Part shown: positions 1-32,000 of the stretch, one piece after another | How the letters are laid out: each line of letters starts with the position of its first letter | Position numbering within the stretch: the first letter of the stretch is position 1 | Source of the DNA: Alkalilimnicola ehrlichii MLHE-1 | Lineage (GTDB): Bacteria; Pseudomonadota; Gammaproteobacteria; Nitrococcales; Halorhodospiraceae | Assembly: GCF_000014785.1 (NCBI RefSeq) | Contig: NC_008340.1 | Location: forward strand, 1,320,001 to 1,352,000 | Length of the DNA: 32,000 nt | Direction: 5' to 3' | The notes under the pieces: model-generated | Seen by the model: only the letters and a program-made list of their open reading frames with translations | Database searches by the model: none | What the model was told of the DNA's origin: nothing | Made by a program: the position numbers and the translations under genes

Positions 1-1513
1 GCGCCCGCGCAAGACCCGGTAGAGCACCAGCGCGAGGAAGCAAATCATCGCGTGCGCCCGAATGCGCTCCGGCAGCCGGTGGTAGACCGGCGCGATTTCA
101 ATCTCGCTCTTGAGTACCCGGAATCCACGCTCGATATCGGCCAGGGAGCGGTAACGCTCTACCACAGCTTCCGCCCCCATGTCGGTGAGGCTGGTAACCA
201 GCAGTAGCTTGCCGTCCAGACGTTCGGCAGCCGCCCAGGCGGGCTCATCGATGGTGTAGCTGAATTGCGGCGAGCCGAGATCGGCCTTGATGATCGCGCT
301 CATGCGCCTCTCCAGCACGGCCTTGTGGAAGCGCTGGTAGGCACTACGGTCGGTGGAACGCCGCCCACGACCGGGCTGGCCAGCATCCTGATTATCGAGT
401 CGCTCGGCGAGTTGGGCACCAAGGGCGTCAAGCTCTTCGATGGTCTGCCGACGCTGCGCGCTCTGCTCGGCGGCCCGTTCGGCATTGTGGGCCACCACCA
501 GGCGTCGGCCCTGCCAGGTGGTTTCGGTCACCACGTCCTGACTAGGCTCGGTGACGGCGGTTTCCAGTTGCGTATGCAGAGACTCCATCACCTCGGTGAA
601 GTCCCCGTAACGCCGGGCGGGTACAGCCAGAATGTAGTCGACCGTCAGCCCCTGCTCGACGCCCAGTGCCTCCAGAGTGTCGATGTTATCGAAGCTGAGC
701 AGGCCGCGGTCGGCGACCACTACCACGCGGGCGAGCGCGAAACGCTCCAGCAGACGTTCAATCATTGGGGCCAGGGTGCGCGTCTCGGCGACATTCCCCT
801 CGAAGACCTCGTGGGCGATCGGCAGGCCTTCGGCAGTCTGGACCACCCCCAGCGCAAATTGGCGGCCAATACCGGCGGTGTCCTTGCTGAGGCCATGCTG
901 ACGGATATCGTCTTCCATCGCATGGGTGCCGTGGATGCGTACCGTGGTGAGATCGTAAAAGATGACGCTGAGATCCTGGTCAAGCAGCGGCCGCAACTGG
1001 CCGGCTACCGCACGCTCCACGGCCTCCTTGTGGTCCTCCAACGCATCCATGGCACGCAGGAGTTGCTCGTGGTGCACGGTCGAGGCATCGAGCCCGGGCA
1101 TGCTGGTGCTCTCGCGCAACCACTCCAGCGTGCCGCGTTTGCTGCTCGGCTCAGCGAGGCGGTTGAAAACCATGGCTCGGATGAGTGCCTCGGCATCGAA
1201 CTGTCGTCGGGAGGAGCGCAGAGCCCGTTTCAAGGCCCCATCCAGGCCTAACTCCTGCCAGAGCTGATGGAGGGTCCACACATCGCCAAAGGCGCGGGCG
1301 GTCTCGAACTGAGGCGCTTCAGGCAATGATTCAGGACGCCCCACCGCCCGTTGGAGTCCCTTGATGAGCGGCTCCAGGTCAGCTGCCTCAAGCTGATCAA
1401 GGCGACCCAGGCTGGCTACCACACGCTGTTTAACCTTGCCGTTGGCGTCTCGGTAGCCCTCGACCAACTGCAAATAGCGGCGCGGGCCGGACTTTGTGAT
1501 GCGCGTGTACATG
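1..1513 (-). CDS. IS1634-family (IS4-like DDE) transposase; the C-terminus lies beyond the window start
   Basis: Absent from the ORF track because it runs off the window. My minus-strand translation from the ATG (cat at 1511-1513) reads MYTRITKSGPRRYLQLVEGYRDANGKVKQRVVASLGRLDQLE... and stays open to base 1. DDE-type blocks are present: VIFYDLTT, VVVVADRGLLS, YRSLADIERGFRVLKSEIEIAPVYH. The listed + ORF 265..1251 is its antisense shadow. Confidence 0.8.
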
Positions 1514-1556
1514 GCATGACATTATGCCACCCAGAGACCTGCAATCAATAGCCAGC

Positions 1557-2156
1557 TTAGGATTCGCGTGACACAACAGCGGCTTGGCTGGTTCTGGCCG
1601 CGCAGATCAATCGCTTCAAGCACTTACGTCCCACAACCCCTTGGGTTTTCGGTCTGAAGTGTGGAACTTGGGCGCCCCAGGTCACGCTGGCGGGCATGGG
1701 CGTCTTGAACCTACTTGCACCCGTGAACACCACCACGGAATGGATGTGCTCTGGCGGGACACCAAGCGCTGACTCCAGTGCCTTCACGTGCTTGTAATTC
1801 TGGCGAAGGGGGTTCTGGAACTTGAAGGTTTTCTTGTAGATCTTCTGCGTCCACTGAGCCTGACGCTCGCCGCCGAAAATCCAGCCCTTCATGTTCTTTG
1901 TCTCTACCACGAAGATGCCGTAGCGAGACACGAAGATATGGTCGATCTGCGTGGTTCCGTCCGGTGTGGGTAGCGTGACGTTGTGCAGTCGGTGGTATTT
2001 ACTCGCCGGGAGCCTTAGCTTCGCTGCCAACTTGACCAAGGATTCGCCGACCAGCCCCTTGAACCATGGAGAGCGGAGTATCGCCATGATCAGGGCGATA
2101 GGAATCACCCACCACAGTGTCTTCAGGATTTCAGTTGTGATTAGGTTAGTGTCCAT
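1557..2156 (-). CDS. NERD (nuclease-related domain) protein with an N-terminal membrane anchor; the 3' end abuts the IS
   Basis: 199-aa ORF. It has an N-terminal hydrophobic helix (LKTLWWVIPIALIMAIL) and a NERD/PD-(D/E)xK-like core (QIDHIFVSRYGIFVVETKNMKGWIFG...QNPLRQNYKHVKALE...VVVFTG). Family assignment is by motif recognition only. Confidence 0.7.
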   Translation of the reverse strand: MDTNLITTEILKTLWWVIPIALIMAILRSPWFKGLVGESLVKLAAKLRLPASKYHRLHNVTLPTPDGTTQIDHIFVSRYGIFVVETKNMKGWIFGGERQAQWTQKIYKKTFKFQNPLRQNYKHVKALESALGVPPEHIHSVVVFTGASRFKTPMPASVTWGAQVPHFRPKTQGVVGRKCLKRLICAARTSQAAVVSRES

Positions 2157-2216
2157 GTCTTGTCATCAACGTGGCGCTAACCGGCGCGAGGCACGAGCGT
2201 CCGGTTGAGCAATTTG

Positions 2217-2693
2217 TTAGCGGTATAAAGTCAAAATCTTCCTGATAGCCAACTTAGCGGCAGCGAGCGGTATCACGGTCATGACAGGAACAAGCATCGC
2301 GCCCACGAACACAGCTCCAGACGTTGCAGGACTCCACTCGAGCGGGTTGAGATAGAACAGCGCCATAGCTCCGGTCGCCACCCCGCAGAGAAGGAGAGAC
2401 ACAGTCACCCGAAACTCCAGGGCCCAATACTGCGGCCACTGGTAAAGAACTTTATTCTCTTCCTCGTCCCCCGGCCGTAGCACATCCATGCCGAGTTTGT
2501 AGCTAACACCTACCAGCACAAGCGGAAGCCCGCCAAGGAAGGCAGGAAGCCCCTTTGCATCTCTAACAGACGAAGCCACCGCCTCGAAAAACTCGGGGTT
2601 TCGGTGCGCCAGGAGCGCGACCGCTAGAACGCAAAGAAGCTCGGGCGACACCAACAGAAGCCGCTTTAGGTCAAGGAGCTTCGCGAGCATCAA
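2217..2693 (-). CDS. small integral membrane protein, about 4 predicted TM helices, unknown function
   Basis: 158-aa ORF with four hydrophobic stretches (LLLVSPELLCVLAVALLA, LPAFLGGLPLVLVGV, VTVSLLLCGVATGAMALFYL, AVFVGAMLVPVMTVIPLAAA). Its ATG overlaps the upstream gene's stop as ATGA (2690-2693). Confidence 0.7.
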   Translation of the reverse strand: MMLAKLLDLKRLLLVSPELLCVLAVALLAHRNPEFFEAVASSVRDAKGLPAFLGGLPLVLVGVSYKLGMDVLRPGDEEENKVLYQWPQYWALEFRVTVSLLLCGVATGAMALFYLNPLEWSPATSGAVFVGAMLVPVMTVIPLAAAKLAIRKILTLYR

Positions 2694-3583
2694 TCGTGCT
2701 CCATGTGTCGCTCTTCTTTGATTCGCTCAAGTATAGCGGCCGTTTTCCGGTAGAGTTCCTCGGGTTCAGGGTCTCGCGCGAACGAGAAGTTCCTTACCGT
2801 TTCAGAGGTCCTGATTATTACCACATCATCGCCCTGCTTCCCCCGCACGTATCCTTTGCCGTATCCATCAGCGGCCATCAGGATGGCAGCATCTCCGATT
2901 GGCAACGATCCCGGTGCGTACGGCTTGTCCGCACTCTGCTGAACAATACCTTGGACATGCTCCGGCAGGTCGGTGTCGAGCGGCTCCCTTTGGCTGCTGT
3001 CCTCTTCGACTTTCATGCGGTCTGTGTTGCGGGACTTGAGGTAGTTCTTGAGATCCTCCCACAACGGACCGAACAATGGGTTGGGCGGCGACACGGTCGC
3101 TGATACGCGATATATTCCGTCTAATCCGTTGAGTTTGCGTGCAAATGAACGAAGATCAGCTATGGGGTCGACATCGCACCGCGCAAGAAGCTGGTTGTGC
3201 GAGGCATTGATAACCTCAGCCCAACGATTCATGAAGGTCGTATGCTCTATCTGATTGGACACATGGAGGAACGAGAGGCCCGAATGCTCGGGGACGTATA
3301 GGAAAGGGCTCGATGCGCGCGTGATATTGGGCTGCCGCTGAGTCGTCTCCTTGTGTTGCTCCGGATCGACTACCGAAACCTCGCCGTCTGGATCGTATTT
3401 CCCAAGACGCCCAAAAAAGTATGAGGATCGGCCATCGGAAAGCTCGCGGACGTCAAGGAACGTCCATGCGGAACCGTACCTCGTTATGCTCTCAGGCGCA
3501 CGCAGAGCGGCCTTTATGTCGGCGGTTTCAAGAGCGCCGGTCTTTACTACCCTCCCTAGGTAGTAGGTTCCCTTGCGGGCCAT
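2690..3583 (-). CDS. hypothetical 297-aa soluble protein of unknown family, translationally coupled to the 4-TM gene
   Basis: Long ORF in the AT-richer region with an ATG start and a GGGGGA Shine-Dalgarno-like run upstream. I saw no Walker, TIR, helicase or other catalytic motif. The overall layout (YYLGRV...YFFGRLGKYDPDGEV...ATVSPPNP...AADGYGKGYVRGKQGDDVVIIRT) vaguely recalls DUF4747-type proteins, but this is unverified. Confidence 0.7.
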   Translation of the reverse strand: MARKGTYYLGRVVKTGALETADIKAALRAPESITRYGSAWTFLDVRELSDGRSSYFFGRLGKYDPDGEVSVVDPEQHKETTQRQPNITRASSPFLYVPEHSGLSFLHVSNQIEHTTFMNRWAEVINASHNQLLARCDVDPIADLRSFARKLNGLDGIYRVSATVSPPNPLFGPLWEDLKNYLKSRNTDRMKVEEDSSQREPLDTDLPEHVQGIVQQSADKPYAPGSLPIGDAAILMAADGYGKGYVRGKQGDDVVIIRTSETVRNFSFARDPEPEELYRKTAAILERIKEERHMEHD

Positions 3584-3658
3584 GCAAATTCCCCCAGAGT
3601 CTTATTGTTGGTCTTCCGCTAACGGCCGGCTTCCAAACGGCCGGCGTCCAAGCCGATG

Positions 3659-4309
3659 TTAGCGCTGATGGGATGGCGCGACCCCAACCCGTCTGAGCGC
3701 CTCGGCGATGTCTCTCCGGTTTATCAGTTGGTAAGTGTTGTCGCCCATGTCTAGCTCGAAGTCTAGGGCGCCACACATGCCATTTATCCTGCCGTACCCC
3801 GGCGCGCGAACAGGTGCGTTCGGCTTGCCCTTGATTTCGTGCTTAGCTAAGTTGATGCGGATCGATTCAGCCATTCTGAAAACCGGCTCTAGCGCCGCAT
3901 CGTGGGCCTCCATGAGGGCAACGAACTCCGGATCCTCTTGGAGACGCTCAAGATGCCTCACCTTCATGAGAGCTCCTAGGTTGTGCTGATCCTGCTGGAG
4001 CCGACGCATCATGTGAGGGATGGCGCCGTTCTCGCGCCATGTCTTCAACTTGCGAATCCGGTGGCGCCACGTCCTGAGCAACTCGTATAACGCGAATATC
4101 CACATCTGAGACTGCGCCGACACAAACAGCGCCTGCTGAGTAGGCGTCCGCTCAATCTCAAAATATGTTCTTAAAAGGTTGTACTCTTGGTCCGTGATAA
4201 AGGAGTCGTTTATCGCGATGTTCATCCCCTGCATGTTGAGGAACATGTCATCGAACAGGACCAAGCTACGGAACATCGTATGGATCCGTGAGAAGTCGAT
4301 CTCGTCCAA
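3659..4309 (-). CDS. hypothetical 216-aa protein; the start is uncertain because an in-frame TAG lies just upstream
   Basis: ORF in the AT-richer cassette. The track start at 4309 is a TTG and the first ATG is codon 12. An in-frame 14-codon mini-ORF with a good SD lies immediately upstream, separated only by TAG (see findings). Confidence 0.6.
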   Translation of the reverse strand: MDEIDFSRIHTMFRSLVLFDDMFLNMQGMNIAINDSFITDQEYNLLRTYFEIERTPTQQALFVSAQSQMWIFALYELLRTWRHRIRKLKTWRENGAIPHMMRRLQQDQHNLGALMKVRHLERLQEDPEFVALMEAHDAALEPVFRMAESIRINLAKHEIKGKPNAPVRAPGYGRINGMCGALDFELDMGDNTYQLINRRDIAEALRRVGVAPSHQR

Positions 4310-4383
4310 CGCAGGCTAGAGCTCTTCGTCATGCTCGCTGTGGTCGTCGTAGTGCGCCATTACTCCACCCGCTAACATCTAAG

Positions 4384-4418
4384 CATTTATCTGCCGTGCG
4401 CAGCATGGCGGATAAATG
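4384..4418. repeat. 12-bp-stem hairpin (CATTTATCTGCC / GGCGGATAAATG, 11-nt loop), possibly the terminal structure of the IS91-family remnant
   Basis: The inverted repeat is read directly from the sequence, with one G-T mismatch. It lies about 280 bp downstream of the IS91-like transposase stop, where IS91-family ori ends sit. Confidence 0.35.
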
Positions 4419-4698
4419 TCTGTTGGACTGAGCCGCCCTGCCCGGAGGCACGCGCTGGGTGGTCTTCTATATAAGGGGGAAAGTATCAGGCGCCCGTGGG
4501 GCACTTCGCACCTAGCGGCGCGAACCGAGTAATGCGTGGGTCTTCCTTGAGCGACCACCGCCGGTCTCCTCGAAGCTGGCCGTGAGTTCGTTCCCTTGAT
4601 ACTGCACCAGCCCTGCCCGAATTCCAACCGATGGCCCGCAAGGGACCGCGCCTTGCTCTGAAGGCGGTCTTCTCCACACGTTCAGACGGTGCGTCGAG

Positions 4699-5088
4699 CT
4701 ACGGGGATCGTCGTCGTTCCGCCTCCTCCCGCAGCGCACGGGGTTGCAGTTCCGCGATGACGAACAAGTAGCCCGACTTGCATTCCGGGCAGGGGGTGCC
4801 AACAGCCGAGGCCTCACCCGCCAAAGCGGGCGGTTCAGTGTAGGCTGACAGTGCTTCCCGCACCTGCGCCAGCTTGGCCCTGTGACTGCGGTTAGCCAGC
4901 AGCCCAAAATGGCGGATTCGCATCAGCCCCTTCGGCAGCACGTGTAGGAGCACCCGGCGCACGAACTCCTCACCGGCAAGCGTCACCTCACGGCGCTTGC
5001 CGTTCGCCCGGTAGTCCTGGTAGCGGAACGTGACGCTGGCCTCGTCGATGGCCAGGATTCGGTCATTGTGGATGGCGCTGCGGTGCGT
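4699..5088 (-). pseudogene. IS91-family transposase remnant (C-terminal ~129 codons only)
   Basis: The frame is open from the stop at 5089-5091 down to 4699 and reads THRSAIHNDRILAIDEASVTFRYQDYRANGKRREVTLAGEEFVRRVLLHVLPKGLMRIRHFGLLANRSHR...CPECKSG. That is the characteristic C-terminal block of IS91/Y2 transposases. There is no N-terminal portion and no plausible start. Confidence 0.75.
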
Positions 5089-5258
5089 CTAGGGGGACCG
5101 GTAGAGCGCGCCGGTCCGCGCCGCCTCACGCAGCGGAGGGGTTCACCATCCGTCTTTGGTAATGGCGCGAGAGCGCGCGGACCGGAAAATGGCATGCGCT
5201 GATTGGGTCCTTATATTGAATGGGGTAGAAACAAGGGGCATGGCAGGCATGTATGCAG

Positions 5259-6131
5259 TCAGCGTCCCCCAGCCCGCCGCCAAGCTCGCTCCTTGGCCTC
5301 ATCCGCCTCCGCTTCATCCAACTCCGCCGTAATGGCGTTCACCAACCGCTCCCCGTCCGGGTGCCCGTTGGCCGCCGCCAGCCAAGCCCAACTCGCGGCC
5401 TCTAACTTGTCCCCCTCGTCCATGCCTTCGCCGGCGTAGTACATCTCCGCCAGCCAGGCCTGCATGGGGGCGTTAATCTGGGTGTCCGGTGAGCGGGCCC
5501 CTTCGTACAGGTAGGGCAGGGCGCGCTCGGGGTCGGGTTCGATGCCCAGGCCCTCCCGGTACATCCGCGCCAGGTAGTAGCTGCCCATGTCCAGCCCTTC
5601 CTCCAGGGCCGCTTTGAAATGCCCCTGGGCGCGCTCGGCCAGCTCGGCGGAGCCGCCGCCCACCACGTCGCTCAGCAGCACCGATCCGATCCCCAGGTGG
5701 GCCTCGTGGTGGCCCGCGTCGATGGCCACCTGGAACCAGTGTTCGGCCGCTTCCCGGTCGGGCGTCACCCACGCCCCCTCCAGGTAGGCCCAGGCGACGC
5801 GGGTGGCGTGCTCGGTGCGGCCGGCCTCCACGGCGCGCTGGTACCAGTGCAGCGCCTGTTGTCCGTCTGCCTCCACGCCCAGGCCCTCCTGGTGGAAGTA
5901 GCCCAGGTGCACCTTGGCCCGGGCGCTGCCCGCCGAGGCGGCGGACTCCAGCCACGCCAGGGCTTCGGCGTAGTCCTCCTGATCAGCGTGGGCCAGGGCG
6001 ATCTCCCGTTGGCCCTCGGCGCTGTGGTCGTCGGCGGCGCTTTCCTCCCAAGGCGGCGGGCCCGCCAATGCCGGGCCGGTGGTCAGGGCCAGGGAGAGCA
6101 GGGCGGAGCAAAGCAGGGAACGGGTGCGCAT
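5259..6131 (-). CDS. secreted Sel1-like repeat (SLR/TPR-like) protein
   Basis: The ORF track gives 5259..6170. I prefer the ATG at 6131, which gives a signal peptide (MRTRSLLCSALLSLALTTGPALA) and has a GAGG upstream. Sel1-type units repeat (AKVHLGYFHQEGLGVEADGQQALHWYQRAVEAG, YYLARMYREGLGIEPDPERALPYLYEGA). Confidence 0.8.
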   Translation of the reverse strand: MRTRSLLCSALLSLALTTGPALAGPPPWEESAADDHSAEGQREIALAHADQEDYAEALAWLESAASAGSARAKVHLGYFHQEGLGVEADGQQALHWYQRAVEAGRTEHATRVAWAYLEGAWVTPDREAAEHWFQVAIDAGHHEAHLGIGSVLLSDVVGGGSAELAERAQGHFKAALEEGLDMGSYYLARMYREGLGIEPDPERALPYLYEGARSPDTQINAPMQAWLAEMYYAGEGMDEGDKLEAASWAWLAAANGHPDGERLVNAITAELDEAEADEAKERAWRRAGGR

Positions 6132-6196
6132 GGTCGGTGCCTCGGATTGGCTCGGTGGAACGATGCGCATTCTAAGGCCATGAATGGCCTGTCAAT

Positions 6197-6214
6197 ATGA
6201 CAGTTCCATGACAC
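6197..6214 (-). promoter_or_regulatory. candidate Pho box facing the Sel1 gene
   Basis: The minus strand reads GTGTCAT-GGAA-CTGTCAT, compared with the E. coli Pho-box pattern CTGTCAT-A/T-rich N4-CTGTCAT. Confidence 0.5.
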
Positions 6215-6232
6215 AAGCGGGCCTTCGCCAAA

Positions 6233-6250
6233 TTGTCACGAAACCGTCAT
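6233..6250 (+). promoter_or_regulatory. candidate Pho box of the pstC promoter
   Basis: TTGTCAC-GAAA-CCGTCAT, two 7-mers with a 4-nt spacer. A -10-like TACCAT at 6261-6266 lies 10 nt downstream, which is canonical Pho promoter geometry. The site is 58 nt upstream of the pstC ATG. Confidence 0.5.
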
Positions 6251-6307
6251 GCCGGGCGCCTACCATCGCCGTCACTTCATCCACCACGGCGAGTTCACAC
6301 CTTGACC

Positions 6308-8623
6308 ATGACGGACACCTCCCCAGCCGCGGCGGGCGGCACCAGCGGCCGTTATCTCCCCAGCGAAGAGCAGCGCAGGCGCTGGCGCCGGTGGCGTCAC
6401 GTGAAGGACTGGATCAGCAAGGGCAGCATCGCCACCTTCGGGGTGGGGGTGATCGTCGCCCTAGGGCTGATCTTCGTTTACCTCTTCTCCGAGACCCTGC
6501 CCATCTTCGGCGACCCGGAGATCCGGCCGGTGTCCACCTACGCCGCCCCGGGCGGGACCGACTCCGGCCGCACCCTGCATACCGCCATGGAGCGCTACCA
6601 GGAGGTGGCGGTGCGCTTCACCGAGGAGGGAGGCGTCTACTTCTTCCGCCCCGGTAGCGGCGAGTTGCTGGACGAGTACCGCCTGAACCGGCCGGAGGGC
6701 GTGGAGGTGCGCAGCTTCGACGTGGCCGAGGCGCGCACGCGCCTGGTGGGTTACGGCTTGTCCGACGGCACCGCCATCATGGCCCGCCACGATTACGACG
6801 TCAGCTACACGGAAGGGCGGCGCGCCATCACCCCCAGCATCACCTACCCGGAAGGCGAGGGCGAGCCGCTGGAGGTCTTTGCCGAGGAGGGGCTGCCCCT
6901 GGACGCCATCACCGTGCAGCGCGGCCGGCGAGGCAGTGCGGTGGTGGCGGCCAACAACGAGGCCGAGGCGCTGCGCCTGGTGATGTTCGAAGAGGAGACG
7001 GACTTCCTCACCGGCGCGGCCACGGTGGAGCGCAAGATCTACGAACTGCCCTGGCCGGAGGCCGGCGTCGAGGTGACCCAGATCCTGCTGGACACCACCA
7101 TGCGCAACCTGTTCGTGGGCGGTGCCGACGGCCGGCTGCACTTTTTCGACGTCTCCAACCTCAACCGCCCCGAGCTGGTCAGCAGCCAGCGGGCCATCAC
7201 CGGCGAGGGCGCCGAGGTGACGGCCATGGACTTTCTGCTGGGGGCGGCGTCCATGATCGTGGGCGGGTCCGATGGCTCGGTGAGCCAGTGGATAATCACC
7301 CGGGGGGAGGATCGCAGCCGCAGCCTGACCGAGGTGCGCAGCTTCGACGCCCACGCCGCGCCCATCTCGGTGATCGCCCCCGAGCATGGCCGCAAGGGCT
7401 TTGCCACCGGCGCCGAGGACGGCACCGTGCAACTGGCTTACGCCACGTCGGCCCGGACCTTCTCGCGGATCGGTCTGGAGGGCGCCGACCGGGTGGACGG
7501 CCTGGCCATGGCGCCGCGCCAGGACGCCATGTTGGCGGTGGGGGGCGATGGCACCTTCCACTTCCTGGCGGTGGACAACCCCCACCCGGAGGTCTCCTTC
7601 TCCGCCCTCTGGCAGAAGGTCTGGTACGAGGGGCGCAACAACCCGGCCTACGTCTGGCAGTCCTCCTCGGCCACCCAGGAGTTCGAGCCCAAGTTTTCGC
7701 TGGTGCCGCTGACGGTGGGCACCTTGAAGGCGGCGTTCTACGCCATGCTCTTCTCCATCCCCATCGCGGTGCTGGGGGCCATCTATTCGGCCTACTTCAT
7801 GGCGCCGAAGATGCGCCAGATCACCAAGCCCACCATCGAGATCATGGAGGCCCTGCCCACGGTCATCCTCGGCTTCCTGGCCGGGCTGTGGGCCGCGCCC
7901 TTCTTCGAGCGCAACCTGCCGGCGGTCTTCTCCATCCTGATCGTCATGCCCATCGCCATGGTGTTCGCCGCCTACTTCTGGACGCGGGTGATGCCGGAGG
8001 GCATCCGCCGCCTGGCCCCGGCGGGCTGGGAGGCGGCGCTGCTGATCCCGGTGGTGCTGCTGGTGGGGTGGCTGGGGGTGACCGCCAGCCCCTTCCTGGA
8101 GCTGGCCTTCTTCGGCGGCGACATGCGCCAGTGGCTCACCGACCAGGGCATCAACTACGACCAGCGCAACGCCCTGGTGGTGGGGGTGGCCATGGGCTTC
8201 GCGGTGATCCCGACCATCTATTCCATCTCCGAGGACGCCATATTTAACGTGCCCAAACACCTGACCCAGGGCTCCCTGGCGCTGGGGGCGACCCCCTGGC
8301 AGGCGATGGTGACGGTGGTGCTGCTCACCGCCAGCCCGGGCATCTTCTCCGCCATCATGATCGGCTTCGGCCGCGCCGTGGGCGAGACCATGATCGTGCT
8401 GATGGCGACGGGCAACAGCCCGGTGGTCAACTTCAACCTCTTCGAGGGCATGCGCACCCTGTCGGCGAACATCGCCGTGGAGATGGGCGAGGCGGCGGTG
8501 GGCAGCACCCACTTCCGCATTCTCTTCCTGGCGGCACTGGTGCTCTTCCTGATGACCTTCGTGGTGAACACGGCGGCGGAGATCGTGCGCCACCGCCTGC
8601 GCAAGAAGTACAGCACCCTGTGA
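6308..8623 (+). CDS. pstC: phosphate ABC transporter permease PstC, long form with an N-terminal extracytoplasmic extension of roughly 450 aa
   Basis: The C-terminal ~300 aa is a typical PstC permease core (EFEPKFSLVPLTVGTLKAAFYAMLFSIPIAV...EDAIFNVPKHLTQGSLALGATPWQ...). The ATG at 6308 is preferred over the track's 6233 start, which falls inside the promoter region. Operon context is pstA, pstB and phoU. Confidence 0.9.
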   Translation: MTDTSPAAAGGTSGRYLPSEEQRRRWRRWRHVKDWISKGSIATFGVGVIVALGLIFVYLFSETLPIFGDPEIRPVSTYAAPGGTDSGRTLHTAMERYQEVAVRFTEEGGVYFFRPGSGELLDEYRLNRPEGVEVRSFDVAEARTRLVGYGLSDGTAIMARHDYDVSYTEGRRAITPSITYPEGEGEPLEVFAEEGLPLDAITVQRGRRGSAVVAANNEAEALRLVMFEEETDFLTGAATVERKIYELPWPEAGVEVTQILLDTTMRNLFVGGADGRLHFFDVSNLNRPELVSSQRAITGEGAEVTAMDFLLGAASMIVGGSDGSVSQWIITRGEDRSRSLTEVRSFDAHAAPISVIAPEHGRKGFATGAEDGTVQLAYATSARTFSRIGLEGADRVDGLAMAPRQDAMLAVGGDGTFHFLAVDNPHPEVSFSALWQKVWYEGRNNPAYVWQSSSATQEFEPKFSLVPLTVGTLKAAFYAMLFSIPIAVLGAIYSAYFMAPKMRQITKPTIEIMEALPTVILGFLAGLWAAPFFERNLPAVFSILIVMPIAMVFAAYFWTRVMPEGIRRLAPAGWEAALLIPVVLLVGWLGVTASPFLELAFFGGDMRQWLTDQGINYDQRNALVVGVAMGFAVIPTIYSISEDAIFNVPKHLTQGSLALGATPWQAMVTVVLLTASPGIFSAIMIGFGRAVGETMIVLMATGNSPVVNFNLFEGMRTLSANIAVEMGEAAVGSTHFRILFLAALVLFLMTFVVNTAAEIVRHRLRKKYSTL

Positions 8624-8692
8624 GCCCGGTGATGAGACAACGCCAACCCGGACCGTCCCGACCCGGACTGTCAACGAGAGGAATTTGAAGCG

Positions 8693-10360
8693 ATGCGCGA
8701 CTGGTTCAAGCGGGGTACGCCCTGGATCTGGCTCAACGCCGGTGCCGTGGCCATCTCTATCGTGATGGTGGTGGGGCTGATCGCCCACATCGCCTGGAAC
8801 GGCCTGCAGCACTTCTGGCCCAGCAACGTGGTGGCCTTCGAGTACAGCGAGCCGGGCCGGGAGACCCGACAGGTGCTGGGCGAGGTGGACGCGGCCGAGA
8901 CCCTCACCGCCCCGGCGGCCCGGGAGCGGGGCTTCGATGTGGCCGACGACGATGCCCTGGTCACCCGCTACCGGATCAAGCGGGGCAACCGGGACGTGGA
9001 CGGCCGGGACTTCGCCTGGTTCGCCGGCCCCAGCATGTCCGAGTGGAGCTACCCCGAGGACGTGGTGGTGATGGAGCGCCGCCAGTGGGGGGACTTCATC
9101 GGCTACCTGCGCGAGGTGCGGGTGGACGGCGAGGCGGTGGCCCAGGGCGATGAGGCCGCCTGGACCCGCTTCGATGAGCTCTTCCAGGACAACCGCGGCC
9201 GGATCGAGGAGATCGGCCATATCGAGCGGGTGGAGATCGGCGCGGTCAACGCGGCCATCGAGGAGCTGCGCCTGGCCCAGCGCCGCCTGGACGCCGACGA
9301 GACCCTTTCCGAAGAGGCGCGTGCCGAACAGGCCGCCGCCATTCAGGCGGACCGGGATCGCTGGGAGGAGGAGTACGAAGGGCTGGTGGAGCGCCGCGAC
9401 GAGCTGCTGCGCGAGGTGGCCCGTTTCTCGCTGCTGATGGAGACCGCCTCCGGCGAGCAGGTGGAGATCGCCATGGGCGACGTGGTGAAGCCCTGGCGGC
9501 CCAACGCCATGGGCGTGGGCGAGAAGATGGCCTTCTACGTGCGCGACTTCTGGGACTTCGTCACCGGCTACCCCCGCGAGGCCAACACCGAGGGGGGCAT
9601 CCTGCCGGCCATCTTCGGCACGGTGCTGATGACCATCGTCATGGCCATCTTCGTCACCCCCTTCGGGGTGCTGGCGGCCATCTACCTGCGGGAGTACGCC
9701 AAGCAGGGGCCGCTCACCCGCACCATCCGCATCGCGGTGAACAACCTGGCCGGGGTGCCCTCCATCGTCTTCGGCGTCTTCGGGCTGGGTTTCTTTGTCT
9801 ACTTCGTGGGCGGGGGTATCGACCAGCTCTTCTACGGCGAGCGGCTGCCGTCGCCCACCTTCGGCAAGGGCGGGGTGCTCTGGGCCTCGCTGACCCTGGC
9901 GCTGCTGACCCTGCCGGTGGTCATCGTGGCCACGGAGGAGGGGCTGTCCCGCATCCCCGGCTCCATCCGCCACGGGGCGCTGGCCCTGGGCGCCACTAAG
10001 AGCGAGATGCTCTGGCGCACGGTGGTGCCCCTGGCCACGCCGGCGATGATCACCGGGCTGATCCTGGCCGTGGCCCGGGCGGCGGGGGAGGTGGCGCCGC
10101 TGATGCTGGTGGGCGTGGTGAAGTTGGCCCCGCAGCTGCCGGTGAGCGGCGACTTCCCCTTCGTGCACCTGGAGCGCAGCTTCATGCACCTGGGCTTCCA
10201 CATCTTCGACGTGGGCTTCCAGAGCCCCAACGTGGAGGCTGGCCGGCCGCTGGTCTACGCCACCGCGCTGATCCTGCTGATGGTCATCGTGGTGCTGAAC
10301 CTCTCCGCCATCTCCATCCGCAACTACCTGCGCGAACGCTACAAGGCGCAGAGCGACTGA
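8693..10360 (+). CDS. pstA: phosphate ABC transporter permease PstA, long form
   Basis: 555-aa ORF with a GAGAGGA SD. The C-terminal permease core is typical ([48 protein letters not shown]) and it sits between pstC and pstB. Confidence 0.9.
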
Positions 10361-10448
10361 GGCCCGGACCGGGTCGACGAATCCGGTCGCCGGAAGGGCG
10401 GCCGCAGGGGCCGGAAGGCCCGATAACGAATTCACGGAGTACCGAGCC

Positions 10449-11306
10449 ATGGTGAGCACGATGATGAACGAACAGCAACAGGGTGGCATGACCCACGGCT
10501 ACAACGTCGAGGCGCTGAAAAACAAGCCCAAGTCCAAGCCGGGCAAGGCCACCGACACCTGCTTGGAGGTGAGCGACCTGCAGCTCTGGTACGGGCAGGA
10601 CAAGGTGTTGAAGGGCGTCGACATGGAGATCCCACGGGGGCGGATTACCGCCTTTATCGGCCCTTCCGGCTGCGGCAAGTCCACCCTGCTGCGCTGCTTC
10701 AACCGCATGAACGACCTGATCGACAACTGCCGCATCGAGGGCCACATCCGCATCGACGGCGAAGACATCTACGACCGCCGGGTGGACATCCCCGAGCTGC
10801 GCCGCCGGGTGGGCATGGTCTTCCAGAAGCCCAACCCCTTCCCCAAGTCCATCTACGAGAACGTGGCCTACGGCCTGCGCCTGCAGGGCGTGCGCAACCG
10901 GCGGGTGCTGGACGAGGTGGTGGAGCGCTCCCTCAAGCGCGCCGCTCTGTGGGACGAGGTGAAGGACCGCCTGCACGAGAACGCTTTGGGCCTGAGTGGC
11001 GGTCAGCAGCAGCGGCTGGTAATCGCCCGCGCCGTGGCGGTGGAGCCGGAGGTGCTGCTGCTGGACGAGCCCGCCTCCGCCCTGGACCCGCTGGCCACGC
11101 TGAAGATCGAGGAGCTGATGTTCGAGCTCAAGGAGGAGTACACCATCGCCATCGTCACCCACAACATGCAGCAGGCGGCCCGGGTGTCCGATTACACCGC
11201 CTTCATGTACCTGGGGGAACTGGTGGAGTTCAACGACACCGACACCCTGTTCACTACCCCGGCGAAGAAGCAGACCGAGGACTACATTACCGGTCGCTAT
11301 GGTTGA
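10449..11306 (+). CDS. pstB: phosphate import ATP-binding protein PstB
   Basis: Walker [13 protein letters not shown] signature LSGGQQQR, Walker B LLLDEP, and the PstB-typical NRMNDLI and [19 protein letters not shown] tail. Confidence 0.95.
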
Positions 11307-11398
11307 CCGGATAAGGGTCGCCGGGGAGGGGGCAGCGGAATCGAGGCCGCCAAGACAGAGGCACCAAGATAGGTTGGCCATTAGAGGGCGTCGAAGTC

Positions 11399-11529
11399 GG
11401 TGGTGCCGGGCTGCGGGGGCGGTTCGTCGTTCATGGGGTGTAGGCGGCATGGATGCCGCCTTCAAGCGTACAGGGATGTATTCACAGCGTCCCCATGAAC
11501 GACGAACCGCCCCGCAGTCCGGCACCACC
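11399..11529. repeat. 131-bp MITE/REP-like inverted-repeat element between pstB and phoU
   Basis: The arms are about 39 nt: GGTGGTGCCGGGCTGCGGGGGCGGTTCGTCGTTCATGGGG at 11399-11438 and its reverse complement at 11491-11529, with one mismatch and a 1-nt indel in a G run. The 52-nt centre holds a smaller hairpin (GGCGGCAT..ATGCCGCC). Confidence 0.7.
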
Positions 11530-11573
11530 CAACCCAAGCCGCCATAGCTACAGTCAATACAGGTCGAACCACC

Positions 11574-12296
11574 ATGGACAACAACTTTTTCCAGCAACAC
11601 ATCTCCCAACAGTTCAACGAAGAACTGGAAGACATCCTCCGGAAAGTCATGACCATGGGCGGCCTCGTCGAGCAGCAGCTCGCCGACGGCGTGGCGGCCC
11701 TGGTCGAAGGCGACAGCGCCAAGGCCGAAAAGGTGATCACCAGCGACTACCGGATCAACGACCTGGAAGTGGCGCTGGACGACGAGTGCAGCCACATAAT
11801 CGCCCGCCGTCAACCCACCGCCACCGACCTGCGTCTGCTGATCGCCGTGATCAAGGCTATCACCGACCTGGAGCGCATGGGCGACGAGGCCGAGCGCATC
11901 GGCCGCATGGCCCTGCACCTGCTGGAGCGGGACCGCAACCACAGCCCCGTCGACGAACTGGCCGTGCTGGGCGAGCATGTCCGCCAGATGCTGCGCGGCG
12001 CTCTGGACGCCTTCGCCCGCATGGACCCCGACCAGGCCGTCCGCGTTGCGCAGCAGGACATCCAGGCGGACAGCCAGTACGAACAGATCATGCGCGAATT
12101 GATGAACTACATGGCCGAGGAACCGGCCTCCATCCCGCGCATCATGGACATCGTCTGGTCCGCCCGCGCCCTGGAGCGCATCGGCGACCGCTCACGCAAC
12201 ATTTGTGAATACGTCGTCTACTGCGTCAAGGGCAAGGACGTGCGCCACACCAGCTTCGACCAGATGGCGGAGCAGGCCACGGGGGACCGGCGTTAG
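11574..12296 (+). CDS. phoU: phosphate signalling complex protein PhoU
   Basis: MDNNFFQQHISQQFNEELEDILRKVMTMGGLVEQQL...ARRQPTATDLRLLIAVIKAITDLERMGDEAERI matches the PhoU pattern closely. Confidence 0.95.
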   Translation: MDNNFFQQHISQQFNEELEDILRKVMTMGGLVEQQLADGVAALVEGDSAKAEKVITSDYRINDLEVALDDECSHIIARRQPTATDLRLLIAVIKAITDLERMGDEAERIGRMALHLLERDRNHSPVDELAVLGEHVRQMLRGALDAFARMDPDQAVRVAQQDIQADSQYEQIMRELMNYMAEEPASIPRIMDIVWSARALERIGDRSRNICEYVVYCVKGKDVRHTSFDQMAEQATGDRR

Positions 12297-12465
12297 TCGC
12301 GAACCCACGCGGAGAGAGTCAGTCGTTGCCGTCCGGGCAATGAGGCAGCGGCAGCGCCGTGCCCGTCCGGTGCTGGACCGCACAGGGGCATGGTAGATCC
12401 ATGGCTGTTATGCCACAGGTGGTCGGCCCGACGGGGCGGTACGGGGCCCGAGCCGGTCATTTCCG

Positions 12466-13476
12466 CTACAGGCCGTACTTGGGCGGGAAGTAGGACAGCG
12501 GGGGCTCGCGGTTCAGCCACTCCTCGGCGAGTTCTTCGGCTTCGGCGATTTCATCTTCGGTCATGCGGTCGCGTTCTCGCCCAAGAATGCCCTCGGCCGT
12601 GCTATCTCGCGTCTCTTCATAAACCGCGTGAAGTATGGCCCAACCCTTGACCGTGTCATCTGCGTCGTCCGGGCAGAAATCCGCCCAGGTATTATCCAGG
12701 TAGCACCAGCCAACGGCGAGACGACCGCTGATATGGCCATGTCGGGAACTTTTTTTCGTCCATTTCCAGTCTTCGTTATACCGCTCCTGATCCCGCAAGG
12801 CTAGGGACAGGTTGTACATCCCCGGGGCGTAGCCCTGCTCGGCGGCCTTGCGGAACCAGGGCTCGGCGGCCTTGACGTCTTCCAGCGGCGGGGGCCATTC
12901 GCCGGAGCGCTCCTGAATACGACTCGCCCACAGGTCTTGTGCCTGTGGGAGGCCCGCCCTGGCAGCGTTGCGTAACCAGTTCCGACCCTCTTCCACCTCC
13001 TCCAGCGCAACATAGATCGAATACAGTGCAAGCATGGCATCCGGATCCCCTTCCTCGGCTTTGGGGAGTTCCTGGCCCAGGGCCATTTCTGCCCAGGTGT
13101 CATGCTCTTCGGGGCAGATGTCGGCCAGCTCGCAGATCATGCCCCAATTCAGACGAAGCATGGCGTAGGGATCCCCGCCCTCCGCCGCGCGGTGGTACCA
13201 GTCGATGGCCTCGTGGGACATGCCACGGTCCATAAAGCGGTAGATCTCGCCAAGGGTGTACATGGACTCAACATCGCCGGCCTCGGCGGCCTTTTCCAGG
13301 TGGTGGATGGCCACGCTGCGCCAGCGGATGCCGTACAGGCGCATGCCTTCTTCCTTGGCCTGTTGTTGCTCGGCATCGAGCTCTGGGGATGTTGTGTCTT
13401 CGCCTTTGTTGGCTTGAGCCGTCCCGGCCCATAAGCCAACGATCAAGAGGAAAACCATTGTTCTTGTGCAGGGCAT
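12466..13476 (-). CDS. periplasmic Sel1-like repeat protein, putative T6SS immunity protein (distal/orphan copy)
   Basis: The track ORF 12466..13803 is over-extended. The ATG at 13476 gives the signal peptide MPCTRTMVFLLIVGLWAGTAQA; alternative starts are 13524 and 13458. SLR units are present (AIDWYHRAAEGGDPYAMLRL, GRNWLRNAARAGLPQAQ, AEPWFRKAAEQGYAPGMYNL). It is a paralog of 15156..16169. Confidence 0.8.
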   Translation of the reverse strand: MPCTRTMVFLLIVGLWAGTAQANKGEDTTSPELDAEQQQAKEEGMRLYGIRWRSVAIHHLEKAAEAGDVESMYTLGEIYRFMDRGMSHEAIDWYHRAAEGGDPYAMLRLNWGMICELADICPEEHDTWAEMALGQELPKAEEGDPDAMLALYSIYVALEEVEEGRNWLRNAARAGLPQAQDLWASRIQERSGEWPPPLEDVKAAEPWFRKAAEQGYAPGMYNLSLALRDQERYNEDWKWTKKSSRHGHISGRLAVGWCYLDNTWADFCPDDADDTVKGWAILHAVYEETRDSTAEGILGRERDRMTEDEIAEAEELAEEWLNREPPLSYFPPKYGL

Positions 13477-13534
13477 TACCGATACCTCTGTTGGGCCTTC
13501 GCAAACCGCCCGTTGTCGTCGCATGCCTTCCTTT

Positions 13535-15151
13535 CTACTGAATGTGGCGGGAAAGCCAGCCGGCATTCTGTCTGTATTTCCTTTGCATATCGGATTGCTC
13601 AGGGGTAGCGCGGCCCCCTGATATGAACTGATCCAGCCGCCCTCGGTTCTCGGCATACGCATCGGCCCTCGATGCGTCGGTAGGCTGTCCGTCTCGGGCC
13701 ATGCGCACCACGGCCTTTTCAAACAACTTTTGCGCCGGGTTCGGGTGCTCTGCGGAGAACTCGCGCCGGGGCCCGTAGACGCCGGCCAGGACGCCGGAGA
13801 CAATCCATTGCAGGCAGTTGAGGATCGCCCGCTGGTGGAATCCTCGTGCTTGCTCCACGTTGTATTGGTTCTCCTCCACCTCGAACGCCTGCGGCTGACT
13901 GGTCAGGGTATAAAGCAGCGGCCCGAGGGCCTCGGGCGGCAGTTGGCGCACCCAGGCGCGCAGTTGCTGGACGCGCTTGTGGTGTTCCCGACTGGCCTCC
14001 GGGTCATACCGGAGGTTGGGCGGTTCCTCGGCGGCGAGTTCGTAGGCGATCCGGCTGGCCATGTCCCGCTCCCGGGTGAACCATTCGATCAGCTGGCGCA
14101 GGCGGTGGGTGCCGCGCAGCAGGAGCAGGGCGGGTTCGACCAGGGTGATGGCGGCGAGGTAGGCCAGGCGGCTCATCTCCTCGAAGGCGTCTTCGTCGAT
14201 CCAGTCGACGCGCTCGTAGCCGACCTCCACCAGCGCCTGGTGCATCATGGCGAGCCAGAGGTCGAGGTGGCGGGTGTCGAGGGCCAGGCGCACGCTGCCC
14301 CCGCCGCCGACGCCGAGCACCAGGCGCAGGGAGGCGTGCAGCACGAAGCGGCCGTTGTGCAGGCCGAGCCGGAAGGCGGCCTCGCCGCCGACCCCGACGC
14401 GTACTTCGGGGTTGATCTCGGCACGGGTCAGGGTTTTCCACTGGCGGGCCTCGTCCCGGGCGTAGCCCGCGCGGTCGATCTCGGCCATGGCCTGGTAGCG
14501 CGGCAGGCGCGCGAGCAGGTTCGCCGGCGGCTGCCAGAGCAGACGGCAGTGGTTGTGGCCGGCCAGTCCGGTGCCGGCGAAGGCCTCCAGTCGGGCATCG
14601 ACGCCGTCGCGCTCCACGGGGGCGAGGCCGTTGACGGCGAGACGGCCCCCGGCGGTGTCGAGCCCGACGCCGCCGCCCAGCGCCACGGAGACGGCGGCAT
14701 GGCCGTGGAGCACGGGCTCGATGTGCAGGCAGTAGCGGCCGATGGAGCGGGCATCGGGGTGATTGGCATCAAGGCCGAAGGGGACGATGACCGGCTCCGC
14801 CTTGGCGGGATCGGGCAGCTGGATGGGCGCGAGGGCGATCTCGCCACGGCCGAAGTCGAAGGCGTGCTGGCCCTGCGTTCGCAGCGGCGTCGTCGCGCCG
14901 TTGGCCCCGGGCTCCACGGTGGGAACGATGACGTGACCGTCCAGGGCCAGGCTGGGGGTGACCGCGAAACTCTGCCCGGATTGGCCGGGACCGGTGCCGA
15001 CGGCGTCGTCATGGCGGGCGGTGATCCCGATGCGGACGCCGTTTCCGGAGGCATCGTGCTCCGGGTCGGCCTGCGCCAGGGATTCGGGCAGGCGGCAACT
15101 ATTCCAAGGGAGCCAACCGGTCCGGGCGGTGACCTGCCAAAACAGGAGCAT
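13535..15151 (-). CDS. orphan effector C-terminal module, homologous to the C-terminal ~45% of the upstream T6SS effector and lacking the N-terminal region
   Basis: 538-aa ORF that starts 4 nt after the stop of the proximal immunity gene. From about residue 12 it aligns with the effector (LAQADPE.. vs VAQAEPE..). About 830 nt (14042-14872) is nearly identical to 16688-17518, and the tail is diverged. Confidence 0.75.
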   Translation of the reverse strand: MLLFWQVTARTGWLPWNSCRLPESLAQADPEHDASGNGVRIGITARHDDAVGTGPGQSGQSFAVTPSLALDGHVIVPTVEPGANGATTPLRTQGQHAFDFGRGEIALAPIQLPDPAKAEPVIVPFGLDANHPDARSIGRYCLHIEPVLHGHAAVSVALGGGVGLDTAGGRLAVNGLAPVERDGVDARLEAFAGTGLAGHNHCRLLWQPPANLLARLPRYQAMAEIDRAGYARDEARQWKTLTRAEINPEVRVGVGGEAAFRLGLHNGRFVLHASLRLVLGVGGGGSVRLALDTRHLDLWLAMMHQALVEVGYERVDWIDEDAFEEMSRLAYLAAITLVEPALLLLRGTHRLRQLIEWFTRERDMASRIAYELAAEEPPNLRYDPEASREHHKRVQQLRAWVRQLPPEALGPLLYTLTSQPQAFEVEENQYNVEQARGFHQRAILNCLQWIVSGVLAGVYGPRREFSAEHPNPAQKLFEKAVVRMARDGQPTDASRADAYAENRGRLDQFISGGRATPEQSDMQRKYRQNAGWLSRHIQ

Positions 15152-15155
15152 TCCG

Positions 15156-16169
15156 CTACAGGCCGTACTTGGGCGGGAAATAGGACAGCGGGGGCTCGCG
15201 GTTCAGCCACTCCTCGGCGAGTTCTTCGGCTTCGGCGATTTCTTCGTCGCTGAGAAGATCCGAAAACTCCTCCATATACCAGCGAGCATCATCATGGCGA
15301 GTTTCTTCGTACGCTGCATGAAGGATGGCCCAGCCCTTGATCGGATCGCTGTCATTGGGGCAGTAAGGCCGGTCCTCGGGCTTGAGATGGCACCGACCGT
15401 AAGTCACTCGATTATTTACATAGCCATGCTCGGACCCGCGCACGACCCATTTCCATGAGCCCTCGACGTCGTCCTGTCGCCAGAGATTGCCGGCCAGGTT
15501 ATTCATAGCCGGGGCATACCCTTGTTCGGCCGCCTTGCGGAACCAGGGCTCGGCGGCCTGCACGTCTTCCAGCGGCGGGGGCCACTCGCCGGAGCGTTCC
15601 TGAATACGACTCGCCCATAGGTCTTGTGCCTGTGGGAGGCCCGCCCTGGCAGCGTTGCGCAACCAGTTCCGACCTTCTTCAACATCTTCTAGCGCAACAT
15701 AGATCGAATACAGTGCAAGCATGGCATCCGGATCCCCTTCCTCCGCTTTGGGGAGTTCCCGGTCCAGAGCCATTTCTGCCCAGGAGTCATGCTCTTCGGG
15801 GCAGATGTCGGCCAGCTCGCAGATCATGCCCCAATTCAGACGGAGCATGGCGTAGGGATCCCCGCCCTGCGCCGCGCGGTGATACCAGTCGATCGCTTCG
15901 CGGGACATACCCCGGTCCAGCAGCCGGTTGGCCTCGCCCAGGTAGTACATGGCCTCGACATCACCGGCCTCGGCCGCTTTTTCCAACGGGGGCTGCATGT
16001 CGATCCATTCATGCAGGCCCCACAGGCGCATGCCTTCTTCCTTGGCTTGATGGAGGGGTTCGTCAAGGCTGAGCTCAGAGGTGGCACTGGCCGGTATCAA
16101 CGAACTCCCCACTGCTATCAGAAATGCTGGAAGCCAGAAACGTGTGACGCTTTTGCCGATGAGAGACAT
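15156..16169 (-). CDS. periplasmic Sel1-like repeat protein, putative cognate T6SS immunity protein (proximal copy)
   Basis: The ATG at 16169 has an AAGGA SD and gives a signal peptide (MSLIGKSVTRFWLPAFLIAVGSSLIPASA). The track start at 16211 is a GTG. It has SLR units and lies immediately downstream of the effector stop at 16220. Confidence 0.8.
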   Translation of the reverse strand: MSLIGKSVTRFWLPAFLIAVGSSLIPASATSELSLDEPLHQAKEEGMRLWGLHEWIDMQPPLEKAAEAGDVEAMYYLGEANRLLDRGMSREAIDWYHRAAQGGDPYAMLRLNWGMICELADICPEEHDSWAEMALDRELPKAEEGDPDAMLALYSIYVALEDVEEGRNWLRNAARAGLPQAQDLWASRIQERSGEWPPPLEDVQAAEPWFRKAAEQGYAPAMNNLAGNLWRQDDVEGSWKWVVRGSEHGYVNNRVTYGRCHLKPEDRPYCPNDSDPIKGWAILHAAYEETRHDDARWYMEEFSDLLSDEEIAEAEELAEEWLNREPPLSYFPPKYGL

Positions 16170-16219
16170 GGCGCTGTTCCTTTGCTTGCGCAATTCAAAA
16201 TACGGTCCCACTGTAAAAC

Positions 16220-17611
16220 TCAGTTCAGCGGGGTAATGTGTCGGGAGAGGGTTCTTACCGCACGCTCATACCGTTCGCCGATCGCGCCGACGCGGCTGGT
16301 CGGTGAGGCTCCAGGCATAAAGTCATCCAGACGCTTGCGGTTTTCCGCATAAGCATCGGCCCTGGATTCGTCGGTAGGCTGTCCATCTCGGCCCATGCGC
16401 ACCACGGCCTTCTCGAACAATTTCTGCGCCGGGTTGGGCTGCTCGGCCGAGAACTCGCGCCGCGGCCCGTAAACGCCATTCTGGGCGCCAGAGACGATCC
16501 ATTGCAGGCAATTGAGGATGGCCCGTTGGTGGAATTCTCGTGCTTGTTCCGCGTTGTATTGGTCGCCTTCCACCTCGAACGCCTGCGGCCGACTGGTCAG
16601 GGTGTATAACAGCGGCCCCAGGGCCTCGGGCGGTAGCTGGCGCACCCAGGCGGCAATGGCGTCCCGTTGCGGGTCGTTGACGATGGTGTAGGCGATCCGG
16701 CTGGCCATGTCCCGGTCCCGGGTAAACCACTCGATCATCTGGCGCAGTCGGTGGGTGCCGCGCAGCAGGAGCAGGGCGGGTTCGACCAGGGTGATGGCGG
16801 CGAGATAGGCCAGGCGGCTCATCTCCTCGAAGGCGTCTTCGTCGATCCAGTCGACGCGCTCGTAGCCGACCTCCACCAGCGCCTGGTGCATCATGGCGAG
16901 CCAGAGGTCGAGGTGGCGGGGGTCAAGCGCCAGGCGCACGCTGCCCCCGCCGCCGACGCCGAGCACCAGGCGCAGGGAGGCGTGCAGCACGAAGCGGCCG
17001 TTGTGCAGGCCGAGCCGGAAGGCGGCCTCGCCGCCGACGCCGACGCGCACCTCGGGGTTGATCTCGGCGGCGGTCAGGGTTTTCCACTGGCGGGCCTCGT
17101 CCCGGGCGTAGCCCGCGCGGTCGATCTCGGCCATGGCCTGGTAGCGCGGCAGGCGCGCGAGCAGGTTCGCCGGCGGCTGCCAGAGCAGACGGCAGTGGTT
17201 GTGGCCGGCCAGTCCGGTGCCGGCGAAGGCCTCCAGTCGGGCATCGACGCCGTCGCGCTCCACGGGGGCGAGGCCGTTGACGGCGAGACGGCCCCCGGCG
17301 GTGTCGAGCCCGACGCCGCCGCCCAGCGCCACGGAGACGGCGGCATGGCCGTGGAGCACGGGCTCGATGTGCAGGCAGTAGCGGCCGATGGAGCGGGCAT
17401 CGGGGTGATCGGCATCAAGGCCGAAGGGGACGATGACCGGCTCCGCCTTGGCGGGATCGGGCAGCTGGATGGGCGCGAGGGCGATCTCGCCACGGCCGAA
17501 GTCGAAGGCGTGCTGGCCGCGCAATCGCAACACGACCCGCGAGCCGTCCTGCCCGCGGGGCCACGGTGGCGGTGATGCCCAGCTCGTCGAGAGCGAGGCT
17601 GGGGGCCACAC
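16220..17611 (-). CDS. T6SS effector, C-terminal (toxin-domain) reading frame; it continues 17415..19508 after a frameshift
   Basis: The frame opens with a GTG at 17611. From GQHAFDFGRGEIALAPIQL onward it is collinear with the orphan module 13535..15151. The paralog shows the ancestral gene was one continuous frame. Confidence 0.7.
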   Translation of the reverse strand: MWPPASLSTSWASPPPWPRGQDGSRVVLRLRGQHAFDFGRGEIALAPIQLPDPAKAEPVIVPFGLDADHPDARSIGRYCLHIEPVLHGHAAVSVALGGGVGLDTAGGRLAVNGLAPVERDGVDARLEAFAGTGLAGHNHCRLLWQPPANLLARLPRYQAMAEIDRAGYARDEARQWKTLTAAEINPEVRVGVGGEAAFRLGLHNGRFVLHASLRLVLGVGGGGSVRLALDPRHLDLWLAMMHQALVEVGYERVDWIDEDAFEEMSRLAYLAAITLVEPALLLLRGTHRLRQMIEWFTRDRDMASRIAYTIVNDPQRDAIAAWVRQLPPEALGPLLYTLTSRPQAFEVEGDQYNAEQAREFHQRAILNCLQWIVSGAQNGVYGPRREFSAEQPNPAQKLFEKAVVRMGRDGQPTDESRADAYAENRKRLDDFMPGASPTSRVGAIGERYERAVRTLSRHITPLN

Positions 17612-19508
17612 TGACCGTCCGGCCGCCGGCGTTGCCCCCGGTGTCGATGCCGGCGGTGTCCTGGTAGCGGGCGGTCAGGCCGATGCGGGCACCGGTTCCG
17701 GAAGCGGCTGTCTCCGGTTCGGCCTGCGCCACGGGTCCGGGCCGGCGCAGCCACAGGGGTGCCTCCCCGGACAGCGCCCGGTCGCGCCGGTCGGGCTCGG
17801 CGTATGCGCCGGCCAGCAGGCGCAGGAGCTGCGCCGGGCCACTGGCATCGAACAGGCGCATGGGGTGGTTGAGCGGGTCGGCGAACAGGATCCGGCGCAG
17901 GCGCCGGCCCCACTCCTCCCGGGCGCTGTCGTCGGCAAGGCGGTCGATGACCAGGCCCTGGTGGTCGAGGTCGTGGAAGAAGCGTTCCGGCTCGAACAGC
18001 CCGAGCGGCTCGCTGTGCCAGTCGGGGTTCCAGTCGAGCCGCCGGCAGCCGCGTCGGGTGAGCCACCCGGTCAGTGCCGTGTCGGGCAGGGAGCGGGGCT
18101 CGGTGACCGTGCGGCTGTCGTGCGCGATGGCGGCATCGCGCTGGCGGGCGTAGTGGGGGCGGGTCTCGCCCAGCTGGTGCAGGCTCAGGTGATCGAGGGT
18201 GCGCTGCCGACCGGGGCCGCTGAACTCGCGCAGGGGGAAGTCGGCGCGCACCAGCCGGTGGATCGGGGGCGGGCGGTAGGGTTCGGGGTCGCGGATGTCG
18301 TCGGGGCCCAGGTCCCAGTGCAGGACGCGCCTCGGGCGCGTGCGGTCCACCCGGCGCCGGGCCGTGCGGTAGAGGCGGTCCATGCGCTCGCGCAGCCGGT
18401 CGAACCGCGCCTGCTCGTCGGTGAACAGGAAGATGGGCAGCGGGGTGGCCCGGCCCGTGCCCTGTTCCCACTCCCTGAGCCGCGTGTCCACGTCCTCGCG
18501 CAAGGCGTCGAGTTCGTCCAGGGTCGCGAAGTAGCGGGCCACGTAGTCCACGCCGTCGGCGAAGCCGGCGTCCGGGTCCTCAGCCAGCGCCAGCTCGGGG
18601 GTGGCCACGCCCAGCCCGGCCAGCTCGATGAGACTGTCGATGTAGTGGCGGTAGTCCTGCTCCAGTTGCGGGATGTAGTGCTCGATCACGGAGGCGATCT
18701 CGCAGCGTTCGACGGCCTCTGGTACCGGGTCCTGGTCGCAGAGCGCCACATGCCGGCGGTATTGCTCCAGGATCTTATGGAGCGGCCGCGTCGGTGGCAG
18801 GCCCTGACCCTGTTCCAGGTGGGACCGAGCACCCTGGAAAGCAAGCTCCCGCCGCCGGTGATAGCGCTGCAGCGCCTCGCGGATGCGCGCCTCGCTGTCG
18901 CCGTGGACCAGGGCGCTATCGACGACATAGCCGGCCTTCTCGGCCTTGTCCAGGCCGCGTTGATAAAGGGCCTGAAGTGCGTCGAGATGGTCGTTGCTCT
19001 CGTGGATGCGTGCCGGTTCCGGGCATTGGGTCGGTACGGCCGAAGGCATTGAATGATCGCCGGACCAGGATTGCGAGGTGCTCACGCTGGTGGTGCCCTG
19101 GAAAGGCACGCCGTCCACCACCCGTTGCAGCAGCGTGTCCGGGGCCTCGTCCTGAAGGGCGGCGAGCTGCTGGAGGGTCTGCGCGAACCGTTGGCGGTCC
19201 GCTTCCCCCAGGAAACTGACCGGATGCGCTGGCAGGAAGCTGTCCAGCACGCCCGCCTCCTCGGACAGCCGCCGGTTGCGCTCGTCGCGGTCGTCCACGG
19301 CGGCGATGTCGGCCAGCTTGTCGGCCGCGTGGTGCATCGCGGCGGCGGCTGTGGCGTTGAGCAGCCAGAACTCGCCGGAGCCGGTGAGATAGACGATGTC
19401 CGCCCACAGGAACGTTGCGCACAGGGGGCGCGGGTCTTCGTGGAAGAGGTCATCGTCGCGGCCGCGCGGTCCCGCGGGCCAGACCTGGGGGGCGATGGAG
19501 TCGGTCAT
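17415..19508 (-). CDS. T6SS cargo effector, N-terminal reading frame (697 codons); family unrecognised
   Basis: The ATG at 19508 overlaps the adaptor gene's stop as ATGA. Homology to the orphan module begins in this frame (AQAEPETAASGTGARIGLTARYQD...SLALDE) and then jumps to the other frame near 17544-17565. The last ~50 codons (RLAGRVAIARPARLRLRP...) look like out-of-frame noise. Confidence 0.7.
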   Translation of the reverse strand: MTDSIAPQVWPAGPRGRDDDLFHEDPRPLCATFLWADIVYLTGSGEFWLLNATAAAAMHHAADKLADIAAVDDRDERNRRLSEEAGVLDSFLPAHPVSFLGEADRQRFAQTLQQLAALQDEAPDTLLQRVVDGVPFQGTTSVSTSQSWSGDHSMPSAVPTQCPEPARIHESNDHLDALQALYQRGLDKAEKAGYVVDSALVHGDSEARIREALQRYHRRRELAFQGARSHLEQGQGLPPTRPLHKILEQYRRHVALCDQDPVPEAVERCEIASVIEHYIPQLEQDYRHYIDSLIELAGLGVATPELALAEDPDAGFADGVDYVARYFATLDELDALREDVDTRLREWEQGTGRATPLPIFLFTDEQARFDRLRERMDRLYRTARRRVDRTRPRRVLHWDLGPDDIRDPEPYRPPPIHRLVRADFPLREFSGPGRQRTLDHLSLHQLGETRPHYARQRDAAIAHDSRTVTEPRSLPDTALTGWLTRRGCRRLDWNPDWHSEPLGLFEPERFFHDLDHQGLVIDRLADDSAREEWGRRLRRILFADPLNHPMRLFDASGPAQLLRLLAGAYAEPDRRDRALSGEAPLWLRRPGPVAQAEPETAASGTGARIGLTARYQDTAGIDTGGNAGGRTVSVAPSLALDELGITATVAPRAGRLAGRVAIARPARLRLRPWRDRPRAHPAARSRQGGAGHRPLRP

Positions 19509-20296
19509 GTGCCGGCCTCCCTGCCCGCGGCACCCGGTTTGGAACGGGCTGTCTGATCCTTCGCGCCGCCGGGTTTCGCCAATCGGCGGCGCCACTCGTC
19601 GGGGAGGTGAATGCCCGCCTCACGAAGGGTTCGGAGCTGCTCAAGCATGTCGGGCGGGACGGCCTCCAGCGGAATTCCAAGGTCCTGCCCAAGCCACCAT
19701 GCCAGCGGGGCGTCGTCCAGCGCCCGGCACTGGTTGTGATCGAGAAACGGTGGGCTGGTCGGCCCGCGCGGCTCGGCCCCGACCCAGCAGCGCCAACCGG
19801 CGGTGGGCGTCGGTGTATAGACCGGTCCGAGTACCTGCAGCCACAGGTCAAAATGGGTGCGCGGCGCGCTGGCCAGGAGGGCGGTCCAGGCCTCCGGTTG
19901 CTGCACCTGTACCAGCGACTGCCCTCCGTCGGCGTCGTCCATCACGGCAAGCCGCTGCATCTGCTCGACGAAGGGCTCCAGGGCACCGCCGGGCGGCCGG
20001 CACATCCAGCCCAGCGCCAGCTCGCGGCAAAGCATTTCGGCCTGTTCGAACGCGGGGCTGCCCGGTGTGAGCCGCGCGGCCCAGGGCCCGTAAGCTGACA
20101 ATGAACGGAGTTCCGTCCCCGCGAACAGGGGAACGATGTCGGTAGCGCCATCAAGGGTGTAGAGGGCAAGGGCCTCTTCCGGGATGCGGTGGGGGTCGAT
20201 GATCAGCCCCACCCATTCCCCGTCGGCGCCATCGCCGGGGCCTTCGACGGTGTGGCTTCGCTCACCAATCCGGGTCAGCCACTCGTGCACGGGCAT
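19505..20296 (-). CDS. DUF4123-type T6SS effector adaptor/chaperone (Tap/Tec-like)
   Basis: 263-aa ORF directly after vgrG and directly before the large effector. The pattern GLIIDPHRIPEEALALY...IVPLFAGTELRSLSAYGPWAARL...GWMCRPPG resembles the DUF4123 N-terminal core. The call rests on position and motifs only. Confidence 0.65.
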   Translation of the reverse strand: MPVHEWLTRIGERSHTVEGPGDGADGEWVGLIIDPHRIPEEALALYTLDGATDIVPLFAGTELRSLSAYGPWAARLTPGSPAFEQAEMLCRELALGWMCRPPGGALEPFVEQMQRLAVMDDADGGQSLVQVQQPEAWTALLASAPRTHFDLWLQVLGPVYTPTPTAGWRCWVGAEPRGPTSPPFLDHNQCRALDDAPLAWWLGQDLGIPLEAVPPDMLEQLRTLREAGIHLPDEWRRRLAKPGGAKDQTARSKPGAAGREAGT

Positions 20297-22395
20297 TCCT
20301 CCCTGGAACAGTTACCGGACTCCGTGTCCTTGCCACACAATTGAATGCGGGCGGCCTCGCTGCGTGCATAGCGCTCGGGGTCCGGGCCAACGCCCTTTAC
20401 GACTCGTGGGGGCGGTTCGGCCGGCACGTGCCCCGGCCGTGCGGGCGTCTGGGCCCGCTGTGCACTCCCCGAGCCCGGGCTGCCTCCGGAGTTTATACGG
20501 ATGCCGGGGCCGCTGAGGGTGATGCCGGAGGGGTCGAGCTTGATGAAGCTGCCGCCGGCCCGGAGGGTGATCTCGGCACCGGCCTCCAGGATCAGCTTGA
20601 CCCCGGCGGCATGGTGGATCTCGTGCCCAGCCTCCACCAAAAGGCACTCGCCTTGGTATTGATGGAGCGTGCCCTCCACGCTGAGATGCTGATCCCCACC
20701 GGTGCGCTCGCGCCGCTCGCCCTGCACGGTGAGGTGCTCGTCGCCGTGGATCTCCGCGAGCCGGTCGCCGTGGACGCCCAGGTGGCTGTGCCGGCCGATG
20801 GTCTCGGAGCGGTCGTTGCGGGTGTGCAGGTCGAGATCGCGCTGGGCGTGCAGGTGGATGCGCTCGGCGTCGTGGGCGTCCTCGAAGTGCAGTTCGTTGT
20901 AGCCCTCGCCGCCGTGGCTGCGACTGCGCAGCACGCTGCGGGTCTTGTGCTCGGGCAGCGGATAGGGCGGGGTGTTGTGGCCATCGTAGACCCGGCCGGT
21001 GATCACCGGCTGGTCCGGGTCGCCGGCCATGAAGTCGACAATCACCGCATGGCCCACCCGGGGCAGGAACAGCCCGCCGTAGCCGGGCCCGGCCCAGGGC
21101 TGGGCGACGCGCAGCCAGGCGCTGGCGTGCTCGTCGTCGGCGGCGTAGCGGTCCCAGGGGAAACGGACCTTGACCCGGCCGTGCTCATCGCAATGGATCG
21201 CCTCCCCCTCGGGGCCCACCACCCGGGCGATCTGCGGGCCCTCCATCCGCGGGCCGGCGCCCGGGTCGTGGGGCGGGCGCCAGTCGGTGTCGGCGGGCAC
21301 GAGGGTGAGCCGGTTGTTCAGCCGGGCCACGCCTGCCTCGTCCTCGTCGGCCAGCAGGATCGCGTCCTCTTCCAGCGCGGCGGGCTGCCGGGCGGTATGA
21401 AGGGCGCCGACCACCTGCCAGTCGCGGCGCCGTTCGCCGGCGTCGTGGCCATCGAGGGTGAAGCGCACGCCGGGGCGCAGCTCGGCAATATCGCTTTCGG
21501 CCTCGGCGGTGTGGGCGTCGGCGCGCAACTGGCCGAGCCGGACCCGGGTGAAGGCCCGGCCGCTGGTCTCGCTCTTGAACCGGCCGGGGTGGTCGTAGTG
21601 CTCGTAGGGGGTGGCCCCCGACTCGGCGCCATCATGCCCGGCTGCCCCATCCACCGCCTGCGCGTGGATCAGCCGCCGCCGGGGGGTGCGGAAATGGCGA
21701 TCCTCCAGGGTGGCGCGCTGCGCGCGCACCCGGTGGGCCTCGCGCAGGGTGTGCACATGGCGGGCCTCGGCCACGCCGCCGGCGCGGGGGCGGTAGGCCC
21801 ATTCGCCCGCCTGCCCCAGCCCCCGGTGGGTATCGGTGAACACCGGGCGGTGGCCGCCCTCGGGGGTGTCGTCGAACTCGTGGAAGTAGACGATGCCCAA
21901 CTCGGCGGCAAGCCGCTGGACAAAGGCCAGGTCGCTCTCCCGGTACTGCACCAGGTACTCGCGGGGCTCGGGGCGGTGGCGGACGGCGAAGGCGGCGTCG
22001 GTGATGCCATGTTCCGAAAGCAGGGTGTGGAGGACATCCAGCGGGCAGGCGTGCTGGAAGATGCGGGCGTTGCGGCGCAGGGCAAGGCGCCAGAGGGCGG
22101 GGCGGACGACCAGTTGGTAGGCGGTGCGCCGGGCGCCGGTGCGGCCGCGCTGGAACTCGGTGACCACGCCGTGGACCCGGCGGGTGACGCGGCCGGCCTG
22201 ATGGATGGCCAGTGCCAGGCCCTGCTCAAGCCAGTCGTCGGGGGCGAGATCGGGCGAGGGGTGGACCAGGTCCAGGGTCAGCGTGAAGGGCCGGGAGAGG
22301 TGCTCATCCAGGGTGAACCCGGTGACCCGGGGCAGGTCGGCCTCTGCCGCGCCGGGGCGCGAGAGGGCGAGGTACAGTCCGTTGTCTATTGGCAT
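20275..22395 (-). CDS. vgrG: type VI secretion system spike protein VgrG
   Basis: gp27/gp5-like VgrG hallmarks: FTLDEHLSRPFTLTLDL, YLVQYRESDLAFVQRLAAELGIVYFHEF, PRMEGPQIARVVGPEGEAIHCDEHGRVKVRFPWDR, WLRVAQPWAGPGYGGLFLPRVGHAVIVDFMAGDPDQPVITGRVYD, plus beta-helix repeats. The ATG at 22395 with a GGAG SD is preferred over the track start at 22422. Confidence 0.9.
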   Translation of the reverse strand: MPIDNGLYLALSRPGAAEADLPRVTGFTLDEHLSRPFTLTLDLVHPSPDLAPDDWLEQGLALAIHQAGRVTRRVHGVVTEFQRGRTGARRTAYQLVVRPALWRLALRRNARIFQHACPLDVLHTLLSEHGITDAAFAVRHRPEPREYLVQYRESDLAFVQRLAAELGIVYFHEFDDTPEGGHRPVFTDTHRGLGQAGEWAYRPRAGGVAEARHVHTLREAHRVRAQRATLEDRHFRTPRRRLIHAQAVDGAAGHDGAESGATPYEHYDHPGRFKSETSGRAFTRVRLGQLRADAHTAEAESDIAELRPGVRFTLDGHDAGERRRDWQVVGALHTARQPAALEEDAILLADEDEAGVARLNNRLTLVPADTDWRPPHDPGAGPRMEGPQIARVVGPEGEAIHCDEHGRVKVRFPWDRYAADDEHASAWLRVAQPWAGPGYGGLFLPRVGHAVIVDFMAGDPDQPVITGRVYDGHNTPPYPLPEHKTRSVLRSRSHGGEGYNELHFEDAHDAERIHLHAQRDLDLHTRNDRSETIGRHSHLGVHGDRLAEIHGDEHLTVQGERRERTGGDQHLSVEGTLHQYQGECLLVEAGHEIHHAAGVKLILEAGAEITLRAGGSFIKLDPSGITLSGPGIRINSGGSPGSGSAQRAQTPARPGHVPAEPPPRVVKGVGPDPERYARSEAARIQLCGKDTESGNCSREECPCTSG

Positions 22396-22526
22396 GCCGG
22401 CTCCGTGGCAGTGCAAGTCCATTCAATCCTTGGCCGTTCCTATGCTAGGGCGAGCGGTTCGATGCCGTCAATCACTCGCGTGCGCCTGCGCTGGGGTGGG
22501 AGTGGGCGTCGGGGCCGCCCATCGGC

Positions 22527-23135
22527 TCAGATCAGCCACGTGGTGCCGAACCGGACCTCTGGTTTGGCACCCGGGATCAGGTCGATCAGCAGCCACCCCA
22601 GGACGAAGGTGATCAGCGCGGCGCAGATCAGGGTGGCCACGTAGTGGCCCAGCCGGTTACCCCGGCGGATCCCCAGCACGATGGCGAAGGCGGGCAGCAG
22701 GAGGATCAGGCTGTAGACGATGAGCGCCAGACCAATACCGTTGCCGTAGGGCCATGGGAAGGCGGCCGCAATATTGCCTACCCAGGCCGGGATCATCGCG
22801 TAACCGACCGCCTGCAAGGCCCGCTCGAAATCACTCCGGCCCTGGAATAATTCAGCAAGCCAATGGGCCGCCCCGGCTAGGCCCAGACAGGCAATGGTGA
22901 GGATGATGAAGCTGTAGATGCCGAAGCCGATCGGGTGCGGCACCCCTTCCGGCGGCAGACCGGTGGGGATGATCTGGTAAAGGGTCTGACTGGTGAAGAC
23001 ACTGAAGCCGATCCAGGGGAGGATCAACTGGAAGAGGGACCGTTGCCAGGACGGTGGCGGTGCCTCGCCCCCCCGGCGAAGGGTGCGCACGGGGTTCAGC
23101 AGCAGGCCGTAAAGCAGGGTTGAGAAGGGCTTCAT
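22527..23135 (-). CDS. Yip1/DUF1282-like polytopic membrane protein
   Basis: The track ORF 22527..23507 is over-extended. The ATG at 23135 gives 202 aa (MKPFSTLLYGLLLNPVRTL...) with about 5 hydrophobic helices. The family call is tentative. Confidence 0.6.
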   Translation of the reverse strand: MKPFSTLLYGLLLNPVRTLRRGGEAPPPSWQRSLFQLILPWIGFSVFTSQTLYQIIPTGLPPEGVPHPIGFGIYSFIILTIACLGLAGAAHWLAELFQGRSDFERALQAVGYAMIPAWVGNIAAAFPWPYGNGIGLALIVYSLILLLPAFAIVLGIRRGNRLGHYVATLICAALITFVLGWLLIDLIPGAKPEVRFGTTWLI

Positions 23136-23298
23136 CAAGACTCCGCTGGCGGTTCGGGGCCGCCGGCCCGGAGGGGCCCGGGCCGGCGACGCAGCGGATG
23201 GTAGGACAAAGAGATGACAGTTTCGTGACCGGGCCGGCTGGGGCGCCGGTCGGCCGGTGGACCATCCCGGCCCACCGGCCATGGTGGGTGGTGAGCCC

Positions 23299-23949
23299 TT
23301 AGTAGCCGCCTTGGCGCTGACCTTGGCCCTGGCCTCCACGCTGGCCGTCGTCCCGGCGCTGGCCCTCGCCGCGTTCCCCACGCCGGTCCTCACGGGTCTC
23401 CCCACGGCGCTCCTCACGGGAGTCGCGCATACGCTCCCCCATCTCGCGAGGCGCTTCGTCCAGCATCTGCCGTTGCTCGGCGTCCAGGGACTGGTACAGG
23501 CGCTCACCGGCCCGCCGCGCCTCGCGCATCCGTTCCGCGTGCTCCGCAGACCAGCGCTCCATCCGCTCGAGCCGCCCGGTGAAGTCGTCCTCCATCATCT
23601 CGCGCATGGCCCCGCGGCGCTGCTCATGGTCGTGGCGCGGGCCCATGTGCTGGTGAAATTCGTCCCACAAGGCCCGTTGCTCGTCGTCCAGGTTCAGGCG
23701 CTCGGCCATCCGCTCGCGGTGCGCCTCCATGCGCTCACCGTAGTCACCGCCGTGCTTGTGGCCCTTCATCATGCCGTGGCGCCCTTCGCCACGTTCCATC
23801 ATCATGCCACCGCGCTCGCCGCGCTGGCCCTCACCGCGCTGGGTCTCCTGGGCCAGGCTGTAGCCGGTTACGGCGGTCCCGGCGAGCAGCGTGGCCAGGG
23901 TGATACCGGTTAACATGCGGGTCATCGGTCGGGTCTGTTTGCGTGTCAT
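23299..23949 (-). CDS. Spy/CpxP-family (LTXXQ, heavy-metal-resistance-like) periplasmic protein
   Basis: ATG at 23949 with a GAGAGGA SD and a signal peptide (MTRKQTRPMTRMLTGITLATLLAGTAVTGYSLA). LTXXQ-like motifs are present (LNLDDEQRALW, LDAEQRQML). It is divergent from a two-component system, as cpxP is from cpxRA. Confidence 0.7.
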   Translation of the reverse strand: MTRKQTRPMTRMLTGITLATLLAGTAVTGYSLAQETQRGEGQRGERGGMMMERGEGRHGMMKGHKHGGDYGERMEAHRERMAERLNLDDEQRALWDEFHQHMGPRHDHEQRRGAMREMMEDDFTGRLERMERWSAEHAERMREARRAGERLYQSLDAEQRQMLDEAPREMGERMRDSREERRGETREDRRGERGEGQRRDDGQRGGQGQGQRQGGY

Positions 23950-24057
23950 GGCGTTGTCCTCTCGATCAGTGTGTCGTGGCTGGCAGGCGGTTTGTCCTGC
24001 CACGCCTTCATCACACCATAGGCAGGTAAGCGCCCTGTTTCCGCGGGGCCATGGTTT

Positions 24058-24072
24058 GTAACGGAACGTAAC
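24058..24072. promoter_or_regulatory. direct repeat GTAAC-N5-GTAAC, a candidate OmpR/CpxR-family response regulator box
   Basis: GTAACGGAACGTAAC in the divergent intergenic region, compared with the E. coli CpxR consensus GTAAA-N5-GTAAA. Confidence 0.4.
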
Positions 24073-24199
24073 CGGTGCCCGATGCGGCGTCACAAGCGCT
24101 TACACCCCGGCTTTCGCGAGGGTGGTATACAAGGGACAGTCCCCCCGTGGCGGCGTTCCCGGCGGGCGGGCAGCCGGCAACAAAGGAGCAGCGAATCGC

Positions 24200-24943
24200 A
24201 TGCAGGCGAACATACTGATCGTGGACGATGATCCCGGCTTGCGGGAACTGCTGGTCGACTATCTGGGCCAGAATGGACTGGAGGCCCGCGCTGTGCCTGA
24301 TGGGACGGCGCTCTGGCCGGCCCTGGAGGCCGGCCCGGTGGACCTGCTGATCCTCGATCTGATGCTGCCCGGGGATGACGGCCTGGAGCTCTGCGGGCAG
24401 CTACGCGCCGCCGATGCCCCTTGGCGTACCCTGCCAGTGATTATGCTGACCGCGCGGGGCGAGGAGACAGATCGCATCGTCGGTCTGGAGCTCGGTGCCG
24501 ACGACTACCTGCCCAAACCCTTCAACCCCCGCGAGCTGCTGGCCCGCATCCGCGGCCTACTGCGTCGCAGTCGCATGCCCCCGGCCCGGCAGGACGACCC
24601 GGCCGGCACCGCCGGGGAGCGCGTCCGGTACCGGTTCGCCGGCTGGCTGCTGGACCCGGCCGCCCACACCCTTGCCGGCCCGGACGGCCAGGTGCATACC
24701 CTCGGCGGGGCGGACACCCGGCTGTTACAGGCCCTCGCCGCCCGGCCGGGGCGACCGCTGAGCCGGGACCGGATCATGGACATCACCCGCGGCCGCGATG
24801 CCAGCCCCTACGACCGCAGCATCGATGTGCAGGTCAGCCGGCTGCGCCGGCTGCTCGGGGACGATGCCCGGGAGCAGCGCATTATCCGCACCCTGCGCAA
24901 CGAGGGCTATCTGATGGCCTGCGACGTGGAGCGGGTGGCCTGA
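24200..24943 (+). CDS. OmpR-family two-component response regulator (CpxR/OmpR-like)
   Basis: ATG at 24200 with an AAAGGAG SD. Receiver domain (ILIVDDDPGLRELL...LLILDLMLPGDDG...IMLTARG) plus a winged-helix C-terminus (SRDRIMD...YDRSIDVQVSRLRRLL...IRTLRNEGY). Confidence 0.9.
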   Translation: MQANILIVDDDPGLRELLVDYLGQNGLEARAVPDGTALWPALEAGPVDLLILDLMLPGDDGLELCGQLRAADAPWRTLPVIMLTARGEETDRIVGLELGADDYLPKPFNPRELLARIRGLLRRSRMPPARQDDPAGTAGERVRYRFAGWLLDPAAHTLAGPDGQVHTLGGADTRLLQALAARPGRPLSRDRIMDITRGRDASPYDRSIDVQVSRLRRLLGDDAREQRIIRTLRNEGYLMACDVERVA

Positions 24944-26307
24944 TGCGCCTCTGGCCCCAGACCCTGATGGGTCGTTTGCTGGTCCTCATGCTGGGCGGGC
25001 TGCTGGCGGCCCAGCTGGCGGCGGGCTGGATCCTCTGGCAGGACCGCAGCCGCATGACCCTGGGGGTGGTGGTCTCCGGGCTGGCCGAGCGCCTGGCTGG
25101 CAGCCTGGACGAACTGGAGACCCTGGCCGCTGATGACCGGCGTGACCGGTTGCGGGGCCGGGGCATGCTGCGACCCAGCCTGGACCAACCCTGGCGCGAT
25201 GATCCGCCGGAGAGCTATGCCGCCCGCCGGCTGGAGCAGGTGCTGGGTGAGCGGATGACGGCGGACCGCCCGTTCCAGGTCTGGGTGGAGGCGCCGGAAG
25301 AGCAGGGCGGTCGCTATACCGAGATGCAACGGCGCCACCAGCATCACCACGCCGGGGCCCTGCGCCTGGTCGTGGTCCAGGCCCACCTGGACGATGGCAG
25401 TGTCCTGACGCTGCGCCAACCGGTGCCGGCCGATGCGCTGAGCTGGCCGCAGCGGCTGCTGGCCGCGCTGGGTGTCTTCACCCTCTCCGTGCTGGTGATT
25501 GCCGGGCTGGCGGTGCGCGGCCTGACCGGCCCGCTGCGCACCCTCGCCCGGGCCGCCGAGAACCTGGGGCGCGACCTGAATCACCCGCCGCTGCCGGAGC
25601 AGGGCAGCCGGGAGGTCCGACAGGCCACCCGCGCCTTCAACGCCATGCAGCAGCGTCTGCGGGACAACCTGGCCCAGCGGGGCCGGATGCTCGAGGCGGT
25701 CTCCCACGACCTGAAAACCCCCATCACCCGGTTGCGCCTGCGTGCAGAGATGCTGCCCGACGAGGCCCTGCGCGAGCGCTTCCAGCGCGACCTGGCGGAG
25801 ATGGAGCAGCTGGTCCATTCCACCCTCGATTTCATGCGCGGCGACACCCCGGTGCAGGACCCGGAACCGCTCGATCTGATGCCCCTGCTGCGGGCACTCG
25901 TCCACGAGACCGCCGAGGTCGGCGGCGAGGTGGCGCTCACCGGGCCGGACAGCGCCTGGACCCTGGGCGAGCCGTTGGCCCTGAAGCGGTGCCTGGGCAA
26001 CCTGATCGACAACGCCGTGCGCTACGGGGAACGGGCCCAGGTGCGGGTCAGCGCGGACGGGACGGGTGTTCGGGTGAGCATCCGGGACCGCGGTCCGGGT
26101 ATCCCGGAGGCGGACCTGGAACGGATCTTCGACCCCTACTATCGGCTGGAGGCCTCGCGTAGCGCGGCCACCGGAGGCACCGGGCTGGGGTTGGGGATTG
26201 CCCGCAACATCGCCCGCGCCCACGGTGGTGAGCTGGCGCTGCGCAATACCGGCGCGGGGCTGGAGGCCGTGATCACCCTGCCATCGGCCAATACCCGGCG
26301 GGACTGA
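24943..26307 (+). CDS. EnvZ/CpxA-type sensor histidine kinase
   Basis: The start overlaps the regulator's stop (TGATG). It has two TM segments, a HAMP region, an H box SHDLKTPITRLRL, an N box NLIDNAVRYG, and G boxes DRGPGIP and GGTGLGLGIA. Confidence 0.9.
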   Translation: MRLWPQTLMGRLLVLMLGGLLAAQLAAGWILWQDRSRMTLGVVVSGLAERLAGSLDELETLAADDRRDRLRGRGMLRPSLDQPWRDDPPESYAARRLEQVLGERMTADRPFQVWVEAPEEQGGRYTEMQRRHQHHHAGALRLVVVQAHLDDGSVLTLRQPVPADALSWPQRLLAALGVFTLSVLVIAGLAVRGLTGPLRTLARAAENLGRDLNHPPLPEQGSREVRQATRAFNAMQQRLRDNLAQRGRMLEAVSHDLKTPITRLRLRAEMLPDEALRERFQRDLAEMEQLVHSTLDFMRGDTPVQDPEPLDLMPLLRALVHETAEVGGEVALTGPDSAWTLGEPLALKRCLGNLIDNAVRYGERAQVRVSADGTGVRVSIRDRGPGIPEADLERIFDPYYRLEASRSAATGGTGLGLGIARNIARAHGGELALRNTGAGLEAVITLPSANTRRD

Positions 26308-26363
26308 CACCGGGGTCGGGTCATCTGAGATACTGGGCCCACACCGACGGCCCCGAGGTAATC

Positions 26364-26918
26364 ATGGCCCTATCCAATGCACCGGTGGACCCGCAGCGGC
26401 TGCCTGCCCTGGAGGCACAGTCCCTCCAGCCGGTCTCGCCCCGATTTGCGCCCTACCAGCTTATCAGCCGGTTTCTCAGCCTGTTGCCACTGGCCTTCCT
26501 GGCGTGGTTGCTGCCGGTGATGACCGGCATGCCCCTGGCCATGCGGCCGGTGCTGCTGGCCGGTGTGGGGTTGCTGCTGGTGGTCTCGCCGGTCCTGGCC
26601 TGGCTGGAGGCGCGCCGCCGCGCCTGGGCCGTGCGCGAGCAGGACGTGACCTACCAGAGCGGCCTGCTGGTCCAGCGGACCACGGTGCTGCCCTTTGTCC
26701 GCATCCAGCATGTGGAGACCGCAAGCAACCCGGTGGAGCGGGCCTTCGGCCTGGTCCGCCTGACCTGTTTCACCGCTGGTGGCGCCGGGGGCGACCTGGT
26801 CATCCAGGGCCTGGAGCGGGACCGGGCCGAGCGCCTGCGTCAGTACCTGCTGGACCGCATCCAGGGCGCCGCGGCGCCGCCGGCCAACGGGGAGACAGGG
26901 GAGGCGGATGGCCGCTGA
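26364..26918 (+). CDS. YdbS-like membrane protein with a bacterial PH (bPH_2) domain
   Basis: 184-aa ORF with two TM helices followed by RAWAVREQDVTYQSGLLVQRTTVLPFVRIQHVETASNPVERAFGL, typical of bPH_2/DUF304. It overlaps the next gene by 11 nt. Confidence 0.7.
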   Translation: MALSNAPVDPQRLPALEAQSLQPVSPRFAPYQLISRFLSLLPLAFLAWLLPVMTGMPLAMRPVLLAGVGLLLVVSPVLAWLEARRRAWAVREQDVTYQSGLLVQRTTVLPFVRIQHVETASNPVERAFGLVRLTCFTAGGAGGDLVIQGLERDRAERLRQYLLDRIQGAAAPPANGETGEADGR

Positions 26919-28509
26919 GTTGGAGGGCCCCCCGGTGGGGCAGTGGCAGCGCCTGTCGCCCTGGGCGCTTGCGATCCTGTTCCTGGGCGGGCTGTTCCGT
27001 TTCGTCCGCGAGAATCTGCCGCTGGTGGTCGGTGCCGGTGCCGGCGCGGCCCTGCTGGAGCAGGTGGGCCTGCGCGAGCTGGGCCTGGGCCTGGCCTTGG
27101 TGGGCCTGATCGCCGCGCTGATCAGTCTGCTCTATTACCGGCGGTTCCGCTTTCGCATGGACGGCGATGTGCTGGTGGTGCAGCGCGGCGTGCTGGAGCG
27201 GCGCGAGGTGAAGGTGAGCGCCGAGCGGGTCCAGCATATGGCGTTGGAGCAGCCGGTCTACATGCGCCCCTTTGATGTGGTCCGCTTCAGCCTGGACACA
27301 CCGGGCGGGGCCACCGCCGAGGTGGAGCTGCCGGGCATCCGCCGGGCGGTGGCGGAGGCGCTGCAGGAACGGTTGGAACGGGGCCGGCCGGGGCCCGCCG
27401 TGGAGGGTGCGACCGGGGCGGAGGCGGGGCAGCCCCCGTCGGAGGCGTCGACGGAGACGTTGTTCCGGATCGGCCCCCGTGGCCTCACCCTGCACGGCCT
27501 TGCCAGCAATCATGCCTACGTCATCGCCGCGCTGTTGGCGCCGGTGGTGCAGCCGTTGGAACGCCTGGCCCTGCGCAACCCAGAGCTGCTGGCCGGACTG
27601 CCCTGGCTGGAGGCTGCCGCCGAGTCGCCGGTGTTGGCCCTGGTGCTGACGGTGACGGCCCTGCTGTTGCTCCTGGTGTGCGTCTCGGTGGCTGTGGTCT
27701 GGCTGCGCTTTTTCGGCTTCACCCTGGTGCGCGAGGGCGGCCGCTACCTCCAGTACAGCGGTCTGTTCACCCGTCGCCAACAGACCCTCACGGCGGCGAA
27801 GCTGCAGTCCCTGGAGTGGGTGCAGACGGCGGCGGGCCGGCTGCTGCGCTGCGGTTACCTGGTCTGTCACCAGTACGGGGCCCTACCCGGCGGACCGGAT
27901 ACCGCGGGTCAGCGTTTCCTGGTGCCAGGGTTGAGTCGCCGGGAGGGACGCGCCCTGAGCGAGGTGTTCTGGTCGGGTCTGGGTGCGGACGCGGCGGGCC
28001 GGGGCGGCACTGGGGCGCCGGCCGGGGGCGCCTTCGAGGCGGGCTACCAGCGGGTCCACCGGCTCTACCGCCGGGTGCTGGCGTTGCGGCTGGTGGCCGG
28101 CGCCACCGCGTTGGCCCTGGTGCTGCTGACACTCACCGGCTTCCCCGGCTGGCTGGCCCTGGTGGCGCTGGCCCTGGTGCTGGCCTGGCCGGTGGCCTGG
28201 CTGCGCTGGCGCGCCGTCGCCTGGCGCCGGGCGGGGCGCTTCCTCTGCGTCCGGCGGGGGCTGCTGGGCCGGCGCACCACCCTGTTCCCGCTGGAGAAGG
28301 TCCAGGCGGTGACGGTGCAGCAGAGCTGGGTGCAGCGGCGCCGCGGGCTGGCCACGCTGCGGTTGCAGCTCGCCAGCGGGCCGGTGGTGGTGCCCTTTAT
28401 CCCGCTGGCCACGGCCCACGCGGTCGCCAATGAGGCCCTCTACCGGGTGGTCTTCCGGCCGGATTCAGCCCTTGGGGCCGAGCAGCAGCCAGAGGATCAG
28501 GATTTATAG
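26908..28509 (+). CDS. YdbT-like membrane protein with repeated bPH_2 domains
   Basis: ATG at 26908; the track start 26779 is over-extended. PH-like units repeat (VVQRGVLERREVKVSAERVQHMALEQPVYMRPF, YSGLFTRRQQTLTAAKLQSLEWVQT, RRGLLGRRTTLFPLEKVQAVTVQQSWVQRRRGL) and alternate with TM pairs. Confidence 0.75.
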   Translation: MAAELEGPPVGQWQRLSPWALAILFLGGLFRFVRENLPLVVGAGAGAALLEQVGLRELGLGLALVGLIAALISLLYYRRFRFRMDGDVLVVQRGVLERREVKVSAERVQHMALEQPVYMRPFDVVRFSLDTPGGATAEVELPGIRRAVAEALQERLERGRPGPAVEGATGAEAGQPPSEASTETLFRIGPRGLTLHGLASNHAYVIAALLAPVVQPLERLALRNPELLAGLPWLEAAAESPVLALVLTVTALLLLLVCVSVAVVWLRFFGFTLVREGGRYLQYSGLFTRRQQTLTAAKLQSLEWVQTAAGRLLRCGYLVCHQYGALPGGPDTAGQRFLVPGLSRREGRALSEVFWSGLGADAAGRGGTGAPAGGAFEAGYQRVHRLYRRVLALRLVAGATALALVLLTLTGFPGWLALVALALVLAWPVAWLRWRAVAWRRAGRFLCVRRGLLGRRTTLFPLEKVQAVTVQQSWVQRRRGLATLRLQLASGPVVVPFIPLATAHAVANEALYRVVFRPDSALGAEQQPEDQDL

Positions 28510-28523
28510 CGCCGTGTCGCGGA

Positions 28524-29978
28524 TCAGAGCTTGTAGAGTATCCGCATTGCGCCCCAGTGGCGACCATTGACCGTGATCGGCGCCGAGCAGTCGCGCATGA
28601 GCACGAACTTGCCGCCGCCCATGTCGCGGCGGTAGGTCTGGAGTAACCAGGGACGCTGGTTCTTGGCGGCGGTCTGGCCGGTGCGGTCCTTCCACAACCG
28701 CCGGTTGCGGCTGTTGGCGTTGTTCCACTCCCGCTGCCCCGGCCGTTGCGGCTTGGAGACGTGCAGGTTGTGGGTGGGGATGTAGCCGTTGCGGTCGATG
28801 GCGCAGGCCCCGCCGATGGCCGGATCCGATTCTAGGACCGGCTCCTGGATGGGCGGCAGCACGCGGTCGGTGAACTCCACGAAGCGGGTGGTGTACTGCT
28901 GCGGGTCGGTGTTCGGGATCGGGACGTAATCCTCGTCGAACAGGTCCGCCTCGGTGATCTCGCCGCTGCGGATCGCCGCCTCGAAGGCCCGGCTGACCTG
29001 GGCGGCCGTCTCCGTGGCGACACGGATATAGGGGGTGTCCTCGGTCTCCACGTCACTGGCGTTGGCCAGGTTCATCAACTCCTCGACGAAACTGAGCAAC
29101 TGGTTCAGGCGGCTGCCGGCGTCCTCCAGCTTCCGCAGCGAGCCGGTGACGTCATCCGCCATCTCGTTCAGGCCGTCCAGGGTCTGGTCGCTGTAGCGAT
29201 CGATCTCCTGTACGGCGGAGGCGATCCGTGCCGACTCGTTGTCCACGTCACCCATCGCCCGGGCCACGGCATCCAGCACCTCCTGCATGGCGTTGGTGCC
29301 CTTCTCCACCTGCTTCGCCCGCTCGGTGCTCTTGCCGCCGGTGTCGATCAGTCCGCGGGTCTGCTCGGTGAGTTCGTGCAGCGTGCGGTCGATATCGGAG
29401 GTGGCGTCATGGGTCTGTCCGGCCAGGGATTTCACCTCCTCGGCCACCACGGCGAACCCCTGTCCGGCCTCGCCCGCGCGGGCCGCCTCGATGGTGGCGT
29501 TGAGGGCCAGCAGATTGGTCTGCTTGGCGATGGAGCCGATGCCCTTGGCCACCTTGCTCACCCGCACCATGGCGTCGTTGAGCCCGCCCAATTCGGATTC
29601 GATGTCGTGCACCGATTGGCTCAGGTCGCGGATGTCGCCCAGGGCCTTCTGGATGGTCTCGTCGGACCGGCTCATGTCGGCGCGGGCGGCGCCGGAGACG
29701 TGCTGGGCGTTGCGTGCGGCCGAGTCCACCACCTTGTTGGCCTCGGACATGCGCTGGGCGGAGTCGCGCAGTTCCTCGAACAGCGCCACCTCGCGGCGGG
29801 TCTGCTCTTTGATCCCGTCCACGTGCCCGGTGACGTCGGAGGCCTCCAGGCCCAGCTCACTGGTGTGCAGGGAGGTCTGCTTGAGGATCTCCTGGTACTT
29901 CAGATCCTCGTCAGTGACCGCCGGCGCCCGCTGTCCACCGGCCGGCTGGTCCTTGGCCTTGCGCTTGAAGAAAAACAT
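28524..29978 (-). CDS. soluble methyl-accepting chemotaxis protein-like transducer: N-terminal MCP signalling domain, C-terminal putative sensor domain
   Basis: MCP hairpin-tip signature [41 protein letters not shown] near residue 165. No TM segment is present. The conserved C-terminal ~180 aa (TPYIRVA...IQEPVL...[14 protein letters not shown]...VNGRHWG) is shared with the neighbouring paralog. Confidence 0.85.
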
Positions 29979-29999
29979 TGCGTTGCTGCCCCCCCTGAC

Positions 30000-31424
30000 T
30001 CAGTCCGCCGCGTAGATCAGCCGCTGACACCCCCAGTGCCGCCCGCCCACCTTGATGGGCACCGAGACCTCTTTGACCAGGGCATGGTGCCCTTCGCCCA
30101 GATTCAGGCGGTAGGTCTGCAGCAGGAAACGCTCGCGGTTGCGGGTCGCGGCACGGGTCTCGCGGCTGTCCAGCCGTCGCCGATGAAACCGCGGTAGTTC
30201 GGCGCTGTCGTCCGCTGACGGGGCGCGGGCGGCCTCACGGCTTTGTGCCGGCACATACCCGCCCAGGTCGCAGACGAAGGCGGACAGCACCCGGCGCTGG
30301 CGCTGCAGGGCCGGTTCCTGGATGGCCGGCAGCACCCGGTCACAGAACTCGGAGTTGGCGGCGGTGAAACGGGGTGGCGCGGTGTCGGCCTCGCGCTGGT
30401 AGTTCTGATCGAACAGCGCCTGTTCGTTGACACTGCCGCGCTTCAGGCCCTCCTCGAAGGCGGCGGCGGTGTCCGCGGCCAGTTGCTCGGCCAAGCGGAT
30501 ATAGGGCGTGTCGATGGTCTCCACGCCCTCCACGGCCGTTTCGCGGATCAGTAGCTCGGTGTAATGACGCAGCTTCTCCGTCCGTGCCTCAGCCTCCTCC
30601 AATGCATCGTTGGCGTGCCGGACCTCGCTGGTGAGCTCCTCGAGCCCTCCCACCGTCCTGCGGCAGTGCTGGTCGATCTCGCCGACGGACTCATGGATGC
30701 GCCCGGACTCGGTGTCCACGTCCTGCATGGCGCTGCCCACCGTCTCCATGATCTCCTGGATGGCGTGGGTGCCCTCACGCACCGCCTGGGCCTTCTCCGT
30801 GCTCTCGGCACCGCGCCGGATCAGCCGCTCGATGATGTTGGTCAACTCCTCCAGGATCTGATGGATCTCGGAGGTGGCATCCGCCGTTTGCTTGGCCAGC
30901 TCCTTGACGTGCTCCGCCACCACGGCGAAACCGCGGCCCACCTCGCCGGCGCGGGTGGCTTCGATGGTGGCGTTGAGGGCGAGCAGATTGGTTTGCTTGG
31001 CAATGGTGCTGATCTCATTGGCCACCTGGGCCACGCCCTGCAGCGCCTCGTTGAGGCTGCTCAACTGGCCTTCGATATGGGTGACCGACTCGGCCAGCCC
31101 GCGGATCTGCTCCAGCGAGTGGGTGATGGTTGCGCGTGAGCGCTCCACGTCCTTGCCGGCGCTGGCCGCCACGTCGTGGGCGCGGCGGGCGGCTTGGTCG
31201 ACGGTGTCGTTGGCCTCGCTCATGCGCCGCGCGGTGCCCACCAGGTCGGAGAATATGGCCGCCTGGCGCCGGAACAGTTGGGCGACGTGTTCGATGTGGT
31301 TGACAATGTCCACCGCCTCCACACCCACGCCGCTGGTGCGCTCGGCGATCTGCTGGATGACCGAGAAATGGTTCATGGTCACGGAAGGCGTGCGCTCTTC
31401 GTTGTCCTTGACTACCGAAGCCAT
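30000..31424 (-). CDS. soluble methyl-accepting chemotaxis protein-like transducer, paralog of 28524..29978
   Basis: ATG at 31424 with a GGGGGAG SD; the track start 31637 is over-extended. MCP tip [41 protein letters not shown]. The C-terminal domain is TPYIRLA...IQEPAL...LLQTYRLNLGEGHH...VGGRHWG. Confidence 0.85.
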   Translation of the reverse strand: MASVVKDNEERTPSVTMNHFSVIQQIAERTSGVGVEAVDIVNHIEHVAQLFRRQAAIFSDLVGTARRMSEANDTVDQAARRAHDVAASAGKDVERSRATITHSLEQIRGLAESVTHIEGQLSSLNEALQGVAQVANEISTIAKQTNLLALNATIEATRAGEVGRGFAVVAEHVKELAKQTADATSEIHQILEELTNIIERLIRRGAESTEKAQAVREGTHAIQEIMETVGSAMQDVDTESGRIHESVGEIDQHCRRTVGGLEELTSEVRHANDALEEAEARTEKLRHYTELLIRETAVEGVETIDTPYIRLAEQLAADTAAAFEEGLKRGSVNEQALFDQNYQREADTAPPRFTAANSEFCDRVLPAIQEPALQRQRRVLSAFVCDLGGYVPAQSREAARAPSADDSAELPRFHRRRLDSRETRAATRNRERFLLQTYRLNLGEGHHALVKEVSVPIKVGGRHWGCQRLIYAAD

Positions 31425-31490
31425 GGTCGGCTCCCCCTGGTCCCGTCGTCGTCGTCGTTGTTTGTTGTGGTTGTAATACCTTGCCCGTAG

Positions 31491-31517
31491 ATGACGGCGG
31501 TGGGTGGGAAAACTTGA
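31491..31517 (-). promoter_or_regulatory. candidate sigma-28 (FliA)-type promoter for the chemoreceptor pair
   Basis: The minus strand reads TCAAGTTT-N11-GCCGTCAT, against the enterobacterial consensus TAAAGTTT-N11-GCCGATAA (7/8 and 5/8 matches, correct spacer). It lies about 67 nt upstream of the ATG at 31424. Confidence 0.3.
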
Positions 31518-31667
31518 GCCCAACGGCCGGCGCAGGTGGATTAATACGTTGGCAGGGCAAAGGGTAAAGCCACCGGGGCGGCAGGGAAAGCCCCGGCGGG
31601 CCTGCCACGGCGGTTCCGCATTGCCGGCAATGGCCACCGGTCAAGCCCGTATCGGGTGGGTAAGCGA

Positions 31668-31676
31668 TGGTATAAT
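31668..31676 (+). promoter_or_regulatory. extended -10 promoter element TGGTATAAT
   Basis: A perfect TATAAT preceded by TGn, unusual in this GC-rich context. It lies about 165 nt upstream of the + strand ORF that starts at 31840. No good -35 is present. Confidence 0.4.
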
Positions 31677-31839
31677 CTCCGGCCGATTGAGACAGTCCAC
31701 GAGTCAGGCCCCCATCTGTGATAGCCGAGTGTCTGAGTAACCGTCGTGCTCCCGGCGCGGTCCGCGAGGATCGGTGCGTCCCGGTGGTCCGGCCGGCGCG
31801 GTGCCGTGTGGCAGGTCGGGGGGCGGCCCCGGGTGACCG

Positions 31840-32000
31840 ATGGTGAAGCGATCACGTCAGAGCCGGCGCAGGGCCACCGGGCGGGGGCGCCCCGGGCGTT
31901 TGAAGCGCTGGGGCGCGCGTCTGCTGGGCCTGCTGGTCACGGTCGCCCTGGTGGCGGTGGGCCTGCTGGCCTTGTACGCCAAGTCGCTGGAGCCGGAGCT
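31840..32000 (+). CDS. N-terminus of a membrane-anchored protein, possibly a class A penicillin-binding protein (PBP1A-like); runs off the window
   Basis: ATG GTG AAG... translates to MVKRSRQSRRRATGRGRPGRLKRWGARLLGLLVTVALVAVGLLALYAKSLEPE: a basic stretch, a single TM and a Y..LEPEL motif like PBP1 N-termini. Only 53 codons are visible. Confidence 0.35.
   Translation, partial: MVKRSRQSRRRATGRGRPGRLKRWGARLLGLLVTVALVAVGLLALYAKSLEPE

Follow-up and report, generated by a model that had tools for sequence, protein, structure and literature searches.

The locus of Alkalilimnicola ehrlichii MLHE-1 raises the question of whether four adjacent genes form a single anti-phage system, as proposed in an earlier note made from the sequence alone, or a string of separate units brought together side by side. 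The window, which is the whole stretch of DNA analysed, has 32,000 nucleotides; the locus within it consists of four ORFs, all on the minus strand, encoding proteins of 216, 297, 158 and 199 aa, here named A, B, C and D. The intergenic spacings are 75 nt between A and B, a 4-nt overlap between B and C, and 60 nt between C and D; co-orientation and spacings are both as the earlier note had given them. The segment 1673-4376 shows a GC content of 0.56, against 0.686 in 5259-32000 and 69% in the genome, and equal-sized windows outside the segment bottom out at 0.625. The lower GC that had been noticed by eye is real, and the strings quoted as examples are present. On the right, an IS91-family (Y2) transposase remnant (4699..5073, minus strand) adjoins the segment and holds the position upstream of the four genes. 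It contains the C-terminal part only (PF04986 in the precomputed tables; NF033538, E 8.8e-15, profile positions 277-355 of 356), in agreement with the decayed transposase described before. On the left, an IS1634-family element of about 1.92 kb (1..1672, minus strand; NF033559, E 9.4e-119) runs off the window. Past the IS, there are a PDC-S23 RhuM-Fic and an AbiO/Nhi/PDC-S41-like helicase. The surroundings of 1557-4376 are a mosaic defence island of roughly 10 kb, and the view of the segment as horizontally acquired cargo in a defence-rich island is supported.

Gene D is listed as an ORF of 199 aa (2156..1557, minus strand). It matches the NERD domain PF08378 (E 5.2e-35; 120.7 bits against a gathering cut-off of 22.1) and shows an N-terminal hydrophobic helix, so that the membrane NERD protein recognised before is correct as to domain. 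It is not correct as to length. The left inverted repeat of the IS1634-family element is located at 1647-1672 (11912-11937 in locus L001), with the transposase start at 1512, and since this repeat begins at 1672, codons 162-199 of D (1557..1672, minus strand) are a read-through into the end of the IS and form a spurious tail of 38 codons. The native part, codons 1-161 (1673..2156, minus strand), contains the N-terminal TM helix and the NERD domain. The target duplication of the IS is GGGGCG, with one copy at 1673-1678; the family assigned to this element in the earlier note stands, but the element is inserted in D and does not merely flank it. The true 3' end of D, which encodes a Zn ribbon, lies past the IS and outside the window. 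Removal of the IS and of one 6-bp duplication restores a D of 257 aa, which is 54% identical to a 265-aa Marinobacter protein, is colinear with it over the full length, and ends in a topoisomerase-type Zn ribbon.

Gene A, at the opposite end, is also damaged. The present ORF of 216 aa (4309..3659, minus strand) has a TTG start; if an alternative ATG is used instead, the product has 205 aa. The 216-aa protein of the earlier note is therefore present as an ORF, but it is the remainder of an ancestral ORF of 233 codons (3659..4360, minus strand, ATG at 4360) which shows an early in-frame TAG at 4318-4316. The in-frame stretch upstream of the present start aligns with the N-termini of homologues, and the nonsense codon occupies the position of a Tyr found in most of the aligned homologues. 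The family contains 567 to 1344 homologues from many phyla and shows no match in Pfam, PADLOC, NCBIfam or PHROG. The AF2 model of A (pLDDT 92.9) shows a helical bundle with a small beta-sheet, for which Foldseek found no fold match and no PDB or BFVD neighbour (best E about 1). The protein contains an invariant R-x5-H, 'RxNLAKH'. A HEPN RNase, which this motif suggested, was considered and rejected: no match was found in Pfam, PADLOC or NCBIfam, and no HEPN structure was among the Foldseek matches. Homologues of A show no conserved neighbour and are solitary in five different contexts. In V. cholerae, one homologue heads the superintegron as its first cassette, adjoining intIA and followed by a VCR, and a second homologue is within an array of 16 attC matches. 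Homologues on prophage-like contigs have integrases next to them, or a terminase gene and a DUF4145 gene in the vicinity. The first superintegron position, held by the V. cholerae homologue, is the best-expressed position. Gene A is an independent single-gene cassette from an uncharacterised family. It may tentatively be seen as a new mobile accessory function that stands alone, with single-gene anti-phage defence or abortive infection as its most plausible role; on this possibility we lean rather to the side of doubt.

Gene B (2690..3583, minus strand) encodes a protein of 297 aa whose assignment to DUF4747 is a precomputed one: existing tables, and the name in UniRef, give PF15931 for it and for most of its homologues. 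Its AF2 model (pLDDT 88.4, pTM 0.86) was compared with the PDB by Foldseek, and the two best matches are chains of lambda RexA, 8TWQ_B and 8TWQ_A (E 3.1e-7 and 5.9e-5, respectively; probability 1.00), followed by E. coli RdgC 2OWL. The literature likewise names RdgC as the structural neighbour of RexA (PMC11077077). The global TM-score between B and RexA is low (0.33), which may reflect a different inter-domain angle. By its predicted structure, B is a two-domain protein of the RexA/RdgC fold. At sequence level, no match of B or C was found to the Pfam models PF15969/PF15968 or to the PADLOC RexA/RexB models at E <= 1, while lambda RexA and RexB are found by their own models with E of 1e-97 and 8.5e-92 (Pfam) and of 9e-110 and 8.6e-61 (PADLOC), respectively. 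The hhalign comparison of B and C with Rex also gave nothing, so that neither B and RexA nor C and RexB could be linked by sequence. B is predicted to be a cytoplasmic sensor and the DNA-binding partner of C, and may act as a dimer.

Gene C (2217..2693, minus strand) overlaps B by 4 nt and encodes a small membrane protein of 158 aa with four predicted helices, as the four-TM protein described before. The hydrophobic segments of C are 7-25, 46-64, 96-114 and 127-145, and those of RexB are 8-26, 48-66, 84-102 and 116-134. C is a RexB-like partner with the topology of RexB and is predicted to be the effector, and the two genes are translationally coupled. The pairing is found far beyond MLHE-1. 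By phmmer, a C homologue is directly after B in 73 of 84 loci, and all seven apparent exceptions with room for C show a divergent hydrophobic ORF which overlaps or abuts the B stop. The synteny survey of B includes 80 loci from other species, and C is next to B in every one of those with room for it (76/76). The pair of a DUF4747-assigned protein and a four-TM-helix protein is strictly conserved in at least 80 species from many phyla, and none of the profile sets searched (PADLOC, Pfam, NCBIfam, PHROG) recovers it. Fold, topology and gene order place B-C among the RexAB-like two-gene modules of the CarolAnn/Sbash and Sucellos-like type. In MLHE-1 the pair is intact, whereas A and D are damaged.

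The boundaries between these units were searched with an attC covariance model trained solely on sites flanking B-C in other genomes, which contains 6 covarying pairs in the R and L stems. This model recovers 13 V. cholerae VCRs outside the training set (28-32 bits), and in two further attC searches all matches were on the gene strand (38/38 and 24/24). With the filters off, the 20.9-kb locus shows exactly two matches, one after C and one after A, both on the gene strand. The attC of the B-C cassette is a 60-nt site (2164..2223, minus strand) which matches the model over its full length with 31 bits (E about 2e-5 to 3.4e-5). It shows R'' CGCTAAC, which holds the stop TAA of C, L'' GCTCAAC, L' GTTAGC and R' GTTGATG, and the ATG of D begins 7 nt past it. 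A stop codon inside R'' is also present in the closest B-C cassettes, those of Marinobacter and Halomonas. The site after A is degenerate and attC-like, with a 49-nt match (3665..3617, minus strand) of 10.4 bits (E about 2-3) and a 48-nt core, CGCTAAC-N34-GTTAGCG, whose 5' core contains the stop TAA of A. The attC-like core pattern was found twice, against 0.04 expected. Ahead of A, 10 nt from its ancestral ATG, a lone R'-like core, GTTAGCG (4370..4376, minus strand), can be read from the sequence, the same heptamer as in the 3' cores of both sites further downstream; the covariance model does not match it, and it is possibly the 5' cassette boundary. The model gave no attC downstream of D or upstream of A. 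A promoter search on the cassettes was negative, and their expression in the MLHE-1 host is conjectural. Neither intI nor attI was found in roughly 42 kb, and tblastn with V. cholerae IntIA was negative in the window and in locus L001. Since neither intI nor attI turned up there, the A site is weak and no site was found after D, the case for an integron array in MLHE-1 depends on the strong site after C, the weak one after A and the comparative evidence. The latter includes attC matches at the B-C loci of 15 of the 80 species, in arrays of up to 9 sites, and at some B-C loci of other genomes the sites are also visible by eye.

We consider it likely that 1557-4376 contains three side-by-side integron-type cassettes in an arrangement like that of CALIN, clusters of attC sites with no integrase, within the defence island: A with its nonsense codon, the intact RexAB-like B-C, and D cut by the IS. 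The earlier note had treated the four genes as one module. A new multi-gene anti-phage system with the NERD nuclease as effector and the other three proteins as sensors or regulators would account for the co-orientation, the tight spacing and the common low GC, is in keeping with the RhuM-Fic and helicase genes nearby, and draws on the presence of NERD in BREX PglW and MADS6 proteins. It is nevertheless highly improbable. A is present in none of the 80 other-species B loci and a NERD homologue in only one, at a different position, and this lack of synteny of A and D, which the earlier note had itself named as evidence against a module, already largely refutes it. The gap between C and D also contains an attC and that between A and B an attC-like site, A homologues are solitary elsewhere, and B-C has stayed intact beside a disrupted D and an A with a nonsense codon. 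What stands of the defence-module candidate is B-C, a conserved two-gene module of defence type, with A and D outside the pair; likewise, the remark in the earlier note that no named system has this gene content holds for the quartet only, as B-C falls in the RexAB-like class. Since only B-C is a recognisable unit, and it is a relative of RexA/RexB, the locus adds an example to an already known type of anti-phage module and is not a new four-gene system.

Two other explanations concern the origin of the segment and the function of the pair. The segment could have been assembled by IS activity, for example by ISCR-like one-ended rolling-circle capture by IS91, with the CGCTAAC...GTTAGCG palindromes as terminators or as relics that have lost their role. 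The IS91 remnant abuts the 5' side exactly at the GC drop, the integrase and attI are missing within 42 kb, the site after A is weak, and neither site stands out by its DNA-fold z-score (-1.0 to -1.8). This route is rather unlikely, given that the site after C is a full-length match to an independently trained attC model, on the correct strand and with a score equal to that of VCRs, and that the stop lies inside R'' as in the Marinobacter and Halomonas cassettes; moreover, it concerns how the genes arrived and is compatible with their being cassettes by origin. As for function, B-C could be a DNA-binding protein and a membrane protein for regulation, membrane stress or mobile-element control. 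RexA acts in DNA binding without RexB, on the lambda lysis-lysogeny switch (PMC11077077), and the B clade is absent from the two phage collections in which it was sought. Against this reading, which we hold to be improbable, all tested members with a RexA-like protein and a four-TM-helix protein exclude phages, namely those of lambda, Sbash and CarolAnn (PMC6426606, PMC6426596), and so does the V. cholerae cassette Sucellos, which needs both genes (bioRxiv 10.1101/2024.07.02.601686). Several B-C loci also appear, from their upstream sequence by eye, to be just downstream of restriction-modification genes, and CapK/CapS immune regulators govern DUF4747 operons (PMC13373217).

A defence phenotype of B-C is suggested by analogy. 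Following lambda Rex and V. cholerae Sucellos, B would sense a phage-derived DNA or protein-DNA signal upon infection and, once triggered, would activate C, which might open a pore or channel in the membrane; the depolarised, ATP-depleted cell would then be sacrificed and the infection aborted with it. B-C belongs to a RexAB-like clade overlooked by the standard profiles and often moved by integron cassettes, which extends the reach of Rex-type abortive infection well past temperate phages and supports the recent view of integron arrays as reservoirs of compact defence systems. For the mining of defence islands, the locus is a caution that tight, co-oriented and compositionally odd strings of cassettes mimic operons, yet are independent units; attC sites and cross-genome synteny tell one from the other. 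Both the B-C pair and the A family, small and clearly delimited, are suitable candidates for phage-challenge work.

Among known systems, D resembles the proteins with NERD and a topoisomerase-type C4 Zn ribbon, since restored D shows the N-terminal TM helix, the NERD domain and the Zn ribbon; it differs in that the MLHE-1 gene is split by IS1634, and these proteins are not linked to B-C elsewhere. As in integron cassettes and CALIN, the ORFs are compact, with 5' leaders of 33 and 7 nt past the preceding site and the stop within R'', the attC shows R boxes as well as L boxes, its L stem carrying a bulge, and the sites are co-oriented with the genes. Unlike them, the MLHE-1 array has one strong site only, shows no intI, attI or Pc promoter in about 42 kb, and is bounded and interrupted by IS elements.

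The B-C pair shares with lambda RexA/RexB a two-gene architecture, in which a soluble protein of about 280-300 aa is encoded first and a four-TM-helix protein of about 145-160 aa second; RexA (8TWQ) is the best PDB match of B, and the helix spacing of C resembles that of RexB. The pair differs in having no detectable sequence similarity, so that the Pfam and PADLOC Rex models miss both proteins, in its location on an integron-type cassette, outside a prophage immunity region and with no cI neighbour (the neighbours are A, the NERD gene and IS elements), and in the absence of its clade from the two phage collections searched. DUF4747 is present in RexA, Sbash gp30 and CarolAnn gp44, each with a four-TM-helix partner (PMC6426606, PMC7542560), and 'DUF4747/CarolAnn' is a named immune operon (PMC13373217). 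The actinophage systems Sbash gp30/31, CarolAnn gp44/43 and Butters gp30/31 carry the domain that is assigned to B, together with a four-TM-helix partner (PMC6426606, PMC7542560, PMC13373217), a likeness by description. They differ from B-C in that their RexA-like proteins have 337-372 aa (PMC11077077) and are prophage-borne, B has 297 aa, and the hosts of the B clade are Proteobacteria and other Gram-negative phyla. Sucellos (SclA/SclB), from the sedentary chromosomal integron of V. cholerae, is a two-gene integron cassette, structurally RexAB-like and missed by the Rex Pfam models, which acts by abortive infection and requires both genes (bioRxiv 10.1101/2024.07.02.601686). Its relatives are reported mostly in prophages, unlike the B-C clade. 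The V. cholerae homologue of B-C (P0061) shows 52% identity and, since it is on only 16 contigs, is probably not the N16961 Sucellos itself. Compared by description, the published profile of Sucellos matches B-C exactly.

The genes at 1557-4376 are not a new four-gene system. This region shows four ORFs on the minus strand, A (4309..3659, 216 aa), B (3583..2690, 297 aa), C (2693..2217, 158 aa) and D (2156..1557, 199 aa), with 75 nt between A and B, a 4-nt overlap between B and C, and 60 nt between C and D. The GC content is 0.56 at 1673-4376 versus 0.686 in the remaining window, in which 0.625 is the lowest value of any stretch of equal size. To the left lies an IS1634-family transposase (NF033559, E 9e-119), and to the right only the C-terminal end of an IS91-family transposase is left (NF033538, profile positions 277-355 of 356). 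ORF, GC and profile data confirm the earlier note in its description of four co-oriented, AT-richer genes between two IS elements, and in its identification of D as a NERD protein (PF08378, E 5e-35). In scans of PADLOC, NCBIfam, PHROGs and a Pfam set without the DUF4747 model only D was matched, and A, B and C show no family match. A scan for promoters and terminators found none on the gene strand within the array.

The earlier note had joined the four genes in one candidate defence module, a proposal that does not survive comparison across genomes. The survey of B relatives, with one genome per species, contains 80 loci ranging from Proteobacteria to Verrucomicrobia, Planctomycetes, Chlorobi and Nitrospirae. 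By phmmer, 73 of 84 loci, a total that takes in four A. ehrlichii copies, have a C homologue immediately 3' of B, and the B/C overlap is usually 4 nt or 1 nt. Since four of the 11 loci lacking a phmmer match to C are on contigs that leave no space for it, and the other seven show a divergent small hydrophobic ORF in its position, the B-C pairing is without exception among assessable loci, and the middle pair does co-occur across genomes. A is absent from all 80 foreign B loci and a NERD homologue is present in only one, that of Marinobacter albus, where it lies upstream of B and is not adjacent to it; synteny, whose absence the earlier note had named as a refutation, thus fails for both outer genes. 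The region is likely to hold three independent cassettes and not one system. In six of the B loci, from several distant phyla (L044, L050, L051 of Verrucomicrobia/Akkermansia, L053, L071 and L080), the sequence directly 5' of B is conserved between loci and resembles the 3' end of a specificity or methylase gene from a restriction-modification system; this would point to a recurrent association of such genes with B-C outside integrons.

The stop codons of A and C each lie within CGCTAAC, with a matching GTTAGCG 34 nt later, a pattern found twice versus 0.04 matches expected. In other genomes, B-C is flanked on both sides by classical attC sites (RYYYAAC ... GTTRRRY, 60-100 nt), the recombination sites of integron cassettes. 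A covariance model was built from 13 aligned sites out of these flanks, in which RNAalifold shows six covarying pairs and both stems, R''/R' and the bulged L''/L'. Run without filters, the model gives two matches, both on the gene strand, in L001, a 20.9-kb MLHE-1 locus reaching about 10 kb past the left edge of the window. The site after C (2223..2164, minus strand, 60 nt) is strong, with 31 bits and E 2e-5; it is parsed as R'' CGCTAAC, L'' GCTCAAC, L' GTTAGC and R' GTTGATG, and ends 7 nt short of the ATG of D. The attC-like site after A (3665..3617, minus strand, 49 nt) is weak, with 10.4 bits and E about 2. As a control, the model recovers 13 untrained Vibrio cholerae repeats at 28-32 bits, and in three multi-locus searches 35 of 35, 24 of 24 and 38 of 38 matches are on the gene strand. 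A rule-based attC finder with strict criteria found essentially nothing, and the covariance model was used instead; the Rfam scan of the locus gave no attC family match, and single-strand DNA folding of both sites gave unremarkable z-scores. A further weak match to the model at 27500-27561 on the plus strand (11.5 bits, E 1.6), in high-GC core sequence far from the cassettes, is treated as chance. Between the IS91 remnant and A, an inverted repeat of about 35 nt, CATTTATCCGCC...GGCAGATAAATG (4385-4420, minus strand), sits just upstream of a lone GTTAGCG; it is not matched by the attC model and could be an IS91-family terminal hairpin or a further, decayed attC.

No integron integrase was found in the window or in L001, so the array is CALIN-like, that is, an attC cluster lacking an integrase, or a decayed integron; the IS91 remnant occupies the position where intI/attI would be expected. 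Matches to attC are present in the B-C loci of 15 of the 80 species, and in some of these loci five to nine sites form an array. A homologue of A in V. cholerae occupies the first cassette position next to intIA, with a VCR, the attC repeat of this species, after it, and a second lies within an array of 16 attC matches. Other A homologues are solitary, beside glycosyltransferases or beside RelB/ParE and a relaxase, and a few adjoin integrases in prophage-like contigs; across these contexts A shows no conserved neighbour. Reverse-transcriptase genes directly adjoin A-family cassettes in two unrelated arrays, one encoding RVT_1 and the group II intron maturase domain GIIM (L086 1005-2345) and the other RVT_1 only (L094 6755-8449), which is consistent with attC-targeting group II introns.

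Both outer genes are damaged. The IS1634 element ends in 26-nt inverted repeats (L001 11912-11937 and 13808-13833) and is flanked by a GGGGCG duplication. Removal of the element and of one copy of the duplication restores D as a 257-aa ORF, so the 199-aa ORF ends in 38 codons of IS sequence. The restored protein contains a TM helix, the NERD domain and a topoisomerase-type Zn ribbon, and aligns over its whole length, at 54% identity, with a colinear Marinobacter protein of 265 aa. In the case of A, an in-frame ATG is located upstream at 4360, followed by a TAG at 4318-4316 (minus strand). The translated stretch upstream of A aligns with the N-termini of its homologues, with the TAG at a Tyr common to most of them, so that the annotated ORF of 216/205 aa represents a restart downstream of a nonsense mutation. 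Since the conserved core begins after the restart, A may still be made from the TTG or ATG.

About 1,300 proteins of 215-270 aa make up the A family, which has the invariant motifs SQMW..A.YE..R.W, R.NLAKH, PGYGRI and NRRD.A. A profile search for domain fusions yielded 1,344 proteins, and no Pfam domain is present in any of them. The model of A is confident (pLDDT 92.9) and shows long helices and a small C-terminal sheet, with no neighbour in the PDB and BFVD by Foldseek. Assignment as a HEPN domain, based on an invariant R-x5-H, is unsupported by fold or profile. In its genomic habits, as a single-gene cassette and at accessory sites of prophages, A behaves as defence or addiction genes do, and it is a clean uncharacterised candidate.

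The low-GC mosaic island does not end at the IS1634 element but extends leftward out of the window as far as the isocitrate dehydrogenase gene (L001 14282-18951). This part contains an OsmC-like gene, a 69-aa ORF, a MazG-like gene, a gene for a 793-aa helicase and S24-peptidase protein (PADLOC PDC-S41 2.8e-18, AbiO 2e-10, Nhi 1e-9) and one for a RhuM-Fic/Doc protein (PDC-S23, 1.8e-120), so the cassettes sit in a defence island of about 10 kb with no tRNA. Elsewhere in the window, the pst-phoU operon contains an unusually long PstC-type phosphate ABC permease (6233-8623, plus strand, 771-796 aa), with weak precomputed WD40/beta-propeller matches in the N-terminal half and BPD_transp_1 in the C-terminal half. 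Near the phoU/pst region, the Rfam scan gave a sub-threshold Ysr224 match (L001 2048-2149, about 11435-11536 of the window; 33 bits, gathering score 70, E 3e-4), which probably arose by chance or reflects an unrelated structured leader.

B is a DUF4747 protein according to precomputed annotation and its UniRef name. This domain is present in lambda RexA, mycobacteriophage Sbash gp30 and Gordonia phage CarolAnn gp44, each of which has a four-helix membrane partner and excludes phages (PMC6426606, PMC7542560), and a "DUF4747/CarolAnn" operon is among the CapK/CapS-controlled immune operons of a 2026 paper (PMC13373217). The AlphaFold model of B (26 homologues as input; pLDDT 88.4, pTM 0.86) has both lambda RexA chains as its best two PDB matches (8TWQ; E 3.1e-7 and 5.9e-5, probability 1.00), followed by E. 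coli RdgC, a reported structural relative of RexA (PMC11077077). Global TM-scores are low (0.33), which we tentatively attribute to a different inter-domain angle. C shows four hydrophobic segments (7-25, 46-64, 96-114 and 127-145), and those of RexB are at 8-26, 48-66, 84-102 and 116-134. Sequence searches of the PDB with three queries (B, the B profile and the A profile) returned no meaningful match, hhalign detected no signal between the B family and lambda RexA or between the C family and RexB, and sequence similarity of B and C to their lambda counterparts was not detected; the link to lambda Rex is structural only. Searches with B in phage, plasmid and IMG/VR collections gave zero phage matches and one weak plasmid match. 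B-C is very likely a RexAB-like two-gene unit, belonging to a widespread clade missed by the profile libraries and here documented together with its spread on integron cassettes.

The data establish the architecture, fold, pairing and mobility of B-C. By analogy with lambda Rex and Sucellos, B would sense an infection signal, probably via DNA binding, and would then trigger C, so that the membrane is permeabilised and infection aborted; homologues of RexA are dimeric and bind DNA non-specifically (PMC11077077). Sucellos (SclA/SclB) is a two-gene integron cassette of V. cholerae, structurally RexAB-like and missed by the Rex Pfam models, in which neither gene is dispensable and infected cells die (bioRxiv 10.1101/2024.07.02.601686). 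B-C is likened to it by this published description and not by sequence. Since the V. cholerae homologue of B-C is rare (16 contigs), it is probably not the Sucellos copy of strain N16961.

Follow-up and report, generated by a model that had tools for sequence, protein, structure and literature searches.

Does a soluble protein encoded immediately ahead of a small membrane protein in Alkalilimnicola ehrlichii MLHE-1 form one functional module with it, and what kind of module would this be? The question is raised by two genes in the window, the whole 32,000-nucleotide stretch analyzed here (contig NC_008340.1, positions 1,320,001 to 1,352,000). The original prediction placed at 2217-3583 a translationally coupled pair of a 297-aa soluble protein and a 158-aa four-helix membrane protein. 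In the open reading frame list of the window, both reading frames were confirmed at these coordinates, on the minus strand. Gene A (3583..2690, minus strand) starts with ATG, encodes 297 aa, and ends with the stop TGA at 2692..2690. Gene B (2690..2217, minus strand) encodes 157 aa from its ATG, and an alternative TTG start extends it to 2693..2217 and 158 aa. The ATGA predicted at 2690-2693 as the shared stop and start was a misreading: the minus-strand junction sequence is CAC GAT TGA TG C, and positions 2693..2690 read TTGA.

The stop/start junction TTGATG (2688..2693, minus strand) allows two starts for B. The A stop TGA (2692..2690) and the B ATG (2690..2688) overlap by 1 nt (TGATG), and the alternative TTG (2693..2691) gives a 4-nt overlap (TTGA) with the same stop. 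The ATG is the better call because B is called as 157 aa in three independent assemblies, with a start that coincides with the last base of the A stop, because 14 sequence homologues measure 156-158 aa, and because the closest relatives carry TAATG or TGATG without an NTG at -3. The predicted length of 158 aa is valid from the TTG, but 157 aa is better supported. A Shine-Dalgarno-like tetramer, GGAG (2702..2699, minus strand), is located 8 nt upstream of the B ATG and 5 nt upstream of the alternative TTG. It falls inside the last codons of A, in the ATG-GAG that encodes M-E of the conserved RHMEH tail, and ATGGAG is found at the equivalent position in many homologous loci. We infer that GGAG is the ribosome-binding site of B.

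A tandem 15-nt repeat, AACGGCCGGCTTCCA / AACGGCCGGCGTCCA, occupies 3621..3650 (no strand assigned) of the 75-nt gap that precedes A. This repeat could be a candidate operator or hairpin, and its place within the module is uncertain. A scan for promoters and terminators over 1400-4800 gave nothing informative. Separately, a 15-nt inverted copy of the first codons of A was observed at 4631-4645, with no extension into a homologous reading frame.

The linkage of the two genes was analyzed across genomes. Genes that are usually found apart had been named in advance as the outcome that would speak against the pair. A reading frame of at least 120 aa (about 155 aa) was found directly downstream of the A homologue at 73 of 75 testable loci, each in its own genome, spanning many phyla. 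Among these 73 loci, 29 have a 1-nt overlap and 23 a 4-nt NTGA overlap; 14 have a gap of 0-11 nt, 4 have a longer overlap, and 3 show another arrangement. A 1-nt or 4-nt stop/start overlap is thus present in 52 of the 75 related loci, and the overlap of A and B is not due to chance. By tblastn, B was detectable directly downstream of A in 55 of 80 loci. Pairwise identities of A and B co-vary (Mantel r 0.79, reached by none of 999 permutations). No third conserved gene was found across the related loci. Two flanking genes were considered as further parts and rejected: the upstream 216-aa gene, an orphan without a family match, is present in 0 of 80 related loci, and the downstream NERD gene in 1 of 80. 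A and B are nearly always adjacent, co-inherited across many phyla, and mobile as one unit.

The family of A was then defined. The protein matches at 100% identity a hypothetical protein of A. ehrlichii MLHE-1 that carries the label DUF4747, and 803 homologues were found. The precomputed PF15931.11 (DUF4747) assignment is recorded for A and for most of the 120 homologues listed among the 803. The local PF15931.10 model gave no match to A at E<=10 and matched just 2 of 26 close homologues (best E 2.3e-5). A profile search with the A family recovered 481 cluster representatives from many phyla, and two distant members bear directly on the older model. One (P0270) scored 31.5 bits on PF15931.10, above the gathering score of 27, and the other (P0275) scored 25.8 bits. 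The resemblance to DUF4747, suggested in the original prediction, is borne out by the precomputed assignment and by these distant members; membership is real and lies at the margin of the older model.

Alignments of the family show three conserved motifs in A: PPNPLFGPLW (166-175), GDAAILMAADGYGxG (230-244), and the C-terminal RHMEH. The median pI of the family is 5.7, which makes it acidic; lambda RexA, with a pI of 8.6, is basic. Judged by this acidic pI, non-specific DNA binding of the RexA kind may be absent in A. When A and B were searched against PDB sequences, directly and with profiles, nothing relevant emerged: the matches were a designed repeat protein (E 0.0011) and eL6 (E 0.14). 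Similarly, A, B, and the upstream 216-aa reading frame had no match in PHROGs, NCBIfam, or PADLOC. No cyclase or nucleotidyltransferase was found in A by Pfam, NCBIfam, or PADLOC, or in 26 homologues by Pfam, as had been noticed from the sequence at the start. In the literature searched, no phenotype was reported for any member of the A subfamily.

The fold of A was predicted via AlphaFold (AF2). The protein was modelled with confidence as alpha/beta and globular (pLDDT 87.8, pTM 0.85), which agrees with the soluble nature first proposed. When this model was compared with the PDB via Foldseek, the best match was lambda RexA (8TWQ; chain B, E 1.1e-6; chain A, E 1.4e-4; probability 1.00). These two chains were the only PDB matches at E<=0.001, and the next was E. 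coli RdgC (2OWL, E 2.6e-3). Structural homology between RexA and RdgC has been published (PMC11077077), and the order of the Foldseek matches agrees with it. Global superposition of A on RexA was poor (TM 0.30-0.32, rmsd about 14 Å); the fold match therefore rests on the Foldseek local 3Di score, and the low global TM would fit a differing domain orientation. Against BFVD, the model matched five uncharacterised phage proteins (E 1e-12 to 4e-8, TM up to 0.60), and a phage RdgC appeared at rank 8. The models point to a two-domain RexA/RdgC-like fold for A, closest to lambda RexA, with RdgC second.

The membrane nature of B, including the number of helices, was verified in two ways. Hydropathy averaged over the family reveals four hydrophobic segments, at about residues 9-31, 52-63, 95-113, and 123-143, and in the AF2 model, built from a 15-sequence alignment, the whole protein is helical and has four long helices (pLDDT 87.3). 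The N and C termini are positively charged, and the conserved central loop (residues 71-94, LRPGDEEENKVLYQWPQYWALEFR) is acidic and aromatic. The top BFVD match of the B model was a 165-aa protein of phage Sbash (E 0.21, not significant), equal in length to gp31, which is the membrane component in the Rex-like defence of Sbash. A protein of 'Siphoviridae sp. ctylc9' ranks eighth (E 1.4, not significant), and this virus also supplies the best BFVD match of A. Weak holin matches were seen for a single B homologue in Pfam (Phage_holin_3_2, E 0.021) and at BFVD rank 10 (E 1.6). Together, B is a putative membrane effector and A a putative cytoplasmic sensor.

The genomic setting was examined in A. 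ehrlichii and in related loci. The host island, made up of foreign DNA, has 56% GC, compared with about 68% around it, and carries IS4 and IS91 elements together with NERD, MazG-like, Schlafen-like helicase, and Fic genes; no tRNA gene marking the island was found. In A. ehrlichii, the module is carried as cargo by this low-GC island, next to IS elements and outside a prophage immunity region. The Vibrio cholerae pair forms a single superintegron cassette bracketed by attC-like repeats. The pair is often found in the company of defence genes. Elsewhere, it adjoins PARIS-like AAA_15+DUF4435 and HEPN genes, and the immediate neighbours at 72 loci include type I restriction-modification subunits, reverse transcriptases, MmeI, DUF4917, HEPN_Swt1, DarT, and PLD. 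The pair is patchily distributed and has spread horizontally, as the low-GC island, the integron cassette, and solo insertions indicate. A tblastn search with A gave no match in 50,697 deposited phage genomes and a single distant match in 72,556 plasmids (24% identity, a Picosynechococcus plasmid).

These data favor, with a probability of about 0.6, a self-contained two-gene RexAB-like module of DUF4747 type, called 'CarolAnn-type' in the literature. By analogy with characterized systems, the pair most likely acts as an abortive-infection system. The general logic of the original prediction, in which a sensor in the cytoplasm is tightly co-expressed with a small effector of several TM helices as is typical of abortive infection, is supported. 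The pair is a putative bacterial relative of Rex phage exclusion, which is a known kind of system and not a new principle.

Lambda RexAB and Sbash gp30/31 suggest, by analogy, a possible mechanism. RexAB itself, the earliest phage-exclusion system to be described, still lacks a settled mechanism. In the proposed scheme, A would probably act as a dimer and sense an infection cue, which would be either a phage protein or an intermediate of protein and DNA. A would then engage the conserved central loop of B. The positive charge of both B termini suggests that they are cytoplasmic, and with such a topology the loop would lie on the cytoplasmic side too. B would next dissipate the membrane potential, upon which ATP would fall and the infection would abort. 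To our knowledge, the channel model of RexB is unproven even for lambda. The stop/start overlap would hold the A:B ratio fixed, and this would matter because in Rex the RexA:RexB ratio has been proposed to affect exclusion.

Other explanations were weighed against this module. A toxin-antitoxin-type addiction module, in which B is a membrane toxin checked by A and the pair stabilises cassettes or islands without phage sensing, is unlikely. It draws on the V. cholerae cassette, which adjoins an MNT/HEPN-type toxin-antitoxin cassette, on the PIN, HEPN, or DarT genes found among some immediate neighbours, and on the tight stop/start coupling and fixed stoichiometry that are typical of such pairs. 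However, A, with 297 aa, two domains, and a RexA/RdgC-like fold, is far larger than usual antitoxins and has no DNA-binding antitoxin domain recognisable by Pfam. The boundary between toxin-antitoxin and abortive-infection systems is blurred, so that this explanation overlaps the preferred one. Less probable still is a housekeeping-like DNA-transaction factor, with an RdgC-like A that modulates recombination or replication and a B that serves as its membrane anchor. The RdgC matches of the A model in the PDB and BFVD are compatible with it, as is the RexB-independent DNA-binding role of lambda RexA in the lysis-lysogeny switch (PMC11077077). Pfam RdgC, however, matched neither A nor 26 homologues, the A family is acidic, its distribution is patchy and horizontally transferred, and an obligatory membrane partner has no precedent for RdgC.

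A prophage function, either a RexA-like modulator of lysis-lysogeny or a holin-type lysis module, is very improbable. RexA is known to bias the lambda switch (PMC11077077), and the holin matches of B homologues point in the same direction, but they are weak. In the four families of loci with called genes that were inspected, no cI/Cro-type repressor, integrase, endolysin, phage structural gene, or other prophage gene lies beside the pair; these gene families, the repressors included, are missing from the commonest immediate-neighbour families (72 loci), and the deposited phage genomes hold no homologue. The likeness to Kiwa, or to a minimal CBASS or Pycsar system with a TM effector, which was drawn in the original prediction, is hardly tenable. 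It has in its favor the general design alone, a soluble protein with a small multi-TM protein. Neither A nor B has a match to KwaA, KwaB, or CBASS and Pycsar components in PADLOC, and Pfam found no DUF4868 in A or 26 homologues, in addition to the cyclase and nucleotidyltransferase results above. The A fold matches RexA and not CD-NTase. Membership in the Kiwa, CBASS, or Pycsar families is refuted by these searches.

The pair shows a genuine DUF4747 protein of predicted RexA-like fold tied to a four-helix membrane partner, with a gene junction conserved in many bacterial phyla, outside prophages, in defence islands and in an integron cassette. A broader proposal, to which we give somewhat less than even odds, is a large cross-phylum anti-phage family that is chromosomal or integron-borne, comprises about 480 clusters at 50% identity, is invisible to PADLOC 2.0, and is absent from deposited phages. 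Such a family would combine an acidic RexA-fold sensor, perhaps not DNA-binding, with a membrane effector that has no detectable sequence similarity to RexB. If true, this family would carry the Rex principle in a bacterial line of descent, either independent of the phage line or ancestral to it, and would be easier to study than lambda RexAB. The invariant motifs of A, the conserved central loop of B, and the co-varying partners offer wide comparative material for working out which cue the sensor recognises and how it signals to the membrane protein.

The pair was compared with known systems. The original prediction expected a distinct family from the soluble-then-membrane order and the lack of a cyclase or nucleotidyltransferase motif, and this is not supported. 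A DUF4747 protein followed by a 4-TM protein is the published layout of the defence systems gp30/31 of the mycobacteriophage Sbash and gp44/43 of the Gordonia phage CarolAnn, which were shown experimentally to block heterotypic phages (PMC6426596, PMC6426606). Further literature addresses the function of this architecture (PMC7542560, PMC13373217). The 4-TM partners in Sbash and CarolAnn have 165-178 aa and their genes are annotated as overlapping, similar to A and B, whereas the A-type proteins have about 370 aa, compared with 297 aa for A. These two systems are prophage-encoded, in Actinobacteria; as discussed for Sbash, location in the immunity region beside the repressor is not universal among phage systems (PMC6426606). 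The DUF4747 link of the phage A-type proteins is a weak HHpred match (PMC6426606), and a Pfam scan of CarolAnn gp44 gave no match. When profiles were aligned with single phage sequences by hhalign, the A profile gave probabilities of 0.5% for CarolAnn gp44 and 0.8% for Sbash gp30, and the B profile gave 0.3-0.4% for gp43 and gp31.

The label 'DUF4747/CarolAnn' is also already in use for proteobacterial genomes (PMC13373217). In Acinetobacter, operons with this label lie downstream of capK-capS, often beside restriction-modification genes, and are counted as known or predicted immune operons (PMC13373217). They are likened to A/B by description, being chromosomal and proteobacterial as well, but unlike in these operons no capK/capS-like pair was recognised upstream of A.

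Lambda RexA is the best PDB match of A by predicted fold, and the two systems share no detectable sequence similarity. The RexA profiles of Pfam (PF15969) and PADLOC do not match A, whereas lambda RexA itself, as a control, scores 1e-97 and 9e-110 on these models. By hhalign, the A family reached a probability of 0.5% against a 24-sequence RexA family and 0.2% against lambda RexA alone. Similarly, RexB PF15968 matched 0 of 71 B homologues at E<=10, the hhalign probability of B against RexB was 0.6%, and PADLOC gave no RexB match. The RexA and RexB models of PADLOC 2.0 detect the lambda proteins and miss the A/B pair, which is an annotation gap. RexA proper (36 clusters) occurs in Enterobacterales alone, while the A family spans many phyla. 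In lambda, 15 nt separate rexA from rexB, and both genes belong to the prophage immunity region next to cI, whereas A and B overlap and lie in a chromosomal island. RdgC is a weaker structural match to A than RexA and has no membrane partner, whereas A has one. The order rexA-rexB is soluble-then-membrane, the same as A-B, and the sizes are close (279 and 144 aa for lambda RexA and RexB; 297 and 157 aa for A and B). Lambda RexB has been reported with four hydrophobic helices (PMC6426596), as seen in B. As in Rex, a small 4-TM protein is encoded immediately downstream of a RexA-like gene, both in the window and across nearly all related loci.

Two open reading frames were found on the minus strand. 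Gene A (3583..2690, ATG start) encodes the 297-aa protein, and the ORF of gene B, the downstream four-helix membrane protein, can be read from a TTG start as 158 aa (2693..2217). The original prediction of a coupled pair at 2217-3583 was essentially right; the junction letters and, by one residue, the length had to be corrected. The minus-strand junction reads CAC GAT TGA TG, with the stop TGA of A at 2692..2690 and a candidate ATG start of B at 2690..2688, so that the sequence at 2693..2690 is TTGA, and not ATGA as first described. The start of B is taken as this ATG, for a protein of 157 aa and an overlap of 1 nt with A (TGATG), because 157-aa gene calls in three independent assemblies begin on the last base of the A stop, and because the closest relatives carry TAATG or TGATG without a start codon at -3. 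The GGAG at 2702..2699 (minus), within the codons of the conserved C-terminal RHMEH of A, could be the ribosome-binding site of B. The R-H-M-E-H motif is encoded by CGn CAC ATG GAG CAC at 2699-2710 (minus). In many related loci, the GGAG just 5' of the B start similarly comes from the ATGGAG of these codons, and the conservation of RHMEH may therefore reflect both a protein and a ribosome-binding-site constraint.

With one genome taken per species, 80 loci were obtained, distributed among Gamma-, Beta- and Deltaproteobacteria, Bacteroidota, Verrucomicrobia, Planctomycetes, Lentisphaerae, Nitrospira, Chlorobium, Acidobacteria, Elusimicrobia, a Clostridiaceae MAG and others. The word search found only 14 B homologues; by tblastn, B was located directly 3' of the A homologue in 55 of the 80 loci. 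An ORF of at least 120 aa directly follows the A homologue in 73 of 75 testable loci, and it is 145-170 aa long in 71 of these 73. The junction is a 1-nt overlap (TRATG) in 29 of the 73 loci, a 4-nt overlap (NTGA) in 23, a gap of 0-11 nt in 14, a longer overlap in 4 and of another kind in 3. The identities of A are correlated with those of B (Mantel r 0.79, reached in 0/999 permutations), indicating joint inheritance. The upstream 216-aa gene was present in 0/80 related loci and the downstream NERD gene in 1/80, indicating that the module consists of two genes only. On the Vibrio cholerae contig, the A and B pair is flanked by copies of CCCTTAGGCGGGCGTTA at 241-257, 1112-1128 and 2625-2641 of the extract (3 matches versus 0.01 expected). 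We take CCCTTAGGCGGGCGTTA to be the end of the superintegron attC (VCR) repeat of V. cholerae; if so, the pair moves there as one cassette. An MNT/HEPN-type pair lies in the neighboring cassette.

In the A. ehrlichii MLHE-1 genome, where A is a hypothetical protein at 100% identity, the region at about 1500-4500 of the window has 56% GC versus about 68% in the flanks. The gene order in the genome record is pst phosphate-transport genes, a Sel1 gene, an IS91-type Y2_Tnp remnant, the orphan 216-aa gene, A, B, the NERD gene, an IS4-type DDE transposase, a 32-aa Zn-ribbon fragment, OsmC, a MazG-like gene, a Schlafen-like helicase with an S24 peptidase domain, and RhuM/Fic. The GC dip and the IS-flanked gene order indicate that the pair belongs to the cargo of a variable island full of IS elements; the island is not marked by a tRNA gene. 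The NERD-domain gene (1557-2156, minus; PF08378, E 5e-35) has an aberrant tail at its end and is directly followed by the IS4-type transposase (1-1512, minus), which runs past the left end of the window. A NERD and Zn-ribbon gene was probably split by this element. The 32-aa fragment beyond the element is of the topoisomerase type. The opposite boundary of the low-GC island is marked by the IS91-family Y2 transposase remnant (4699-4986, minus; PF04986, E 2e-10, C-terminal part only). The orphan 216-aa ORF (3659-4309, minus) precedes A in the same orientation at a distance of 75 nt, has no match in Pfam, NCBIfam, PADLOC or PHROGs, and is outside the conserved module. A tandem 15-nt direct repeat, AACGGCCGGCTTCCA / AACGGCCGGCGTCCA, is located at 3621-3650, 38-67 nt upstream of the A start codon. 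The palindrome GCCGGC is inside both units, and the repeat may act as an operator or form a hairpin. The first 15 nt of A (ATGGCCCGCAAGGGA, 3569-3583) were found again, exact and inverted, at 4631-4645, about 1 kb upstream and near the IS91 remnant (rough chance expectation ~0.01 in 5.4 kb); this copy is not continued as a homologous ORF. The MazG-like gene, the Schlafen-like helicase (793 aa, Schlafen-group-3-like) and the RhuM/Fic gene, outside the window in the same island (15380-18951 of the genome extract L082), may be extra defence or toxin cargo.

The resemblance of A to DUF4747, suggested in the original prediction, was verified. A Pfam scan with PF15931.10 did not list DUF4747 for A; the precomputed PF15931.11 annotation covers A and most of its 803 homologues. 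A profile built from 26 A homologues recovered 481 cluster representatives, and distant members among these match PF15931.10 directly, P0270 with 31.5 bits (cut-off 27 bits). The A subfamily is thus a borderline case for the older model. The AlphaFold2 model of A is confident (pLDDT 87.8, pTM 0.85), and its best Foldseek match in the PDB is the phage lambda RexA structure 8TWQ (E 1.1e-6, probability 1.00), both chains of which are the only PDB matches at E<=0.001. The global TM-score is low, 0.30-0.32, a value that could stem from a differing orientation of the domains, given that RexA has two of them and undergoes conformational change. Five uncharacterised phage proteins in BFVD matched A better (E 1e-12 to 4e-8, TM <=0.60). 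At the sequence level, A has no link to lambda RexA, CarolAnn gp44 or Sbash gp30, and RexA belongs to a separate, narrow and enterobacterial Pfam family, PF15969.

Family-averaged hydropathy of B shows four hydrophobic segments (residues ~9-31, 52-63, 95-113 and 123-143), and AF2 predicts an exclusively helical protein containing four long helices (pLDDT 87.3). Both termini are positively charged; if both face the cytoplasm, the central loop is cytoplasmic as well. This hydrophilic loop is the most conserved part of B (consensus LRPGDEEENKVLYEWPxYWALE), and substitutions in the central-loop region of Sbash gp31 abolish defence (PMC6426596). In sequence, B resembles none of RexB, gp43 and gp31. 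Among BFVD structures, B matches a 165-aa Sbash protein best, though the match is not significant alone (E 0.21, probability 0.75); gp31 of Sbash is also 165 aa.

The immediate neighbors of the pair are highly variable. Among 72 loci they include type I R-M subunits, reverse transcriptases, MmeI, AAA_15/AAA_21, DUF4917, HEPN_Swt1, DUF499, PLD, PIN and DarT, with ordinary metabolic genes interspersed. In Shewanella baltica, the pair directly follows a HEPN_RiboL-PSP gene and a PARIS-like AAA_15/AAA_21 and DUF4435 pair (4375-7740 of the extract L085). This compact defence island is flanked by molybdopterin-enzyme genes and metH. In Pseudomonas, the pair is a solo insertion amid housekeeping genes. 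The main alternative is a plain toxin-antitoxin or addiction module, a role that overlaps with abortive infection. A prophage switch or lysis function would call for neighbors that are missing at the loci whose gene calls were read; repressor families are not among the commonest neighbors at the 72 loci, and the A family was not found in 50,697 deposited phage genomes. The family is also nearly absent from plasmids. A part in RdgC-like DNA transactions is possible: E. coli RdgC is the next PDB match of the A model after 8TWQ, and the RexA-RdgC pairing was reported with the RexA structure (PMC11077077). However, such a role fits poorly with a distribution this patchy and a membrane partner that is obligatory. 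Membership in Kiwa, CBASS or Pycsar, the analogues first proposed, was ruled out by direct searches of the pair.

Fold, topology, linkage, mobility and context of the pair are shown by these data. Three published systems, lambda RexAB, Sbash gp30/31 and CarolAnn gp44/43, pair a DUF4747/RexA-like cytoplasmic protein with a four-TM protein encoded after it (PMC6426596, PMC6426606, PMC7542560). Both actinophage systems block heterotypic phages (PMC6426596, PMC6426606), and 'DUF4747/CarolAnn' operons of proteobacteria are already among known or predicted immune operons (PMC13373217). The pair is therefore read as a new member, in this case chromosomal, of the known Rex-like DUF4747 kind, and not as the distinct new family that had been suggested. 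The mechanism proposed for Rex-like systems is membrane depolarisation triggered by the sensor (PMC6426596, PMC6426606, PMC7542560). By analogy, the module would sense an infection cue, A would engage B, and membrane depolarisation would be the outcome. No sequence similarity was detectable between the A/B subfamily and the experimentally tested systems (RexAB, Sbash, CarolAnn), and PADLOC 2.0, whose RexA and RexB models strongly match lambda, leaves the window pair undetected. Unlike the phage-borne Rex-like systems, the subfamily is without prophage association, and its A proteins are acidic, whereas lambda RexA is basic.

Follow-up and report, generated by a model that had tools for sequence, protein, structure and literature searches.

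A probable T6SS spike, adaptor, toxin and antidote island with a tandem-duplicated toxin-half and Sel1 cassette in Alkalilimnicola ehrlichii MLHE-1

Six genes of Alkalilimnicola ehrlichii MLHE-1 (Mlg_1140-1145) are best explained as a whole as a T6SS spike/adaptor/toxin/antidote island in which a cassette comprising the toxin half of the effector gene and a Sel1 gene was duplicated in tandem, a reading that, together with the mechanism proposed below, we consider likely. The genes lie in a 32,000-nucleotide stretch of DNA (hereafter the window; positions 1,320,001 to 1,352,000 of NC_008340.1), to which all coordinates refer. They are all on the minus strand, as are all the island features described below, and they are close-packed in the ORF layout of the window, in the order VgrG, DUF4123 adaptor, effector of ~1095 residues, Sel1-A, 538-residue orphan and Sel1-B. 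The genetic logic of this array is already known from other bacteria, and the toxin family is uncharacterised. We infer from the genetic context that the effector is secreted and toxic, that the Sel1 proteins confer immunity and that the orphan is expressed.

This layout agrees with the first-pass annotation, which had described a tightly packed six-gene array on the minus strand, no T6SS core gene in the window, and pst-phoU and a yip1/cpx-like block as neighbours. The flanks are pstCAB-phoU (plus strand) on one side and a Yip1/LTXXQ/response-regulator block on the other, and no T6SS core genes are found inside the window. Thus, the island is an auxiliary T6SS (vgrG) island inserted between phoU and the Yip1/cpx-like block. 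The vgrG gene (20275..22422) codes for a 715-residue T6SS spike protein with Phage_GPD, Phage_base_V and Gp5_trimer_C domains (1.9e-78 against Phage_GPD and 7e-163 against TIGR03361 in profile searches). Its nearest relative outside Alkalilimnicola is from Thioalkalivibrio (72%), followed by those of Halomonadaceae (~50-57%). The adaptor (Mlg_1144, 263 residues, 19505..20296, identical to ABI56493) is a DUF4123 protein of the Tap/Tec type (PF13503, 32.5 bits for a cut-off of 25.8). Its gene overlaps vgrG by 22 nt, and its stop codon and the effector start share an ATGA, both as previously noted. The sole sigma-70-like promoter match of the island, a consensus match only, is TTGACG-18-TAGCAT at 22442..22471, just upstream of vgrG; the island scan revealed neither a promoter-like site before the orphan nor a terminator-like site within the island. 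The initial reading also depended on a T6SS core being encoded elsewhere in the genome, and such a cluster is present at Mlg_0043-0059, with TssB, C, E, F, G, J, K, L, M, Hcp and PAAR (Boyer 2009 supplement); the table in that supplement gives no ClpV or TssA COG for it, so that activity of the MLHE-1 T6SS is putative.

The effector gene (16220..19508) had been taken for a single frame, which the window sequence contradicts. Its span of 3289 nt is 3n+1: the first frame ends at a stop at 17415, yielding a 697-residue ORF (19508..17415, Mlg_1143), and the C-terminal part is read in a different one (16220..17611). The break is caused by an extra C in a C-run at 17557..17560 (CCCC where CCC is expected). 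Removal of one base gives a 1095-residue translation, identical at 1093 of 1095 positions to the protein annotated in re-sequenced MLHE-1 (P0016), which reads VARGQDG across the site, and a second strain has an intact 1095-residue orthologue as well. As the gene is intact in both, the frame break, a one-base artefact or variant, most likely stems from an error in the assembly. It is very improbable that the effector is truly frameshifted in MLHE-1 and the island a decaying pseudogene locus there. The break is indeed present in both the window sequence and the original annotation of Mlg_1143 as a 697-residue protein, but the re-sequenced assembly annotates the intact protein, only two residues off the repaired translation, the orthologue of the second strain is intact, and the break falls within a G+C-rich homopolymer run, where base-calling errors typically arise. 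Family searches identified the VgrG, DUF4123 and Sel1-type proteins, whereas the effector has no match in Pfam or NCBIfam, nor among PDB sequences or with Foldseek. It appears to belong to a new, uncharacterised family of T6SS cargo effectors that relies on an array logic described before.

The N- and C-terminal domains of the effector score apart across the 150 relatives listed, and the N-terminal domain (residues 1-585, 17754..19508), presumed to be the adaptor/VgrG-loading part, is a separate HMM unit in 69 of them. Its AF2 model is mainly helical, with good pLDDT. It is followed by a predicted disordered linker (residues ~586-660, 17528..17753; AF2 pLDDT <50 at residues 574-665) and by the C-terminal, putative toxin domain (16220..17527), composed of a glycine-rich beta part and then a helical part. 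The homology of the orphan to the effector begins within the linker, at residue 588 (~17747), and hence fits the boundary between delivery and toxin regions that had been proposed at this breakpoint.

The orphan C-domain ORF (Mlg_1140, 538 residues, 13535..15151) starts with an ATG at 15151, 4 nt past the Sel1-A stop, and both this spacing and its homology to the C-terminal part of the effector are as first described. It consists of 19 junction-derived residues followed by a region homologous to effector residues 588-1091 (80% identity, with the C-terminal 508 residues of the effector matched). The tandem repeat comprises unit A, the effector 3' half and Sel1-A (15151..17747), and unit B, the orphan and Sel1-B (12461..15094). 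The copies are spaced by 2646-2694 nt, corresponding to a 2.65-2.69-kb duplicate, and their similarity is not due to chance (blastn E = 0). Over a block of ~780 nt (16730..17508, against 14084-14862 in the orphan), identity is mostly 98-100% in 60-nt sliding windows, with two windows at 90-95%, and it drops to 30-70% in the linker and tail of the toxin, in the intergenic sequence and in parts of the Sel1 genes. Judging from these alignments, the orphan is a tandem duplicate of the effector C-domain and belongs to the same toxin family, and the variable parts are the toxin linker, the tail and parts of the Sel1 genes, not the whole C-domain. The Rhs/CdiA-like cassette of the first-pass annotation is thus retained as an orphan C-module with its own Sel1 gene, but not as a different toxin. 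Homologous recombination or gene conversion may act on the near-identical block, and conversion templated by the main gene could also keep the orphan ORF open even if the orphan is not under selection.

Duplication alone cannot explain the blocks with less than 50% identity, and on this sequence evidence import of foreign alleles must also have occurred. Alternatively, in the manner of Rhs/CdiA or Vibrio cholerae aux loci, an incoming effector-3'/immunity module might have pushed the previous toxin end and immunity gene downstream, making the orphan an ancestral displaced module rather than an in situ duplicate. Such displacement is documented for V. cholerae (PMC5361080), and it would account for the blocks of 30-60% identity at the toxin tail, between the genes and at the N-terminus of Sel1, for nearest neighbours that vary by segment among the four cassettes of the species, and for the orphan of Onishia niordana, which is nearer to the C-domain of another species (82%) than to its own effector (78%). 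We nevertheless find it unlikely: the toxin cores of effector and orphan are 98-100% identical in nucleotides, the orphans of Alkalilimnicola and Halomonas sp. I1 are nearest to the effector of their own locus or lineage, and effector and orphan encode one and the same toxin family. The duplication and displacement models are not exclusive, and a duplication with later import of alleles is consistent with all the data.

The same genome harbours a second, paralogous copy of the four-gene array at the ksgA locus, devoid of vgrG and adaptor genes, so that the island is not the sole copy; homology extends from 20 nt upstream of the effector ATG to 18 nt past the Sel1-B stop. In the 17 genome loci surveyed, VgrG-DUF4123-effector modules precede Sel1 genes that number from 1 to at least 10, in line with the variation in cassette number envisaged for related genomes. 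Orphan C-domains are occasional among the surveyed relatives (Halomonadaceae), and, except in O. niordana, their closest match is the effector of their own lineage. In Halomonas sp. I1, the VgrG-adaptor-effector module is found within the main T6SS cluster, beside hcp and tssBCEFG, and the 358-residue orphan is 71% identical to the effector of its locus (BLASTP), or 91% over the shared C-domain columns. A syntenic metagenome relative has a 65-residue remnant of the duplicate. Full-length orphans (538-543 residues) are present at three places, the MLHE-1 island, the same locus in CP184336.1 and a second locus in CP184336.1, and they stay open despite ~10% divergence.

The dN/dS values, which are confounded by mosaic recombination, are 0.23-0.32 for the loaded effector (0.23 for its N-terminal domain against the paralogue) and 0.82 for the orphans, indicating stronger constraint on the effector. 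The near-neutral value between orphans would suit a by-product that is never translated or used, with only the second Sel1 gene, i.e. extra immunity, under selection. We hold this to be possible but rather doubtful. The orphan has no promoter of its own, no clear Shine-Dalgarno sequence and no loading domain, and in relatives orphans are shortened (358 residues) or reduced to the 65-residue remnant and Sel1 genes accumulate without toxin fragments; however, the diverged full-length ORFs at three places argue against it, and the position of the start codon just past the Sel1-A stop would allow translational coupling.

Sel1-A (Mlg_1141, 337 residues, 15156..16169, identical to ABI56490) is encoded after the effector and Sel1-B (336 residues, 12466..13476) after the orphan; they are putative periplasmic immunity proteins, 69% identical in a mosaic pattern. 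They score under the Pfam Sel1 cut-off and match Sel1-repeat proteins of the PDB (E 3.8e-12), and their N-termini are hydrophobic and signal peptide-like, ending with ASA/AQA, as expected from the first description.

Among 82 non-redundant C-domains, only G, W, P, L, A and F positions are conserved, with no conserved D, E, H, K, S or C except E961 (76%), in alignments at 20-30% identity; the beta region has low confidence in the AF2 model. A motif scan of the C-domains found no GxSxG, HxKxxxxD or HExxH motif, and the effector has at most one marginal hydrophobic helix. Many of its relatives harbour an N-terminal LysM head, a domain that can load T6SS effectors onto VgrG (PMC10673891). The lack of conserved catalytic-type residues, the glycine-rich beta region, the LysM heads and the periplasmic antidotes suggest that the toxin is probably non-enzymatic and disrupts the membrane or envelope. 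Known pore-forming T6SS toxins are usually paired with immunity proteins embedded in the membrane (PMC13133200), and periplasmic Sel1 immunity, being unlike these, counts against a non-enzymatic toxin. The C-domain might instead be an enzyme, such as a hydrolase with a new fold that acts on peptidoglycan or lipids, a hypothesis to which we give less credit. Enzymatic T6SS effectors that act in the periplasm, the Tae, Tge and Tle families among them, are typically paired with soluble immunity proteins in that compartment, and the LysM heads of the relatives suggest the cell wall. In contrast, an enzyme is difficult to reconcile with 82 C-domains so poor in conserved polar residues and without lipase, PLD or metalloprotease motifs, and no solved enzyme was matched by structure or sequence.

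With a possibly non-enzymatic, membrane-directed action, the effector would resemble the BTH_I2691/VasX/Tke5 family of ~1000-residue, DUF4123-loaded pore-forming T6SS toxins (PMC13133200), with which it also shares a length of ~1000-1100 residues, a position after vgrG and a DUF4123 adaptor, a LysM head in some members and a multi-domain organization with a beta-rich part. Unlike in that family, its immunity proteins are soluble periplasmic Sel1 proteins, not small membrane proteins. Membership of the VasX/Tke5 family was rejected, as there was no match to NF041559 or PF20249 (VasX_N), and hhalign gave a probability of 0.06% against a VasX_N protein. A motif scan of the effector revealed nothing MIX-like. 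Elsewhere, Sel1-like immunity proteins include Tli5 for PldA/PldB of Pseudomonas aeruginosa and Sel1E for VgrG4 of Klebsiella, secreted Sel1-repeat proteins encoded directly after the effector, often in several tandem copies. The MLHE-1 genes are similarly arranged, but the toxin has neither a PLD (HxKxxxxD) nor a lipase motif and belongs to no known family.

The aux-1 and aux-2 effectors of V. cholerae depend on DUF4123 adaptors, encoded between vgrG and the effector. The VasX/VasW entry of the Tke5 paper (PMC13133200) is part of the basis for this dependence. In the T6SS clusters of this species there are arrays of immunity genes in which effector 3' ends have been kept (Kirchberger et al. 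2017, PMC5361080); their unrelated immunity types were gained by displacement, the authors having rejected duplication. The island resembles those aux clusters, in which homologous recombination shuffles modules, by its succession of vgrG, adaptor, cargo effector and immunity genes and by additional orphan immunity genes, in places with a retained effector 3' end. In contrast, the extra cassettes of MLHE-1 belong to a single paralogous family and are most similar to those beside them, its orphan toxin part is a full-length, intact C-domain, and its effector family is neither TseL nor VasX. Similarly, as in Rhs/CdiA arrays, the orphan has no delivery region and precedes an immunity gene of its own, and toxins could be switched through the identical stretch shared with the main gene. 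However, the effector lacks Rhs/YD repeats as well as a PxxxxDPxGL or VENN demarcation motif, the orphan is of the same toxin family (80% identical, with an identical core), varying only in linker and tail, and delivery would be as adaptor cargo rather than by a PAAR/Rhs cage or a two-partner secretion filament. In Pantoea agglomerans, tandem and intra-chromosomal duplications in vgrG islands generate paired and orphan effector/immunity copies (bioRxiv 10.1101/2023.03.17.533219). The effector families there are Rhs and Tre1/Tri1, whereas the duplication in MLHE-1 breaks within the linker joining the two domains of an adaptor-dependent cargo effector, giving a clean toxin-domain ORF. The immunity arrays of V. 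cholerae and the duplication-driven diversification in Pantoea thus weaken the initial claim that such array logic is new for non-Rhs, adaptor-dependent effectors.

In the mechanism that we propose, the adaptor would load the effector N-terminal domain onto the VgrG tip of the T6SS encoded by Mlg_0043-0059, and the C-domain would act as a toxin in the periplasm or envelope of the target cell, the envelope being the target that we infer. Each Sel1 protein would bind and neutralise the toxin variant encoded next to it. The array would have arisen by tandem duplication, and gene conversion and recombination with other alleles would keep it mosaic; the orphan, devoid of the loading domain, would not be delivered as such. 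If this is true, the array supplies additional immunity specificities, and recombination in the identical block could hand the loaded effector a new tail together with the matching antidote.

Exact sequence matches assign the window to Alkalilimnicola ehrlichii MLHE-1 (CP000453). The island is made of six minus-strand genes. According to the ORF list, vgrG lies at 22422..20275, the gene of a DUF4123 adaptor (Mlg_1144) at 20296..19505 and the start of the effector gene, a 697-aa fragment of which is annotated as Mlg_1143, at 19508. They are followed by Sel1-A (ABI56490; 16169..15156), by an orphan ORF of 538 residues that matches the C-terminal domain of the effector (Mlg_1140, ABI56489; 15151..13535), and by Sel1-B (13476..12466). 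The junctions described in the first-pass annotation are all present: vgrG and the adaptor gene overlap by 22 nt, the adaptor stop and the effector start overlap as ATGA, and the ATG of the orphan comes after a 4-nt gap. The identities proposed for the first two products were likewise confirmed, both scoring over curated cut-offs. VgrG matches PF05954 (264 bits), PF04717 and PF22178 in Pfam, with domains of both the gp27-like and the gp5-like type, and TIGR03361 in NCBIfam (542.8 bits for a cut-off of 186), and the adaptor harbours the DUF4123 (Tap/Tec) domain PF13503 (32.5 bits for a cut-off of 25.8). For the two Sel1-type products, Pfam gives weak support, with scores of 25.1 and 27.4 bits that stay under the cut-off of 30.7, and the match to solved Sel1-repeat proteins is firm (phmmer E-values of 3.8e-12 to 7e-8 over residues ~55-260).

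The island is flanked by plus-strand pstC-pstA-pstB-phoU on one side and by a Yip1/LTXXQ/response-regulator block on the other. A plasmid or mobile origin was rejected, as megablast gave no match in PLSDB. A separate gene for a secreted Sel1-repeat protein (5259-6170, minus strand; Pfam Sel1, 86.6 bits) adjoins pstC. A metagenome contig that shares synteny at phoU has this gene in the same position, and it hence belongs to the backbone, not to the T6SS island. Two minus-strand ORFs next to it (6461-10489, 1342 aa; 10284-11978, 564 aa) were considered as extra effectors and rejected, as both are artefacts that arise on the antisense strand of the G+C-rich pstC, pstA, pstB and phoU genes. Further out, positions 1500-4500 have a G+C content of 0.56 compared with ~0.68 and carry four minus-strand genes. 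One of them, at 1557-2156, codes for a NERD nuclease-related protein with an additional weak match to PglW in PADLOC, and neither Pfam nor PADLOC gave a match for the remaining three; the stretch is possibly a small islet of foreign origin or of defence genes.

The effector had initially been read as a single frame from 19508 down to 16220. However, these 3289 nt have a length of 3n+1: frame 1 ends at 17415, and the remainder lies in another frame. Alignment with the orphan copy revealed one extra base in the C-run at 17557-17560 of the effector copy. With one base removed, the gene codes for 1095 residues, 1093 of which are identical to those of the same-locus protein in a re-sequenced MLHE-1 assembly, and an intact 1095-aa orthologue is also found in a second strain. 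The frame break thus most likely reflects a mistake in the 2006 assembly rather than biology, and the intact genes led us to reject both a programmed frameshift and a true pseudogene. T605N (codon 605, window position 17695) also sets the window apart from the re-sequenced protein. Mlg_1143 and the presumed Mlg_1142 should accordingly be annotated as one gene. The broken frame excepted, the arrangement reported in the first-pass annotation is real.

Comparison of the effector 3' half plus Sel1-A (unit A, 17747..15151) with the orphan plus Sel1-B (unit B, 15094..12461) showed that the two units are direct repeats spaced by 2646-2694 nt. The orphan is 80% identical to residues 588-1091 of the effector; it is a tandem duplicate of the effector C-terminal domain, not a different toxin. 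In 60-nt windows, the identity between the units is very uneven. The toxin core is 98-100% identical at the nucleotide level over ~780 nt, except for two windows at 90-95%, and the Sel1 core is 90-97% identical. In contrast, the linker is 58-75% identical and Sel1 residues ~225-310 are 43-67% identical, and identity drops to 30-60% in three further stretches, namely the tail of the toxin, the intergenic region and the N-terminus of Sel1. The variable blocks thus include toxin residues ~940-957 and ~1050-1095 and Sel1 residues ~30-60 and ~225-310. This patchwork excludes uniform divergence after duplication and calls for gene conversion between the copies, for alleles imported from elsewhere, or for the two combined.

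A second array is present in strain CP184336.1 of the same species (positions 9981-16950 of locus L001), at the ksgA/PEP-carboxylase locus. It codes for a 1100-aa effector, a Sel1 protein, a 543-aa orphan and another Sel1 protein and is devoid of vgrG and adaptor genes; its effector would therefore need the adaptor and VgrG of the window island in trans. The whole effector-Sel1-orphan-Sel1 segment is ~93-95% identical to that of the window, the homology extending from 20 nt upstream of the effector ATG to 18 nt downstream of the Sel1-B stop. At the ksgA locus, a 51-aa ORF overlaps the effector start. MLHE-1 carries the same paralogue (ABI55621, approximately Mlg_0270). When the toxin copies and the Sel1 copies, four of each, are compared by segment, their nearest relatives differ from one segment to the next. 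We did not retain co-variation of toxin tail and immunity protein as evidence, because with only four cassettes and segments contiguous on the DNA it is not separable from single recombination tracts.

The sole promoter-like match in the island is upstream of vgrG, no terminator-like site was detected within it, and the six genes may plausibly be transcribed together. Relative to the paralogous array, and with recombination confounding all these values, dN/dS is 0.23 for the N-terminal domain, 0.32 for the main C-terminal domain, 0.24-0.39 for the Sel1 genes and 0.82 for the orphans.

Relatives of the effector amount to only six close clusters in a word-indexed search and to 422 clusters (50% identity) at E <= 1e-3 in a full HMM scan. 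The latter resolves the N region (residues 1-585) and the C region (661-1095) as independent scoring units, and the C region alone is matched by many short proteins. The family is found in Halomonadaceae, Alkalilimnicola, Pseudomonas chlororaphis, Marinobacter, Vibrio ruber and Entomomonas. Named members, from P. chlororaphis, V. ruber, Marinobacter and Entomomonas, are only called 'hypothetical' or 'LysM domain-containing'. Many relatives indeed have an N-terminal LysM domain, which aids loading of T6SS effectors onto VgrG (PMC10673891). In the large relatives matching the C-terminal domain only, LysM heads are the sole fusions observed, with no PAAR, Rhs or VgrG fusion.

We also surveyed the loci of relatives, using a narrow alignment that skewed the sample to Halomonadaceae. 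The order vgrG-DUF4123-effector is kept in most of those that reach upstream of the effector. Halomonas sp. M4R5S39 has a VgrG-DUF4123-effector-Sel1 arrangement, and so does the phoU-syntenic metagenome contig, which additionally retains a 65-aa vestige of a duplicated C-terminal domain. In Halomonas sp. I1, the module is located between hcp and tssBCEFG and includes a 358-aa orphan and a pair of Sel1 genes that share 89% identity; this orphan is 71% identical to its own effector by BLASTP and 91% over the shared C-domain columns. Onishia niordana has a 539-aa orphan within a run of Sel1 genes. In the other Halomonadaceae, the number of tandem Sel1 genes ranges from one to at least ten. Cassette number does vary among relatives, a point that the first-pass annotation had proposed to survey, and some relatives have orphans. 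The orphan C-terminal domains have their closest counterparts in effectors from the same locus or lineage, at 88-91% identity in Alkalilimnicola, 91% in Halomonas sp. I1 and 78-82% in Onishia.

Several loci have features of their own. Halomonas salifodinae IM328 (13110-23027 of locus L018) harbours at least ten tandem Sel1 paralogues behind one effector, an unusually long poly-immunity array that reaches the end of the fetched locus. In Halomonas koreensis (9059-13623 of locus L020), a 628-aa ORF combines an unrelated N-terminal part of ~300 residues with a partial C-terminal domain, and behind it come two Sel1 genes and, at the contig end, a fragment of the N-terminal domain; this atypical gene order may record a rearrangement. 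In Halomonas olivaria (L021) and H. sulfidaeris ATCC BAA-803 (L022), the effector and Sel1 genes are split into many short ORFs, as are vgrG and the adaptor gene in the latter, indicating either decayed loci or error-rich assemblies. Finally, the closest VgrG outside Alkalilimnicola (72% identity), in Thioalkalivibrio sp. ALE18 (10001-16628 of locus L005), is directly followed by a VasX_N-family protein of 1130 residues and a 361-aa gene, with no DUF4123 gene. Similar spikes thus carry unrelated cargo.

The window contains no T6SS core gene, and the first-pass annotation had stated that lack of any core cluster in the genome would refute its reading. MLHE-1 does have a T6SS locus, CP000453A (Mlg_0040-0059), in the supplement of Boyer et al. 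(2009). Its entry gives, for Mlg_0043-0059, the COGs of TssB, C, E, F, G, J, K, L, M, FHA, Hcp and PAAR; the ClpV and TssA COGs are absent from it. That supplement alone links Alkalilimnicola to T6SS, as we found no such link in the main text of any publication. Genomic context thus supports the T6SS reading of the island well, with T6SS activity itself only predicted. In the same supplement, Mlg_0040-0043 comprise a VgrG fragment followed by 299-aa, 1099-aa and 443-aa genes, which may form a third adaptor/effector/immunity set of similar sizes. This set was not found as a relative in the word-indexed search.

The closest precedent for the island is provided by the T6SS clusters of V. cholerae. 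Cargo effectors of the aux clusters of this species are adaptor-dependent. Orphan immunity genes and effector 3' ends accumulate behind the cargo effectors, and the study describing them favoured displacement and rejected duplication (PMC5361080). In contrast, duplication and conversion, as described for the T6SS islands of Pantoea (bioRxiv 10.1101/2023.03.17.533219), fit the island of Alkalilimnicola better than displacement.

The first-pass annotation had described a polymorphic toxin array. What stands of it, and resembles Rhs and CdiA loci, is an orphan without delivery part, followed by its own immunity gene and sharing a homology tract with the main gene. Unlike in those systems, however, the orphan toxin is the same as the main C-terminal domain (80% identity; 98-100% nucleotide identity in the core), and the effector has neither Rhs/YD or CdiA domains nor a PxxxxDPxGL or VENN demarcation motif. 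In size, adaptor and position, the effector resembles VasX and Tke5, the latter described in a paper that also covers the adaptor dependence of V. cholerae cargo effectors (PMC13133200). Nevertheless, the Pfam and NCBIfam searches gave no match to NF041559 or to the N-terminal domain PF20249 (VasX_N/MIX) in the effector or in at least eight diverse relatives, and hhalign against the VasX_N protein of Thioalkalivibrio gave a probability of 0.06%, which led us to reject VasX/MIX kinship. Unlike BTH_I2691, VasX and Tke5, the effector is devoid of multiple predicted transmembrane helices and of a colicin-like region, and the immunity candidates of the island are soluble Sel1 proteins with signal-peptide-like N-termini rather than membrane-embedded proteins.

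The effector has no match in Pfam or NCBIfam, and none was obtained by a PDB sequence search with three profiles. In the AF2 model of the full-length protein (pLDDT 72; 65 for that of the orphan), a helical N-terminal domain is followed by a disordered linker (574-665), by a beta part rich in glycine and by a helical C-terminal part modelled with confidence, and the homology with the orphan starts inside the linker. Foldseek searches of the PDB with the two models yielded no match at E <= 0.001. Lipase, PLD, zinc-protease, VENN and Rhs-tip motifs are absent from the effector. A Tle phospholipase (Tle1-5) was rejected in view of the lack of GxSxG, of a dual HxKxxxxD and of Pfam DUF2235, DUF3274 and PLD matches. 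Among 82 non-redundant C-terminal domains, only G, W, P, L, A and F positions are conserved, and the best hydrophobic 19-residue window reaches 1.6, solely at residues 897-917.

The lack of a known fold, motif or conserved catalytic residue favours a non-enzymatic reading. We tentatively propose that the C-terminal domain might act on the envelope or membrane from the periplasm, with Sel1 blocking it by direct binding. The Sel1 proteins are candidate immunity proteins, judging from their downstream position in every locus and their signal-peptide-like N-termini. A broader scenario, which we regard as speculative and rather unlikely, is that of a non-enzymatic, periplasm-acting new toxin fold neutralized by soluble Sel1, in which the ~780-nt block would be an inbuilt switch operated by recombination. 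Exchange or deletion mediated by RecA in that block would swap the specificity-determining tail of the effector together with the matching Sel1 gene, and the vgrG-less second array would be a further reservoir of alleles for switching.

Earlier work has described islands of effector and immunity genes, arrays of orphan immunity genes, the retention of effector 3' ends, and duplication within T6SS islands. The genetic principle of the island is therefore known, and what is new is the toxin family. This work defines a T6SS cargo-effector family not characterized before, with a two-domain build and a candidate toxin domain without known fold or motif. Together with the effector, the matched Sel1 family offers ready constructs for toxicity and immunity tests, and the mosaic duplicates are natural chimaeras that could serve to map the toxin segments that set immunity specificity. 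If the switch operates as proposed, an adaptor-dependent cargo effector would gain the toxin switching so far shown for Rhs and CdiA.

What the first reader, a model, noticed from the sequence alone, without database searches (positions are those of the whole stretch)
13535..17720. Effector C-terminal domain of about 450-520 aa that I cannot assign to any known toxin family
The duplicated domain runs from GQHAFDFGRGEIALAPIQLPDPAKAEPVIVPFGLDA... to ...RLAYLAAITLVEPALLLLRG... and on through the tail. It shows none of the motifs I looked for: no GxSxG lipase motif, HxKxxxxD phospholipase D motif, HNH or other nuclease motif, NlpC/P60-type Cys motif or ADP-ribosyltransferase motif. Instead it has glycine-rich, beta-strand-like stretches (SVALGGGVGLDTAGG, VRVGVGGEAAFRLGL, LRLVLGVGGGGSVRLAL) and a hydrophobic helix. 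That is loosely reminiscent of membrane-inserting or pore-forming effectors and fits an immunity protein that is periplasmic.
Basis: inference. Interest (0 to 1): 0.7.

Follow-up and report, generated by a model that had tools for sequence, protein, structure and literature searches.

The report
TseVF-like T6SS toxin domain, duplicated
The unassignable duplicated domain is the exchangeable toxin end of a type VI secretion effector of Alkalilimnicola ehrlichii, related to a Vibrio toxin (TseVF) shown in 2026 to damage membranes from the periplasm, so it is a real but already partly known weapon, not a new kind of system.

Summary
On the minus strand lies a T6SS island: vgrG, a DUF4123 adaptor, a 1095-aa effector, a Sel1-like immunity gene, an orphan copy of the effector's last ~540 aa, and a second immunity gene. 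The two C-terminal copies are 88% identical.

Pfam, NCBIfam, PDB sequences and Foldseek on confident AlphaFold models give no match, so "no known toxin family" is correct for curated libraries. The domain is nevertheless a real family: 217 clusters, mostly at the C-terminus of ~1000-1300-aa proteins. In 59 genomes it shows conserved vgrG-adaptor-effector-immunity synteny.

Profile comparison links the whole domain (98.9%, E 1.4e-17) to Vibrio LysM effectors. These match the published description of TseVF, and their immunity genes are homologous too. TseVF kills from the periplasm, does not hydrolyse peptidoglycan, binds phospholipids and permeabilises cells through its last ~180 helical residues.

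By homology the window's toxic part is the C-terminal helical half. It is not the Gly-rich strands, nor the His/Cys residues, which are not conserved.

The domain is unrelated to VasX/Tke5. The orphan copy looks like a recombination cassette. The frameshift in the main gene is absent from a newer assembly.

Verdict: new member of a recently described kind; moderate interest.

The parts
20275..22395 (-). vgrG, the T6SS spike protein
   Evidence: Pfam Phage_GPD 1.9e-78, Gp5_trimer_C and Phage_base_V; TIGR03361 7e-163. Gene call of 706 aa in L060.
19505..20296 (-). DUF4123 (Tap/Tec-type) adaptor; its 3' end overlaps the effector start by 4 nt
   Evidence: PF13503 1.1e-7, above the gathering score. 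Conserved upstream of the effector in most of the 59 related loci.
16220..19508 (-). Cargo effector, 1095 aa once the frameshift is corrected
   Evidence: The reconstruction gives one open frame. It is intact as a 1095-aa gene in assembly CP183314.1. The family is conserved end to end (A4/A6).
17557..17560 (-). Run of four C (minus strand) holding one extra base that frameshifts the effector in this window
   Evidence: It is the only gap in a 19.6-kb alignment (99.985% identity) with the newer assembly.
16922..17521 (-). Main copy, beta-rich Gly-rich subdomain (domain residues 1-200)
   Evidence: The AlphaFold2 model shows long beta-hairpins, with residues 60-105 at low confidence. Conserved Gly, Pro and Trp positions.
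16220..16921 (-). Main copy, all-alpha subdomain (residues 201-433). It includes the hydrophobic helical hairpin at 16763-16840. The stretch equivalent to the toxic TseVF fragment 965-1141 is about 16223-16762.
   Evidence: pLDDT is mostly above 90 with 11 helices. The hairpin is the hydropathy maximum in every family member examined. hhalign to P0170. PMC12861213.
15156..16169 (-). Cognate immunity protein 1: a 337-aa Sel1-like repeat protein with an N-terminal signal peptide
   Evidence: Sel1 Pfam hit. Hits to PDB Sel1-repeat proteins at 4e-12. Homologous to the gene downstream of the Vibrio LysM effector, E 3e-9. Signal peptides in 103 of 107 homologues.
13535..15151 (-). Orphan effector C-terminal cassette (538 aa = P0003): linker plus beta subdomain (14276-14875) plus alpha subdomain (13535-14275)
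   Evidence: The identity gradient runs from dS 0.006-0.08 at the 5' end to dS 0.38-0.65 at the 3' end, with dN/dS 0.13 in residues 341-400.
12466..13476 (-). Immunity protein 2, cognate to the orphan: a 336-aa Sel1-like protein with a signal peptide
   Evidence: 69% identical to immunity 1, with divergent patches at the N-terminus and at residues ~215-305. Gene call in L060.

Best explanation
The domain is the C-terminal toxin and immunity-specificity module of a VgrG/DUF4123-loaded T6SS cargo effector of Alkalilimnicola ehrlichii MLHE-1. It has two parts: a Gly-rich beta subdomain (~200 aa) and an all-helical subdomain (~230 aa) that contains a conserved hydrophobic helical hairpin. It belongs to the same family as the toxic C-terminus of Vibrio fluvialis TseVF. 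Most likely mechanism, by inference from that relative: after injection into the periplasm of a neighbouring cell, the helical last ~180 residues bind phospholipid and permeabilise the cytoplasmic membrane without enzymatic catalysis, possibly as an alpha-helical pore former. The beta subdomain probably helps with targeting or keeps the toxin soluble. Sibling cells are protected by a soluble periplasmic Sel1-like repeat protein that binds the toxin directly. The second copy is an orphan cassette. It lacks the N-terminal loading region, is nearly identical to the main gene at its 5' end, and is divergent at its 3' end together with its own immunity gene. It therefore serves as a recombination reservoir for switching toxin/immunity specificity, while its immunity gene also protects against that variant. 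Shown here: gene order, duplication, family membership, absence of known domains or folds, homology to the Vibrio LysM effectors and to their immunity genes. Inferred: that the Vibrio proxy protein equals the TseVF type, membrane damage as the activity, and the function of the orphan.
For: - **Island anatomy.**
- **A real family.** There are 217 clusters at E<=1e-3, with the domain at the C-terminus of ~1000-1300-aa proteins.
- **Conserved synteny.** vgrG-DUF4123-effector-immunity order recurs in 59 loci from Halomonadaceae, Pseudomonas, Photobacterium and Gilliamella.
- **Periplasmic immunity.** Immunity genes stand in tandem arrays of up to 5, and 103 of 107 copies have signal peptides.
- **No conserved catalytic residues.** Conserved positions in the domain are Gly, Pro, Trp, Leu and Phe.
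- **Hydrophobic hairpin.** One hydrophobic helical hairpin is conserved in all family members examined.
- **Homology to the Vibrio LysM effector P0170.** hhalign gives 98.9%, E 1.4e-17 over 368 columns covering the whole domain, and 96.4%, E 1.2e-9.
- **P0170 fits the published TseVF.** It is 1189 aa against 1197. It has N-terminal LysM. W1054/E1069/R1074/W1089 compare with W1056/E1071/R1076/W1091. Its hydrophobic segment is 944-967 against a predicted TM at 941-969. Its locus is hcp-vgrG-DUF4123 (173 aa)-effector-3x(332-334 aa) (PMC12861213 read).
- **Homologous immunity.** Immunity 1 matches the Vibrio downstream gene at E 3e-9.
- **TseVF experiments (PMC12861213).** It is toxic only in the periplasm and does not hydrolyse peptidoglycan. 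It causes propidium iodide uptake and binds PE/PC liposomes. Fragment 965-1141 is the strongest killer. E1071A and R1076A mutants remain toxic. TsiVF binds with Kd ~0.15 uM.
- **Orphan logic.** The dS gradient and purifying selection are. Independent orphans occur in L022, L027 and L033. There is a second effector-immunity-orphan locus in the same genome. Alkalispirillum carries arrays of orphans.
Against: - I could not align the actual TseVF sequence. The link rests on a Vibrio proxy that fits its published description.
- Identity to that proxy is only 24-26%.
- One of the two Trp residues essential in TseVF (W1091) has no equivalent in the window protein; Ala388 lies near that position.
- There is no bona fide transmembrane helix (hydropathy maximum about 1.5).
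- Known T6SS pore formers usually have membrane-embedded immunity proteins, whereas this one is soluble.
- The pore-forming claim for TseVF itself is only a proposal in a single paper.
- Foldseek found no similarity to colicins or other pore-forming toxins.
Confidence: 0.6

Rival explanations
1. The domain is a new periplasmic enzyme (a lipid- or cell-wall-degrading hydrolase) whose active site lies in the helical subdomain and is blocked by the Sel1-like immunity protein, as with the phospholipase D effectors Tle5/PldA/PldB and their Sel1-like Tli5 proteins.
For: Soluble periplasmic Sel1-like immunity genes occur in tandem arrays, a pattern typical of Tle/Tli pairs; SLR immunity for Tle5b is cited in PMC9022076. 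A small conserved polar set (Q331, Q332, E370, R375, N394, D399) sits between the variable patches. LysM is present in 16 of 40 relatives.
Against: There is no GxSxG or HxKxxxxD motif and no conserved Ser, His or Cys. Confident models show no enzyme fold match. In TseVF the equivalent E1071A and R1076A mutants stay toxic, and purified protein does not hydrolyse peptidoglycan (PMC12861213).
Confidence: 0.15
2. The effector is a divergent member of the VasX/Tke5 (BTH_I2691) pore-forming family, which has the same gene order and size.
For: It shares the vgrG-DUF4123-~1000-aa effector layout. A metagenomic orphan fragment (P0009) joins this domain's beta part to a BTH_I2691-like tail. A near-identical VgrG is followed by a VasX-like toxin in L064.
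Against: NF041559 and VasX_N hit 0 of 40 family members and neither window ORF. hhalign of the family profile against a bona fide BTH_I2691 toxin gives a probability of 0.1%. The Tke5 structure 9R8G does not appear among the Foldseek hits. There are no TM helices. The immunity protein is soluble, not membrane-embedded.
Confidence: 0.03
3. The C-terminal domain is not the toxin but an immunity-docking or targeting module, and the killing activity lies in the conserved N-terminal ~570 aa. In that case the orphan copy is a decaying remnant.
For: The N-region has invariant E305, E428 and R563 and near-invariant D554 across 49 diverse sequences. TseVF constructs 1-947 and 1-969 kept some toxicity.
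Against: TseVF 965-1141 alone was the strongest killer. Orphan cassettes in four lineages keep exactly this domain together with an immunity gene. dN/dS is 0.13 in the orphan's residues 341-400. hhalign finds only the C-terminal domain shared with the Vibrio type.
Confidence: 0.1

Closest known systems
TseVF-TsiVF of Vibrio fluvialis VflT6SS2 (PMC12861213, January 2026)
   Same: - The whole C-terminal domain is homologous, shown through the Vibrio proxy P0170 (98.9%, E 1.4e-17).
- It has the same hydrophobic hairpin.
- The W...FExAxxRM motif is shared (W341, E370, R375).
- The adaptor-effector-immunity order downstream of vgrG is the same.
- The immunity protein is a homologous repeat protein of ~333-337 aa with a signal peptide.
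   Different: - The window protein has no N-terminal LysM.
- hhalign did not find the N-terminal ~600 aa to be related.
- The second essential Trp (W1091) is absent.
- Identity is only 24-26%.
- Orphan toxin cassettes are present here.
- The host is a haloalkaliphile with 68% G+C.
- The published PSI-BLAST set of 277 homologues did not reach this LysM-less branch.
VasX / Tke5 / Ptx2 (BTH_I2691 family, NF041559; PMC13133200, PMC12909789)
   Same: It is a cargo effector of ~1000 aa loaded by a DUF4123 adaptor on VgrG. It acts on the membrane from the periplasm, has mixed alpha and beta regions, and some members carry LysM.
   Different: No sequence, profile or fold similarity was found. It has no MIX/VasX_N domain and no transmembrane helices. 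Its immunity protein is soluble and Sel1-like rather than an inner-membrane protein.
Tle5 (PldA/PldB)-Tli5 phospholipase D pairs
   Same: It is vgrG-linked, and its periplasmic Sel1-like repeat immunity genes stand in tandem arrays.
   Different: It has no HxKxxxxD motifs and no PLD fold or Pfam hit.
Rhs/CdiA polymorphic toxins with orphan CT-immunity cassettes (PMC3482391)
   Same: A displaced C-terminal toxin fragment plus immunity gene lies downstream of the full-length gene. The 5' end is a homogenised homology region and the 3' end is divergent.
   Different: It has no Rhs/YD repeats, PAAR or FHA-type delivery domains. The exchangeable unit is a ~430-540-aa two-subdomain module, and only its last ~160 aa vary.

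Membership tests
TseVF-like T6SS toxins | C-terminal region homologous to the toxic TseVF region (residues ~666-1141, with the killing fragment at 965-1141) | tested here: met
   hhalign of A7 against Vibrio P0170 gives 98.9%, E 1.4e-17, aligning P0160 657-1076 with P0170 694-1107. A3 against P0170 gives 96.4%. Caveat: P0170 is a proxy. The TseVF sequence itself was not available, and identity with the TseVF type rests on matching length, LysM, motif positions and locus.
TseVF-like T6SS toxins | Conserved residues W1056, E1071, R1076 and W1091 | tested here: inconclusive
   W341, E370 and R375 are present and conserved in at least 87% of the family. The equivalent of W1091 falls in a 2-3-residue deletion near Ala388.
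TseVF-like T6SS toxins | Cognate periplasmic TPR/Sel1-like immunity protein of ~333 aa with a signal peptide, encoded immediately downstream | tested here: met
   The immunity proteins are 337 and 336 aa with signal peptides. BLASTP against L065:7144-8148 gives E 3e-9.
TseVF-like T6SS toxins | DUF4123-type adaptor and vgrG upstream | tested here: met
TseVF-like T6SS toxins | N-terminal LysM domain (275 of 277 published homologues) | tested here: not met
   No LysM in the window effector. 16 of 40 family representatives have it.
TseVF-like T6SS toxins | Periplasmic toxicity, phospholipid binding and membrane permeabilisation | not testable with these tools
   Needs expression and biophysical assays.
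BTH_I2691 (VasX/Tke5) | Match to NF041559 or Pfam VasX_N (MIX_II) | tested here: not met
   0 hits for the window ORFs and for 40 representatives. Positive controls L062 and L064 hit at 6e-35 and 2e-30.
BTH_I2691 (VasX/Tke5) | Profile or fold similarity to a family member | tested here: not met
   hhalign probability is 0.1%. Foldseek against PDB gave no hit with E<0.001 and 9R8G is not listed. I could not verify that 9R8G is in the library.
BTH_I2691 (VasX/Tke5) | Multiple transmembrane helices and a membrane-embedded immunity protein | tested here: not met
   The hydropathy maximum is about 1.5, in a single hairpin. The immunity protein is a soluble Sel1-like protein.
Tle1-4 lipases | GxSxG catalytic motif or alpha/beta-hydrolase fold | tested here: not met
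Tle5 phospholipase D | Dual HxKxxxxD motifs | tested here: not met
Polymorphic toxin with orphan cassettes | Displaced C-terminal toxin fragment plus immunity gene downstream, sharing a 5' homology region with the main gene | tested here: met
Polymorphic toxin with orphan cassettes | Rhs/YD, PAAR or filamentous haemagglutinin delivery scaffold | tested here: not met
   No such Pfam domain.

The most novel reading that the evidence does not exclude
The domain represents a structurally new class of membrane-permeabilising toxin: a beta sandwich plus a helical bundle with no counterpart in the PDB. It would be kept harmless in solution by a Sel1-like repeat protein rather than by a membrane-embedded immunity protein. 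It would diversify by cassette exchange of only its last ~160 residues, and occasionally by joining to tails of the unrelated VasX-type toxins.
Probability: 0.35. Interest if true: 0.6.

Novelty: new member of a known kind. Interest (0 to 1): 0.42.

Why it matters
The work ties a widespread, unannotated effector family to one experimentally studied toxin. The family is found in Halomonadaceae, Pseudomonas, Vibrionaceae, bee-gut Gilliamella and Alkalilimnicola, and has no Pfam or NCBIfam model.

It delimits the domain and its two subdomains, and predicts which ~180 residues kill and which patches set immunity specificity. It also shows that a non-Rhs cargo effector can carry orphan toxin/immunity cassettes.

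This gives a tractable natural set of variant toxin-immunity pairs: two in this window and a third pair elsewhere in the genome. These can be used to work out how a soluble repeat protein neutralises a membrane-damaging toxin whose fold has not been solved.

Tried and rejected
- **Curated domain libraries.** Pfam and NCBIfam scans of the window ORFs and of 40 family representatives returned only LysM.
- **PDB sequence searches.** Searches with domain and full-length profiles gave nothing significant; calcineurin at E 0.16 and SecA at 0.015 were judged chance.
- **Fold searches.** Foldseek of two models against PDB and BFVD gave best E values of 0.04-0.08 and TM about 0.1, with Hsp70 NBD hits judged noise.
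- **Plasmid collection.** tblastn found no match.
- **Second word-indexed protein search.** A 40-sequence profile returned only 5 close relatives.
- **VasX/BTH_I2691 kinship.** I considered it because of gene order and the chimeric fragment P0009. I rejected it after fetching two real BTH_I2691 toxins and comparing profiles.
- **His/Cys catalytic hypothesis.** Rejected because those residues are not conserved.
- **Frameshift as a real pseudogene.** Judged unlikely, because a newer assembly of the same strain lacks the extra base.
- **TseVF sequence.** I could not obtain it, as the paper has no held supplements.


Full report
**What is there.** The window comes from Alkalilimnicola ehrlichii MLHE-1; the best protein hit is Mlg_1142 at 100% identity. 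The finding lies in a minus-strand island between phoU and a Yip1 gene. The genes, in transcription order, are:

- vgrG (20275-22395).
- A DUF4123 adaptor (19505-20296).
- A large effector (16220-19508).
- A Sel1-like gene (15156-16169).
- A 538-aa ORF that repeats the effector's C-terminus (13535-15151).
- A second Sel1-like gene (12466-13476).

The copies are 88% identical in protein and 91.6% identical over 1064 nt. Note that the stated span also contains the first immunity gene.

**The frameshift.** In the window the effector is split into two overlapping ORFs by one extra C in a C-run at 17557-17560. A newer assembly of the same strain (CP183314.1, locus L060) is 99.985% identical over 19.6 kb. 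Its only gap is that base, which gives an intact 1095-aa gene. The frameshift is therefore most likely a sequencing error or a stock variant, not biology.

**No known family in curated resources.**

- Pfam and NCBIfam give no hit for the effector pieces at E<=0.1.
- Across 40 diverse relatives the only domain found is N-terminal LysM, in 16 of them.
- PDB sequence searches with profiles found nothing significant.
- AlphaFold2 with a 62-sequence alignment gave a confident model of the 433-aa domain (mean pLDDT 78.9, pTM 0.80). Residues 1-200 form long beta-hairpins, with a low-confidence Gly-rich stretch at 60-105. Residues 201-433 form eleven helices, mostly with pLDDT above 90.
- The full-length model (pTM 0.66) shows a helical N-region, a disordered linker (about residues 574-660) and then this domain.
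- Foldseek found nothing with E<0.001 in PDB or BFVD for either model.

**It is a real, widespread family.** A profile search of 1.84 billion representative proteins found 217 clusters at E<=1e-3 and 29 at E<=1e-30. Most are proteins of 1000-1300 aa with the domain at the C-terminus.

A scan of species genomes gave 59 loci in Halomonas, Vreelandella, Billgrantia, Franzmannia, Pseudomonas, Photobacterium, Gilliamella and others. Nearly all loci with enough flank show the same order: vgrG, DUF4123, effector, then one to five homologues of the window's Sel1-like gene.

Of 107 such immunity copies, 103 start with a signal-peptide-like segment ending in AWA/ALA. The window's two immunity proteins match solved Sel1-repeat proteins and are 69% identical to each other, with divergent patches.

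**Conservation argues against an enzyme.** Across 54 diverse relatives the positions conserved in at least 80% are Gly, Pro, Trp, Leu, Phe, Ala, Ile and Met, plus Q331, Q332 and R375. E370, N394 and D399 are conserved at 50-80%.

The most hydrophobic segment in every member examined is the same helical hairpin (window LAYLAAITLVEPALLLL). Its hydropathy is 1.5-1.9, which is borderline for a membrane segment.

**Link to a characterised toxin.** A literature search turned up TseVF/TsiVF of Vibrio fluvialis (PMC12861213). Its published properties are:

- The effector is 1197 aa with only an N-terminal LysM recognised. It sits behind vgrG and a 176-aa Tap-like gene.
- The next gene encodes a 333-aa TPR-like protein with a signal peptide.
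- TseVF kills E. coli only when sent to the periplasm.
- It does not hydrolyse peptidoglycan, causes propidium iodide uptake and cell-content leakage, and binds PE and PC liposomes.
- Its fragment 965-1141 (eight helices) is the strongest killer, while fragment 666-964 is not toxic.
- W1056A and W1091A mutants lose activity, whereas E1009A, E1071A and R1076A do not.
- TsiVF binds the toxin with a Kd of about 0.15 uM.

I could not obtain the TseVF sequence. Among my distant profile hits, however, is P0143, whose 90% cluster contains 1189-aa Vibrio LysM proteins such as P0170. P0170 fits the TseVF description closely:

- W1054, E1069, R1074 and W1089 lie at a constant offset of -2 from the published residues.
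- Its hydrophobic segment is at 944-967, against the published TM at 941-969.
- Its locus reads hcp, vgrG, a 173-aa DUF4123 gene, the effector, then three genes of 332-334 aa.

Profile comparison of the window's family with P0170 gives 98.9% probability and E 1.4e-17 over 368 columns. This covers the whole domain and nothing upstream of it. The window's immunity protein aligns collinearly with the first Vibrio downstream gene (24% identity over 220 aa, E 3e-9).

The toxin domain and the immunity protein are therefore both homologous to the TseVF-type pair, while the N-terminal delivery part differs. Mapped onto the window, the killing fragment corresponds to domain residues ~254-433. These are nt 16223-16762 in the main copy and 13538-14116 in the orphan.

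**Not VasX/Tke5.** The gene order and size recall the BTH_I2691 pore formers. One metagenomic fragment (P0009) even joins this domain's beta part to a tail that matches the end of NF041559.

I fetched two bona fide BTH_I2691 toxins from metagenomes: L062 (6e-35) and L064 (2e-30). In L064 the toxin sits behind a VgrG almost identical to the window's and is followed by a membrane protein. The family profile shows no relation to them (hhalign 0.1%). None of 40 members hits NF041559, and the Tke5 structure 9R8G is not among the Foldseek hits. P0009 is best read as a recombinant orphan or an assembly chimera.

**The duplicate is an orphan cassette.** It begins at the end of the N-region (about residue 560 of the effector), so it lacks the part that would bind the adaptor and VgrG.

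Divergence between the two copies follows a gradient:

| Domain residues | dS | Amino-acid identity | dN/dS |
|---|---|---|---|
| 1-100 | 0.006 | 98% | 1.86 (only 3 differences) |
| 101-270 | ~0.08 | 96-99% | 0.12-0.23 |
| 271-340 | 0.38 | 79% | 0.42 |
| 341-400 | 0.65 | 87% | 0.13 |
| last ~33 | saturated | 30% | not computed |

This is the signature of a homogenised 5' homology arm and a selected, divergent 3' specificity region. The immunity genes diverge in parallel.

The same genome has a second locus with a 1100-aa paralogue, an immunity gene, another orphan (P0002) and a 275-aa gene, without vgrG. Independent orphans occur in Onishia, Halomonas sp. I1 and Larsenimonas.

Alkalispirillum mobile carries a row of shorter orphans. 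Some are internally deleted, and they mix three variable modules combinatorially.

**Mechanism and confidence.**

- Shown: anatomy, family, synteny, periplasmic immunity, absence of known domains and folds, homology to the Vibrio LysM effectors and their immunity genes, and orphan structure.
- Inferred: that the Vibrio proxy stands for TseVF, that the window's helical tail permeabilises membranes non-enzymatically, and that the orphan serves specificity switching.

I put 0.6 on the combined statement. The main rival is a new periplasmic enzyme (0.15). The Tle-like immunity arrangement favours it, but the lack of catalytic residues and the TseVF mutant data weaken it.

**Novelty and interest.** The domain is a new, LysM-less member of a toxin family described only in January 2026 and still absent from Pfam and NCBIfam. 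Its predicted fold has no solved relative. It is ordinary in kind (a T6SS effector-immunity pair) but useful as a set of natural variants. I score interest at 0.42.

Noticed in passing
window 17557-17560: One extra C splits the effector gene into two ORFs in this assembly, which is why only a 379-aa piece (Mlg_1142) is annotated. Assembly CP183314.1 of the same strain lacks the base and has an intact 1095-aa gene.
   Followed up: yes
P0009 (ENA contig of 1113 nt); L064 1182-3473 and 3792-4784: P0009 is an orphan-like fragment that joins this domain's beta subdomain (81% identical) at ...LDLWLAMLHQAL to the tail of a VasX/BTH_I2691-type toxin (a TM helix plus a beta-rich end). L064 shows a VgrG nearly identical to the window's, followed by such a VasX-like toxin and a membrane immunity protein. 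This suggests that effector modules are swapped behind the same VgrG.
   Followed up: partly
L061 (CP183314.1 387688-407319): This is a second paralogous module in the same genome: a 1100-aa effector, a Sel1-like immunity gene, a 543-aa orphan (P0002) and a 275-aa gene. It has no vgrG or DUF4123 gene upstream, only a 51-aa ORF.
   Followed up: partly
Alkalispirillum mobile proteins P0004-P0008 (DFR31_2482-2488, DFR31_1999): A row of orphan fragments all start MDAAGTGLAAHNHCRLLWQPP. Some carry internal deletions of the Gly-rich hairpins. Three variable modules in the helical tail are shuffled combinatorially among them.
   Followed up: partly
window 1-5000: This is a lower-G+C stretch (56-60% against ~68-70% elsewhere). 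It holds a NERD-domain gene (1557-2156) and several ORFs without Pfam hits. It borders a Y2-transposase-like remnant at about 4700-5074, so it is probably a mobile or foreign insertion.
   Followed up: no
window 5259-6170 (-): A third Sel1-repeat protein (303 aa, Pfam Sel1 9e-25, signal peptide) lies on the other side of the pst operon. It is only about 25% identical to the two immunity proteins, and its role is unknown.
   Followed up: partly
window 6233-8623 (+): This PstC-like ABC permease gene encodes an unusually long protein (771-796 aa). Its N-terminal ~450 aa give weak WD40/beta-propeller Pfam hits.
   Followed up: no
window 13730-15253 (+), 16667-17575 (+), 17074-18471 (-): Long ORFs overlap the effector genes on the opposite strand or in other frames. 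They are Ala/Gly/Arg/Pro-rich artefacts of the high G+C content, not genes.
   Followed up: partly
L005, L012, L015, L022 (Halomonadaceae loci): Four to five tandem paralogues of the Sel1-like immunity gene follow a single effector. This is reminiscent of the immunity arrays described for Vibrio cholerae and for Tle lipases.
   Followed up: partly
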